Origin: a virus
Lineage: Duplodnaviria; Heunggongvirae; Uroviricota; Caudoviricetes
Strand: one strand, 5' to 3'
Virus record (IMG/VR): IMGVR_UViG_2711768073_000019
Length of the DNA stretch: 17,278 nucleotides
In this document: in pieces, positions 1-17,278 of the stretch
Position numbering within the stretch: the first letter of the stretch is position 1
How the letters are laid out: each line of letters opens with the position of its first letter
Program-made: the position numbers and the translations under genes
The notes under the pieces: model-generated
Databases searched by the model: none
What the model was told of the DNA's origin: nothing
Seen by the model: only the letters and a program-made list of their open reading frames with translations

Positions 1-549
1 ATGCAATTTAATATCCCTACGTTGCTTACACTGTTCCGTGTCATCCTTATCCCATTCTTTGTATTGGTCTTTTATCTGCCTGTCACCTGGTCGCCGTTTG
101 CCGCCGCGCTCATTTTCTGCGTCGCGGCGGTGACTGACTGGTTCGATGGTTTTCTGGCACGCCGCTGGAACCAGAGTACCCGGTTTGGTGCTTTCCTTGA
201 CCCTGTGGCAGATAAAGTTCTCGTGGCTATCGCCATGGTGCTGGTAACCGAGCATTATCACAGCTGGTGGGTGACATTACCGGCGGCAACGATGATCGCC
301 CGTGAAATTATTATTTCTGCGCTACGCGAATGGATGGCGGAGTTGGGTAAACGCAGTAGCGTGGCCGTCTCCTGGATTGGGAAAGTGAAAACCACTGCCC
401 AGATGGTGGCGTTGGCATGGCTGCTGTGGCGTCCGAACATTTGGGTTGAGTACGCCGGTATTGCACTTTTCTTTGTGGCTGCGGTACTGACTCTGTGGTC
501 AATGTTGCAATATTTGAGCGCTGCGCGTGCAGATTTGCTTGATCAGTGA
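1..549 (+). CDS. pgsA: CDP-diacylglycerol--glycerol-3-phosphate 3-phosphatidyltransferase (phosphatidylglycerophosphate synthase), 182 aa, complete
   Basis: ATG at 1, TGA at 547-549. Multi-pass membrane protein with the CDP-alcohol phosphatidyltransferase motif (DWFDGFLAR...[10 protein letters not shown]). Matches E. coli PgsA from memory. Conserved synteny with the downstream glyW-cysT-leuZ tRNAs. Confidence 0.96.
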
Positions 550-599
550 TCGTTTCGGCGTAATTTTCAGCAAACGATCAAAAGTGGTGAAAAATATCG

Positions 600-627
600 T
601 TGACTCATCGCGCCAGGTAAGTAGAAT
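600..627 (+). promoter_or_regulatory. Putative sigma70 promoter of the glyW-cysT-leuZ tRNA operon (-35 TTGACT 600-605, 16-bp spacer, -10 TAGAAT 622-627)
   Basis: Near-consensus hexamers read directly. AT-rich UP-like tract upstream (aaaagtggtgaaaaatatcg), GC-rich discriminator downstream, about 75 bp before tRNA-Gly. Not experimentally anchored. Confidence 0.5.
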
Positions 628-700
628 GCAACGCATCGAACGGCGGCACTGATTGCCAGACGATAATAAAATCAAGTGATTAACTGATTGCTTGATGAAT

Positions 701-776
<76 letters not shown>

Positions 777-830
777 GTTTAAAAGACATCGGCGTCAAGC
801 GGATGTCTGGCTGAAAGGCCTGAAGAATTT

Positions 831-904
831 GGCGCGTTAACAAAGCGGTTATGTAGCGGATTGCAAATCCGTCTAGTCCGGTTCGACTCCGGAACGCGCC
901 TCCA
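831..904 (+). tRNA. cysT: tRNA-Cys (anticodon GCA), 74 nt with encoded CCA
   Basis: GGCGCGTTAACAAAGCGGTTATGTAGCGGATTGCAAATCCG...GCGCCTCCA. Acceptor stem ggcgcgt/acgcgcc, anticodon loop ttGCAaa. Confidence 0.96.
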
Positions 905-916
905 CTTTCTTCCCGA

Positions 917-1003
917 GCCCGGATGGTGGAATCGGTAGACACAAGGGATTTAAAATCCCTCGGCGTTCGCGCTGTGCGGGTTCAAGTCCCGCTCCGGGTA
1001 CCA
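917..1003 (+). tRNA. leuZ: tRNA-Leu (anticodon UAA), 87 nt class II tRNA with long variable arm and encoded CCA
   Basis: GCCCGGATGGTGGAATCGGTAGACACAAGGGATTTAAAATCCC...GGTTCAAGTCCCGCTCCGGGTACCA. Anticodon loop ttTAAaa, long variable arm. Confidence 0.96.
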
Positions 1004-1046
1004 TGGGAAAGATAAGAATAAAATCAAAGCAATAAGCAGTGTCGTG

Positions 1047-1069
1047 AAACCACCTTCGGGTGGTTTTTT
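1047..1069 (+). terminator. Rho-independent terminator of the tRNA operon
   Basis: Hairpin aaaccacc-ttcg-ggtggttt followed by T-run (1064-1069). Confidence 0.85.
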
Positions 1070-1541
1070 CGTATTTGTATTTTGTGCAATGGCGGTAGAG
1101 TGGCGATGGTGTGGCGATATGCAGAAACAATGGTAGTGCACGTGCTGTTTAAACTCTAAGGATGAAGCAGAATTCTTCTGCAGCTCCTCCGTATTTCGCA
1201 TAGTGAACCAGGACCTCTGTTAAACAAAAATTTTTCTGGGATTTTTTCACTCGACTTCATTTTTCCTCCTGCAATCCACCAACAGGTACCTGCGCTAATC
1301 TATCTTTTTAATCTGACAACATCTTGGGAAAAGGCAAATTCGTCAGATTTACTGTTTTTCTGCTGCCTCGAATGCCGATGTCTGAAGCACTGATAAGAGT
1401 TCTATCTCTTTGATATAGATCTTTTTTTTGATGAATTGCACGACATATTATCGTTATGACACCTTCTTGTTAAAGGTATTGTACTCCTCATCTCGATTTT
1501 ATGATGTGGGCTATGATTGGTTAGTAATAGAGTGTATCGGT

Positions 1542-1823
1542 ATGCGATGTGGTTTATTAATGGCAATCTGCCTTTGTTTAGTATCTTTTAGTGGATATGC
1601 AGCAACAGGAAAGTCTGATGCTCAGATCAAAAAAGAAATAATTAAAGAATCCATTGAATCTTATCCAGGCAATTGTGCGTGTCCTTATAATCATGCAAGG
1701 AATGGTAGTAGATGTGGTGGACGCAGTGCATATAGCCGTAATGGAGGGTATGACGTGGTATGTTATGAGGGTGATGTTACCGATGAAATGATCCGGCAAT
1801 GGAAGCAGGAGAATGCTGAGTAA
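1542..1823 (+). CDS. Small secreted Cys-rich hypothetical protein (93 aa from ATG 1542; the track ORF starts upstream at 1428)
   Basis: N-terminal hydrophobic signal-peptide-like segment MRCGLLMAICLCLVSFSGYAATG. Mature part has 4 Cys (NCACPYNHARNGSRCGG...VVCYEG). Lies in a roughly 38 percent GC region just past the tRNA terminator. No recognised family; weak RBS. Confidence 0.4.
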   Translation: MRCGLLMAICLCLVSFSGYAATGKSDAQIKKEIIKESIESYPGNCACPYNHARNGSRCGGRSAYSRNGGYDVVCYEGDVTDEMIRQWKQENAE

Positions 1824-1895
1824 TCTCTTTTAACAGGTTTGTTGTGCGAGCATTATGTGCCGTTAACGGTACACTAGCTAGTGATTGTTCCAAAA

Positions 1896-1932
1896 AGAAA
1901 ACCCGCAGTTCTTACGCTGCGGGTTTGTTGTT
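1896..1932. terminator. Bidirectional intrinsic terminator hairpin
   Basis: aaacccgcag-ttcttacg-ctgcgggttt, a perfect 10-bp stem flanked by A-run on one side and T-rich tract on the other. It sits 3' of the minus-strand hok-like gene and 3' of the plus-strand small ORF. Confidence 0.7.
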
Positions 1933-2011
1933 CATGTCTGTGAGATAGGGTGCCACTTCAGCCAACCTTAGCAACCGATTGACGGGGGATTGCTCCCCCG
2001 TCGCGGTTTCC

Positions 2012-2152
2012 TTACTGCTTACACTGTAAGAACGCCGCAAACTCCGCTCCCCAGAAGCTCATCCGTATTTCACACAGCGAACCGTGTAGCATCCAGATGA
2101 TGAGGATTACCGTCACGCAGAACGTGATGGCTGTAAGCGATTTTTGCGACAT
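2012..2152 (-). CDS. Hok/Gef-family type I toxin, 46 aa (not in the supplied ORF track because it is under 60 aa)
   Basis: Manual translation of the minus strand: MSQKSLTAITFCVTVILIIWMLHGSLCEIRMSFWGAEFAAFLQCKQ. Single N-terminal TM helix followed by the Hok signature SLCEIR and an EFAAF(L) tail (compare Hok KSLCEIR...EVAAFMAYE). RBS aaaGGAGcaagcgctATG. Followed 3' by a perfect stem-loop gacggggg-attgct-cccccgtc (1981-2002), then the terminator. Confidence 0.8.
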   Translation of the reverse strand: MSQKSLTAITFCVTVILIIWMLHGSLCEIRMSFWGAEFAAFLQCKQ

Positions 2153-2342
2153 AGCGCTTGCTCCTTTGTTGGAGAGGCGCTAACCTATCACTTGCTTAAG
2201 GTAGATATGTTAGGGCCTCGGTTAAACAGAAATGTTTTCCGGGGCCTTTCCACATCCGGCCTTCGGGTATTCCTCCGACCATCAGCCGAAAGGCACCCGC
2301 GGGTAATCTATCGTTTTTTTGTTACTCCGGCAATTCTGCCTG

Positions 2343-2603
2343 TTAATTCTGAGGTAAAGGCAAACTCATCTGATTGTTTCCCCTGTGTGAAGCTGGCAGC
2401 TCATGCCACGGGATACCTTCCGAAGAGTGAACGCCGGAGGCGTGTTTTGATGTGAATTTATGGAAAGCTTCCAGTGTTGAGAAGCATACGCCGCATTCCA
2501 GGTTGTTACACTGGTAATACTTTTGCCGCACAGTGTTTGAATCGTTTTCCGGACGACTGGTGCGGATTCGGGCAGATGCGCCACAAAGCGGACAACGGAA
2601 CAT
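2343..2603 (-). CDS. ogr: Ogr/Delta-family zinc-finger late-gene transcriptional activator (P2-like), 86 aa
   Basis: MFRCPLCGASARIRTSRPENDSNTVRQKYYQCNNLECGVCF aligns with P2 Ogr MFHCPLCQHAAHARTSRY...ERYHQCQNVNCSATF, including the four Cys ligands (C4, C7, C32, C37). Strong RBS aaGGGAGGtcgctATG. The C-terminus is longer than the P2 Ogr as recalled (72 aa). Confidence 0.8.
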   Translation of the reverse strand: MFRCPLCGASARIRTSRPENDSNTVRQKYYQCNNLECGVCFSTLEAFHKFTSKHASGVHSSEGIPWHELPASHRGNNQMSLPLPQN

Positions 2604-2892
2604 AGCGACCTCCCTTAACGTGGTGCTGCCGCTATTCTAAGTTGTAATAGCTCAGACTCCAACTGACAGTTTGCGCAGCCAGAATACAATCAAACCTAGC
2701 GGTACGCTTTGTGCGAAGAGCGGAAGTTCGCAACTCCAACAACTTTGATAACCTCCGCATAAATGGAAATCGGTTGCTTACATAAGTTTATTGGCTGAGG
2801 TGCATATCGGGAAGCAAGCGGGCAGTGCCATCTTATCTGTTACAATCCCGAAATGATTGTTCAGCCCGCTTTTTCTAACAGCATGTAAACAT

Positions 2893-4032
2893 TCAGCTGC
2901 AAATTTCGTTGTTGCTGCATGTTATCTCTTCAAGTGCAGCGGCGTTATAATCAACGGAATGATCAACCTGTGATGTAGGTCTGCCAAAAAATTCAACCCC
3001 TGACATAATCATGTTGCCGATATTCTCTCGCTGTTTATCACTGAGCCTGTCCCACCACTCAGGGGATGAATATGTATTTTCGGCCTTTGTGAAGAAAAAA
3101 TACAGAAGGGTATTGAACATCCTGTTAGCTGGGATCTTAATTAGTGTCCGTATAAAACGTCTGATAATTGTTGAAGTTCTCAGCCAACTGAACACTACAT
3201 ATCCCTTACCTCCGCAGGAAAAAGCATTGAAACATACTTGTTCCGCCGACACTGTAAGATCGCTCAAATCCTGAATTTTGGTCCCATCGAAATCCCTCTC
3301 CGGTGAAAGAATTGACGAAACTACAATTGGTAAAGGCTCTGCAAAAGTGAAGATAACACTTTCAATTTCTGAAAATTGCCTGCTAAGTAGGATGCGGTCG
3401 AGGCTAGTTTTAAGATTATTTAATTCAATTATTGCTGCATTTAAGCCACTTTGGTGCTGGTCGATTAATTTCTGAATATAATACTGTTCAACTTGTAGCT
3501 TTCCTTTATCGGCATTTTTAGCAAAATCAGAAGATAGCACTCCCCCTTCTTTGGCATAAATTTCTTTAGACAATGAACGAAACATTAAGGCAAAGCACTG
3601 CTCGTCCGTGCCTGTAAATTTTTCGTTCTCTAGGCATGAAAATAAGATTCTGTCATGAACTGCACAAAATCCTGTAAAAGTGGATGCCTGATTGATACCG
3701 ATCTTCTCGGGAAGCCATTTTCCGTTGTTTCTCATCAGGCTTGCTAAGTTCATTATCACCCCCATGACGTGATTGCTGGAGTCGGCGATCGCCTTAAGGC
3801 TACTGCTCTTAGATATCGTATGCGCCTGAACGATGCGTTTATCACAATCTTCGTGCATGGATGCTGGCGCATAACATGCCTTTCTCTGCGAGAGAGACTT
3901 TGAAAATTTCAGTGCCTCGGCTTTGGATACCGGAGTTTCACGATCTCGACCAAGATGGCACTTTTTATACTTAAGTCCTGAATTACACCAGCACTTATCA
4001 TTTCTTCCTAATTTCACTTTATTGTTTCCCAC
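2893..4032 (-). CDS. Hypothetical cargo protein, 379 aa, with N-terminal SEC-C-type zinc-ribbon motif; unknown function
   Basis: Long uninterrupted minus-strand ORF in an AT-rich block between gpD and ogr. Residues 9-26 GRNDKCWCNSGLKYKKCH match the SEC-C metal-binding motif. The rest resembles no family I recognise. The annotated start is GTG without a clear SD; an alternative GTG at 4017 follows GGGAAA. Confidence 0.6.
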   Translation of the reverse strand: MGNNKVKLGRNDKCWCNSGLKYKKCHLGRDRETPVSKAEALKFSKSLSQRKACYAPASMHEDCDKRIVQAHTISKSSSLKAIADSSNHVMGVIMNLASLMRNNGKWLPEKIGINQASTFTGFCAVHDRILFSCLENEKFTGTDEQCFALMFRSLSKEIYAKEGGVLSSDFAKNADKGKLQVEQYYIQKLIDQHQSGLNAAIIELNNLKTSLDRILLSRQFSEIESVIFTFAEPLPIVVSSILSPERDFDGTKIQDLSDLTVSAEQVCFNAFSCGGKGYVVFSWLRTSTIIRRFIRTLIKIPANRMFNTLLYFFFTKAENTYSSPEWWDRLSDKQRENIGNMIMSGVEFFGRPTSQVDHSVDYNAAALEEITCSNNEICS

Positions 4033-4431
4033 GAAATTAATGTTCTATAACAAAAACACTTATCGAAAATAGGTGTAATTTATCACTCCGGCAGCTAAAA
4101 GATCATCTGCCACATGCACGATAATAAATCTTCCTTGCGTCATCATCTCCCTCTGTTCTTAAATCAGGTGTTGCCTGTGTGCGGAGGATTCGCGAAGTAC
4201 AGTAGCCGAAATGCATGATCTTACCCATCAATGGTGAGCACGCGATAATAAGTGAGTCCCTAATTGACCACTCATGGCAATACAACTTCAACCAGCATTC
4301 ATGACCACTATCCGTGGATTAACTGTTACATAAGCAACACCTGCTCTAGGCACAAAGCGGGCTGCCAGATTGGGTCTGGCACTGTGCTGTGAGTGTGTCA
4401 GTTCTGGTTTGAGTCAATACATCTAATTTGC

Positions 4432-5532
4432 TCATTCTGTTTCTGCTATCCATTCCGGGATTTTTGCTTCAAGCTCAAGCTGTGTGGTAAAGCCGCTGTT
4501 ATCAATGGTGTGCTCGGCTTTTGCAATAATCCAGTCCTGATTATCGATGTCACTTTTGAAGCCTGTCACCGTGCCATGCATTTCGGGATAGAGTTCTGCG
4601 CGTCCACGCGCCAGCGTGATGGAGAATGATGCGGCTCCGCGTTGTAGCTGCTGCCACTTTGCCGCCGCTGCACGTCTTGCTGCCTGCTCGTTCTGATAAG
4701 TCTTGCGTAACACAAACACGTTGCCTTCCGCACCTTCCATATAGTCACCTTCACGGCTGCTGCTTTTCTCCTTTTTCGGTTTGCGGCGTTTCACGCTGAC
4801 TTTTTTCTTTTTCCCGTAATTAAGATCAAGCCAGTAAGCACGTACCCCCGTATACGCTTCGCGGTCAGCAATGCGGAACTGATGGCGATCGCCACTGCTG
4901 CGCGTGATGGCGAACGATGGCAACGGCTGGCCCTGTGCGTTCACGCCACCGCCTGGCATGATGAATAACAGATTACTGCTTTTTACCGTAGTGATTGCGC
5001 CCAGCATTTCCGCCATGCGCGTAAGGAAGGACATGTCGCTTTCTTCGGTCTGGTCGGCGTGGTCGATTTCAATATCCATCAGCATTTCGCTGATTTGTGG
5101 TTTCAGACCGTACCGATGAGCGATGGCGGATACCACGCGCTCAACGGTCACATCATGCCAGGACACCTCACGTTTAACGTTAAATTCATCCCGAAAATCT
5201 GCGCTTCTGGCTGAAACAGTCAGCCTGTCCGGCGGTCCTTCGTGAGCGATTTCATCAACAATGTAAGTGCCTTTTTCTGTCAGCGGTTCTCCTTTCCAGC
5301 CAATGAGAACCGTCAGGTGCGCGCCCCGTGGCGGTAGCTGCAACTGACCATCTGCATCATCCAGCATGATGGTGAGCTGGTCCGCCTCAAATCCCCGGTT
5401 GTCGGTCAGTGACAGGCTCATCAGGCGCTCTGCCACGCCGGACAGTGTTTCCCCCTCCGCGAGAATATCAAAATCCGGCATTTTCACGGGGTCTGTGCTC
5501 TGACTGAGCAATTGCATGGTGGTATCGGTCAT
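4432..5532 (-). CDS. D: P2-like tail protein D (Phage_GPD / late control gene D family), copy 1, 366 aa
   Basis: RBS AGGGAGGgaacagATG at 5532 (track ORF 4432-5664 has 44 junk N-terminal codons running into IS2). Typical gpD motifs: SLSLTDNRGFEADQLTIMLDDADGQL, VSWHDVTVERVVSAIAHRYGLKP, K/R-rich internal linker. Ends ...EWIAETE. Confidence 0.9.
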   Translation of the reverse strand: MTDTTMQLLSQSTDPVKMPDFDILAEGETLSGVAERLMSLSLTDNRGFEADQLTIMLDDADGQLQLPPRGAHLTVLIGWKGEPLTEKGTYIVDEIAHEGPPDRLTVSARSADFRDEFNVKREVSWHDVTVERVVSAIAHRYGLKPQISEMLMDIEIDHADQTEESDMSFLTRMAEMLGAITTVKSSNLLFIMPGGGVNAQGQPLPSFAITRSSGDRHQFRIADREAYTGVRAYWLDLNYGKKKKVSVKRRKPKKEKSSSREGDYMEGAEGNVFVLRKTYQNEQAARRAAAAKWQQLQRGAASFSITLARGRAELYPEMHGTVTGFKSDIDNQDWIIAKAEHTIDNSGFTTQLELEAKIPEWIAETE

Positions 5533-5648
5533 CTGTTCCCTCCCTGTGCGGCATGGTCGCATGTGCGTGCATAGGGGGTTACTGCTTTTTGTTGTCGCCG
5601 TGGCGGGAGAACGGCGCAGGGGTGAGATTACGCGNCCTGGATTTGCCC

Positions 5649-6554
5649 CTATATTTCCAGACACCTGTTATCACTTACCCCATCACTGGCCCACTGCCGC
5701 AGATATTCCCGTGGCGAGCGATAACCCAGCGCACTATGCGGATGCCATTCGTTATAATGCTCGAACGCCTCTGCAAGGTTCTTTGCTGCCGTTAACCCGT
5801 CTGGTTTGGGCATGATACTTATGTAGTCACGCTTTATCGTTTTCACGAAGCTCTCTGCTATTCCGTTACTCTCCGGACTCCGCACTGCCGTGTTCTTCGG
5901 TTCAAGTCCCAACATCCTGGCGAACTGACGTGTTTCATTCGCCCGGTAGCATGAACCATTATCCGTCAGCCACTCCACTGGAGACGCCGGAAGCTCGCTG
6001 CCAAAGCGGCGTTCCACTGCTCCCAGCATGACGTCCTGTACTGTTTCACTGTCGAAGCCACCCGTTGTGACCGCCCAGTGCAGTGCCTCACGGTCACAGC
6101 AGTCCAGCGCGAACGTGACCCGCAGTTTTTCTCCGTTATCACAGCGGAACTCAAACCCGTCAGAGCACCATCGCTGATTACTTTCTTTCACAGCCACTCT
6201 GCCGGTATGTGCCCGTTTCGATGGCGGTACAGCGGGTTTTCGCTCAAGCAACAGCGCATTCTGGCGCATGATCCGGTAAACACGTTTGGCATTGATCGCA
6301 GGCATACCATCAAGTTCTGTTTGTCTGCGAAGCAGCGCCCATACCCGACGATAACCATATGTGGGTAGCTCTCCGATAACATGGTGTATACGGCGAAGCA
6401 CATCCGTATCATCCGTGTGACGGCTGCGGCGGCCGTCCTTCCAGTCATCGGCTCGTCTGAGAATGACGTGCAACTGCGCACGCGACACCCGGAGACAACG
6501 GCTGACGAAGCTTACTCCCCATCCCCGGGCAATAAGGGCGCGTGCGCTATCCAC
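5649..6554 (-). CDS. insD: IS2 transposase OrfB (InsD, DDE integrase domain), 301 aa; expressed as OrfAB fusion by -1 frameshift
   Basis: [34 protein letters not shown]... is IS3-family OrfB with an rve integrase core. Overlaps insC in the -1 frame. Confidence 0.93.
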
Positions 6555-6877
6555 TTTTTTGCTCGCCCATATTCAACGGCTTCTTTAAGGAGTTCATTTT
6601 CCATCGTTTTTTTGCCGAGCAGACGCTGGAGTTCTTTAATCTGCTTCATGGCGGCAGCAAGTTCAGAGGCAGGAACGACCTGTTCTCCGGCAGCCACAGC
6701 AGTAAGACTTCCCTCCTGGTATTGCTTACGCCAGAGAAATAGCTGGCTGGCTGCCACACCATGTTGCCGGGCAACAAGGGAGACCGTCATTCCCGGTTCA
6801 AAGCTCTGCTGAACGATAGCGATCTTTTCCTGTGTAGTACGCCGTCTGCGTTTCTCCGGCCCTAAGACATCAATCAT
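6512..6877 (-). CDS. insC: IS2 transposase OrfA (InsC), 121 aa
   Basis: [40 protein letters not shown]... is identical in character to IS2 InsC. Start set at ATG 6877 (GGAGAACAGATG), not the upstream track start. Confidence 0.93.
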
Positions 6878-6968
6878 CTGTTCTCCAATGACTAGTCTAA
6901 AAACTAGTATTAAGACTATCACTTATTTAAGTGATATTGGTTGTCTGGAGATTCAGGGGGCCAGTCTA

Positions 6969-8019
6969 CGACCTAAATCCTGAGCTCATCCCCGATATTA
7001 TTTCGGCTATTAAAAAACTATCAACGCCACCTTACAAAATAGAGATACAGGGTGGGGAGCCTCTCTTGCGGTTTGATTTAATTCAGAGCATCTATGATCA
7101 ATGTGCTGAAACGCTGGGAAGAACCAATTTTGAGATGGTGGTGGCATCAAGTCTGTCTGTCTTGAATGAGGATATGATTGAATGGTCGAGAGACCGGAAC
7201 ATAACGTTCTCTGTGTCGCTTGATGGTGAGGAAGTTGTTCACAACAGTAATCGAATTCTTGGTCGTGGGCTTGCGTATAGTAGAACAGTGTCAGGGGTAG
7301 AGGCTATCAAACACTCTTTAGGTGCTGGCCGCGTTGCAACGGTTACTACAGTTACTAAAGAGCTTATCAGACGTCCTGAATCGATTGTTCAGGCTCACTT
7401 GTCTCTTGGTCTCAAGGACATGTTTATCCGACCTGTTAGTCCCTATGGGTTTGCACAAAAAGCTTCTTTCACCTTTTCTATGGACGAATACTTCAGCTTC
7501 TATGCCTCGTTGATAGATGAAATCCTTAAGATTAATAATGAAGGGATAAGGGTTGTGGAACATTCGGCCTCCATTCATCTGAAAAGGATCTTCAATCCCG
7601 GTTTTAGTGGTTATGCGGATTTAAAGTCTCCAAGTGGAGTCGTGCTTAACAGTATTCTTTTCAATTATGACGGTCGAGTATATGGTAGCGATGAGAGCCG
7701 TATGTTGCAGAAGGTGAATCCTGAAACGGAGTTCAGTGCGGGTGAAGTTAAGACGCTATCATTTTCTGATAGTCCTTACTATAACGCAGTATTGAGTTCA
7801 TCGTTCAATTTTGCTCTGCCAGGTTGTGATACATGTGCATATCAACCATTTTGTGGTTCAGATCCATGCCAGAACATAAGTGTACAGGGTGAGCCTGTCG
7901 GTGATAGGAGTCGTTCAACGTTTTGTCAATATCACAAGGGGATGTTCAGGTATCTGATGAACTGCATCTCAGAGGGTGGTTCGAAGGCTGAGATGCTAAA
8001 AGGATGGGCATATGTCTGA
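6969..8019 (+). pseudogene. 5'-truncated radical SAM / SPASM-domain enzyme (HxsB-like maturase), interrupted by IS2
   Basis: Reading frame continues out of the IS2 end. Retained sequence begins just before the SAM-binding GGEPLL motif but lacks the upstream CxxxCxxC triad, so roughly 60-100 N-terminal residues are missing. C-terminal Cys-rich auxiliary-cluster motif ALPGCDTCAYQPFCGSDPC. Low GC. The B versus C assignment is tentative. Confidence 0.65.
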
Positions 8020-9124
8020 GGTTATCAGGAACGATATCTTTCATTTTGCTTCTACAGAGAACGTGCCCACGGGGTTCTATCGGTTATGCAAACAAAAACC
8101 AGTGAACCCTTTATTCTTTTTGCCCAATTTGCTAGTAGTTGCTGAAGGCAATAATGATGCCATTCCACCATGCTTTGATTTCTCTGTTATTAGCACTGAA
8201 TTATTTGAGTCAATTGAAGATGGAGATATTGGGATAATCAACAATGGCAATATGATACGCGTTATTCTGTCACGCAAAGCCAATCATAATACTGTCTTAG
8301 TTACGGAACGCTGCAATAACTTGTGTCTGTTTTGTTCGCAGCCACCAAAGAAAATAAATGATGACTGGCTACTTACCCAATCAGCTCTTGCTATAGCTTC
8401 ATTTGGCTTGAACGGAGTTGTTGGGGTCAGCGGTGGTGAACCTTTGCTATATGGGGATGACTTCCTTCACTTCATTGATTTTATCATCGAGAATTCACCA
8501 GATACTGCTTTACATGTTTTAACAAACGGACGCAAATTTGCTGATATCAACTTTACACAGGAAATGGCAAAGCGAAGCAAAAAGATCAAAATCACCTTTG
8601 GTATCCCGCTCTACTCATCAAGACCACTTGTGCATGATCATCTGGTAGGGAGTGATGGCGCATTTAATGAAACGGTTAAAGGGTTAATCAATGCAGGAAA
8701 CTTGGGGATTAATATCGAACTTAGAGTTATTCCTACACTGGCTAACTATACCGAATTGGATGATATTGTAGAATTCGCTGGCCGTGTGTTCTCCAACATC
8801 AATCAGATTTCCCTTATGGGGTTGGAGCCTATCGGTTGGGCACGAAAAAACTGGTCCACCATCTTCATTGATCACAGTAGTTATAGTGAGAAAATAATCT
8901 CTGCCATAGACGCTGCATACAGGTCAGGCATACCTCTGACAATTTTTAATTATCCTTTGTGTTATCTTCCTGAAAGGGCTAGGGAGCTTGCTGTTCAGTC
9001 GATCTCTGATTGGAAAAATTACTATCCAAAAGAATGTGATGAATGTACTCAGAAGCCTTCCTGTGCTGGCTATTTCAGTTCCTCAAAAGGCCGTTTTCAT
9101 CAATCACCGAGACCAATTTTATGA
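8012..9124 (+). CDS. Radical SAM enzyme (HxsC-like maturase), 370 aa
   Basis: CxxxCxxC motif ERCNNLCLFCSQP at about residues 99-111, GGEPLLY SAM-binding motif, C-terminal Cys cluster ECDECTQKPSC. Start overlaps the upstream stop (ATGtcTGA), indicating translational coupling. Low GC. Confidence 0.75.
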   Translation: MSEVIRNDIFHFASTENVPTGFYRLCKQKPVNPLFFLPNLLVVAEGNNDAIPPCFDFSVISTELFESIEDGDIGIINNGNMIRVILSRKANHNTVLVTERCNNLCLFCSQPPKKINDDWLLTQSALAIASFGLNGVVGVSGGEPLLYGDDFLHFIDFIIENSPDTALHVLTNGRKFADINFTQEMAKRSKKIKITFGIPLYSSRPLVHDHLVGSDGAFNETVKGLINAGNLGINIELRVIPTLANYTELDDIVEFAGRVFSNINQISLMGLEPIGWARKNWSTIFIDHSSYSEKIISAIDAAYRSGIPLTIFNYPLCYLPERARELAVQSISDWKNYYPKECDECTQKPSCAGYFSSSKGRFHQSPRPIL

Positions 9125-9756
9125 AAAAGTTTAATTTTGCTGCTCTACTTCCGGGATTTTTGGCTCTCAACAATTCTGTATGGGCAAGCGATTCATCTAC
9201 AGGAGCGAGTGATTTACCTGGTATGACTCTTAATGAGCATGATTTAGTGATAGCTCCACTTAACACGGAAGTCCCATTTTATATCGCAGGGCATCGAAGC
9301 CATAGCTCTCATAGGAGCCATAGCTCTCATAGATCCTCATCAGGTGGTGGATACTATGGTGGAAGTACCCCCTATTATCCAAAAACATACAGCTCACCAA
9401 GTTCATCTGGTTCTTCAAGTTCAGGTGCAAGTTCCTCATCGTCCTCTTCCTCGGTGCGTGCACTTCGTTCTAACGATAATAATAGAACCACTAACACGAG
9501 TTCTGTTGGAACTTCAGAGGTTAACCGTACGAGTAATGGGCTTGCTTCTGATGCAGAGAAACGTAAGCGATTGATTATGCGAGTTCAGTTCGCATTGCTG
9601 GACAGGGGATTTTATAACGGAAATATTGACGGCATAATGGGGCCATCCACAAGGCTGTCTGTGAAAAATTACCGCATTGCGAATGGATTACCGATTCCTG
9701 CAACTGAAACACTCGACACTCAATTGTTAAATTCTTTGAATATATTAGCTCGCTAA
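9121..9756 (+). CDS. hxsA: His-Xaa-Ser repeat precursor-like protein with signal peptide and C-terminal peptidoglycan-binding-like domain (HxsA-like), 211 aa
   Basis: ATGA overlap with the preceding rSAM gene. Signal peptide MKKFNFAALLPGFLALNNSVWA; (H-R-S)(H-S-S)(H-R-S)(H-S-S)(H-R-S) repeats; Ser/Gly low-complexity linker; C-terminal LLDRGFYNGNIDGIMGPSTRLSVKNYRIANGLP resembles a PG_binding_1 fold. Matches my recollection of the TIGRFAM His-Xaa-Ser system description. Confidence 0.65.
   Translation: MKKFNFAALLPGFLALNNSVWASDSSTGASDLPGMTLNEHDLVIAPLNTEVPFYIAGHRSHSSHRSHSSHRSSSGGGYYGGSTPYYPKTYSSPSSSGSSSSGASSSSSSSSVRALRSNDNNRTTNTSSVGTSEVNRTSNGLASDAEKRKRLIMRVQFALLDRGFYNGNIDGIMGPSTRLSVKNYRIANGLPIPATETLDTQLLNSLNILAR
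9298..9333 (+). repeat. 2 x 18-bp near-perfect tandem direct repeat inside hxsA encoding the HSSHRS repeats
   Basis: agccatagctctcatagg (9298-9315) and agccatagctctcataga (9316-9333), 17/18 identical. Confidence 0.85.
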
Positions 9757-9920
9757 ATCTCAGTGAGGTATAAATAAAAAGCAATAAATTATATTAGTCG
9801 CGCGTCCATTATTAGTGGGTAAGATCAAGGACCGTCTGCTCTGTGTTAGGGGCAGATGGTCAGATAAGACTGTGCCGTTTAGCCCGCTAGTACGTGTCTG
9901 GACTAATACATTTAAGAGTC

Positions 9921-11024
9921 TCATTCTGCTATCCATTCCGGGATTTTTGCCTCAAGCTCAAGCTGCGTGGTAAAGCCGCTGTTATCAATGGTGTGCTCGG
10001 CTTTCGCAATAATCCAGTCCTGATTATCAATCTCGCTTTTAAAGCCTGTTACCGTGCCATGCATTTCGGGGTAGAGTTCTGCGCGTCCACGTGCCAGTGT
10101 GATGGAGAACGCTGCGGCTCCGCGTTGTAGCTGCTGCCACTTTGCCGCCGCTGCGCGTCTTGCTGCCTGCTCGTTCTGATAAGTCTTGCGTAACACAAAC
10201 ACATTGCCTTCCGCGCCTTCCATATAATCACCTTCACGGCTGCTGCTTTTCTCCTTTTTGGGTTTTGGCGGTTTACGGCGTTTCACGCTGACTTTTTTCT
10301 TTTTCCCGTAATTAAGATCAAGCCAGTAGGCGCGTACCCCCGTATACGCCTCGCGGTCAGCAATACGGAACTGATGGCGATCGCCGCTGCTGCGTGTAAT
10401 GGCGAACGAGGGCAACGGCTGGCCCTGTGCGTTCACGCCACCACCTGGCATGATGAATAACAGATTGCCGCTTTTTACTGTGGTGATTGCGCCCAGCATT
10501 TCCGCCATGCGCGTAAGGAAGGACATGTCGCTTTCTTCGGTCTGGTCGGCGTGGTCGATTTCGATATCCATCAGCATTTCGCTGATTTGCGGTTTCAGAC
10601 CGTACCGATGAGCGATGGCGGATACCACACGCTCAACGGTCACATCATGCCAGGACACCTCACGTTTAACGTTAAATTCATCCCGAAAATCTGCGCTTCT
10701 GGCTGAAACAGTCAGCCTGTCCGGCGGTCCTTCGTGTGCAATTTCATCAACAATGTAAGTGCCTTTTTCTGTCAGCGGTTCTCCTTTCCAGCCAATGAGA
10801 ACCGTCAGGTGCGCGCCCCGTGGCGGTAGCTGCAACTGACCATCTGCATCATCCAGCATGATGGTGAGCTGGTCCGCCTCAAATCCCCGGTTGTCGGTCA
10901 GTGACAGGCTCATCAGGCGCTCTGCCACGCCTGACAGCGTTTTACCCTCCGCGAGAATATCAAAATCCGGCATTTTCACGGGGTCTGTGCCCTGACTGAG
11001 CAATTGCATGGTGGTGTCGGTCAT
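9921..11024 (-). CDS. D: P2-like tail protein D, copy 2 (diverged allele), 367 aa
   Basis: Same family and RBS as copy 1 but distinct sequence: SQGTDP vs SQSTDP, AEGKTLSG vs AEGETLSG, KRRKPPKPKKEK vs KRRKPKKEK, ends ...EWIAE without the TE. The 3' flank differs completely from copy 1. Confidence 0.9.
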   Translation of the reverse strand: MTDTTMQLLSQGTDPVKMPDFDILAEGKTLSGVAERLMSLSLTDNRGFEADQLTIMLDDADGQLQLPPRGAHLTVLIGWKGEPLTEKGTYIVDEIAHEGPPDRLTVSARSADFRDEFNVKREVSWHDVTVERVVSAIAHRYGLKPQISEMLMDIEIDHADQTEESDMSFLTRMAEMLGAITTVKSGNLLFIMPGGGVNAQGQPLPSFAITRSSGDRHQFRIADREAYTGVRAYWLDLNYGKKKKVSVKRRKPPKPKKEKSSSREGDYMEGAEGNVFVLRKTYQNEQAARRAAAAKWQQLQRGAAAFSITLARGRAELYPEMHGTVTGFKSEIDNQDWIIAKAEHTIDNSGFTTQLELEAKIPEWIAE

Positions 11025-11181
11025 CTGTTCCCTCCCTGTGCGGCATGGTCGCATGTGCGTGCGGAGGGGGTTACTGCTTTTTGTTGTCGCCGGGTCGGGA
11101 GAACGGCGCAGGGGTGAGATTACGCGCGTGGTGGGTGATGATTGTTGCCGAATCATTTAACGGATACAAGGGGCTGAAGCT

Positions 11182-12348
11182 ATGAGTGAAACTCGTTTTC
11201 ATGGTGCCCGTGTTACGGAAAATACCGACCTGGTAACAGCGATTAACGATGTTGATTCCAGCGTTATCGGTATCGTGGCAACGGCGGATGATGCGGACGC
11301 GAAGCTGTTCCCGCTGAACAAGCCCACACTGCTGACCCGCGTCAATGACGTGCTGGGAAAATGCGGGACAACGGGGACGCTTTATCGTGCGCTTAAGGCC
11401 ATTGCAGACCAGGTGAGCACAAAGGTGATCGTCGTTCGCGTGGCTGAACACAAAGAAGAAGACGGAAAGACGCAGGATCAACTGGTTATCGGTGGTTCTG
11501 AATCTGACGGCAGCTATACGGGGATGTATGCGCTGCTTGTTGCAGAGCAGGATGAAAGCATCGGATACCGTCCGCGTATTCTGGCCGCGCCGGAGCTGGA
11601 CACGGAGGCGGTAACAAAATCCCTGTGCGTGATTGCGGGTAAACTGCGCGCGTTTGTGTATGCCTCATGTCACGGCTGTAACACGATGGCTGAGGCGATT
11701 ACCTACCGCCAGAAATTCAACGAACGTGAGGTGATGCTCTTATGGCCGGACTTCATCGCCTACAACCCGAAAAGTGGCAAAAACGAAACGTTCCCCGCGC
11801 CTGCCTATGCGTGTGGCCTTCGTGCGTACATTGACCATGAGCAGGGATGGCACAAATCACTGTCCAACGTTCCGGTTAAAAATGTGCTGGGGATGTCGAG
11901 GCATGTGTTCTGGTCGTTGCAGGCCGAAGACAGCGATGCCAACAGCCTCAACAACAAAGAAATCACGACCATTATTCGTCGCAACGGGTTCCGCTTCTGG
12001 GGCAACCGCACACCGGAAACGAACGCCTACATCTTTGAGGTGTATACCCGAACCGCACAGGTGCTGGCTGATTCAATTGCAGAAGCGCAGTTTGAAACCA
12101 TCGACAGTCCACTGACGCCTGCGAACGTGAAGGATGTTATCAGTGCCATCAGGGCAAAACTGGATTCACTGGTTACTGCCGGGAAACTGATTGGCGCGGA
12201 GTGCTGGTATGACGTGGTGGATAACAGCACCACGGATTTACGTCAGGGACGTGTGCGTATTCGCTACAAATATACGCCCGTTCCGCCACTGGAAGACATG
12301 GAGCTTTACCAGACGTTTACTGATGAATACTTTGAACCCGCATTTGCG
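11182..12348 (+). CDS. FI: P2-like tail sheath protein FI, 3' end cut by an ambiguous base (last 5 codons missing)
   Basis: MSETRFHGARV...WPDFIAYNP...GFRFWGNRT...YKYTPVPPLEDMELYQTFTDEYFEPAFA shows conserved sheath motifs as in P2 gpFI. Frame is broken at n 12349, where the sequence jumps into the antisense interior of gpD. Confidence 0.88.
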
Positions 12349-12349
12349 N

Positions 12350-12998
12350 GGCGATCGCCACTGCTGCGCGTGATGGCGAACGATGGCAACGGCTGGCCCT
12401 GTGCGTTCACGCCACCGCCTGGCATGATGAATAACAGATTACTGCTTTTTACCGTAGTGATTGCGCCCAGCATTTCCGCCATGCGCGTAAGGAAGGACAT
12501 GTCGCTTTCTTCGGTCTGGTCGGCGTGGTCGATTTCAATATCCATCAGCATTTCGCTGATTTGTGGTTTCAGACCGTACCGATGAGCGATGGCGGATACC
12601 ACACGCTCAACGGTCACATCATGCCAGGACACCTCACGTTTAACGTTAAATTCATCCCGAAAATCTGCGCTTCTGGCTGAAACAGTCAGCCTGTCCGGCG
12701 GTCCTTCGTGAGCGATTTCATCAACAATGTAAGTGCCTTTTTCTGTCAGCGGTTCTCCTTTCCAGCCAATGAGAACCGTCAGGTGCGCGCCCCGTGGCGG
12801 TAGCTGCAACTGACCATCTGCATCATCCAGCATGATGGTGAGCTGGTCCGCCTCAAATCCCCGGTTGTCGGTCAGTGACAGGCTCATCAGGCGCTCTGCC
12901 ACGCCGGACAGTGTTTCCCCCTCCGCGAGAATATCAAAATCCGGCATTTTCACGGGGTCTGTGCTCTGACTGAGCAATTGCATGGTGGTATCGGTCAT
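12350..12998 (-). pseudogene. gpD fragment (N-terminal about 216 codons, copy-1-type allele)
   Basis: Identical in character to 4885-5532. Bounded by n at 12349. Confidence 0.7.
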
Positions 12999-13155
12999 CT
13001 GTTCCCTCCCTGTGCGGCATGGTCGCATGTGCGTGCATAGGGGGTTACTGCTTTTTGTTGTCGCCGTGGCGGGAGAACGGCGCAGGGGTGAGATTACGCG
13101 CGTGGTGGGTGATGATTGTTGCCGAATCATTTAACGGATACAAGGGGCTGAAGCT

Positions 13156-13897
13156 ATGAGTGAAACTCGTTTTCATGGTGCCCGTGTTACGGAAAGTACC
13201 GACCTGGTAACAGCGATTAATGATGTTGATTCCAGTGTTATCGGTATCGTGGCAACGGCGGATGATGCGGACGCGGAGCTGTTCCCGCTGAACAAGCCCA
13301 CACTGCTGACCCGCGTCAATGACGTGCTGGGAAAATGCGGGACTACGGGGACGCTTTATCGTGCGCTTAAGGCTATTGCAGACCAGGTGAGCACAAAAGT
13401 GATCGTCGTTCGCGTGGCTGAACACAAAGAAGAAGGCGGTAAGACGCAGGATCAACTGGTTATCGGTGGTTCTGAATCTGACGGCAGCTATACGGGGATG
13501 TATGCGCTGCTTGTTGCAGAGCAGGATGAAAGCATCGGATACCGTCCGCGTATTCTGGCCGCGCCGGAGCTGGACACGGAGGCGGTGACAAAATCCCTGT
13601 GCGTGATTGCGGGTAAACTGCGCGCGTTTGTGTATGCCTCATGTCATGACTGTAACACGATGGCTGAGGCAATTACCTACCGCCAGAAATTCAACGAACG
13701 TGAGGTGATGCTCTTATGGCCGGACTTCATCGCCTACAACCCGAAAAGTGGCAAAAACGAAACGTTCCCCGCGCCTGCCTATGCGTGCGGCCTTCGTGCG
13801 TACATTGACCATGAGCAGGGCTGGCACAAATCGCTGTCCAACGTTCCTGTTAAAAATGTGCTGGGGATGTCCAGGCATGTTTTCTGGTCGTTGCAGG
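13156..13897 (+). pseudogene. FI fragment (N-terminal about 247 codons, variant allele: ESTDLV, ADAELF, EEGGKTQ, SCHDCNT)
   Basis: Runs into the N-run at 13898-13908. Confidence 0.7.
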
Positions 13898-13908
13898 NNN
13901 NNNNNNNN
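13898..13908. other. Assembly gap (11 N)
   Basis: Run of n. Sequence after the gap restarts at the gpD start region (tcggtcatctgttccctccc). Confidence 0.99.
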
Positions 13909-14073
13909 TCGGTCATCTGTTCCCTCCCTGTGCGGCATGGTCGCATGTGCGTGCGGAGGGGGTTACTGCTTTTTGTTGTCGCCGGGTCGGGAGAACGGCG
14001 CAGGGGTGAGATTACGCGCGTGGTGGGTGATGATTGTTGCCGAATCATTTAACGGATACAAGGGGCTGAAGCT

Positions 14074-14779
14074 ATGAGTGAAACTCGTTTTCATGGTGCC
14101 CGTGTTACGGAAAATACCGACCTGGTAACAGCGATTAACGATGTTGATTCCAGCGTTATCGGTATCGTGGCAACGGCGGATGATGCGGACGCGAAGCTGT
14201 TCCCGCTGAACAAGCCCACACTGCTGACCCGCGTCAATGACGTGCTGGGAAAATGCGGGACAACGGGGACGCTTTATCGTGCGCTTAAGGCCATTGCAGA
14301 CCAGGTGAGCACAAAGGTGATCGTCGTTCGCGTGGCTGAACACAAAGAAGAAGACGGAAAGACGCAGGATCAACTGGTTATCGGTGGTTCTGAATCTGAC
14401 GGCAGCTATACGGGGATGTATGCGCTGCTTGTTGCAGAGCAGGATGAAAGCATCGGATACCGTCCGCGTATTCTGGCCGCGCCGGAGCTGGACACGGAGG
14501 CGGTGACAAAATCCCTGTGCGTGATTGCGGGTAAACTGCGCGCGTTTGTGTATGCCTCATGTCATGACTGTAACACGATGGCTGAGGCAATTACCTACCG
14601 CCAGAAATTCAACGAACGTGAGGTGATGCTCTTATGGCCGGACTTCATCGCCTACAACCCGAAAAGTGGCAAAAACGAAACGTTCCCCGCGCCTGCCTAT
14701 GCGTGCGGCCTTCGTGCGTACATTGACCATGAGCAGGGCTGGCACAAATCGCTGTCCAACGTTCCTGTTAAAAATGTGC
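14074..14779 (+). pseudogene. FI fragment (N-terminal about 235 codons, mosaic allele: ENTDLV and AKLF but SCHDCNT)
   Basis: Runs into the N-run at 14780-14816. Confidence 0.7.
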
Positions 14780-14816
14780 NNNNNNNNNNNNNNNNNNNNN
14801 NNNNNNNNNNNNNNNN
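14780..14816. other. Assembly gap (37 N)
   Basis: Run of n. Sequence resumes inside FI at about codon 77. Confidence 0.99.
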
Positions 14817-15772
14817 AGGTGAGCACAAAGGTGATCGTCGTTCGCGTGGCTGAACACAAAGAAGAAGACGGAAAGACGCAGGATCAACTGGTTATCGGTG
14901 GTTCTGAATCTGACGGCAGCTATACGGGGATGTATGCGCTGCTTGTTGCAGAGCAGGATGAAAGCATCGGATACCGTCCGCGTATTCTGGCCGCGCCGGA
15001 GCTGGACACGGAGGCGGTAACAAAATCCCTGTGCGTGATTGCGGGTAAACTGCGCGCGTTTGTGTATGCCTCATGTCACGGCTGTAACACGATGGCTGAG
15101 GCGATTACCTACCGCCAGAAATTCAACGAACGTGAGGTGATGCTCTTATGGCCGGACTTCATCGCCTACAACCCGAAAAGTGGCAAAAACGAAACGTTCC
15201 CCGCGCCTGCCTATGCGTGCGGCCTTCGTGCGTACATTGACCATGAGCAGGGCTGGCACAAATCGCTGTCCAACGTTCCTGTTAAAAATGTGCTGGGGAT
15301 GTCCAGGCATGTTTTCTGGTCGTTGCAGGCCGAAGACAGTGATGCCAACAGCCTCAACAACAAAGAAATCACGACCATTATTCGTCGCAACGGGTTCCGC
15401 TTCTGGGGCAACCGCACACCGGAAACGAACGCCTACATCTTTGAGGTGTATACCCGAACCGCACAGGTGCTGGCTGATTCAATTGCGGAAGCGCAGTTTG
15501 AAACCATCGACAGTCCACTGACGCCTGCGAACGTGAAGGATGTTATCAGTGCCATCAGGGCAAAACTGGATTCGCTGGTTACTGCCGGGAAACTGATTGG
15601 CGCGGAGTGCTGGTATGACGTGGTGGATAACAGCACCACGGATTTACGTCAGGGGCGTGTGCGTATTCGCTACAAATATACGCCCGTTCCGCCACTGGAA
15701 GACATGGAGCTTTACCAGACGTTTACTGATGAATACTTTGAACCCGCATTTGCGGTGCTGGGAGGTGCCTGA
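14817..15772 (+). pseudogene. FI fragment (C-terminal about 318 codons to native stop)
   Basis: Ends ...EPAFAVLGGA-TGA at 15770-15772. Followed by tggctgt, then n at 15780. Confidence 0.7.
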
Positions 15773-15780
15773 TGGCTGTN

Positions 15781-16766
15781 TTTATCGTGCGCTTAAGGCC
15801 ATTGCAGACCAGGTGAGCACAAAGGTGATCGTCGTTCGCGTGGCTGAACACAAAGAAGAAGACGGAAAGACGCAGGATCAACTGGTTATCGGTGGTTCTG
15901 AATCTGACGGCAGCTATACGGGGATGTATGCGCTGCTTGTTGCAGAGCAGGATGAAAGCATCGGATACCGTCCGCGTATTCTGGCCGCGCCGGAGCTGGA
16001 CACGGAGGCGGTAACAAAATCCCTGTGCGTGATTGCGGGTAAACTGCGCGCGTTTGTGTATGCCTCATGTCACGGCTGTAACACGATGGCTGAGGCGATT
16101 ACCTACCGCCAGAAATTCAACGAACGTGAGGTGATGCTCTTATGGCCGGACTTCATCGCCTACAACCCGAAAAGTGGCAAAAACGAAACGTTCCCCGCGC
16201 CTGCCTATGCGTGTGGCCTTCGTGCGTACATTGACCATGAGCAGGGATGGCACAAATCACTGTCCAACGTTCCGGTTAAAAATGTGCTGGGGATGTCGAG
16301 GCATGTGTTCTGGTCGTTGCAGGCCGAAGACAGCGATGCCAACAGCCTCAACAACAAAGAAATCACGACCATTATTCGTCGCAACGGGTTCCGCTTCTGG
16401 GGCAACCGCACACCGGAAACGAACGCCTACATCTTTGAGGTGTATACCCGAACCGCACAGGTGCTGGCTGATTCAATTGCAGAAGCGCAGTTTGAAACCA
16501 TCGACAGTCCACTGACGCCTGCGAACGTGAAGGATGTTATCAGTGCCATCAGGGCAAAACTGGATTCACTGGTTACTGCCGGGAAACTGATTGGCGCGGA
16601 GTGCTGGTATGACGTGGTGGATAACAGCACCACGGATTTACGTCAGGGACGTGTGCGTATTCGCTACAAATATACGCCCGTTCCGCCACTGGAAGACATG
16701 GAGCTTTACCAGACGTTTACTGATGAATACTTTGAACCCGCATTTGCGGTGCTGGGAGGTGCCTGA
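15781..16766 (+). pseudogene. FI fragment (C-terminal, from about codon 67, to native stop)
   Basis: Begins LYRALKAIADQ... directly after n 15780. Stop TGA at 16764-16766 overlaps the FII ATG. Confidence 0.7.
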
Positions 16767-17278
16767 TGGCTGTGCCAAAACATCTTCGCTTTTTTACGCT
16801 GTTTGTGGATGGTGAAAACGAAGTGGGTAAGGTGACGTCCGTCACTCTGCCCAAACTGACGCGCAAAACCGACAGCTACCGGGGGGGCGGCATGATGGGT
16901 GCGGTAAGTATTGATCTCGGTCTGGACGACTCCGCGCTTGATGCGAGCTTTGTCATGGGGGGCGCAGTTCGTGAGCTGTTCCTTAAGTATGGCGGCACGA
17001 TTGACGGCACGCTGCTGCGTTTTGCGGGTGAATACTACACCGATGCAGAAAGCGACCTGTATGAAGTCGAAATGCGCGGACGTGTGACGGAAATTGATAT
17101 GGGGGAAGCCAAACAGGGCGAAGCCACATCACACACTTACGCCATTAAAAACACCTACTACAAGCTGAGTGTTAACGATCGCCCGTTGTGGGAGATTGAC
17201 CTGCTGAACTTCATTTACCGGAAGGACGGCAAGGACATTGTGCCCGATCGCATCCGTTCCGCGCTTGGGCTTGGCTGA
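16766..17278 (+). CDS. FII: P2-like tail tube protein FII, 170 aa, complete
   Basis: MAVPKHLRFFTLFVDGENEVGKVTSVTLPKLTRKTDSYRGGGMMGAVSIDLGLDD... parallels P2 gpFII (...NLFIDGVSYAGRITEVTPPKLSRKMEEYRAGGM...). TGATG start/stop overlap with FI. Stop TGA at 17276-17278. Confidence 0.9.
   Translation: MAVPKHLRFFTLFVDGENEVGKVTSVTLPKLTRKTDSYRGGGMMGAVSIDLGLDDSALDASFVMGGAVRELFLKYGGTIDGTLLRFAGEYYTDAESDLYEVEMRGRVTEIDMGEAKQGEATSHTYAIKNTYYKLSVNDRPLWEIDLLNFIYRKDGKDIVPDRIRSALGLG

What the first reader, a model, noticed from the sequence alone, without database searches (positions are those of the whole stretch)
1933..2342. Uncalled hok/sok-like type I toxin-antitoxin locus between ogr and the tRNA operon
A 46-aa minus-strand ORF (2012-2152) with the Hok signature (TM helix, SLCEIR, EFAAF) is missing from the ORF track only because of its size. 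It has a good SD, a perfect 8-bp stem-loop right after the stop (a plausible fold-back element) and a strong terminator. The 190-bp leader (2153-2342) should encode the overlapping mok frame and a plus-strand Sok-like antisense RNA, which I could not delimit by eye. Its position at the prophage and tRNA boundary suggests a role in stabilising the island.
Basis: partly seen in the sequence, partly recalled or inferred. Interest (0 to 1): 0.55.

Follow-up and report, generated by a model that had tools for sequence, protein, structure and literature searches.

The report
Known prophage hok/sok toxin–antitoxin locus
The small gene is a real hok/sok-type toxin–antitoxin module carried next to the ogr gene of a P2-like prophage in E. 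coli. It is already annotated and catalogued, so it is ordinary, except that this version seems to lack the usual helper reading frame (mok).

Summary
A 46-aa minus-strand ORF at 2012-2152 is a Hok/Gef toxin (Pfam PF01848, 30.1 bits against a cut-off of 22; PHROG 251, E 2.5e-23).

It is not a new find:
- RefSeq already annotates this exact protein (WP_000078920.1, "Hok/Gef family protein").
- The 801-base hok-ogr stretch matches in 1554 of 5426 complete E. coli genomes, and the locus is also in P2-like phages (P88, Chuche).
- The exact peptide is in a 2026 Hok catalogue (cluster 72). A 45/46-identical peptide from that cluster was tested there, and was not among the three non-toxic ones.

The RNA anatomy could be mapped:
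- mRNA start near 2298;
- 5' tac element (2284-2298) pairing with a 3' fbi element (1948-1963);
- a 9-bp hairpin (1981-2002), probably the 3'-processing stop rather than the fold-back element;
- terminator (1899-1926);
- a predicted 58-nt Sok RNA (2194-2251, plus strand) whose promoter is kept in 52 of 52 relatives.

One departure from the R1 model: there is no mok frame. The homologous start codon is missing, and 35 of 52 relatives have no upstream ORF reaching the hok ribosome-binding site.

The locus travels with ogr as phage cargo. Its link to the tRNA operon is incidental.

The parts
2328..2333 (-). hok promoter, -35 box (TTGCCG)
   Evidence: Read from the sequence. It lies 17 nt from the -10 box and starts 10 nt after the ogr stop codon. 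This is a consensus-type prediction only; the scan did not list it because it is below that scan's threshold.
2305..2310 (-). hok promoter, -10 box (TAGATT)
   Evidence: It has the same spacing to GGGTGCC as the TATAAT upstream of K-12 hokC. Predicted, not tested.
1893..2298 (-). Full-length hok mRNA (predicted), about 400 nt
   Evidence: The 5' end is placed by position 1 of Rfam model RF01794 and by alignment to the hokB and hokC leaders. The 3' end is placed by the terminator. Minimum free energy is -175 kcal/mol, z -7.0, with the 5' end paired to the 3' region.
2284..2298 (-). tac element (GGGUGCCUUUCGGCU)
   Evidence: It pairs with 1948-1963 in the minimum-energy fold. In 52 relatives, 92.3% of cells in this helix are paired. 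All single-side changes in the core are wobble-compatible, and one pair changes on both sides (UA 45, CG 6).
2239..2249 (-). ucb-like box (AAAGGCCCCGG)
   Evidence: In the full-length fold it pairs with CCGAGGCC at 2214-2221. In the RNAalifold consensus it pairs instead with tac; columns 1-10 pair with 53-61, including a UA/CG compensatory pair.
2174..2219 (-). Sok-target hairpin (GAGGC...GCCUC) holding the former mok ribosome-binding site GAGG (2216-2219); no mok start codon
   Evidence: RNAalifold helix, columns 86-98 with 121-132, and the Rfam consensus structure. The position aligned with the hokB and hokC mok ATG carries no start codon.
2152..2182 (-). Local hairpin that sequesters the hok ribosome-binding site (AAGGAG, 2161-2166) and the start codon
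   Evidence: -13.4 kcal/mol, z -4.6. 95.8% of cells are paired across 52 relatives. The predicted probability that the site is unpaired is about 0.002.
2012..2152 (-). hok coding sequence, 46 aa toxin
   Evidence: RefSeq WP_000078920.1. dN/dS against divergent relatives is 0.18-0.32.
1981..2002 (-). 9-bp GC-rich hairpin, probably the 3' end and stabiliser of the processed (truncated) mRNA
   Evidence: -18.2 kcal/mol. Five of its nine pairs show changes on both sides, and 99.8% of cells are paired. The role is inferred from R1 hok (PMC9841398).
1948..1963 (-). fbi element (GGCUGAAGUGGCACCC)
   Evidence: It pairs with tac. GGCACCC is also present 3' of K-12 hokB; 3' of hokA the matching stretch reads TTGCACCC.
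1899..1926 (-). Intrinsic terminator, two-way (also closes the plus-strand ORF 1542-1823)
2158..2186 (+). Sok promoter: -35 TTGCTC (2158-2163), 17-nt spacer, -10 TAACCT (2181-2186)
   Evidence: The motif, with a 17-nt spacer, is found in 52 of 52 distinct relatives: -35 TTGCTC 47, TTTACT 4, TTGCCT 1; -10 TAACCT 50, TATCCT 2. No transcript has been shown.
2194..2251 (+). Predicted Sok antisense RNA, about 58 nt: an 18-nt single-stranded 5' tail plus a terminator hairpin and UUU
   Evidence: Fold energy -21.5 kcal/mol, z -3.6. Length and position match the annotated K-12 SokC (59 nt) and SokB (57 nt). The ends are predicted only.
2343..2603 (-). ogr/Delta late-gene activator (context; conserved upstream neighbour)
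   Evidence: Pfam PF04606, 52.4 bits. Present directly upstream in 79 of 80 IMG/VR relatives.

Best explanation
**What it is.** This is a hok/sok-type type I toxin-antitoxin module of Hok peptide cluster 72. It is carried as accessory cargo at the ogr end of a P2-like prophage, which in this window is a remnant inserted just after the glyW-cysT-leuZ tRNA operon.

**Shown by sequence and comparison.**
- The 46-aa ORF is a Hok/Gef membrane toxin under purifying selection.
- Its roughly 400-nt mRNA has the conserved hok leader.
- A 5' tac element pairs with a 3' fbi element.
- A local hairpin buries the hok ribosome-binding site.
- A stable hairpin follows the stop codon, and a terminator follows that.
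- The opposite strand carries a conserved promoter followed by a tail-plus-hairpin RNA of Sok size.

**Inferred by analogy with R1 hok/sok (PMC9841398).**
1. The full-length mRNA is translationally silent because tac-fbi pairing locks it closed.
2. Slow 3' trimming back to the 1981-2002 hairpin removes fbi.
3. tac then pairs with the ucb box, and the leader refolds into the Sok-target hairpin.
4. The short-lived Sok RNA binds there and triggers decay. Hok is therefore made only when Sok stops being replenished, for example on loss or induction of the element.

**Departure from R1.** There is no mok reading frame. Hok translation must therefore depend directly on refolding of the leader around its own ribosome-binding site, or be very inefficient.
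For: **Protein family.**
- Pfam 30.1 bits against a cut-off of 22. PHROG 251, E 2.5e-23.
- Closest NCBIfam model is HokA. Identity to K-12 HokA is 43%.

**Already annotated and widespread.**
- Annotated as Hok/Gef in RefSeq at exactly these coordinates.
- The 801-base hok-ogr stretch matches in 1554 of 5426 complete E. coli genomes.
- The 461-base locus has matches in 198 phage records and 34 plasmids, and 311 IMG/VR contigs encode a relative of the peptide.

**Toxicity evidence from the literature.**
- The exact peptide is sequence 1628 in the supplement of bioRxiv 10.1101/2025.08.07.668861.
- Cluster-72 peptides 72_1621 (45/46 identical) and 72_1589 were among 45 tested. Only 19_179, 60_1482 and 69_1540 were non-toxic.

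**RNA.**
- Rfam hok/sok model E 3.8e-9 over 2298-2142. Leader aligns with K-12 hokB and hokC.
- Full-length fold z -7.0, with the 5' and 3' ends paired. The same closure appears in a Salmonella relative.
- 95.0% of cells are paired against 36-46% when partners are slid. Eleven pairs change on both sides, reached by 0 of 500 shuffles.
- Sok promoter found in 52 of 52 relatives, and the Sok fold is as expected.

**Selection and linkage.** dN/dS is 0.18-0.32. ogr is directly upstream in 79 of the 80 closest relatives.
Against: - No transcript, processing step, toxicity or antisense control was measured for this locus.
- The Rfam score (46.7) is below the family's gathering score (59).
- There is no mok ORF, yet in R1 mok translation up to the hok ribosome-binding site is mandatory for Hok synthesis (PMC9841398).
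- In the thermodynamic model, the ribosome-binding site of this allele stays buried even in the truncated mRNA: probability unpaired 0.003 against 0.05-0.15 in several relatives.
- This allele also lacks one G in the leader compared with 50 of 52 relatives.
- tac-fbi pairing is supported mostly by conservation. Swapping partners between the E. coli and Salmonella types lowers the duplex energy only modestly.
Confidence: 0.8

Rival explanations
1. The locus is a genuine hok/sok relative but is translationally dead. Without mok the toxin is never made, so the module is a decaying passenger, like several chromosomal hok copies in K-12.
For: - No start codon at the mok position, and no upstream ORF reaches the hok ribosome-binding site in this allele.
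- The ribosome-binding site is predicted paired in the full-length, truncated and Sok-blocked states (0.002-0.003).
- A private 1-nt leader deletion is shared with only one other sequence.
- The surrounding prophage is a remnant carrying an IS element.
- K-12 mokA is annotated as a pseudogene next to IS150.
Against: - The same mok-less leader is present in the sequenced phages P88 and Chuche and in 35 of 52 distinct relatives from phages, plasmids and three genera. It is therefore a lineage trait, not a private lesion.
- The Hok ORF is under purifying selection (dN/dS 0.18-0.32).
- The promoters, tac, fbi, hairpins and Sok promoter are all intact and conserved.
Confidence: 0.17
2. The module is active, but its job is phage-related rather than island stabilisation. 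It could help lysis when the prophage is induced, as shown for hokW-sokW of prophage Sp5. Or it could abort infection by other phages, as reported for R1 hok/sok against T4.
For: - The locus is phage cargo tied to ogr, not to the tRNA site.
- hokW-sokW raised Sp5 release about two-fold (PMC8621323).
- No terminator separates ogr from the hok promoter, so late transcription could read into hok.
Against: - Sp5 HokW is a different paralogue: 51 aa, starting MKQQKAM according to primer YO-357. Its result cannot simply be transferred.
- The prophage in this window looks defective, so lysis help would be moot here.
- The same preprint found no enrichment of hok near defence systems (section heading).
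Confidence: 0.35
3. The ORF is a chance open frame in an intergenic region, and the hairpins are ordinary terminators.
For: The ORF is short (46 codons). The region also holds many other short ORFs of 20 aa or more on both strands.
Against: - Family matches at E 3.7e-7 and E 2.5e-23.
- 68 homologous proteins in E. coli, Shigella, Salmonella and Klebsiella.
- Conserved RNA structure with compensatory changes.
Confidence: 0.01

Closest known systems
Hok cluster 72 of the Hok catalogue (bioRxiv 10.1101/2025.08.07.668861); RefSeq WP_000078920.1; PHROG 251
   Same: The window peptide is identical to sequence 1628. It is 45/46 identical to the tested peptide 72_1621. It has the same 46-aa length and the same MSQKSL...GSLCE.R...GAEFAAFLQCKQ pattern.
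   Different: Nothing at the protein level. The catalogue did not analyse mok, Sok or the mRNA structure, so the RNA map given here is additional.
hok/mok/sok (parB) of plasmid R1
   Same: - Toxin family.
- Leader homology to the Rfam model.
- tac-fbi closure of the 5' and 3' ends.
- A ucb box and a GAGG-containing target hairpin.
- A stable 3' hairpin.
- Sok promoter in the same place, opposite the hok ribosome-binding site, with a 17-nt spacer.
- A Sok RNA of about 58-64 nt.
   Different: - The toxin is 46 aa, not 52.
- There is no mok ORF.
- It is carried by a phage, not a plasmid.
- The R1 sequence itself was recalled from memory and not fetched, so base-level comparison rests on K-12 hokB and hokC and on Rfam.
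Chromosomal hokB/mokB/sokB and hokC/mokC/sokC of E. coli K-12
   Same: - The leaders align along their whole length: GCGGGTGCC at the 5' end, AAGGCCCCG, and AACCGAGGCC.
- GGCACCC lies 3' of hokB.
- Sok sits 42 nt upstream of hok here, against 48-49 nt in K-12, with lengths of 58 against 57-59 nt.
   Different: hokB and hokC have an ATG 5-6 nt after AACCGAGGCC that opens mok. The window has ATA/ATC there, and stops follow in all three frames. Of the K-12 Hok proteins only HokA was compared directly (43% identity).
hokW-sokW of Stx2 prophage Sp5/933W (PMC8621323)
   Same: A prophage-borne hok/sok module. Phage annotations of the window's ORF borrow its name ('MokW-like host killing').
   Different: HokW is a separate paralogue (51 aa, MKQQKAM..., HokC/D-like). 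The window's relative in Stx2 phages is a second, distinct 46-aa hok locus with 83% DNA identity.

Membership tests
Hok/Gef toxin family (Pfam PF01848) | Protein matches the family profile above the curated cut-off | tested here: met
   30.1 bits against a cut-off of 22, covering profile positions 5-42 of 42.
Hok/Gef toxin family (Pfam PF01848) | Short peptide with one N-terminal hydrophobic helix and the conserved C-E core and E..AA motif | tested here: met
   Read directly from the sequence. Residues 6-23 are uncharged and hydrophobic. The motifs SLCEIR and AEFAAF are present. C27, E28 and E37 are invariant in 25 relatives. No transmembrane predictor was run.
Hok/Gef toxin family (Pfam PF01848) | Toxic on expression | not testable with these tools
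   Reported for cluster-72 peptides 72_1621 (45/46 identical) and 72_1589 in bioRxiv 10.1101/2025.08.07.668861. Not reported for this exact sequence.
HokA (NCBIfam NF007290 equivalog) | Score at or above the equivalog cut-off | tested here: not met
   35.8 bits against a cut-off of 89. Identity to K-12 HokA is 43%. It is closest to HokA but is not HokA.
[quoted passage not shown] | Leader RNA matches Rfam RF01794 at the gathering score | tested here: not met
   46.7 bits against a gathering score of 59. The match is full-length (model positions 1-157) at E 3.8e-9, and homology to the hokB and hokC leaders is plain in alignment A3.
[quoted passage not shown] | Long-range pairing of the mRNA 5' end (tac) with a 3' element (fbi) | tested here: met
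   Present in the minimum-energy folds of the window and of a Salmonella relative. 92.3% of cells are paired in 52 sequences. This is in silico only, and rests mostly on conservation.
[quoted passage not shown] | Antisense Sok RNA gene with its own promoter and terminator, opposite the leader | tested here: inconclusive
   A promoter motif with a fixed 17-nt spacer is found in 52 of 52 relatives. A tail-plus-hairpin RNA of 58 nt is predicted. No transcript data were available.
[quoted passage not shown] | Overlapping mok leader ORF whose translation is needed for hok translation | tested here: not met
   There is no ATG, GTG or TTG at the homologous position, and stops close all three frames between -62 and -12. 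The same holds in 35 of 52 relatives; 17 of 52 do have a crossing ORF.
[quoted passage not shown] | Slow 3' processing that activates the mRNA; RNase III cleavage of the Sok duplex | not testable with these tools
   Only the stable hairpin where trimming would be expected to stop (1981-2002) can be shown.

The most novel reading that the evidence does not exclude
Cluster-72 hok loci, including this one and those of the phages P88 and Chuche, may work without mok. The old mok ribosome-binding site (GAGG, in the invariant AACCGAGGCC) would survive only as part of the Sok-target hairpin, or as a ribosome standby site. Hok synthesis would then be switched directly by leader refolding, which competes for the GCCUCUCC anti-ribosome-binding-site strand, with Sok reversing that refolding. 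That would be a second regulatory design within the classic hok/sok family.
Probability: 0.3. Interest if true: 0.45.

Novelty: already known. Interest (0 to 1): 0.2.

Why it matters
As a gene find it adds nothing. The ORF is annotated, widespread and catalogued, and a near-identical peptide has been tested.

Two things may be of modest use:
- A base-level map of the regulatory RNA elements for a Hok cluster whose RNA side has not been described in the papers I could search.
- The observation that most members lack a mok frame. This runs against the R1 rule that mok translation is mandatory. If these loci are active, they give a natural test of how a hok mRNA can be controlled without mok.

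Tried and rejected
- **hokW identity.** Phage records call the ORF 'MokW-like', but the Sp5 hokW primers encode MKQQKAM...DYESEK, a different 51-aa paralogue. Rejected.
- **HokA identity.** Well below the NCBIfam equivalog cut-off. Rejected.
- **The small upstream ORF (AUG 2282 to UAA 2196, 28 codons) as a mok substitute.**
  - Its frame is not kept in relatives, because indels shift it.
  - Its AUG is CUG in the Salmonella type.
  - It stops 32 nt before the hok ribosome-binding site.
  - Rejected as a conserved element.
- **Cognate against swapped tac/fbi duplex energies as a covariation test.** E. coli 5' with E. coli 3' gave -26.8 against -23.4 kcal/mol for swapped partners. Salmonella 5' with Salmonella 3' gave -23.8 against -23.7. 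The invariant core dominates, so the test is weak.
- **Direct opening of the hok ribosome-binding site in the truncated mRNA.** The thermodynamic model shows it in 8 of 11 relatives but not in the window allele. It is kept only as a hypothesis.
- **The search for related loci with the single 46-aa protein.** The genome-contig scan with an alignment gave only 7 loci.
- **Steif and Meyer 2012, 'The hok mRNA family'.** Not held in the library.

Full report
**Where the window comes from.** The window is E. coli chromosome. Bases 1850-2650 are 100% identical to several complete genomes, including O103 strain RM8385. The gene order is:
- pgsA;
- tRNA-Gly, tRNA-Cys and tRNA-Leu (701-1003);
- a hypothetical ORF;
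- the small minus-strand ORF of the finding;
- ogr/Delta (2343-2603);
- a YecA-family SEC-C protein;
- P2-type late genes.

Homology to K-12 stops at base 1072, just after the leuZ 3' trailer. Homology to the P2-like phage P88 covers 1892-2643 at 97.5%.

- The ORF at 2012-2152 (minus strand, 46 aa) reads MSQKSLTAITFCVTVILIIWMLHGSLCEIRMSFWGAEFAAFLQCKQ.
- It passes the Pfam Hok/Gef cut-off (30.1 against 22 bits) and matches PHROG 251 at E 2.5e-23.
- Its nearest NCBIfam model is HokA, but far below that equivalog's cut-off (35.8 against 89 bits). Identity to K-12 HokA is 43%.
- AAGGAG lies 8 nt before the ATG.
- A perfect 9-bp hairpin (1981-2002, -18.2 kcal/mol) starts 9 nt after the stop.
- A terminator follows at 1899-1926.

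**It is not an overlooked gene.**
- RefSeq annotates exactly this CDS as WP_000078920.1, 'Hok/Gef family protein'.
- The 801-base hok-ogr stretch has matches in 1554 of 5426 complete E. coli genomes.
- The 461-base locus has matches in 198 phage records, including P88, Chuche and other Xuanwuvirus phages at 92-98%, and a second hok locus of Stx2 phages at 83%. It also matches in 34 plasmids.
- 311 IMG/VR contigs encode a relative of the peptide.
- A protein search gave 68 relatives, mostly 46 aa long, in E. coli, Shigella, Salmonella and Klebsiella.
- A 2026 preprint that catalogues Hok peptides (bioRxiv 10.1101/2025.08.07.668861) lists this exact peptide as sequence 1628, in its cluster 72.
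- That preprint cloned two cluster-72 peptides: 72_1621, which differs from the window by V16A, and 72_1589. Of 45 homologues tested, only 19_179, 60_1482 and 69_1540 were non-toxic.
- The 'MokW-like' label in phage records is only a family name. The studied HokW of prophage Sp5 is a different 51-aa paralogue (PMC8621323).

**RNA anatomy.**
- The Rfam hok/sok model RF01794 matches the hok-sense strand over 2298-2142, across the full model (E 3.8e-9, 46.7 bits, below the gathering score of 59).
- The leader aligns along its whole length with the K-12 hokB and hokC leaders, whose mok and sok genes are annotated. This places the mRNA start near 2298.
- Upstream lie TAGATT (2305-2310) and TTGCCG (2328-2333), 17 nt apart, right after the ogr stop.
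- The 409-nt RNA from 2298 to 1890 folds to -175 kcal/mol (z -7.0). Its first 15 nt (tac, 2284-2298) pair with 1948-1963 (fbi). A Salmonella relative with a different second half of both elements closes in the same way.
- I aligned 52 distinct relatives (A2) and counted four named helices: tac-fbi, ucb/GAGG, the hok ribosome-binding-site hairpin and the 3' hairpin. 95.0% of cells are paired, against 36-46% when partners are slid. Eleven pairs change on both sides, a count reached by 0 of 500 shuffles.
- Most double changes are in the 3' hairpin and the ucb hairpin. The tac-fbi core is supported by conservation, and all of its single changes are wobble-compatible.
- These controls have known limits. 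The sequences are related, and the structure was derived from the window sequence.
- RNAalifold on the same alignment prefers the alternative 'open' arrangement: tac paired with AAAGGCCCC, and GAGGC paired with GCCUC. That is the fold expected for the processed mRNA in the R1 model (PMC9841398).
- The hairpin just after the stop is therefore best read as the stop point and stabiliser of the 3'-trimmed mRNA. It is not the fold-back element.

**Sok.**
- On the plus strand, TTGCTC (2158-2163), a 17-nt spacer and TAACCT (2181-2186) are found with that exact spacing in 52 of 52 relatives. Two relatives carry TATCCT instead.
- A start near 2194 gives a 58-nt RNA ending at 2251. It has an 18-nt open 5' tail and a -21.5 kcal/mol hairpin followed by UUU.
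- K-12 SokC and SokB are 59 and 57 nt long and start 49 and 48 nt upstream of their hok start codons. Here the distance is 42 nt.
- Part of this conservation could instead come from constraints on the overlapping hok ribosome-binding site. No transcript data were available.

**The missing mok.**
- In hokB and hokC an ATG follows AACCGAGGCC by 5-6 nt and opens mok. The window has CTAACATATC at that position, with no ATG, GTG or TTG. TAA, TGA, TAG and TAG then close all three frames before the hok ribosome-binding site.
- Among the 52 relatives, 35 (including P88 and Chuche) have no upstream ORF reaching the hok ribosome-binding site, and 38 have all three frames closed. 17 do have a crossing ORF, for example TTG at -46 or ATG at -130.
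- In R1, mok translation up to the hok ribosome-binding site is required for Hok synthesis (PMC9841398). The Hok catalogue preprint explicitly left mok unanalysed.
- The hok ribosome-binding site sits in a -13.4 kcal/mol hairpin whose 5' strand, GCCUCUCC, is also the partner of GAGGC in the open fold.
- In a simple thermodynamic model, the ribosome-binding site becomes 2- to 100-fold more accessible in the truncated RNA in 8 of 11 relatives. It closes again when the Sok target region is blocked. In the window allele it stays closed (0.003).
- The Hok ORF shows dN/dS of 0.18-0.32 against divergent relatives, which argues that it is translated at some point. The sampling was partly selected on protein similarity.
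- I therefore hold mok-independent control as a hypothesis (about 0.3) and a silent locus as the main rival (about 0.17).

**Role.**
- The locus is phage cargo. ogr lies directly upstream on the same strand in 79 of the 80 closest IMG/VR relatives.
- A Salmonella prophage inserted next to ihfA/pheT has the same gpD-ogr-hok order.
- More distant cluster-72 copies sit in a lambdoid tail-fibre region, near a plasmid relaxase, and near ppiD.
- The tRNA neighbourhood thus reflects where this prophage inserted.
- Three roles are possible: stabilising the element, helping lysis on induction as hokW-sokW does (PMC8621323), or excluding other phages. These tools cannot decide between them.

**Verdict.** This is a correct identification of an ordinary, already known element. 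One small unexplained feature, the absence of mok, is worth a bench test.

Noticed in passing
window 9924-17278: This stretch consists of five overlapping copies (96.6-99.6% identity) of one segment that is single-copy in strain RM8385 (late control D plus tail sheath; L001 11592-14537). The repeated 136-aa minus-strand ORFs reflect this. It is either a tandem amplification or an assembly artefact.
   Followed up: partly
window 4432-11156: The gpD gene is present twice (4432-5664 and 9921-11156, both minus strand). Between the copies lie an IS3-family transposase (5649-6554), two radical-SAM ORFs (6931-8019 and 8012-9124) and an ORF with a weak peptidoglycan-binding domain hit (9043-9756). RM8385 lacks this insert.
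   Followed up: partly
window 1073-1891: This stretch lies between the end of K-12 homology (1072, just after the leuZ 3' trailer) and the start of P88 phage homology (1892), and matches neither. It holds a hypothetical plus-strand ORF (1542-1823 in RefSeq, WP_001303543.1) with no Pfam hit above its cut-off. The prophage attachment site was not located.
   Followed up: no
window 2272-2276: This allele has GGAGG where 50 of 52 relatives have GGAGGG or a different length. The 1-nt leader deletion is shared only with L036. Its effect on folding or on upstream frames is unknown.
   Followed up: no
window 2298-2345: No terminator lies between the ogr stop codon (2343-2345) and the predicted hok promoter. 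Transcription of ogr, or late phage transcription, could read into hok and give 5'-extended RNAs that cannot form the normal tac structures.
   Followed up: no
window 2142-2298 (Rfam RF01794): The Rfam family named 'sok antitoxin' matches the hok-sense strand. Its consensus begins like the hok mRNA 5' end (GGGUGCUUGAG) and ends at the hok AUG. A hit therefore marks the hok leader rather than the orientation of the antisense RNA.
   Followed up: partly
window 2893-4032: A 379-aa YecA-family protein with an N-terminal SEC-C motif sits between ogr and gpD as apparent phage cargo. In K-12 the host yecA gene lies next to the same tRNA operon.
   Followed up: no
L005, L006, L009 (genome contigs): Near-identical E. 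coli-type hok loci appear in records labelled Planococcaceae, Vagococcus and Xanthomonas pisi. These are most likely contaminating enterobacterial contigs in those assemblies.
   Followed up: no

What the first reader, a model, noticed from the sequence alone, without database searches (positions are those of the whole stretch)
2893..4431. Low-GC 379-aa SEC-C-motif protein inserted between P2-like tail gene D and ogr: candidate phage-borne accessory or defence gene
In the canonical P2 late region D is followed almost directly by ogr. Here about 1.5 kb of AT-rich DNA with a single long ORF sits between gpD copy 1 (stop 4432) and the Ogr-like gene (start 2603), all on the same strand. The protein opens with a SEC-C-type zinc ribbon (GRNDKCWCNSGLKYKKCH); the remaining roughly 340 residues match nothing I recognise. 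Its compositional contrast with the flanking phage genes, its poor translation signals, and its position inside a prophage late operon are the moron signature often seen for superinfection-exclusion or anti-phage genes. The 400-bp untranslated stretch upstream (4033-4431) could hold an independent promoter.
Basis: partly seen in the sequence, partly recalled or inferred. Interest (0 to 1): 0.8.

Follow-up and report, generated by a model that had tools for sequence, protein, structure and literature searches.

The report
Rugutis-like anti-phage gene in P2 prophage
The gene wedged between tail gene D and ogr of this E. coli P2-like prophage is a distant relative of Rugutis, a single-gene anti-phage system proven so far only in Lactococcus, so it is most likely a prophage-carried defence gene, though this has not been tested in E. 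coli.

Summary
A 379-aa ORF (2893-4032, minus strand) with an N-terminal SEC-C zinc motif lies in a 1.78-kb low-GC insert (2645-4421). The insert sits exactly where related prophages join D to ogr with a 42-bp spacer.

The protein is not an orphan. It aligns over its full length with Rugutis, the 359-aa SEC-C protein of Lactococcus plasmid pUCCL633A (BLASTP E 2e-37; hhalign 99.96%). Rugutis is a validated single-gene, abortive-infection-like system. Phage c2 escapes it through mutations in the terminase large subunit, and that protein also triggers its toxicity.

The family is large (7562 cluster representatives). It is confidently modelled (pLDDT 88) yet has no solved structural relative. It travels alone on prophages, plasmids and defence islands.

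RefSeq's name "YecA family protein" rests only on the 20-residue motif and is wrong.

The D-ogr junction is a variable cargo slot. At least nine other cargoes occupy it, including a His-Xaa-Ser system elsewhere in this window.

Verdict: a new, distant enterobacterial member of a known but mechanistically unsolved defence family. The guess of an independent upstream promoter is not confirmed. Effector chemistry is unknown and activity in E. coli is untested.

The parts
2645..4421 (-). Cargo module of about 1.78 kb inserted at the D-ogr junction of a P2-like prophage. GC is 0.423 against 0.536 for D.
   Evidence: blastn against the empty junction L011 and seven other cargo variants puts the breakpoints at 2644-2711 and 4345-4445. 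Most of the module, flanks included, recurs in a non-P2 island of another E. coli, L004, whose upstream leader lacks about 86 nt.
2893..4032 (-). 379-aa Rugutis-like protein. RefSeq WP_001317900.1 calls it 'YecA family protein', which is a misnomer.
   Evidence: ORF. BLASTP against Rugutis of pUCCL633A gives E 2e-37 and 26% identity over aa 5-347. hhalign gives 99.96% over 344 columns. Purifying selection is shown. The AF2 model has pLDDT 88.3 and pTM 0.87.
3952..4005 (-). SEC-C zinc-binding motif, aa 10-27 (GRNDKCWCNSGLKYKKCH). The putative ligands are C14, C16, C25 and H26.
   Evidence: Pfam PF02810, E 2e-08. The motif matches the SecA metal-binding-domain peptides 1ozb and 1sx0. C14, C16 and C25 are invariant across the superfamily, and H26 is replaced by Cys in Rugutis.
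3628..3876 (-). Conserved core of the Rugutis domain, aa 53-135. Superfamily-invariant residues are C53, C63, A70-H71, G112, A116, F119, G121-F122-C123, H126-D127, F131 and E135.
   Evidence: Alignments A1 and A2. The secondary structure runs strand 67-71, strands 108-112 and 118-123, then helix 124-135. The core is retained in a branch lacking SEC-C on Klebsiella plasmid pKPN5. A second zinc site and an active site here are inferences, not shown.
3382..3606 (-). Long helical hairpin, aa 143-217. It contains the invariant R152 and K161.
3004..3366 (-). C-terminal alpha/beta domain, aa 223-343. N319 is invariant across the superfamily. W283 and P324 are nearly invariant across it. E318 is invariant only in the gammaproteobacterial alignment A1.
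   Evidence: AF2 secondary structure and alignments A1 and A2.
4033..4421 (-). Non-coding leader of about 390 bp that travels with the gene.
   Evidence: It aligns with the upstream DNA of homologues in Salmonella, Citrobacter, Pantoea and E. coli islands. It holds no conserved ORF, no Rfam match and only a weak consensus structure. Its identity equals that of four-fold degenerate sites, so there is no extra constraint. No consensus promoter was found.
2805..2892 (-). 3' tail of the cassette, about 85-90 nt after the stop codon, shared by homologous cassettes.
   Evidence: Alignment A7.
2634..2662 (-). Promoter-like site for ogr (TTGGAG-17 nt-TAGAAT), just downstream of the insert.
   Evidence: Read directly from the sequence. 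The -10 lies in DNA shared with all junction variants, and the -35 is shared with most cargo-bearing variants. Function is inferred.
2343..2603 (-). ogr/Delta-like zinc-finger late-gene activator.
   Evidence: RefSeq annotation on identical DNA. NCBIfam PRK09678, E 1.6e-11.
4432..5634 (-). P2 gpD-like tail gene ('copy 1'). The RefSeq start corresponds to 5532. The sequence is joined to the next contig by an N at 5635.
2012..2152 (-). hok/gef-family toxin gene downstream of ogr, conserved in this prophage lineage.
   Evidence: RefSeq annotation transferred from L001. The same arrangement is seen in L011-L018 and L108.

Best explanation
The ORF is a distant enterobacterial member of the Rugutis family, and the P2-like prophage carries it as stand-alone cargo at the D-ogr junction.

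Proposed working (inferred by homology). It is a single-polypeptide sensor-effector expressed in the lysogen. When another phage infects, the protein detects a late-stage phage component. [quoted passage not shown] Detection switches on a toxic activity that stops the infected cell before progeny are released, which is abortive-infection-like protection of the clonal population and of the prophage.

Anatomy. An N-terminal SEC-C zinc knuckle (aa 10-27) acts as an accessory interaction module, since one branch of the family lacks it. Behind it lies a conserved core carrying C53, C63, C123 and H126. These probably form a second structural zinc site. The core also carries the invariant polar residues H71, D127, E135, R152, K161 and N319. 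These probably form a catalytic or ligand site. A long helical hairpin and a C-terminal alpha/beta domain complete the protein.

Shown here: the homology, the domain layout, the mobility, purifying selection and the variable slot. Inferred: defence activity in E. coli, the trigger, the second zinc site and the effector chemistry.
For: 1. Homology to Rugutis.
- It is full-length: BLASTP E 2e-37 over aa 5-347 and hhalign 99.96%, E 3.8e-39, over 344 columns.
- The subject is the only SEC-C protein found on pUCCL633A. It is 359 aa, as in Table 1 of PMC11381338.

2. What is known of Rugutis.
- It is a single gene that acts after DNA injection and behaves like an abortive-infection system (PMC11381338).
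- Escape mutants of phage c2 map to the terminase large subunit ATPase domain, and c2 terminase is toxic only in cells expressing Rugutis (PMC12184496).

4. It travels alone, with unrelated neighbours in every context.
- P2 prophage.
- Salmonella integrase/AlpA island carrying a PARIS-like AAA_15 plus DUF4435 pair.
- E. coli MobA island.
- Citrobacter island with RES-HEPN, HEPN_Swt1 and DUF4238.
- End of a Klebsiella aerogenes prophage.
- Vibrio plasmid beside an Abi protein and an ATPase plus helicase pair.
- Enterococcus plasmid beside AbiH.
- Listeria contig between a Gabija-like pair and a nucleotidyltransferase plus membrane-protein pair.
- Klebsiella plasmid pKPN5 beside pifC and a P-loop NTPase.

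5. The D-ogr junction is a variable slot. Among 1200 E. coli genomes carrying the junction, 720 have an empty one. Alternative cargoes include PIN_12, DUF3800, a PRTase pair, a HEPN-like protein, three unknowns and hxsDBCA.

6. The gene is intact, under purifying selection and 100% identical in about 80 EHEC-type genomes.
Against: - Identity to Rugutis is only 26%, so function and trigger may have diverged.
- No experiment exists for any proteobacterial member.
- No promoter for expression in the lysogen was found. The gene lies on the same strand directly downstream of D, so it might be transcribed only late in P2's own lytic cycle, which fits a lysogen-protecting role poorly.
- A terminase-triggered suicide gene inside a phage that has its own terminase needs an unexplained self/non-self distinction.
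- In distant phyla many neighbours are housekeeping genes, so the association with defence genes is not uniform.
- PADLOC-DB 2.0 has no model for it.
- In the PNAS study the mutated c2 terminase remained as toxic as wild type when co-expressed with Rugutis, so even the trigger model for Rugutis is incomplete.
- In a few strains an IS element interrupts the gene.
Confidence: 0.68

Rival explanations
1. A late-expressed phage accessory gene serving the P2-like phage's own lytic cycle. It could counter host defences, remodel the host, or exclude satellites and competitors during lytic growth. It would be read through from the D transcript rather than expressed in the lysogen.
For: It has the same strand as D and ogr and lies directly after the D stop codon. 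No independent consensus promoter was found in the leader. In P2, ogr is also known to be read through from the late tail operon (my own knowledge of P2 biology).
Against: The same cassette, with the same leader, sits in non-phage islands and plasmids that have no late operon upstream. The homologue Rugutis works from a plasmid in uninfected cells (PMC11381338). Other cargoes in the same slot lie on the opposite strand, namely DUF3800, hxsDBCA and three unknowns. The slot therefore does not depend on read-through.
Confidence: 0.12
2. A selfish stabilisation or addiction element: a toxic enzyme kept in check by some cis element. It would favour retention of the cassette or prophage, and any anti-phage effect would be incidental.
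For: It sits 0.7 kb from a hok/gef toxin gene of the same prophage. [quoted passage not shown] The cassette moves as a unit with about 390 bp of non-coding leader.
Against: No antitoxin-like conserved ORF or structured RNA was found in the leader. The leader evolves at the neutral rate. The gene is not linked to any constant partner gene.
Confidence: 0.08
3. A housekeeping-type SEC-C protein of the YecA/YchJ kind, acting with SecB, SecA or the ribosome, as the RefSeq name 'YecA family protein' suggests.
For: It has a good SEC-C motif, and RefSeq uses that name.
Against: Similarity to YecA-type models is confined to the motif. NCBIfam PRK10396 scores 17.9 bits against a cutoff of 149 and covers only profile positions 197-220. 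No UPF0149 domain is present. The motif is N-terminal here and C-terminal in YecA. The genuine yecA gene lies intact beside the same prophage. The gene is present in only 92 of 5426 E. coli genomes and always on mobile DNA.
Confidence: 0.03
4. A decaying or functionless hitch-hiker: horizontally acquired DNA with an open frame that has no current role.
For: Low GC, a GTG start without a Shine-Dalgarno sequence, and IS insertions in a few strains.
Against: Codon-position asymmetry shows clear purifying selection. All superfamily-invariant residues are retained. The frame length is the same 379 codons in five lineages. There are thousands of family representatives.
Confidence: 0.04

Closest known systems
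Rugutis, the single-gene anti-phage system of Lactococcus plasmid pUCCL633A (pUCCL633_059 / WP_137016746.1; Grafakou et al., NAR 2024, PMC11381338; PNAS 2025, PMC12184496)
   Same: It has an N-terminal SEC-C motif and a size of about 360-380 aa. It is alignable end to end (E 2e-37; hhalign 99.96%). It shares the invariant core motifs C..C..AH, G..A..F.GFC..HD...F...E, R, K and N319 of the EN motif (E318 is Asp in three of the twelve A2 sequences). It is a stand-alone gene on a mobile element. Its fold is confidently predicted but has no relative in the PDB.
   Different: Identity is only 26%. The host is a Gram-negative enterobacterium. The carrier is a P2-like prophage slot rather than a plasmid. 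The fourth SEC-C ligand is His here and Cys in Rugutis. Anti-phage activity, the abortive-infection phenotype and the terminase trigger are untested for this protein.
SEC-C metal-binding domain proteins: SecA C-terminal tail, YecA (UPF0149) and YchJ
   Same: They share the 18-20-residue CxCxSGx8C(H/C) zinc knuckle (Pfam PF02810, E 2e-08). In SecA this module is known to bind SecB and ribosomes (my own knowledge), which suggests a docking role.
   Different: Everything outside the motif differs. The motif is at the opposite end of the protein. There is no UPF0149, SecA or YchJ domain. A branch of the Rugutis family lacks the motif altogether.
Accessory-gene hotspots of P2-like phages: old/tin between gpA and the portal gene, and Z/fun within the tail genes (Rousset et al. 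2022, PMC9122126)
   Same: Variable, lower-GC cargo lies between conserved core genes. The cargo is rich in nuclease, HEPN, PIN and PRTase-type proteins and turns over between near-identical prophages.
   Different: This is a different junction, between D and ogr. The literature I could read mentions it only in passing. [quoted passage not shown] A 2026 preprint (10.64898/2026.02.27.708500) mentions minor hotspots 'within the late genes'. Most of its cargoes have no PADLOC model.
Avs (STAND NTPase) systems that sense phage terminase large subunit
   Same: This is a functional analogy only. Avs systems are single-protein sensors of the terminase large subunit that trigger cell death. The Rugutis authors draw this comparison.
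   Different: There is no sequence or fold relationship, no NTPase domain and no recognisable effector domain. The protein is roughly a third to a fifth of the size (my own knowledge of Avs sizes).

Membership tests
Rugutis family (single-gene anti-phage system) | Full-length sequence homology to pUCCL633_059 | tested here: met
   BLASTP E 2e-37 with 26% identity over aa 5-347 of 379. hhalign probability 99.96%, E 3.8e-39, over 344 columns. The subject is identified as Rugutis by plasmid name, the 359-aa length and the SEC-C annotation. The paper's supplement was not available to confirm the locus tag.
Rugutis family (single-gene anti-phage system) | N-terminal SEC-C motif followed by a domain with no recognisable Pfam family | tested here: met
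   PF02810 matches aa 10-27 and nothing else matches in any of 42 members.
Rugutis family (single-gene anti-phage system) | Confidently predicted fold with no significant match among solved structures | tested here: met
Rugutis family (single-gene anti-phage system) | Stand-alone gene with no conserved partner gene | tested here: met
   Neighbours differ in every context examined.
Rugutis family (single-gene anti-phage system) | Confers phage resistance after DNA injection with an abortive-infection-like phenotype | not testable with these tools
   Shown only for the lactococcal protein (PMC11381338).
Rugutis family (single-gene anti-phage system) | Escape through, and toxicity triggered by, the phage terminase large subunit | not testable with these tools
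   Shown only for phage c2 and lactococcal Rugutis (PMC12184496).
YecA family (UPF0149 protein with C-terminal SEC-C), the RefSeq name | UPF0149 domain, and a whole-protein match to the YecA model above its cutoff | tested here: not met
   NCBIfam PRK10396 scores 17.9 bits against a cutoff of 149, and only profile positions 197-220 of 221 align. Pfam finds no UPF0149 domain. The genuine yecA gene lies elsewhere in the same genome.
P2-type moron in a variable hotspot | Insert between conserved core genes that are adjacent in related phages, with deviating composition and alternative cargoes at the same site | tested here: met
   The empty junction has a 42-bp spacer and occurs in 720 genomes. 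Breakpoints coincide within about 100 bp across eight variants. GC is 0.42 against 0.54. At least nine other cargo types occupy the site.
P2-type moron in a variable hotspot | Own promoter and terminator giving expression in the lysogen | tested here: inconclusive
   There is no consensus sigma-70 site or terminator on the gene's strand within the insert, and none is conserved among homologues. The method is only a consensus scan.
DUF4238 (single-protein anti-T7 system of the P2 old/tin hotspot) | Profile similarity to a DUF4238 protein | tested here: not met
   hhalign probability is 0.6% against the DUF4238 protein of L019. There is no Pfam hit.

The most novel reading that the evidence does not exclude
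The Rugutis domain may be a new enzyme fold. In this reading it is built round a second Cys3-His zinc site and senses phage DNA-packaging machinery. The D-ogr junction of P2-like prophages may also be a largely unmined third defence hotspot. Its cargoes are the Rugutis-like gene, PIN_12, DUF3800, a PRTase pair, a HEPN-like protein, three unknowns and the enigmatic His-Xaa-Ser radical-SAM system. Most or all of them could be anti-phage systems absent from current catalogues. That would also give the long-unexplained Hxs system a testable function.
Probability: 0.3. Interest if true: 0.75.

Novelty: new member of a known kind. Interest (0 to 1): 0.45.

Why it matters
- It links an anti-phage system known only from dairy lactococci to a gene fixed in the P2-like prophages of major EHEC lineages (O26, O103, O111 and some O157). 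It also shows that the family spans many phyla.
- It corrects a misleading RefSeq name carried by hundreds of records.
- It offers a genetically tractable E. coli/coliphage model for a mechanism that is still unknown: a new fold, an unknown effector and an incompletely supported terminase trigger.
- It raises a sharp question. How does a phage that packages its own DNA carry a system that may be triggered by a terminase?
- The D-ogr slot, with about ten interchangeable cargoes that current catalogues mostly do not recognise, is a compact and easily mined source of candidate defence genes.

Tried and rejected
- **Profile libraries.** Pfam, NCBIfam, PHROGs and PADLOC match only the SEC-C motif.
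- **DUF4238.** My guess that the AHTxSKSS and FCxxHD motifs point to DUF4238 was rejected (hhalign probability 0.6%).
- **HNH or His-Me-finger nuclease.** The strand-strand-helix at aa 108-135 suggested this reading. No fold match supports it, and N114 is not conserved outside the gammaproteobacterial group. I could not measure residue distances because model coordinates are not exposed. I therefore kept it only as 'enzyme-like core, chemistry unknown'.
- **The 390-bp leader.** It holds no conserved ORF and no Rfam family. Its consensus structure is weak, with a positive covariation term. Its conservation does not exceed the synonymous rate. No conserved sigma-70 promoter was found.
- **Sequenced phages.** tblastn finds the gene only in two unverified Listeria contigs, which look like defence-island DNA.
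- **Genome-contig scan.** SEC-C-only matches swamped it, and it yielded only about ten full-length loci. Their neighbourhoods are mixed.
- **Literature.** Searches for the accession or for SEC-C defence proteins in E. coli found nothing beyond the Rugutis papers.
Full report
**1. The observation**

The window carries a 379-codon ORF on the minus strand at 2893-4032, starting with GTG. Residues 10-27 (GRNDKCWCNSGLKYKKCH) match the Pfam SEC-C motif at E 2e-08. They also match the solved SecA metal-binding peptides.

Nothing else in the protein matches Pfam, NCBIfam, PHROGs or PADLOC. The weak hits in those libraries all cover only the motif. The same is true of all 42 family members I aligned.

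The ORF lies between ogr (2343-2603) and a P2 gpD-like gene whose stop codon is at 4432-4434. RefSeq names both genes on 100%-identical DNA. GC is 0.41 for the ORF against 0.54 for D.

The window starts in pgsA, followed by tRNA-Gly, tRNA-Cys and tRNA-Leu. In the complete genome of E. coli O103 RM8385 the same DNA is one end of a complete-looking P2-like prophage of about 37 kb. That prophage is integrated between leuZ and, by coincidence, the genuine yecA gene.

**2. It is an insert in a variable slot**

In related prophages the D stop codon and the ogr start codon are 42 bp apart (L011). blastn against that empty junction puts the insert at window 2645-4421, about 1.78 kb. Seven other junction variants have breakpoints within about 100 bp of these.

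Among 5426 complete E. coli genomes, 1200 carry this D/ogr junction and 720 have at least one empty copy. Eighty genomes carry this cargo at 99% identity or more. These are mostly O26, O103 and O111 EHEC, plus a few O157 strains. Twelve genomes carry an 87%-identical variant elsewhere in the chromosome. In a few strains an IS element splits the gene.

Other cargoes found at the same junction:
- a PIN_12 protein;
- a DUF3800 protein;
- a ComF-like PRTase plus a small partner;
- a protein with a weak HEPN (RiboL-PSP) match;
- three proteins with no match at all;
- the four-gene His-Xaa-Ser system hxsDBCA.

Some of these lie on the opposite strand. Only the PRTase touches a PADLOC model.

The literature I could read describes the old/tin and Z/fun hotspots in detail (PMC9122126). 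It mentions this region only in passing. [quoted passage not shown] Another mentions minor hotspots 'within the late genes' (10.64898/2026.02.27.708500).

**3. The gene is real and selected**

Four homologues of 85-86% identity come from a Salmonella island, an E. coli island, a Citrobacter island and a Pantoea island. All have exactly 379 codons from the same conserved GTG. Codon positions 1 and 2 are 0.91-0.98 identical, against 0.75-0.91 for position 3.

**4. What the protein is**

The family is large:
- 296 hits in the word-indexed search, most of them about 370 aa and all annotated with SEC-C only;
- 7562 50%-identity cluster representatives at E<=0.001 and 1476 at E<=1e-30 in the exhaustive profile search;
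- full-length relatives in Pseudomonas, Sphingomonas, Chloroflexi, Gemmatimonadota, Acidobacteria, Rhizobiaceae, Vibrio, Enterococcus, Listeria and Lactococcus.

The plasmid is in PLSDB as NZ_PP589699.1 (pUCCL633A). It encodes one 359-aa SEC-C protein, WP_137016746.1. The window protein aligns with it from residue 5 to 347 (BLASTP E 2e-37, 26% identity). The family profile matches it at 99.96% probability over 344 columns.

A 12-sequence alignment spanning Gammaproteobacteria, Alphaproteobacteria and Firmicutes leaves these residues invariant:
- the SEC-C cysteines C14, C16 and C25;
- C53, C63, A70-H71, G112, A116, F119, G121-F122-C123, H126-D127, F131, E135, R152, K161 and N319.

A 380-aa protein of Klebsiella plasmid pKPN5 has the whole core but no SEC-C motif (hhalign 99.6%). 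The motif is therefore an accessory module.

**5. What is known about Rugutis**

It protects Lactococcus against skunaviruses and phage c2. It acts after DNA injection. It protects at low MOI and gives collapse or stasis at high MOI, which is an abortive-infection-like phenotype (PMC11381338).

[quoted passage not shown] Expressing c2 terminase reduces viability only in Rugutis-expressing cells. However, the mutated terminase remained equally toxic, so the trigger model is incomplete (PMC12184496). No effector activity has been identified.

**6. Genomic company**

The gene has no constant partner, but it often sits among defence genes:

| Context | Neighbouring genes |
|---|---|
| Salmonella integrase/AlpA/DUF927 island | PARIS-like AAA_15 plus DUF4435 pair |
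| Citrobacter island | RES-HEPN, HEPN_Swt1, DUF4238 |
| Vibrio plasmid | Abi protein; ATPase plus helicase pair |
| Enterococcus plasmid | AbiH |
| Listeria contig | Gabija-like pair; nucleotidyltransferase plus membrane protein |
| Klebsiella plasmid pKPN5 | pifC; P-loop NTPase |
| Klebsiella aerogenes | end of a prophage |

I also scanned 65 neighbours of eight distant relatives. They include strong PADLOC hits (PD-Lambda-1, PDC-M02A/B, PDC-S02, a MkoA-like helicase-nuclease), an Mrr nuclease, integrases and transposases. They also include ordinary metabolic genes, so the association is real but not universal.

**7. Most likely mechanism**

Shown:
- homology to a validated defence protein;
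- stand-alone mobile cargo;
- a variable prophage slot;
- purifying selection;
- a conserved Cys/His and polar core.

Inferred: the protein is made in the lysogen. It senses a late component of an invading phage, by analogy the terminase large subunit. It then switches on a toxic activity that aborts the infection.

The spacing of the ligands is suggestive. C123-x-x-H126 sits at the start of helix 124-135, and C53 and C63 lie upstream. This suggests a second structural zinc site. H71, D127, E135, R152, K161 and N319 are candidates for an active site.

The SEC-C knuckle may dock the protein on a partner such as SecB or the ribosome, as it does in SecA. That rests on my own knowledge and is speculative.

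**8. Weak points**

- I found no promoter. The consensus scan has no minus-strand site within the insert, and a relaxed scan finds none shared by homologues.
- The 390-bp leader does travel with the gene into five different contexts. It has no conserved ORF, no Rfam match and only a weak consensus fold. Its identity (0.74-0.88) equals that of four-fold degenerate sites (0.73-0.89), so it is co-inherited rather than demonstrably constrained.
- The gene follows D on the same strand, so late read-through expression is possible. That supports a rival reading as a lytic-cycle accessory. Against that rival, the same cassette occurs in non-phage islands, and other cargoes in the slot face the other way.
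- A terminase-sensing suicide gene in a phage with its own terminase needs an explanation.

**9. Names and novelty**

'YecA family protein' is a motif-level misnomer. The YecA model scores 17.9 bits against a cutoff of 149, and on the motif only. There is no UPF0149 domain. The true yecA gene is present beside the prophage. A relationship to DUF4238 was tested and rejected.

The finding is a new, distant, enterobacterial and prophage-borne member of a known defence family whose mechanism is still open. It is worth a bench test. It is not a new kind of system.

Noticed in passing
window 5649-9756, next to D copy 2 at 9921-11156: A second D-ogr cargo lies inside the same window. It consists of IS2 (5649-6922), a 5'-truncated hxsB (6931-8019), hxsC (8012-9124) and hxsA (9043-9756). 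This is the His-Xaa-Ser radical-SAM system, whose function is unknown. In ETEC1730 the intact hxsDBCA sits between ogr and D of a P2-like prophage at ihfA-pheT, and 89 E. coli genomes carry it. Its place in the same slot as a defence homologue suggests testing it for anti-phage activity.
   Followed up: partly
window 5635, 12349, 13898-13908, 14780-14816, 15780; repeats across 9921-17278: The window is a scaffolded draft. Single N's and short N runs join pieces. Several near-identical copies or fragments of D (9921-11156, 12306-13130) and of the sheath gene FI follow one another (11182-12585, 13156-14052, 14074-14853, 14666-15772, 15597-16766). These are most likely assembly artefacts from two or more P2-like prophages in one strain, not a real tandem array.
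   Followed up: partly
L001 22133-28966 (CP028112); also L011-L014 and L108: In this prophage lineage D is transcribed divergently from the sheath gene FI. The FI-FII-E-E'-T-U block, together with a serine O-acetyltransferase gene in the Z/fun position, is inverted relative to the canonical P2 order. D, the cargo, ogr and hok then form a separate leftward unit. The iLund4u preprint notes DNA invertases and inversions at the Z/fun locus.
   Followed up: no
window 2012-2152 (-): A hok/gef-family toxin gene lies just downstream of ogr. It is conserved in every prophage of this lineage examined, at three different integration sites.
   Followed up: no
L025 14573-15238 (CP028112 1238572-1239237): The genuine yecA gene (UPF0149 family) flanks the integrase end of the same prophage. 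The genome therefore holds the true YecA about 35 kb from the cargo gene that RefSeq calls 'YecA family protein'.
   Followed up: yes
L012, L013, L014, L015-L018 (D-ogr junctions of other E. coli): Seven other cargo variants occupy the D-ogr slot: PIN_12, DUF3800, a ComF-like PRTase plus a 185-aa partner, a weak HEPN RiboL-PSP match, and three proteins with no family. Apart from a PsyrT-like match for the PRTase, none has a PADLOC model.
   Followed up: partly
L002 (OR846759, 'Listeria phage LM 4-11-1', UNVERIFIED_ORG): This record is deposited as a phage, but it looks like a defence island. It holds a UvrD-like helicase, a GajA/GajB-like pair, the Rugutis homologue, a nucleotidyltransferase with a membrane protein, and type VII secretion/LXG-like genes. 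No phage structural genes lie in the 12.8 kb examined.
   Followed up: no
CP077567 / CP077491 (O111:H11) and CFSAN027346: In a few strains the Rugutis-like gene is split by an IS element. RefSeq annotates an IS4-like ISVsa5 transposase in the two O111:H11 records. The break falls near nucleotide 489-497 of the plus-strand query, about window 3380-3390, so the gene is occasionally inactivated.
   Followed up: partly
L004 (E. coli CP057555) about 9800-11450: The 87%-identical copy in a MobA/H-NS/AlpA island shares the gene and also the flanking non-coding DNA on both sides, including sequence that in the window overlaps the ogr promoter region. This suggests that the whole 1.8-kb module moved between a P2-like prophage and another element.
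   Followed up: partly

Follow-up and report, generated by a model that had tools for sequence, protein, structure and literature searches.

Two copies of the phage tail gene D lie in the window analysed here, a stretch of 17,278 nucleotides from IMG/VR record IMGVR_UViG_2711768073_000019, and each of them adjoins different genes of low GC content. This raises the question of whether a single position in the backbone of P2-like prophages accommodates alternative accessory modules, as a sequence-only reading of the window had proposed, and what these modules contribute. The spacer between D and ogr in P88-like prophages is very likely a cargo slot, in which mostly anti-phage cassettes are held in a conserved frame, filled differently in the two prophages, and probably exchanged by homologous recombination. 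The anatomy of the slot, the diversity of its contents, their family matches, and their reassortment are direct observations. The features of the window are listed in Table 1.

Table 1. Features of the window that bear on the D-ogr slot, in order of position.
Feature	Position	Strand	Basis or remark
Toxin gene of the hok/Gef family, on the tRNA-Leu side of ogr, before the prophage end	2012..2152	-	annotation match
ogr, late-gene activator, Ogr/Delta zinc finger; conserved flank of the slot	2343..2603	-	Pfam Ogr_Delta, E 5e-14
ogr-proximal border of the frame	2604..2750 (2750 approximate)	-	conserved in 20 cassette classes that are unrelated to one another
Cargo 1, Rugutis-like SEC-C protein, 379 aa, candidate single-gene anti-phage system	2893..4032	-	Pfam SEC-C, residues 10-27
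D-proximal border of the frame, copy 1	4270..4431 (4270 approximate)	-	20 classes aligned at the left border
gpD copy 1, tail/baseplate hub protein D, 366 aa	4432..5532	-	Pfam Phage_GPD, E 1.5e-17
IS2 of the IS3 family, which interrupts hxsB; its far end is the start of contig B	5636..6968	-	OrfA/OrfB, inverted repeat
hxsB remnant	6969..8019	+	NCBIfam TIGR03978, 441 bits vs cut-off 370, starting at profile position 112
hxsC, radical SAM maturase	8012..9124	+	NCBIfam TIGR03977, 397.5 bits vs cut-off 267.9
hxsA, His-Xaa-Ser repeat effector with peptidoglycan-binding domain	9121..9756	+	NCBIfam TIGR03979, 161 bits vs cut-off 121.65
D-proximal border of the frame, copy 2	9757..9920	-	border alignment; not in mobile hxs module
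gpD copy 2, 367 aa	9921..11024	-	ORF list and comparison with copy 1
FI (tail sheath gene), oriented divergently from D, truncated by contig end	11182..12348	+	matches annotated sheath gene in closed genomes

Two P88-like prophages

The scaffold consists of six contigs. BLASTN similarity ends exactly at every N (5635, 12349, 13898-13908, 14780-14816, and 15780), so that the linkage of the two gpD copies in the displayed order is not established. This N-joined patchwork, together with the redundant D and FI fragments at 12350-17278, might suggest that a junction between gpD and cargo is an assembly chimera or that the two copies arose by duplication inside one prophage, but either origin is extremely improbable. 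Each junction lies inside a single contig, with no N between D and cargo in either copy, and recurs base for base in closed genomes of E. coli: segment 1-5634, which includes the junction of D with the SEC-C gene, is present with 100% coverage and 99.8% identity in at least 80 of them, and the hxsA-D junction with 100% coverage in 29. In these genomes, the two arrangements occupy different chromosomal sites, one next to tRNA-Leu downstream of pgsA and the other next to ihfA, which bears out the earlier assumption that the junctions are genuine and belong to separate prophages. Both prophages have the layout host / hok / ogr / cargo / D / FI-U / ..., and the divergent order of D and FI recurs in almost every related locus for which the stored DNA covers both genes. 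The window represents contigs of one E. coli genome with at least two P88-like prophages; the assignment to one genome is based solely on their presence in the same scaffold file, and no accession is common to the SEC-C and hxs prophages among the closed-genome matches listed.

Nucleotide identity and gene order, judged on the D-ogr-FI region, place the phages in Xuanwuvirus, the P88-like genus of the P2 family (Peduoviridae). Within this region, the only one compared, D and ogr share 94.6-96.6% identity with those of P88, P884B11, 520873, and 500465-2; for the lineage, identity to phage P88 and Xuanwuvirus records is 95-97%, and the genus is named in the taxonomy line of 520873. P88 itself shares 96.6% of the DNA sequence of D and ogr and the divergent orientation of D relative to the FI-U tail block, but its slot is empty (D-ogr totals 1506 bp), whereas both prophages of the window are filled.

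The two gpD copies are homologous yet distinct, with 95.4% nucleotide identity across 1203 bp (4441-5634 vs 9924-11126; BLASTN) and 359 of 367 identical amino acid residues (98%). The indels reported earlier (one of 6 bp and one of 2 codons) need correction: there is a single indel of 9 bp (3 codons, PPK), and copy 1 has 2 additional C-terminal codons (TE). Copy 1, annotated in closed genomes as "late control D family protein", is the conserved flank of the slot opposite ogr and has the SEC-C gene downstream; downstream of copy 2 lies the convergent cluster hxsB'-hxsC-hxsA (6969-9756, plus strand). As initially noted, the GC content of the cargo is low (0.41-0.43 vs about 0.53-0.55 for D). The claim that the 3' flanks of the two copies are unrelated holds for the cargo genes but not for the sequence directly adjacent to D. 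BLASTN similarity between the copies stops at the D stop codon; the first ~110 nt beyond each stop codon, however, form a diverged common border with 57% identity, whose alignment score of 11.5 lies well above that of shuffled sequences (-6.4 +/- 4.4; maximum 6.0).

The slot between D and ogr

The same position of the backbone indeed carries alternative accessory modules: the D-ogr interval is either empty or occupied by a cassette, of which at least 22 mutually unrelated types occur. The variable interval, originally thought to extend from D to ogr or the attachment site, reaches exactly from D to ogr. In the P88-like lineage, the gap comprises either 43-45 bp or a low-GC cassette of 0.9-4 kb, and a filled slot holds one cassette with 1-4 genes. 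Among 75 relatives in IMG/VR, 45 slots are empty and 30 are filled; the addition of further loci and deduplication yielded 40 empty and 33 filled slots with 21 classes of cassettes, to which a locus from GTDB adds one further class, in samples that consist of the best 80 matches per scan and are therefore biased to close relatives. The 22 classes are mutually unrelated (zero cross-similarity at a blastp threshold of 1e-5), and their GC content ranges from 0.32 to 0.43.

The D/ogr lineage is present in about a fifth of the closed E. coli genomes (1,202 of 5,426), 720 of which have at least one empty junction, and place counts imply that about 40% of the slots are filled. Ogr is located downstream of D in 120 related loci found with gpD, and all 17 matches of the right-border motif fall between the two genes. 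The same pair of core genes enclosing many unrelated contents is the pattern expected of a hotspot. Five cargo classes, including the SEC-C class, each occur with two different length forms of D, which documents their reassortment. Beyond ogr, most related loci have an adjoining hok gene, and a Hok/Gef family protein is annotated at the corresponding position of closed genome NZ_CP028112.1. An interval that is invariant downstream of D among related prophages had been named as evidence against a hotspot; the outcome of the survey depends on the lineage. The interval is variable in the P88-like clade of E. coli but invariant in P2 proper (78 of 78 close relatives, with a gap of 80-82 bp) and in other genera, and it is also invariant in 43 of 45 loci from other species; the variability of the slot is limited to the P88-like (Xuanwuvirus) clade of E. 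coli.

All cassettes are enclosed by a conserved frame, which spans about 110-160 nt on the D side, counted from the stop codon, and about 75-150 nt on the side of ogr. The ogr-proximal border contains a sigma-70-like site that reads into ogr (TTGGAG-N17-TAGAAT at 2662->2634), a divergent promoter-like site on the plus strand (CTGACA-N16-TACAAT at 2663-2690), and one copy of a 9-bp repeat, CAACTTAGA (2644->2636). The motif TTGGAA-N17-TAGAAT is present in 16 of 20 cassette classes, and the scanner also finds it in L002. An ogr promoter is annotated within the D-ogr gap of P2, and the border of the P88-like slot likely carries the ogr promoter as well. The D-proximal border of copy 1, which is similar to that of copy 2, contains a copy of the repeat with one mismatch, CAAATTAGA (4430->4422). 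That the D-proximal border encodes a terminator or structured RNA was considered and rejected, because RNAalifold detected no consensus structure, and a strong GC-rich hairpin (CCGCTCT...AGAGCGG) occurs in only about 3-5 of 20 classes. The frame is part of the slot and not of the cargo, because hxs and its counterparts in other islands are similar only as far as the edges of the operon (at the hxsA stop codon), and because all occurrences of the right-border motif lie in the D-ogr interval.

Cassettes would probably move between phages via homologous recombination in the conserved sequences of D, ogr, and the frame. The repeat also invites a different explanation, namely that cassettes are mobile units of their own, inserted at CAACTTAGA, which overlaps the -10 element of ogr, by a site-specific recombinase that uses the conserved cassette ends in the manner of integron cassettes or a small transposon. 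In keeping with this, CAACTTAGA occurs once in empty sites and at both ends of filled sites, at fixed offsets and with no more than two mismatches in 14 of 20 classes on the left and 18 of 20 on the right, compared to 3.3% of interior 30-nt windows; the terminal sequences are common to all unrelated cargo classes, and a framed-but-empty intermediate was not seen among the loci examined. Nevertheless, site-specific insertion is unlikely: the borders do not accompany the cargo to other locations, as the distribution of the right-border motif and the limits of hxs similarity indicate; no recombinase gene is located in or beside the slot; the left border shows no conserved fold; and the conservation of the right end is accounted for by its promoter-like site. 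The hallmarks of integron- or transposon-like cassettes, a recombination site of their own wherever they occur and a recombinase nearby, are thus not found.

There is also an outside chance that the slot is a dedicated cassette platform, a phage-borne analogue of integrons for defence genes, and that several of the cassette classes without a defence match are new anti-phage systems. A single founding insertion may then have duplicated the 9 bp of CAACTTAGA over the -10 element of ogr and installed the frame of ~300 nt, and later swaps of cassettes may have involved a specific mechanism that acts on this frame.

Contents of the cassettes

The cargo next to gpD copy 1 is, by sequence similarity, a full-length homologue of Rugutis and a candidate anti-phage gene. 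Rugutis is a validated single-gene anti-phage protein of the Lactococcus plasmid pUCCL633A that stops phage after DNA injection; it was assayed only in Lactococcus and from a high-copy vector (Grafakou et al., NAR 2024, PMC11381338). The SEC-C protein of the window aligns with Rugutis (pUCCL633_059) in BLASTP over 358 aa (residues 5-347; 26% identity; E 2e-37) and in hhalign across 344 columns with a probability of 99.96. The two proteins are similar in length (379 vs 359 aa), share an N-terminal SEC-C zinc knuckle, and are collinear over 344-358 residues; both have a confident AF2 model (pLDDT of 87.9 for the protein of the window) but no structural neighbour in PDB. They differ in that sequence identity is low and in that the cargo resides in a Gram-negative host, in a prophage slot rather than on a plasmid. 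Neither the SEC-C protein nor the Hxs proteins are represented by a model in PADLOC (2023), which returned only weak SEC-C-motif and viperin-like matches, and PHROGs returned nothing for the SEC-C protein.

The cargo next to copy 2 is an HXS cluster. In this defence system, which was reported to protect E. coli MG1655 against phages, the radical-SAM enzymes HxsB and HxsC carry out the maturation of HxsA, a periplasmic protein that blocks the entry of phage DNA, and activity requires all four genes (Li et al., Nat Commun 2026, PMC13128918). The hxsB, hxsC, and hxsA genes of the window all exceed the cut-offs of the respective NCBIfam equivalogs, but the copy differs from an intact system, which has the order hxsD-B-C-A in relatives, by the insertion of IS2 (OrfA at 6512-6922 and OrfB at 5649-6554 in the ORF list). 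The terminal inverted repeat of IS2 ends at 6968, and intact hxsB sequence begins with the next base. Because of this insertion, hxsD is absent from the window and hxsB lacks its first ~112 codons, including the CxxxCxxC motif of the radical-SAM cluster (CDHTCKYC within the first 112 aa of the intact O26 HxsB). With only hxsC and hxsA intact, the HXS cargo of the window is most likely inactive. HxsA itself has the features expected of the effector, that is, a signal peptide (judged only by eye from its start, MKKFNFAALLPGFLALNNSVWA), His-Xaa-Ser repeats (HRSHSSHRSHSSHRS in the translation), and a peptidoglycan-binding domain (PG_binding_1, residues 180-217, E 1.9e-4), whose score of 22 bits is slightly below the Pfam gathering cut-off of 23.

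According to Li et al. (PMC13128918), 77% of the hxs operons of E. coli are located outside predicted prophages. The allele sampled in a P88-like slot is present with at least 99% identity in 46 of 152 hxs-positive closed genomes. The possibility that most hxs operons of E. coli reside in the D-ogr slot, contrary to that report, was rejected, because three alleles sampled at no more than 92% identity reside either in an ssrA island or in an ICE-like element, which makes the published figure compatible with the present results.

For nine of the 22 cassette classes, there is a match to a known or candidate defence system: Thoeris I, Shedu, bSEFIR, SIR2-HerA, a PifA-like KAP NTPase, PDC-S31/DUF2971, GAPS6a (over the cut-off), HXS, and the Rugutis-like family. 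Such an enrichment of the cargo in known anti-phage systems is characteristic of defence hotspots. The other 13 classes lack a match to any known or candidate defence family; seven of them are without informative annotation and six have only a generic domain, which in some classes is nuclease-like or NTPase-like. These 13 classes, a cassette that encodes a ParA-like ATPase but no obvious defence gene, and the proximity of hok and a serine acetyltransferase, neither of which is a classical defence gene, would agree with cargo that serves lysogenic conversion in general, with mixed functions in virulence, metabolism, or toxin-antitoxin stabilisation. Such a general role is very unlikely, given the strong scores of the nine matches, the PIN, HEPN-like, or DUF3800 domains typical of defence genes in several unmatched cassettes, and the lack of any virulence or metabolic family detected among the cassettes. 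As anti-phage cargo, the cassettes would be expressed by the resident prophage and protect the lysogen, and with it the prophage itself, from other phages; for these particular alleles, protection would follow from the literature on their homologues.

A further hotspot of P2-like prophages

The hotspots previously described in P2-like prophages are the gpA-gpQ (old/tin) locus (Rousset et al. 2022) and the Z/fun locus (Vassallo et al. 2022). As in the D-ogr slot, core genes flank a short interval with many alternative low-GC cassettes that are rich in anti-phage genes and reassort relative to the backbone, in the same family (Peduoviridae) and the same host. By contrast, the present slot is located between tail gene D and ogr, and its variability is confined to the E. 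coli clade of P88-like phages (Xuanwuvirus). The D-ogr locus is not named in either study, and a survey of hotspots (NAR 2026), which lists integrase-att, integrase-primase, and positions within tail genes as other minor hotspots, mentions neither ogr nor gpD. Nothing specific was found in the literature on D-ogr as a named hotspot. An earlier one-sentence mention, based on a pan-genome method, probably concerns much the same region (D ... ogr ... att/int ... C), but it gives no boundaries, cargo list, or lineage and may not refer to the D-ogr gap. That the slot is confined to a single lineage, and that it has a frame, a promoter-like site, and a 9-bp repeat, is described only here. The D-ogr slot adds another, so far scarcely described hotspot to a well-known kind of defence locus, a useful though not a surprising addition.

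Hotspots of P2-like prophages are among the most productive sources of new bacterial immune systems. The D-ogr slot is sharply bounded by two conserved genes, with an empty state of 45 bp and one cassette per slot, which makes the rule for mining it trivial: anything between D and ogr is taken. The roughly 90 loci sampled have already provided the seven unannotated classes and the six with only a generic domain. The carriage of the Rugutis-like family by prophages of E. coli extends what has so far been a system of lactococcal plasmids to a widespread gammaproteobacterial family and offers a tractable host for mechanistic study. The contrast between the variable slot of P88-like phages and the fixed gap of P2 proper represents a natural experiment on the formation of hotspots.

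Two gpD copies and their prophages

The DNA of the window is that of E. coli (99.8% identity to closed E. coli genomes) and begins with pgsA, followed by the genes for tRNA-Gly, tRNA-Cys, and tRNA-Leu. It is a set of joined contigs and not a single continuous molecule. The N runs match the ends of internal repeats exactly and are therefore contig joints, and the short contigs C-F are 97-100% identical to contig A or B. The order of the pieces is no evidence of linkage. The presence of at least three to four variants of the sheath gene FI (contigs B and F are 100% identical; contigs D, E, and C are 99.1, 98.9, and 97.3% identical to B) points to a source with more than two P88-like prophages, a strain mixture, or a collapsed repeat graph.

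Both gpD genes are located where the sequence-only reading had placed them and are, as it held, homologous but distinct (95.4% DNA identity over 1203 bp, 98% protein identity). They do differ by indels, although these are a single 9-bp indel and two extra C-terminal codons in copy 1 instead of the 6-bp and two-codon indels described. A SEC-C gene lies downstream of copy 1, and hxsB, hxsC, and hxsA lie downstream of copy 2, convergent with D; both cargo regions have a low GC content. The 3' flanks had been called unrelated, which is correct insofar as BLASTN similarity stops at the D stop codon; however, the first ~110 nt past the stop represent a diverged common border, with 57% identity between the copies, well above shuffled controls.

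Each gpD-cargo junction is reproduced whole in closed E. coli genomes; contig A is present in 80 of them (e.g., O103 RM8385) and the hxsA-D junction in 29 (e.g., O26:H11 11368). The proposed assignment to separate prophages is borne out by annotated closed genomes, where one junction follows pgsA and tRNA-Leu and the other lies elsewhere on the chromosome, behind ihfA. The prophages share a common layout (host, hok, ogr, cargo, D on the minus strand, FI-FII-E-E'-T-U on the plus strand, acetyltransferase, G-H-I-J and further genes on the minus strand, then capsid and terminase genes). Their closest named relatives are P88 and other members of Xuanwuvirus (94.6-96.6% identity over D and ogr). 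Unlike in P2, the FI-FII-E-E'-T-U tail block is inverted in the P88-like lineage, so that D is divergent from FI and two late promoters must lie in the intergenic region between them. The divergent arrangement is shared by nearly all loci that this gpD retrieved, in many genera, wherever both genes fall within the stored DNA.

Coordinates of features in the window and in fetched loci (L-numbers; L002 is the O26 locus)
Feature	Sequence	Position	Strand	Content or remark
Contig A	window	1-5634		gpD copy 1 and its cargo
Contig B	window	5636-12348		IS2, hxs genes, gpD copy 2, most of FI
Contigs C-F	window	12350-17278		four short redundant pieces: D 5' part, D-FI intergenic region, FI/tube genes
N runs	window	5635; 12349; 13898-13908; 14780-14816; 15780
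ogr to tRNA-Leu stretch	window	1004-2342		GC 0.38-0.40
Small protein gene	window	about 1542-1823	+	phrog_27544 match; between ogr and tRNA-Leu
hok/Gef toxin gene	window	2012-2152	-	between ogr and tRNA-Leu
Putative ogr promoter	window	2662->2634		TTGGAG...TAGAAT
CTGACA-N16-TACAAT	window	2663-2690		strand opposite to putative ogr promoter
CAACTTAGA	window	2636-2644; 4422-4430		filled site
CAACTTAGA	L054	11099-11143		extent of an empty D-ogr gap with one copy
SEC-C gene	window	2893-4032	-	cargo of copy 1
62-codon ORF	window	4103-4291	-	between SEC-C gene and D
gpD copy 1	window	4432-5532	-
D-FI intergenic region, copy 1	window	5533-5634		to contig end
IS2	window	5636-6968		terminal repeat abuts hxsB sequence at 6969
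hxsB'-hxsC-hxsA	window	6969-9756	+	cargo of copy 2
gpD copy 2	window	9921-11024	-
D-FI intergenic region, copy 2	window	11025-11181		157 bp; L001 and L002 likewise
D beside hxs cassette	L002	22955-24058		annotated as shortened gene and fragment
Serine O-acetyltransferase gene	L001	31422-31994		between U and G
Serine O-acetyltransferase gene	L002	29958-30530		between U and G
Integrase-AlpA-DUF927 island	L131	5726-15694		Salmonella Typhimurium contig AAJPNL010000026.1

Copy 2 is a full-length open reading frame in the window. Beside the hxs cassette, many closed genomes (among them L002, L003 [strain 13KWH46], and L151) annotate only a 795-nt "contractile injection system protein, VgrG/Pvc8 family" together with a fragment labelled as a pseudogene; D is truncated after about 150 nt in about 20 ETEC genomes, and in TD225-C4 the hxs prophage is a remnant that ends in the tape-measure gene. 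The element next to ihfA is therefore often a decaying prophage that still holds its cassette. The AT-rich stretch from ogr to the attachment site at tRNA-Leu may be a second accessory region; its hok gene is only 48% identical in some IMG/VR loci, which hints at variation there as well. The serine O-acetyltransferase gene between U and G occupies the equivalent of the Z/fun hotspot of P2; 13KWH46 carries an invertase and alternative tail-fibre genes at this position instead.

The slot between D and ogr

Variability downstream of D among related prophages, as predicted by the sequence-only reading, was surveyed in the gap between the D stop and the ogr start, using loci fetched by gpD (46 from one-genome-per-species bacterial assemblies and the best 80 from IMG/VR). 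In the P88-like lineage, the gap is either empty or holds one of at least 22 cassette classes. In other genera (Symbiopectobacterium, Serratia, Erwinia, Enterobacter, Klebsiella, Pantoea, and others), it measures 39-95 bp at 43 of 45 loci. The remaining two are filled and are themselves near-identical E. coli sequence in assemblies labelled Vagococcus (sp. WN89Y; L004) and Planococcaceae (bacterium UBA3378 MAG; L046); with gpD 97-98% identical to the E. coli protein and E. coli-type cassettes, they are probably E. coli contamination of Firmicutes-labelled assemblies. Among IMG/VR relatives whose D shows at least 97% amino-acid identity, the gap is 43-45 bp in 45 of 75 and contains an insert of 1.0-4.0 kb in the other 30. 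After addition of loci with the border motif and removal of duplicates, there were 40 empty and 33 filled combinations with 21 classes; one further class came from a GTDB locus. No protein similarity links the classes at 1e-5, and their GC content is 0.32-0.43. The D/ogr lineage is present in 1,202 of 5,426 closed E. coli genomes, and an empty junction occurs at least once in 720 of these. Taken together, about 1,330 D copies and 1,893 half- or whole-junction places imply that roughly 40% of the slots are filled. By contrast, the gap is 80-82 bp in all 78 measurable loci among the closest 80 IMG/VR relatives of the gpD of P2, so the hotspot is characteristic of the E. coli P88-like clade rather than of all P2-like phages.

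Alignment of the cassette ends placed all 20 aligned classes in one frame. The ogr-side consensus (...AGTTGGAATCTGA..AGTACAACTTAGAATAGCGGCAGCACCACGTTAAGGGAGGTCGCT-ATG) contains TTGGAA-N17-TAGAAT in 16 of the 20 classes, which a promoter scanner detects in the O26 locus; in P2, the corresponding gap carries an annotated ogr promoter. Back-to-back with this putative ogr promoter lies CTGACA-N16-TACAAT, which could drive cassettes that point away from ogr, as hxs does. On the D side, about 110 nt are conserved across classes, with no assignable structure. Compared with copies in an ssrA island and an ICE-like element, hxs stays similar from ~104 nt before hxsD as far as the hxsA stop codon; beyond these limits, a border of ~150 nt at either end is specific to the phage. 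In IMG/VR, all 17 occurrences of the ogr-side motif fall between D and ogr. As judged from sequence comparison, the frame is part of the phage, not of the cargo.

Cassette contents

PADLOC, Pfam, and NCBIfam identified several known or candidate defence systems among the cassettes, including type I Thoeris (ThsA, 673 bits; ThsB, 231 bits), Shedu (SduA, 691 bits), SIR2-HerA (837 and 515 bits), GAPS6 (GapS6a, 135.6 bits; cut-off 90), bSEFIR, a PifA-like KAP NTPase, and a PDC-S31/DUF2971 protein. Further classes encode PIN_4, PIN_12, DUF3800, a weak HEPN match, or a ParA-like ATPase; these searches gave no informative match for seven classes. In total, 13 classes (e.g., those in L062, L065, L086, L004, L057, L111, L137, and L148) match no known or candidate defence family.

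Each of the hxs genes in the window exceeds its NCBIfam equivalog cut-off. Li et al. (PMC13128918) showed in 2026 that HXS prevents the entry of phage DNA. The effector of the system is periplasmic HxsA, which HxsB and HxsC mature, and activity depends on all four genes. In the window, IS2 sits in hxsB; hxsD is missing, as are ~112 codons at the start of hxsB, a part that in the intact O26 gene includes the radical-SAM motif CDHTCKYC. Because every hxs gene is needed, this copy is almost certainly inactive. In other closed genomes (e.g., L003, L151, and hits H29, H31, and H46), IS2, IS3, IS66, IS30, and ISVsa5 interrupt or adjoin the stretch from the operon through D to FI at positions that differ from the one in the window; TD225-C4 has IS2 and 13KWH46 an IS3-family element inside hxsC, whereas the IS66, IS30, and ISVsa5 cases are placed within or beside the stretch. 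The variety of elements and positions suggests that HXS has been inactivated repeatedly and independently in this prophage setting, which seems to be common and possibly reflects a cost of the system.

The cargo of copy 1 encodes a 379-aa protein whose sole Pfam match is an N-terminal SEC-C motif and whose family is spread across Gammaproteobacteria. A tblastn search of plasmids matched lactococcal dairy plasmids, including pUCCL633A, whose 359-aa SEC-C protein is the published Rugutis system, which acts after DNA injection by an unknown mechanism (PMC11381338). The two proteins are related over their whole length (BLASTP, 26% identity, E 2e-37; hhalign probability 99.96 over 344 columns) and have the motifs GRNxKCxCxS..K.K.C, AHxI, ASTFTGFCxxHD, and IQDLxD in common. 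In the window protein, C14, C16, C25, and H26 make up the zinc knuckle, and C123, H126, and D127 are invariant. The AF2 model is confident (pLDDT 87.9, pTM 0.86) and has no structural neighbour in PDB or BFVD, as likewise reported for Rugutis. An 86%-identical gene in a Salmonella island (L131) lies together with a PARIS-like pair of an AAA_15/AAA_21 ATPase and a DUF4435 protein, so the context also points to defence and the same gene travels on satellite-like islands as well. On this sequence evidence, the SEC-C gene is a candidate defence gene and an E. coli relative of Rugutis. The 62-codon reading frame between it and D has no match in Pfam, PADLOC, NCBIfam, or PHROGs, is unannotated in RefSeq genomes, and is probably not a gene.

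Probable cassette exchange and relation to known hotspots

The prophage would keep a single accessory cassette in the gap from its last tail gene to ogr, inside a frame that retains a promoter-like site for ogr. The functions encoded by the cassettes and the behaviour of other hotspots in the P2 family suggest that the cassette has its own promoter, is active in the lysogen, and keeps competing phages out. Transfer between phages would occur by homologous recombination in D and ogr, which are near-identical, and in the frame. In support, each of five cassette classes (SEC-C among them) is combined with two length variants of D, and each D variant is found with many cassettes and with the empty state. 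It is improbable that a site-specific event or mechanism brought the first cassette into the frame, but two observations leave room for it. The 9-bp CAACTTAGA, which overlaps the -10 element of the putative ogr promoter, is present in a single copy in empty sites, whereas filled sites have it at either end, with fixed offsets and a frequency that greatly exceeds background; it looks like a target duplication or recombination core. Moreover, none of the loci examined has a framed but empty slot. No recombinase for the slot was found.

P2 already has two recognised hotspots, gpA-gpQ (old/tin) and Z/fun within the tail genes. A 2026 survey lists minor hotspots at integrase-att, integrase-primase, and within tail genes and never mentions ogr or gpD; one published hotspot mention may cover the D-ogr region. 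Full-text literature searches combining ogr with hotspot and defence terms returned nothing specific, and the locus is therefore a further, essentially uncharacterised example of a well-known kind of hotspot. The original observation is confirmed, and its interpretation as one backbone position carrying different accessory modules, the pattern of a defence hotspot, is supported. Both cargos of the window are already-described systems or close family members, and a hotspot between D and ogr is unlikely to surprise a specialist in phage defence. The finding is real, clean, and of practical use: it offers an easy rule for mining, a collection of cassettes that lack annotation, and a Rugutis relative from E. 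coli.

Follow-up and report, generated by a model that had tools for sequence, protein, structure and literature searches.

A P2-like prophage cargo operon of the HXS anti-phage system, split by IS2 and probably inactivated

Introduction

Which genes make up the low-GC cluster at positions 6969-9756 of the 17,278-nt stretch of DNA analysed here (the window), why do they lie against a phage gene D, and can they still work? The initial annotation had seen in them a His-Xaa-Ser repeat peptide cluster truncated by an IS2 element, and had called this kind of system uncharacterised. The latter statement has been overtaken by publication: in E. coli, hxsDBCA acts as a broad anti-phage system (Li et al., Nat Commun 2026, PMC13128918), whose function was reported in a January 2026 preprint and then in the March 2026 Nature Communications paper (PMC13128918), including mass-spectrometry and phage-challenge experiments of the type that the annotation had proposed. 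The HXS operon described here is therefore already known in kind, its function and outline mechanism having been published in 2026. Note that TIGRFAM has provided models of the hxs gene families for more than ten years, and that NCBI's pipeline already names the genes.

In the published system, studied experimentally with the operon of E. coli strain MEM, the radical-SAM/SPASM proteins HxsB and HxsC, together with the small HxsD, mature HxsA; HxsD binds HxsC, and HxsC-HxsD was modelled as the core modifying complex (PMC13128918). The N-terminus of HxsA is processed, and a +8 Da modification is found on its last HxS repeat, SHRSS (PMC13128918). The mature protein is a periplasmic, peptidoglycan-anchored effector that delays (slows or blocks) the entry of phage DNA (PMC13128918). 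Defence needs all four genes and the HxsB cysteines C98/C101, and either the deletion of hxsB or the C98A/C101A change abolishes both HxsA cleavage and defence (PMC13128918). HXS was described as typically chromosomal, with 77% of the operons outside geNomad-predicted prophages (PMC13128918).

Here we report that the region 6969-9756 very probably represents the 3' three-quarters of an hxsDBCA defence operon that belongs to the cargo of a P2-like prophage, is split by IS2 and is probably non-functional.

Results

The three genes were assigned with the curated NCBIfam/TIGRFAM models, using their equivalog cut-offs, and HxsB', HxsC and HxsA all scored above them. The first gene, hxsB' (6969..8019, + strand), is a 3' fragment comprising codons 113-462. 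It matched TIGR03978 with 441.3 bits (cut-off 370) over profile positions 112-466 of 466 only, and an intact HxsB orthologue scored 558.9 bits against the same model. The residues that remain are identical to those of WP_021524735. HxsB' retains IQGGEPLL, which contains the GGEP motif, and the C-terminal CDTCAYQPFCGSDPC, with the SPASM-type auxiliary-cluster cysteines C399/C402/C408/C413. It is without residues 1-112, hence without the radical-SAM CX3CX2C motif (C94/C98/C101), which bears out the earlier claim that this Cys triad was lost to IS2. HxsB is also weakly but significantly similar to radical-SAM/SPASM peptide maturase families.

The second gene, hxsC (8012..9124, + strand), is intact and encodes 370 aa that are 100% identical to WP_000005564, with a full-length match to TIGR03977 (397.5 bits; cut-off 267.9), the radical-SAM cysteines C101/C105/C108 (CNNLCLFC) and the auxiliary cysteines C342/C345/C351. 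The third, hxsA (9121..9756, + strand; TIGR03979, 161.1 bits, cut-off 121.65), is likewise intact, with 211 aa from the PGAP start MKKFNF, and differs by one residue from the ETEC1730 allele. HxsA has a signal peptide (residues 1-22), five HxS repeats (58-72, the last being SHRSS) and a Ser-rich linker, and at its C-terminus a peptidoglycan-binding domain, whose match to PG_binding_1 is borderline (22.0 bits, just below the Pfam gathering cut-off of 23). Thus the initial reading of this region was correct in its coordinates, its gene content and every motif that it quoted, and the HMM search turned its HxsA/B/C assignment into three equivalog matches.

In intact loci the genes run hxsD-hxsB-hxsC-hxsA; the window shows B'-C-A in the same order, with overlapping stop and start codons: hxsB' and hxsC share 8 nt (ATGTCTGA), and hxsC and hxsA share 4 nt (ATGA). 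The GC content is 0.41-0.44 in the hxs genes vs 0.53-0.56 in the phage flanks. As to other collections, PHROG families matched HxsC and the HxsB C-terminus, and the PADLOC models (2023) gave only weak, viperin-like radical-SAM matches to the Hxs proteins, consistent with the description of HXS after that release. An Rfam run on the window returned three tRNAs and nothing else.

The sequence preceding hxsB' is a complete IS2 (5638..6968, - strand), identified by reading of the sequence and by its ORFs, which has the exact length of 1331 bp. Its overlapping genes insC (6512-6922) and insD (5649-6554) encode 136 and 301 aa, it is bounded by the terminal inverted repeats TGGATTTGCCCC... and ...GGGGGCCAGTCTA, and it is 95.6% identical to a copy whose PGAP name is 'IS3-like element IS2 family transposase'. 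Within one contig, and at single-base resolution, the end of the element meets hxsB codon 113; counted along the intact gene, the junction follows nt 338. A GTG-initiated ORF (6931-8019) joins 13 IS2-derived codons in frame with HxsB'.

Could this junction be an assembly chimera, so that the strain would have an intact and functional HXS operon? The assembly is plainly poor, redundant contigs being strung together through Ns. However, the break, which lies in a single contig, coincides with the last base of the IS2 inverted repeat and falls well inside a unique gene, whereas chimeras induced by repeats join inside the repeat and do not make a new junction between an IS end and a unique gene. 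Moreover, several closed genomes have other IS insertions in hxs genes (IS2, ISVsa5, IS3-family and IS600), which makes an IS event plausible. We consider a chimera highly improbable. The identical IS2/hxsB junction occurs in 0 of 5426 complete E. coli genomes, which indicates a strain-specific event.

The right flank of IS2 is CGACC, the expected 5-bp target duplication, and the left flank comprises just CC before the contig ends. This CC equals the end of CGACC, an agreement that a 2-nt flank would give by chance 1 time in 16, so a simple IS2 insertion with target duplication is suggested rather than proven. A duplication read across the N at 5635 (CGNCC vs CGACC) was also considered and rejected: its CG is part of the contig before the N, and the single Ns are plain spacers.

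What lies on the other side of IS2 depends on how the window was put together. It holds six contigs, with N runs at 5635, 12349, 13898-13908, 14780-14816 and 15780. The single-N spacer at 5635 (5635..5635) joins a contig of a leuZ/pgsA prophage (1-5634) to the contig with IS2 and hxs (5636-12348). Positions 1-5634 are 99.8% identical to the leuZ prophage of O103 RM8385, and positions 6967-12348 are 99.5% identical to the ihfA prophage of O26 11368. The single Ns at 12349 and 15780 likewise divide unrelated contig ends. The segment 12350-13897 repeats the end of the first segment and, like the reference prophage, runs on into FI; it is thus FI, and not IS2, that truly follows the first segment. 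These sequence comparisons show the window to be pieced together from N-separated contigs that are in part redundant and come from two real prophages; the adjacency of IS2 and the first gene D copy would thus be a scaffold artefact. We infer that IS2 came to stand beside the region upstream of the other prophage's gene D through contig ordering; gene order across the N positions of the window is not to be trusted.

The alternative is that the order is real, IS2-IS2 recombination or an IS2-mediated deletion or inversion having fused the region upstream of the leuZ gene D to the middle of hxsB, with the loss of hxsD and the hxsB 5' end. In support of this, the sequence to the left of IS2 does not belong to hxsB, and neither hxsD (TIGR03976, LLNDYxLRE motif) nor the hxsB N-terminus gave a tblastn match in the 17-kb window. 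Against it, the join passes through an N, and the other single Ns demonstrably part unrelated contig ends; the continuation of the first segment into FI contradicts it; and the CC before IS2 suits a target duplication in hxsB, whereas the sequence upstream of gene D continues with CGTGG instead. A real rearrangement is therefore improbable, and we favour the ordering artefact.

This bears on the missing hxsD. The initial annotation had placed an hxsD-like partner beyond the IS. In intact orthologous loci hxsD does lie upstream of hxsB (TIGR03976, 91.2 bits, cut-off 50), but beyond IS2 the window has the one-base N spacer and then a contig from a different prophage.

The requirements established for the published operon (every gene, and HxsB C98/C101) lead us to infer that the window's copy is non-functional; HXS is probably inactive here. 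It has also to be considered that hxsC and hxsA, which are intact and identical or nearly so to alleles of closed genomes, are partly active, being expressed by transcription that reads out of IS2 and provided with HxsD from across the insertion. This would fit the proposal that HxsC-HxsD, the modelled core complex (PMC13128918), installs the modification, and the GTG-initiated ORF could provide an IS2-fused HxsB'. However, the loss of HxsA cleavage and defence after hxsB deletion or C98A/C101A (PMC13128918) speaks against such activity, as does a promoter-pattern scan of 6800-10000, in which no promoter signal stood out (8 sites vs 7.2 expected by chance). Promoter and terminator scans alike gave counts no higher than chance. 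Residual activity thus seems very unlikely, and inactivation by IS2 is the reading that we retain.

Finally, we compared the surroundings of the cluster with related prophages. Downstream of hxsA, and convergent with it across a 164-bp spacer, the ihfA prophage has its P2-type late control gene D (9921..11024, - strand; identified as an ORF), which bounds the cargo slot on the right; at the equivalent place in complete genomes, its PGAP name is 'phage late control D family protein' or 'VgrG/Pvc8 family'. Of the two borders of the hxs slot, the window contains only the one formed by D. The equivalent slot of the leuZ prophage has as its left border an ogr/Delta-like zinc-finger gene (2343..2603, - strand; PRK09678, E = 1.6e-11, and annotated by PGAP in the 99.8%-identical locus). 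This slot holds a gene for a 379-aa SEC-C-motif ('YecA family') protein (2893..4032, - strand; SEC-C, E = 2e-8, and annotation), followed by that prophage's own gene D, copy 1 (4432..5532, - strand; ORF, annotation and the 99.8%-identical reference locus). The SEC-C protein had no PADLOC, PHROG or PDB match beyond its 20-aa motif. The locus comparison thus upholds the earlier proposal that the cluster is phage cargo in the position that the SEC-C gene holds in the other prophage. The several gpD copies of that annotation were right in so far as two real prophages each have a gene D; in part, the copies come from redundant contigs and are an assembly artefact.

Of 5426 complete E. coli genomes, ~152 (~3%) have PGAP-named hxs genes, and 46 of these ~152 have a contiguous ogr-hxsDBCA-D arrangement in a P2-like prophage. 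Carriage by prophages is thus not general: the P2-like slot holds only ~30% of the E. coli hxs loci, and integrase/relaxase islands hold the rest, every inspected E. coli locus being in one or the other. In the island-borne clades, a TIGR04141/DUF6119 gene comes after hxsA. An identical HxsC is present inside a P2-like prophage in IMG/VR viral contigs of 35-36 kb. Among 50,697 deposited phage genomes, annotated hxsC was found only in Leptospira phage LE1 and in no isolated P2-like coliphage, so that the evidence for prophage carriage comes from bacterial genomes and from IMG/VR contigs. The D-ogr slot itself is empty (40 bp) in ST131, and in related prophages it contains Thoeris ThsA/ThsB (strain H3), a PIN protein, DUF3800 or SEC-C. 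Its occupants with no PADLOC match are SEC-C/'YecA family', PIN-domain, DUF3800 and DUF2971 proteins.

Discussion

Our results are best explained by an hxsDBCA operon that is cargo in the variable slot between the ogr gene and gene D of a P2-like prophage, which adjoins ihfA in related E. coli. An intact operon in this slot would provide a prophage-borne exclusion function. IS2 would then have inserted after nt 338 of hxsB, splitting off the 112 N-terminal residues with the cysteines that bind [4Fe-4S]/SAM. In the real genome, hxsD and the 5' part of hxsB most likely still lie across IS2, on a contig that the scaffold did not bring into the window. The locus would offer a clean natural case in which an IS element inactivates a defence operon that a prophage carries in its cargo slot.

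A wider, tentative proposal is that the D-ogr interval of this prophage lineage, found at leuZ, ihfA, flk and serS, may be a distinct defence hotspot uncatalogued by name, in which the SEC-C, PIN, DUF3800 and DUF2971 cargos could be new anti-phage genes. Its corollary would be that E. coli HXS is carried wholly by mobile elements (P2-like prophages for ~30%, integrase/relaxase islands for the rest) and acts as a superinfection-exclusion module in a prophage. We regard this as possible, with the chances somewhat against it. If true, a system described as an intrinsic chromosomal defence would be entirely borne by mobile elements in E. coli. The uncharacterised single-gene cargos of the slot are reasonable candidates for defence screens.

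The slot resembles the known P2 hotspots, such as the old/tin site that gpA and gpQ flank (Rousset et al. 2022, PMC9122126), in being a fixed site between conserved phage genes. Also shared are unrelated, low-GC defence cargos in their own orientation, exchanged among close prophages (PMC9122126; 10.64898/2026.02.27.708500), and the occurrence of both empty and filled versions. Further, minor P2-like hotspots, some labelled 'late gene', are described in a 2026 preprint (10.64898/2026.02.27.708500); a text search for 'ogr' and 'gpD' in PMC9122126 and in this preprint found no mention of either. The present slot differs in its position between late gene D and ogr, and the prophage lineage of the window differs from P2 in the inversion of its FI-U tail block.

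With the radical-SAM/SPASM maturases of RiPPs, such as PapB and the anaerobic sulfatase maturase, HxsB shares the radical-SAM core and the C-terminal auxiliary-cluster Cys motif, but it scores far below the cut-offs of those families. The substrates are also different: HxsA has ~210 aa, is secreted and stays in the cell envelope, whereas theirs is a small exported peptide.

The closest likeness is to the published HXS itself (PMC13128918). The four families (TIGR03976, TIGR03977, TIGR03978 and TIGR03979) and the gene order match, when judged together with intact relatives. So do the lengths of HxsB and HxsC and the positions of the mutated cysteines (HxsB C98/C101 and C399/C402; HxsC C105/C108 and C342/C345), as well as the 22-residue HxsA signal peptide, the five HxS repeats with the final SHRSS and the peptidoglycan-binding C-terminus. 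The reported peptide of m/z 714.5 (5+) fitted HxsA residues 48-78 of none of four alleles, and its mass does not fit these residues of the window's HxsA. Family membership and shared numbering suggest that the window's allele may be the same as the tested one. It differs from the published operon in being without hxsD and the first 112 hxsB codons, owing to IS2, and in its location: the window's copy occupies a slot of a P2-like prophage, whereas a chromosomal location is what the paper emphasises.

The truncated operon encodes HxsB, HxsC and HxsA

Positions 6969-9756 of the window hold three reading frames that run in the same direction, the stop of each overlapping the start of the next: a 3' fragment of hxsB (6969-8019, +), hxsC (8012-9124, +) and hxsA (9121-9756, +). 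The overlaps, read from the sequence, are ATGTCTGA (8012-8019, +) and ATGA (9121-9124, +). The GC content of these genes is 0.41-0.44, compared to 0.53-0.56 in the phage DNA flanking both sides. The proteins were placed with the equivalog-level NCBIfam models and their curated cut-offs. HxsB scored 441 bits against TIGR03978 (cut-off 370), covering only positions 112-466 of the 466-position profile; HxsC scored 397.5 bits against TIGR03977 (cut-off 267.9) over its full length, and HxsA 161 bits against TIGR03979 (cut-off 121.65), matching almost the entire profile (positions 4-189 of 190). Since all three proteins are above their cut-offs, the HxsA/B/C assignment made in the initial annotation stands. 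From Pfam came no more than a generic match to Radical_SAM and a borderline one to PG_binding_1. The motifs named in that annotation were all present: GGEP and CDTCAYQPFCGSDPC in the HxsB fragment, CNNLCLFC in HxsC, and in HxsA five His-Xaa-Ser repeats (residues 58-72), followed by a linker rich in Ser and a C-terminus that resembles peptidoglycan-binding domains.

At about residues 56-89 (window 9286-9387) HxsA carries AGHRSHSSHRSHSSHRSSSGGGYYGGSTPYYPKT. Among four compared E. coli alleles, three agree throughout this stretch, and the fourth departs from them at its first position alone (I or V before AGHRS). This stretch is kept despite DNA divergence down to 75%, and the variable parts are the Ser-rich linker and the region preceding the PG-binding domain.

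IS2 removes the start of hxsB

A complete IS2 of exactly 1331 bp (5638-6968, -), with its terminal repeats and the insC and insD frames, directly abuts hxsB. In comparison with the intact orthologous locus of ETEC1730, the junction lies after nucleotide 338 of hxsB (...GGTTA/CGACCTAAATCC). HxsB residues 1-112 are missing, and with them C94, C98 and C101 of the radical-SAM CX3CX2C motif, as had been proposed for the Cys triad of the first radical SAM gene. The remaining 350 HxsB residues and the whole of HxsC are identical to the ETEC1730 orthologues, and HxsA has a single substitution. hxsD and the N-terminus of hxsB were not found anywhere in the window. A simple IS2 insertion into hxsB would give a 5-bp duplication, CGACC, and the IS2-bearing contig starts with CC, its final two bases; this match, expected by chance 1 time in 16, hints that, in the real genome, hxsD and the start of hxsB may lie across IS2. 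The IS2/hxsB junction was present in none of 5426 complete E. coli genomes and is therefore private to the source strain.

IS elements have independently inserted into the prophage-borne hxs operon in several closed E. coli genomes (L002 14073-15404; hits H5, H9 and H75): IS2 at the hxsC end in TD225-C4, ISVsa5 in hxsC in B1S11, an IS3-family element in hxsC in 13KWH46, and IS600 near the operon in 7_12_30A. This operon appears to have been inactivated repeatedly.

The window joins contigs from two prophages

The window is of E. coli origin. It starts with pgsA and a tRNA-Gly/Cys/Leu cluster, and has N characters at 5635, 12349, 13898-13908, 14780-14816 and 15780. BLAST against the reference loci revealed that positions 1-5634 (pgsA-tRNAs-hok-ogr-SEC-C gene-gene D) are 99.8% identical to the prophage adjoining tRNA-Leu (leuZ) in O103 RM8385, and that 5636-12348 consists of IS2 followed by 5.4 kb (hxsB fragment-hxsC-hxsA-gene D-FI) 99.5% identical to a different prophage, adjoining ihfA in O26:H11 11368. 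Positions 12350-13897 repeat the last 750 bp of the first segment (4884-5634) and then extend into FI, and the three final segments consist of parts of FI and FII that overlap. The single Ns part contig ends that are unrelated in the reference genomes. Hence the "gpD copies" come down to two real prophages plus redundant contigs, and the place at 5635 where IS2 adjoins the region upstream of gene D is most likely a scaffold join. Neither the gene order across the Ns nor the apparent three to five gene D/FI copies should be taken as real.

Two small genes separate tRNA-Leu from ogr: a Cys-rich ORF with a hydrophobic N-terminus (1428-1823, +; in PGAP a 93-aa hypothetical protein, 1542-1823) and a Hok/Gef toxin gene (2012-2152, -). 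At every integration site seen, prophages of this P2-like lineage end with the hok-ogr pair. About 160 bp separates gene D from the tail sheath gene FI, and the two are divergent (window 9921-12348; also reference loci L003 and L004); thus, relative to P2, in which the classical order is FI...U D ogr, this lineage has the FI-FII-E-E'-T-U block inverted. The PGAP annotation of many genomes has gene D in two pieces, an 801-nt "VgrG/Pvc8 family" CDS and a partial hypothetical.

The interval between ogr and gene D carries exchangeable cargo

In the leuZ prophage of the window, the interval between ogr (2343-2603) and gene D (4432-5532) holds a gene for a 379-aa protein (2893-4032, -) with an N-terminal SEC-C metal-binding motif, named "YecA family protein" by PGAP. 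Outside this 20-aa motif, searches of Pfam, PADLOC, PHROGs and PDB sequences found nothing for the protein; its gene is a candidate for an as yet uncharacterised defence function. The content of the same interval varies among sister P2-like prophages, which are integrated at leuZ, flk, ihfA and serS. It is empty (40 bp) in an ST131 prophage (L011 2142-2183), and holds Thoeris ThsA/ThsB in strain H3 (PADLOC 673 and 234 bits; L008 2554-4469) and, in other genomes, a PIN protein (L009 2225-3295), a DUF3800 protein (phrog_12991; L010 2372-3541) or, in a spread sample of genomes, DUF2971, ParA-like or alpha/beta-hydrolase genes. Because the interval is empty or differently filled in sister prophages, and holds the SEC-C gene in the leuZ prophage, the proposed analogy between the hxs and SEC-C positions is correct: both are the same interval, a genuine swap site. 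The text of the P2-hotspot papers searched mentions neither ogr nor gpD; their figures or other literature may cover this slot.

PGAP annotates hxsA-D in about 152-155 of the 5426 complete E. coli genomes, and the loci form three DNA clades. The clade that includes the window comprises 46 genomes at 99% identity or more, and the position of its hxs genes is constant: an ogr/Delta-like gene on one side and late gene D on the other, in a P2-like prophage or remnant adjoining ihfA. This position, in an interval that swaps its content, bears out the suggestion that the genes are phage cargo. An identical HxsC was found in four IMG/VR viral contigs in the same ogr-D prophage setting, two of them 35-36 kb. 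HxsC and the C-terminus of HxsB also have matches among PHROG families. A search of 50,697 deposited phage genomes found hxsC only in Leptospira phage LE1; thus, this collection has no isolated P2-like coliphage with HXS on record.

The remaining two clades, at about 91% and about 75% identity, lie in islands with integrases, recombinases and relaxases, so that the inspected loci were on mobile elements and not in the core chromosome. This distribution agrees numerically with the published 77% of hxs operons outside predicted prophages (PMC13128918). In most loci of the island-borne clades, a TIGR04141/DUF6119 gene directly follows hxsA (L006 11447-13054; L007 12520-14124; L005 12510-14322), and hxsDBCA together with this gene is covered to at least 80% in about 60 genomes. 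The prophage-borne clade lacks the gene, which had no PADLOC match and may be a fifth HXS partner or a co-travelling defence gene. The two island-borne clades share only about 75% DNA identity with one another, and have this "sporadically distributed" gene in common.

Comparison with the published HXS system

The initial annotation regarded Hxs function as uncharacterised. This no longer holds, since an anti-phage function was published by Li et al. in 2026 (bioRxiv, January; Nat Commun, March; PMC13128918), including the mass spectrometry of HxsA and the phage-sensitivity experiments that the annotation had proposed. Of 113 coliphages, 110 were inhibited by a cloned E. coli hxsD-hxsB-hxsC-hxsA operon; adsorption was not blocked, infection was not abortive, and all four genes were needed. 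T7 escape mutations mapped to the ejectosome proteins gp15 and gp16, and a Dam/DpnI entry assay and electron microscopy revealed delayed genome entry. N-terminally cleaved HxsA was found in the periplasm only with HxsB, HxsC and HxsD present, with a +8 Da modification on the SHRSS motif of its last repeat; HxsC bound HxsD, and periplasmic HxsA bound DNA. The HxsB C98A/C101A and HxsC C105A/C108A mutations abolished both cleavage and defence (PMC13128918).

The window proteins coincide with the published ones in cysteine numbers, signal-peptide length, repeat number and the SHRSS motif. Given the published requirement for C98/C101 and this shared numbering, we infer that the window copy, having lost HxsB C94, C98 and C101, would be unable to mature HxsA and is inactive, in line with the earlier expectation. 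The finding adds no new kind of system. Set against HXS, the window operon is incomplete: it has neither hxsD nor the radical-SAM cluster of HxsB, each a defining feature that the system cannot do without. With three of the four components above the equivalog cut-offs, it is a member of the system at the family level.

Follow-up and report, generated by a model that had tools for sequence, protein, structure and literature searches.

A serial pile-up of tail sheath gene pieces as a probable scaffolding artefact of two near-identical P88-like prophages in an E. coli draft genome

The window analysed here is the whole 17,278-nucleotide stretch of viral DNA in IMG/VR record IMGVR_UViG_2711768073_000019, in which pieces of the tail sheath gene FI occur five times in succession and gpD recurs as well. 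This arrangement raises the question of whether the locus is a genuine array, a collapsed set of repeats or a product of assembly. The genes themselves form a P2-like (Peduoviridae, P88-like) prophage tail module, as judged by nucleotide similarity and gene order shared with P88 and by Pfam domains, all called above curated cut-offs, for sheath (PF04984, PF22671, PF17482), tube (PF04985), gpD (PF05954) and Ogr (PF04606). Capsid, integrase and replication genes of a complete prophage fall outside the window. The gpD-FI junction is present in approximately 1115 of 5426 complete E. coli genomes, and both P88 and the four complete-genome loci that were fetched contain gpD and FI once each.

A character scan located all non-ACGT positions of the window at 5635, 12349, 13898-13908, 14780-14816 and 15780. 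These five N positions divide the window into six contigs, C1 to C6, with the following features (A and B designate the two haplotypes described below).

1-5634: contig C1, leuZ-side end of prophage B, with pgsA, tRNA-Gly/Cys/Leu, hok, ogr, SEC-C/YecA-like cargo, gpD(B) and 102 bp of the sequence between gpD and FI; collinear over 5634 bp (99.82%) with the O103 RM8385 leuZ prophage
2343-2603, minus strand: ogr, in C1 (Pfam Ogr_Delta)
2893-4032, minus strand: SEC-C/YecA-like cargo gene, in C1 (Pfam SEC-C)
4432-5532, minus strand: full gpD, haplotype B, in C1 (Pfam Phage_GPD)
5635: single-N join of the prophage B intergenic region to 'CC' and an IS2 end
5638-6968, minus strand: IS2, 1331 bp, in C2; terminal inverted repeats and flanks read; rve and HTH_21 domains
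6969-9756, plus strand: truncated hxsB (to 8019), hxsC (8012-9124) and hxsA (9121-9756), in C2; Radical_SAM and PG_binding_1 domains
9921-11024, minus strand: full gpD, haplotype A, 367 aa, in C2 (Pfam Phage_GPD)
11182-12348, plus strand: FI piece 1, nt 1-1167 of 1185, haplotype A, end of C2 (Phage_sheath_1, Gp18_domIII_N, Phage_sheath_1C)
12349: single-N join of C2 and C3; FI codon 389 on the left, gpD interior on the opposite strand on the right
12350-13897: contig C3, haplotype B, wholly inside the span that C2 already covers
12350-12998, minus strand: gpD nt 1-649, in C3
12999-13155: gpD-FI intergenic region, in C3
13156-13897, plus strand: FI piece 2, nt 1-742, in C3
13898-13908: scaffold gap of 11 N between C3 and C4
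13909-14779: contig C4, A-to-B chimera; 8 nt of gpD, intergenic region, FI piece 3
14074-14779: FI piece 3, nt 1-706, in C4
14780-14816: scaffold gap of 37 N between C4 and C5
14817-15779, plus strand: contig C5, A-to-B chimera; FI piece 4 and the first 8 nt of FII
14817-15772, plus strand: FI piece 4, nt 230-1185, stop at 15772, in C5
15780: single-N join of C5 and C6
15781-17278, plus strand: contig C6, haplotype A; FI piece 5 and FII; 99.93% to strain B2
15781-16766, plus strand: FI piece 5, nt 200-1185, stop at 16766, in C6
16766-17278, plus strand: FII tail tube gene, in C6 (Phage_tube)

The three tRNAs in C1 were the sole matches of the window in an Rfam scan, and no promoter or terminator was found when the gpD-FI intergenic region was scanned.

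All five breaks in collinearity with complete genomes fall on the N positions, one to one. Inside the contigs, collinearity with complete genomes is kept throughout, the IS2 insertion within C2 excepted. Every junction between duplicated pieces is thus an N, with none readable in continuous sequence, as is expected of a scaffolding artefact. A first-pass annotation of 11182-16766 had placed the four N sites from 12349 to 15780 exactly where they lie, and the five FI pieces with different internal ends that it described are borne out by their coordinates. The ORFs of 467, 368 and 389 aa that it called chimeras each run through N into another frame or strand context. Of the two gpD pieces it reported, one is present in C3, but the second (from 13909) holds just 8 nt of gpD coding sequence and the gpD-FI intergenic region; its greater apparent length comes only from running the ORF upstream past the annotated start, MTDTT. 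Misjoins do lie within the stretch that it flagged, but the damage begins earlier, at 5635, where there is a further misjoin; two full-length gpD genes also lie upstream of 11182.

Forty-seven sites vary among the window's own contigs, and a third allele was observed at none of them (0/47); the variant table likewise contains zero variants outside haplotypes A and B. Haplotype B is contiguous in C1 with pgsA, the three tRNA genes, hok, ogr and the SEC-C gene, and represents a P88-like prophage located at tRNA-Leu (leuZ). In C2 (99.93% to strain B2), haplotype A is contiguous with hxsB, hxsC and hxsA, and represents a second P88-like prophage, carrying the hxs antiphage operon. The gpD-FI regions of the two prophages are approximately 97% identical, and the full copies of gpD(A) and gpD(B) share 95.4% identity. 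In complete genomes prophage A adjoins ihfA. Both prophages occur on the chromosome of O26:H11 str. 11368, where they share one orientation and lie at 2.70 and 2.40 Mb (~297 kb apart).

These findings suggest, with a probability that we place at roughly 0.88, that the region is a scaffolding artefact of two near-identical P88-like (P2-family) prophages in one E. coli draft genome. The same layout artefact might instead have been produced from a mixed culture or contaminated library in which two strains contributed one prophage each. The window is unable to show that A and B share a cell, and the leuZ-hxs scaffold join at 5635 could arise from such a sample too. However, because their chromosomal contexts differ (leuZ versus hxs cargo), A and B are not alternative alleles of one locus. 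Moreover, the genomes O26:H11 11368, UTAK-12, 00_3305 and 2010C_3902 appear in the match lists of both prophage contexts, and the non-prophage part of C1 is free of variation, though a contig consensus would hide it. Two contributing strains are thus improbable in our estimation. The mixed population raised by the first-pass annotation is unnecessary for explaining the data, although it has some small probability, and the two prophages probably reside in one cell.

Overlaps among the contigs reveal how the two prophages can be rebuilt. C2 ends in 968 bp that recur with 100% identity at the start of C6, the true continuation of C2. The end of C1 overlaps C3 by 751 bp with 1 mismatch (99.87%), and C3 is 97.3% identical to C2 versus 99.6% to the O103 leuZ prophage. 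Both C3 and C4 are contained in the span of C2. Joining C2 to C6 yields an intact FI(A) that is one synonymous base away from the FI of strain B2, and joining C3 to the B-part of C5 yields an FI(B) that matches the FI of the O103 RM8385 leuZ prophage at 1185/1185 nt. The biallelic sites and the rebuilt FI(A) and FI(B) reduce the differences among copies to two source sequences. The real content is one gpD-FI-FII per prophage, with path A running C2 to C6 and path B running C1 to C3 to the 3' part of C5.

The first-pass annotation had proposed at least three FI haplotypes, and the amino-acid signatures that it quoted (ENTDLV/AKLF/EEDGKTQ/SCHGCNT, ESTDLV/AELF/EEGGKTQ/SCHDCNT and a mosaic) agree with the translations. 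The mosaic is real, and four distinct DNA sequences occur over reference positions (ref) 11411-11887, but these come down to two parental haplotypes and two chimeras with one switch each. In C4, 13 sites up to ref 11466 carry haplotype A and 8 sites from ref 11613 carry haplotype B, whereas in C5, 7 sites up to ref 11697 carry A and 10 sites from ref 11814 carry B. Each contig therefore has one A-to-B switch, at different positions. Both switches fall in variant-free runs; of 28 such runs, that of C4 (146 bp) ties for the longest and that of C5 (116 bp) ranks fifth. What was taken for a third haplotype is a chimera made by the assembler, not a third copy. A third copy of the type inserted near flk (L003) was considered separately and rejected, as its private variants are absent from every contig of the window.

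Among the 5426 complete E. coli genomes, no natural allele was found for C4 (best match 99.3%) or C5 (best match 99.4%). As a control, the pure-B contig C3 also has an imperfect best match (99.6%), which makes the missing C4 and C5 matches only moderately discriminating; five of its six mismatches are common to the long anchored contig C1. Because this control weakens the natural-allele search, the nucleotide-perfect rebuild of FI(B) is the stronger argument. At ref 10629, C3 also has an isolated A allele, which the two-haplotype model does not predict.

Genuine recombination could also give A/B mosaics. If three or four real copies existed, C4 and C5 might be recombinants formed by gene conversion, either fixed or in subpopulations, with the serial layout still an artefact. 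Some E. coli genomes have up to 4 places matching the module, a third insertion site exists near flk in O111:H11, and recombination between 97%-identical prophages is plausible. Nevertheless, C4 and C5 carry neither private variants nor flk-type markers (for example at ref 11298, 11367, 11403 and 11469), and the differences between the two at ref 11613-11697 mean that the genome would require two additional copies. The lack of a matching natural allele for either contig in the complete genomes also counts against real copies, and both switches occur in long variant-free runs, as short-read mis-phasing predicts. We therefore consider recombinant copies highly unlikely. An equally doubtful version holds that C4 and C5 are real FI alleles created by ongoing gene conversion between resident P88-like prophages, with subpopulations that differ in crossover point being assembled separately.

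The term 'collapsed', used in the first-pass annotation, does not fit this region, where the copies are laid out redundantly and over-represented. There are 4557 FI-derived bases for a 1185-bp gene, or ~3.8 gene equivalents where two genes are expected. A collapsed repeat would have fewer copies than the genome and a merged consensus, but here the haplotypes stay phased except at the C4 and C5 switches. A true collapse into a per-site mixed consensus was rejected, given one switch each among 21 (C4) and 17 (C5) sites; by our own count, the probability of at most one switch in 21 random binary sites is ~2e-5. FII-U of prophage B may have been collapsed elsewhere in the assembly, outside the window.

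The contig ends are also informative. Seven of nine stop short of the following A/B variant by exactly 1 or 11 bp, versus a maximum count of 5 in 200,000 trials of random placement; the two that depart from this rule are those of C1 (96 bp) and C2 (26 bp). Neither the gap sizes nor the 1/11-bp offsets identified the assembler. A fixed offset between contig end and variant site offers a handy reads-free diagnostic for such artefacts.

These boundaries also bear on whether the patchwork could be real, with partial FI and gpD segments amplified and rearranged locally in the chromosome into an array whose Ns are small unsequenced gaps. Such an array is asserted by the deposited scaffold, and IS2 is close by. 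However, the piece boundaries are irregular and track A/B variant sites, no junction can be read through, and C2 and C6 are identical across their overlap. Nothing alike is present in P88, strain B2, O103 RM8385, O111:H11 88-19539 or O26:H11 11368. With regular units, readable junctions and reproduction in relatives all lacking, a real array is scarcely credible, and the five-piece FI pile-up is no biological feature.

The scaffolding artefact can be accounted for by a simple series of events, which we infer from the contig structure, alleles, overlaps, rebuilt genes and contig-end positions. The sequenced E. coli would carry prophage B at leuZ and prophage A with an IS2-interrupted hxs operon. 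Identical runs of 116-146 bp were too long for short reads to phase the variants on either side, so the assembler would have broken contigs at A/B variant sites, and twice it may have changed haplotype inside a long identical run, giving C4 and C5. The scaffolder would then have held several contigs, all from one ~2.5-kb interval, and presumably strung them serially with placeholder gaps of 1, 11, 37 and 1 N, neither merging nor separating them. At 5635 it would also have linked the leuZ and hxs contigs. The core reading of the first-pass annotation, that near-identical P2-like prophages were left unresolved, that this is not a tandem array and that gene order is unreliable, is upheld.

The sequence around 5635 is consistent with such a link. 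The gpD(B)-IS2-hxsB junction is covered by no complete E. coli genome, although the IS2 part alone has matches, and C3 (haplotype B) spans the equivalent position without IS2. The element is inserted in hxsB of prophage A and is 99.4-99.8% identical to listed IS2 copies; the 'CC' that precedes it matches the last two bases of CGACC, the expected 5-bp target duplication. The window lacks hxsD and the 5' part of hxsB, and the rest is collinear with hxsDBCA of strain B2. HXS is an antiphage system, and 77% of hxs operons are reported to lie outside predicted prophages (PMC13128918). A conflict between that report and a prophage-borne operon was considered and rejected, in that hxsA adjoins gpD in 27 genomes versus 91 that carry hxsC.

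Read literally, the scaffold would give rise to spurious tail-sheath paralogues, truncated pseudogenes, three chimeric ORFs, an apparent tandem amplification and a false link between the leuZ and hxs prophages, whose loci are well separated in O26:H11 11368. No gene count, synteny, prophage boundary or variant call between 5635 and at least 16766 should be kept; the reconstructed paths A and B can take their place. The importance of these findings is limited to data quality.

Among known systems, Escherichia phage P88 (Peduoviridae, Xuanwuvirus) is 98.1% identical to the gpD-FI segment of the window over 2425 bp. It shares the layout, with hok and gpD on one strand and FI, FII, E, E', T and U divergent on the other. 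In P88 no gene is annotated between hok and gpD, whereas the window prophages have the SEC-C protein or hxs between ogr and gpD. P88 and the complete prophages inspected have one gpD and one FI each, in contrast to the four gpD and five FI pieces made by the scaffold. In the P2 tail operon, FI-FII-E-E'-T-U-D, D follows U on the same strand. The window encodes the same protein families as P2 (sheath, tube, gpD hub and Ogr activator), but the FI-U block is divergent from D in the P88 group, a lineage feature unrelated to the artefact. The closest parallel to the artefact itself is provided by false segmental duplications, in which haplotypes that were assembled separately end up next to each other on one scaffold (Kelley and Salzberg 2010, PMC2864568; Ko et al. 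2022, PMC9516828). As in those cases, near-identical contigs that are contained (C3 and C4 in C2) or overlapping (C6 with C2; C5) are adjacent with gaps, and only source-copy variants differ, creating an illusory duplication and false gene fragments. Unlike those cases, the 'haplotypes' of the window are paralogous prophages at separate loci of a haploid bacterium rather than diploid homologues, and two of the redundant contigs are A/B chimeras besides.

The patchwork of FI (tail sheath) and gpD (hub) gene fragments in the window is no biological feature. Only five positions or runs carry anything other than A, C, G or T, namely a single N at 5635, 12349 and 15780, 11 N at 13898–13908 and 37 N at 14780–14816; all but the N at 5635 were already placed there by the first-pass annotation. 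Cutting at these points yields six contigs, and self-comparison of the window reveals that the interval at the 3' end of contig C2 is covered again by each of C3, C4, C5 and C6.

Contigs of the window and, for C3 through C6, their placement on C2 coordinates (ref)
1–5634, C1
5636–12348, C2
12350–13897, C3; ref 10376–11923, 97.3% identity
13909–14779, C4; ref 11017–11887, 99.1% identity
14817–15779, C5; from ref 11411, 98.9% identity
15781–17278, C6; from ref 11381, 100% identity over 968 bp

In the same self-comparison, the end of C1 (4884–5634) agrees with the first 751 bp of C3 at all but one position. Pfam assignments identify the tail sheath (PF04984, PF22671 and PF17482), the tail tube encoded by FII (PF04985), Ogr (PF04606) and two full gpD hub genes (PF05954, at 9921–11024 and 4432–5532), along with a SEC-C protein, two radical-SAM proteins and the IS2 transposase. 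Re-reading the window also recovers the five FI pieces reported earlier. Of the two gpD pieces described with them, the second comprises merely 8 nt of gpD, counted from the annotated start, plus intergenic DNA.

The window contigs differ from one another at 47 sites, none of which shows more than two alleles. Haplotype A is carried by C2 and C6, and haplotype B by C1 and C3. C4 and C5 are mosaics: in C4, a series of 13 A sites ends at ref 11466 and eight B sites begin at ref 11613, and in C5, seven A sites end at ref 11697 and 10 B sites begin at ref 11814. When C2 and C6 are joined, they yield an intact FI of 394 codons that encodes the same protein as the FI of strain B2 and differs from that gene by one synonymous nucleotide. 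C3 together with the B part of C5 reconstitutes an FI that agrees with that of the O103 leuZ prophage at 1185 of 1185 nucleotides. The two reconstructed paths run through hxsA, gpD(A), FI(A) and FII (path A) and from leuZ to gpD(B) and FI(B) (path B). A third prophage type, found at the flk locus of O111:H11, was considered and rejected, its private variants being absent from every window contig.

Both haplotypes have a source in complete genomes. All 5634 bp of C1 are collinear with the O103 RM8385 chromosome (99.82%), where the order is pgsA, tRNA-Gly/Cys/Leu, hok, ogr, the YecA/SEC-C protein gene and gpD, followed by a single FI and FII. From 6967 on, C2 is collinear with strain B2 (99.93%), where the order is ihfA, hok, ogr, hxsDBCA, gpD, FI and FII. 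The O26:H11 strain 11368 carries both prophages on one chromosome in the same orientation, with the leuZ/SEC-C/gpD copy at 2.70 Mb and the ihfA/hxs/gpD copy at 2.40 Mb, and the hit lists contain several more complete genomes that match both contexts. Two P88-like prophages per cell are therefore ordinary, and haplotypes A and B likely resided in the same cell.

The contig ends track the A/B variants. The distance outward from a contig end to the next variant is 11 bp for five ends (both ends of C3, the end of C4, and the starts of C5 and C6) and 1 bp for two others (the start of C4 and the end of C5); the ends of C2 (26 bp) and C1 (96 bp) depart from these offsets. In 200,000 random placements of the nine ends, at most five matched two fixed distances, and a binomial estimate for the observed pattern is ~2e-8, or ~1e-5 when the post-hoc choice of both distances is allowed for. 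The breaks therefore came from disagreement between reads of two copies, which is direct evidence that the reads included both haplotypes and that a fixed rule governed where the assembler stopped.

C4 and C5 are best read as assembler chimeras. Each contains exactly one A/B switch, located inside a variant-free run of 146 bp or 116 bp, respectively, and these two rank joint first and fifth in length among the interval's 28 inter-variant runs. That the two contigs are instead real recombinants is unlikely, because they are discordant at ref 11613–11697 and, as real alleles, would demand two more copies. Moreover, none of ~1500 places in 5426 complete genomes matches C4 or C5 above 99.3–99.4%, although this test is only moderately discriminating, given that the pure-B contig C3 itself tops out at 99.6%; five of the six mismatches of C3 are common to the long, anchored contig C1. 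The amino-acid strings that earlier distinguished the FI pieces were confirmed, and the 467-, 368- and 389-aa ORFs are indeed chimeras. The proposal of at least three FI haplotypes was correct in recognizing a mosaic type, but the set reduces to two parental haplotypes and two chimeras, with no extra copies.

Two local departures from the haplotypes were observed. At window position 12603 (ref 10629), C3, elsewhere pure B, has the A base where C1 has the B base; mixed reads probably produced an erroneous consensus base here, which the two-path model does not account for. At 5318–5386 in C1, the equivalent of window 10810–10878, gpD(B) carries A bases at five successive variable sites, unlike the B-type gpD of O103 RM8385. 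C1 and C3 concur on these five bases, which may reflect ordinary allelic variation or a short patch of natural gene conversion between the two prophages.

A further misjoin, at 5635, belongs to the same scaffolding problem. Here a single N links intergenic DNA between gpD(B) and FI of the leuZ prophage to 'CC' and IS2, a junction absent from all complete E. coli genomes searched, and C3 crosses the same haplotype-B position without IS2. The 'CC' is compatible with CGACC, the target duplication expected at the insertion site in hxsB. The damage begins at 5635, upstream of the stretch previously given as 11182–16766.

The complete IS2 (1331 bp, 5638–6968) interrupts hxsB of prophage A. No complete E. 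coli genome of the collection has the IS2/hxsB junction, and the insertion therefore looks strain-specific. Recent work has established hxsDBCA as an antiphage system that stops phage DNA entry (PMC13128918). The system of this strain is probably inactive, as IS2 truncates hxsB and the window lacks both hxsD and the 5' part of that gene. The operon lies as cargo between ogr and gpD of the P88-like prophage (window 6969–9756; 10560–13957 and 3560–6957 in the related prophage loci L001 and L004). Among 5426 complete genomes, hxsC is present in 91; hxsA adjoins gpD in 27 genomes. These counts are broadly consistent with the report that 77% of hxs operons lie outside predicted prophages (PMC13128918). 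Between ogr and gpD, the leuZ copy (window 2604–4431) encodes a 379-aa SEC-C/YecA-like protein and the ihfA copy (window 6969–9920) has hxsDBCA, whereas the O111:H11 copy at the flk locus has essentially nothing there (7462–7505 of locus L003). This slot looks like a variable cargo site of P88-like prophages. The att-proximal end of prophage B carries a hok/gef-family toxin gene (2012–2152, minus strand), and one is annotated in every related prophage compared (L001–L005); Rfam yielded no antisense Sok-like RNA at the gathering threshold.

Several contigs would have reached the scaffolder all linked to one ~2.5-kb interval. It may then have failed to recognise their overlaps and lined them up by approximate midpoint, inserting gaps that were minimal or estimated to be small. 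A single-N placeholder is the output of several scaffolders for zero or negative gap estimates. The earlier suspicion of unresolved, near-identical prophages is upheld, but the copies were redundantly expanded rather than collapsed.

Among phages, Escherichia phage P88 (Peduoviridae, Xuanwuvirus) is the closest, with 98.1% identity across gpD-FI. P88 has one copy each of gpD and FI, divergently arranged, with FII, E, E', T and U after FI; the divergent gpD/FI junction, present in ~1115 of 5426 complete E. coli genomes, is therefore normal. A 157-bp intergenic region separates gpD from the divergently transcribed FI-FII-E-E'-T-U (window 9921–11181 onward; P88, locus L005). In P2, genes FI through U, D and ogr follow in that order on a single strand. 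The divergence in the P88 group therefore means that gpD needs a promoter of its own. A sigma-70 consensus scan of the gpD-FI intergenic region found no promoter, as expected if the promoters rely on an activator. Diploid assemblies are known to contain false segmental duplications, including 'contained' and 'overlapping' duplicate contigs (PMC2864568; PMC9516828), and the arrangement described here can be likened to these as a bacterial counterpart driven by paralogues.
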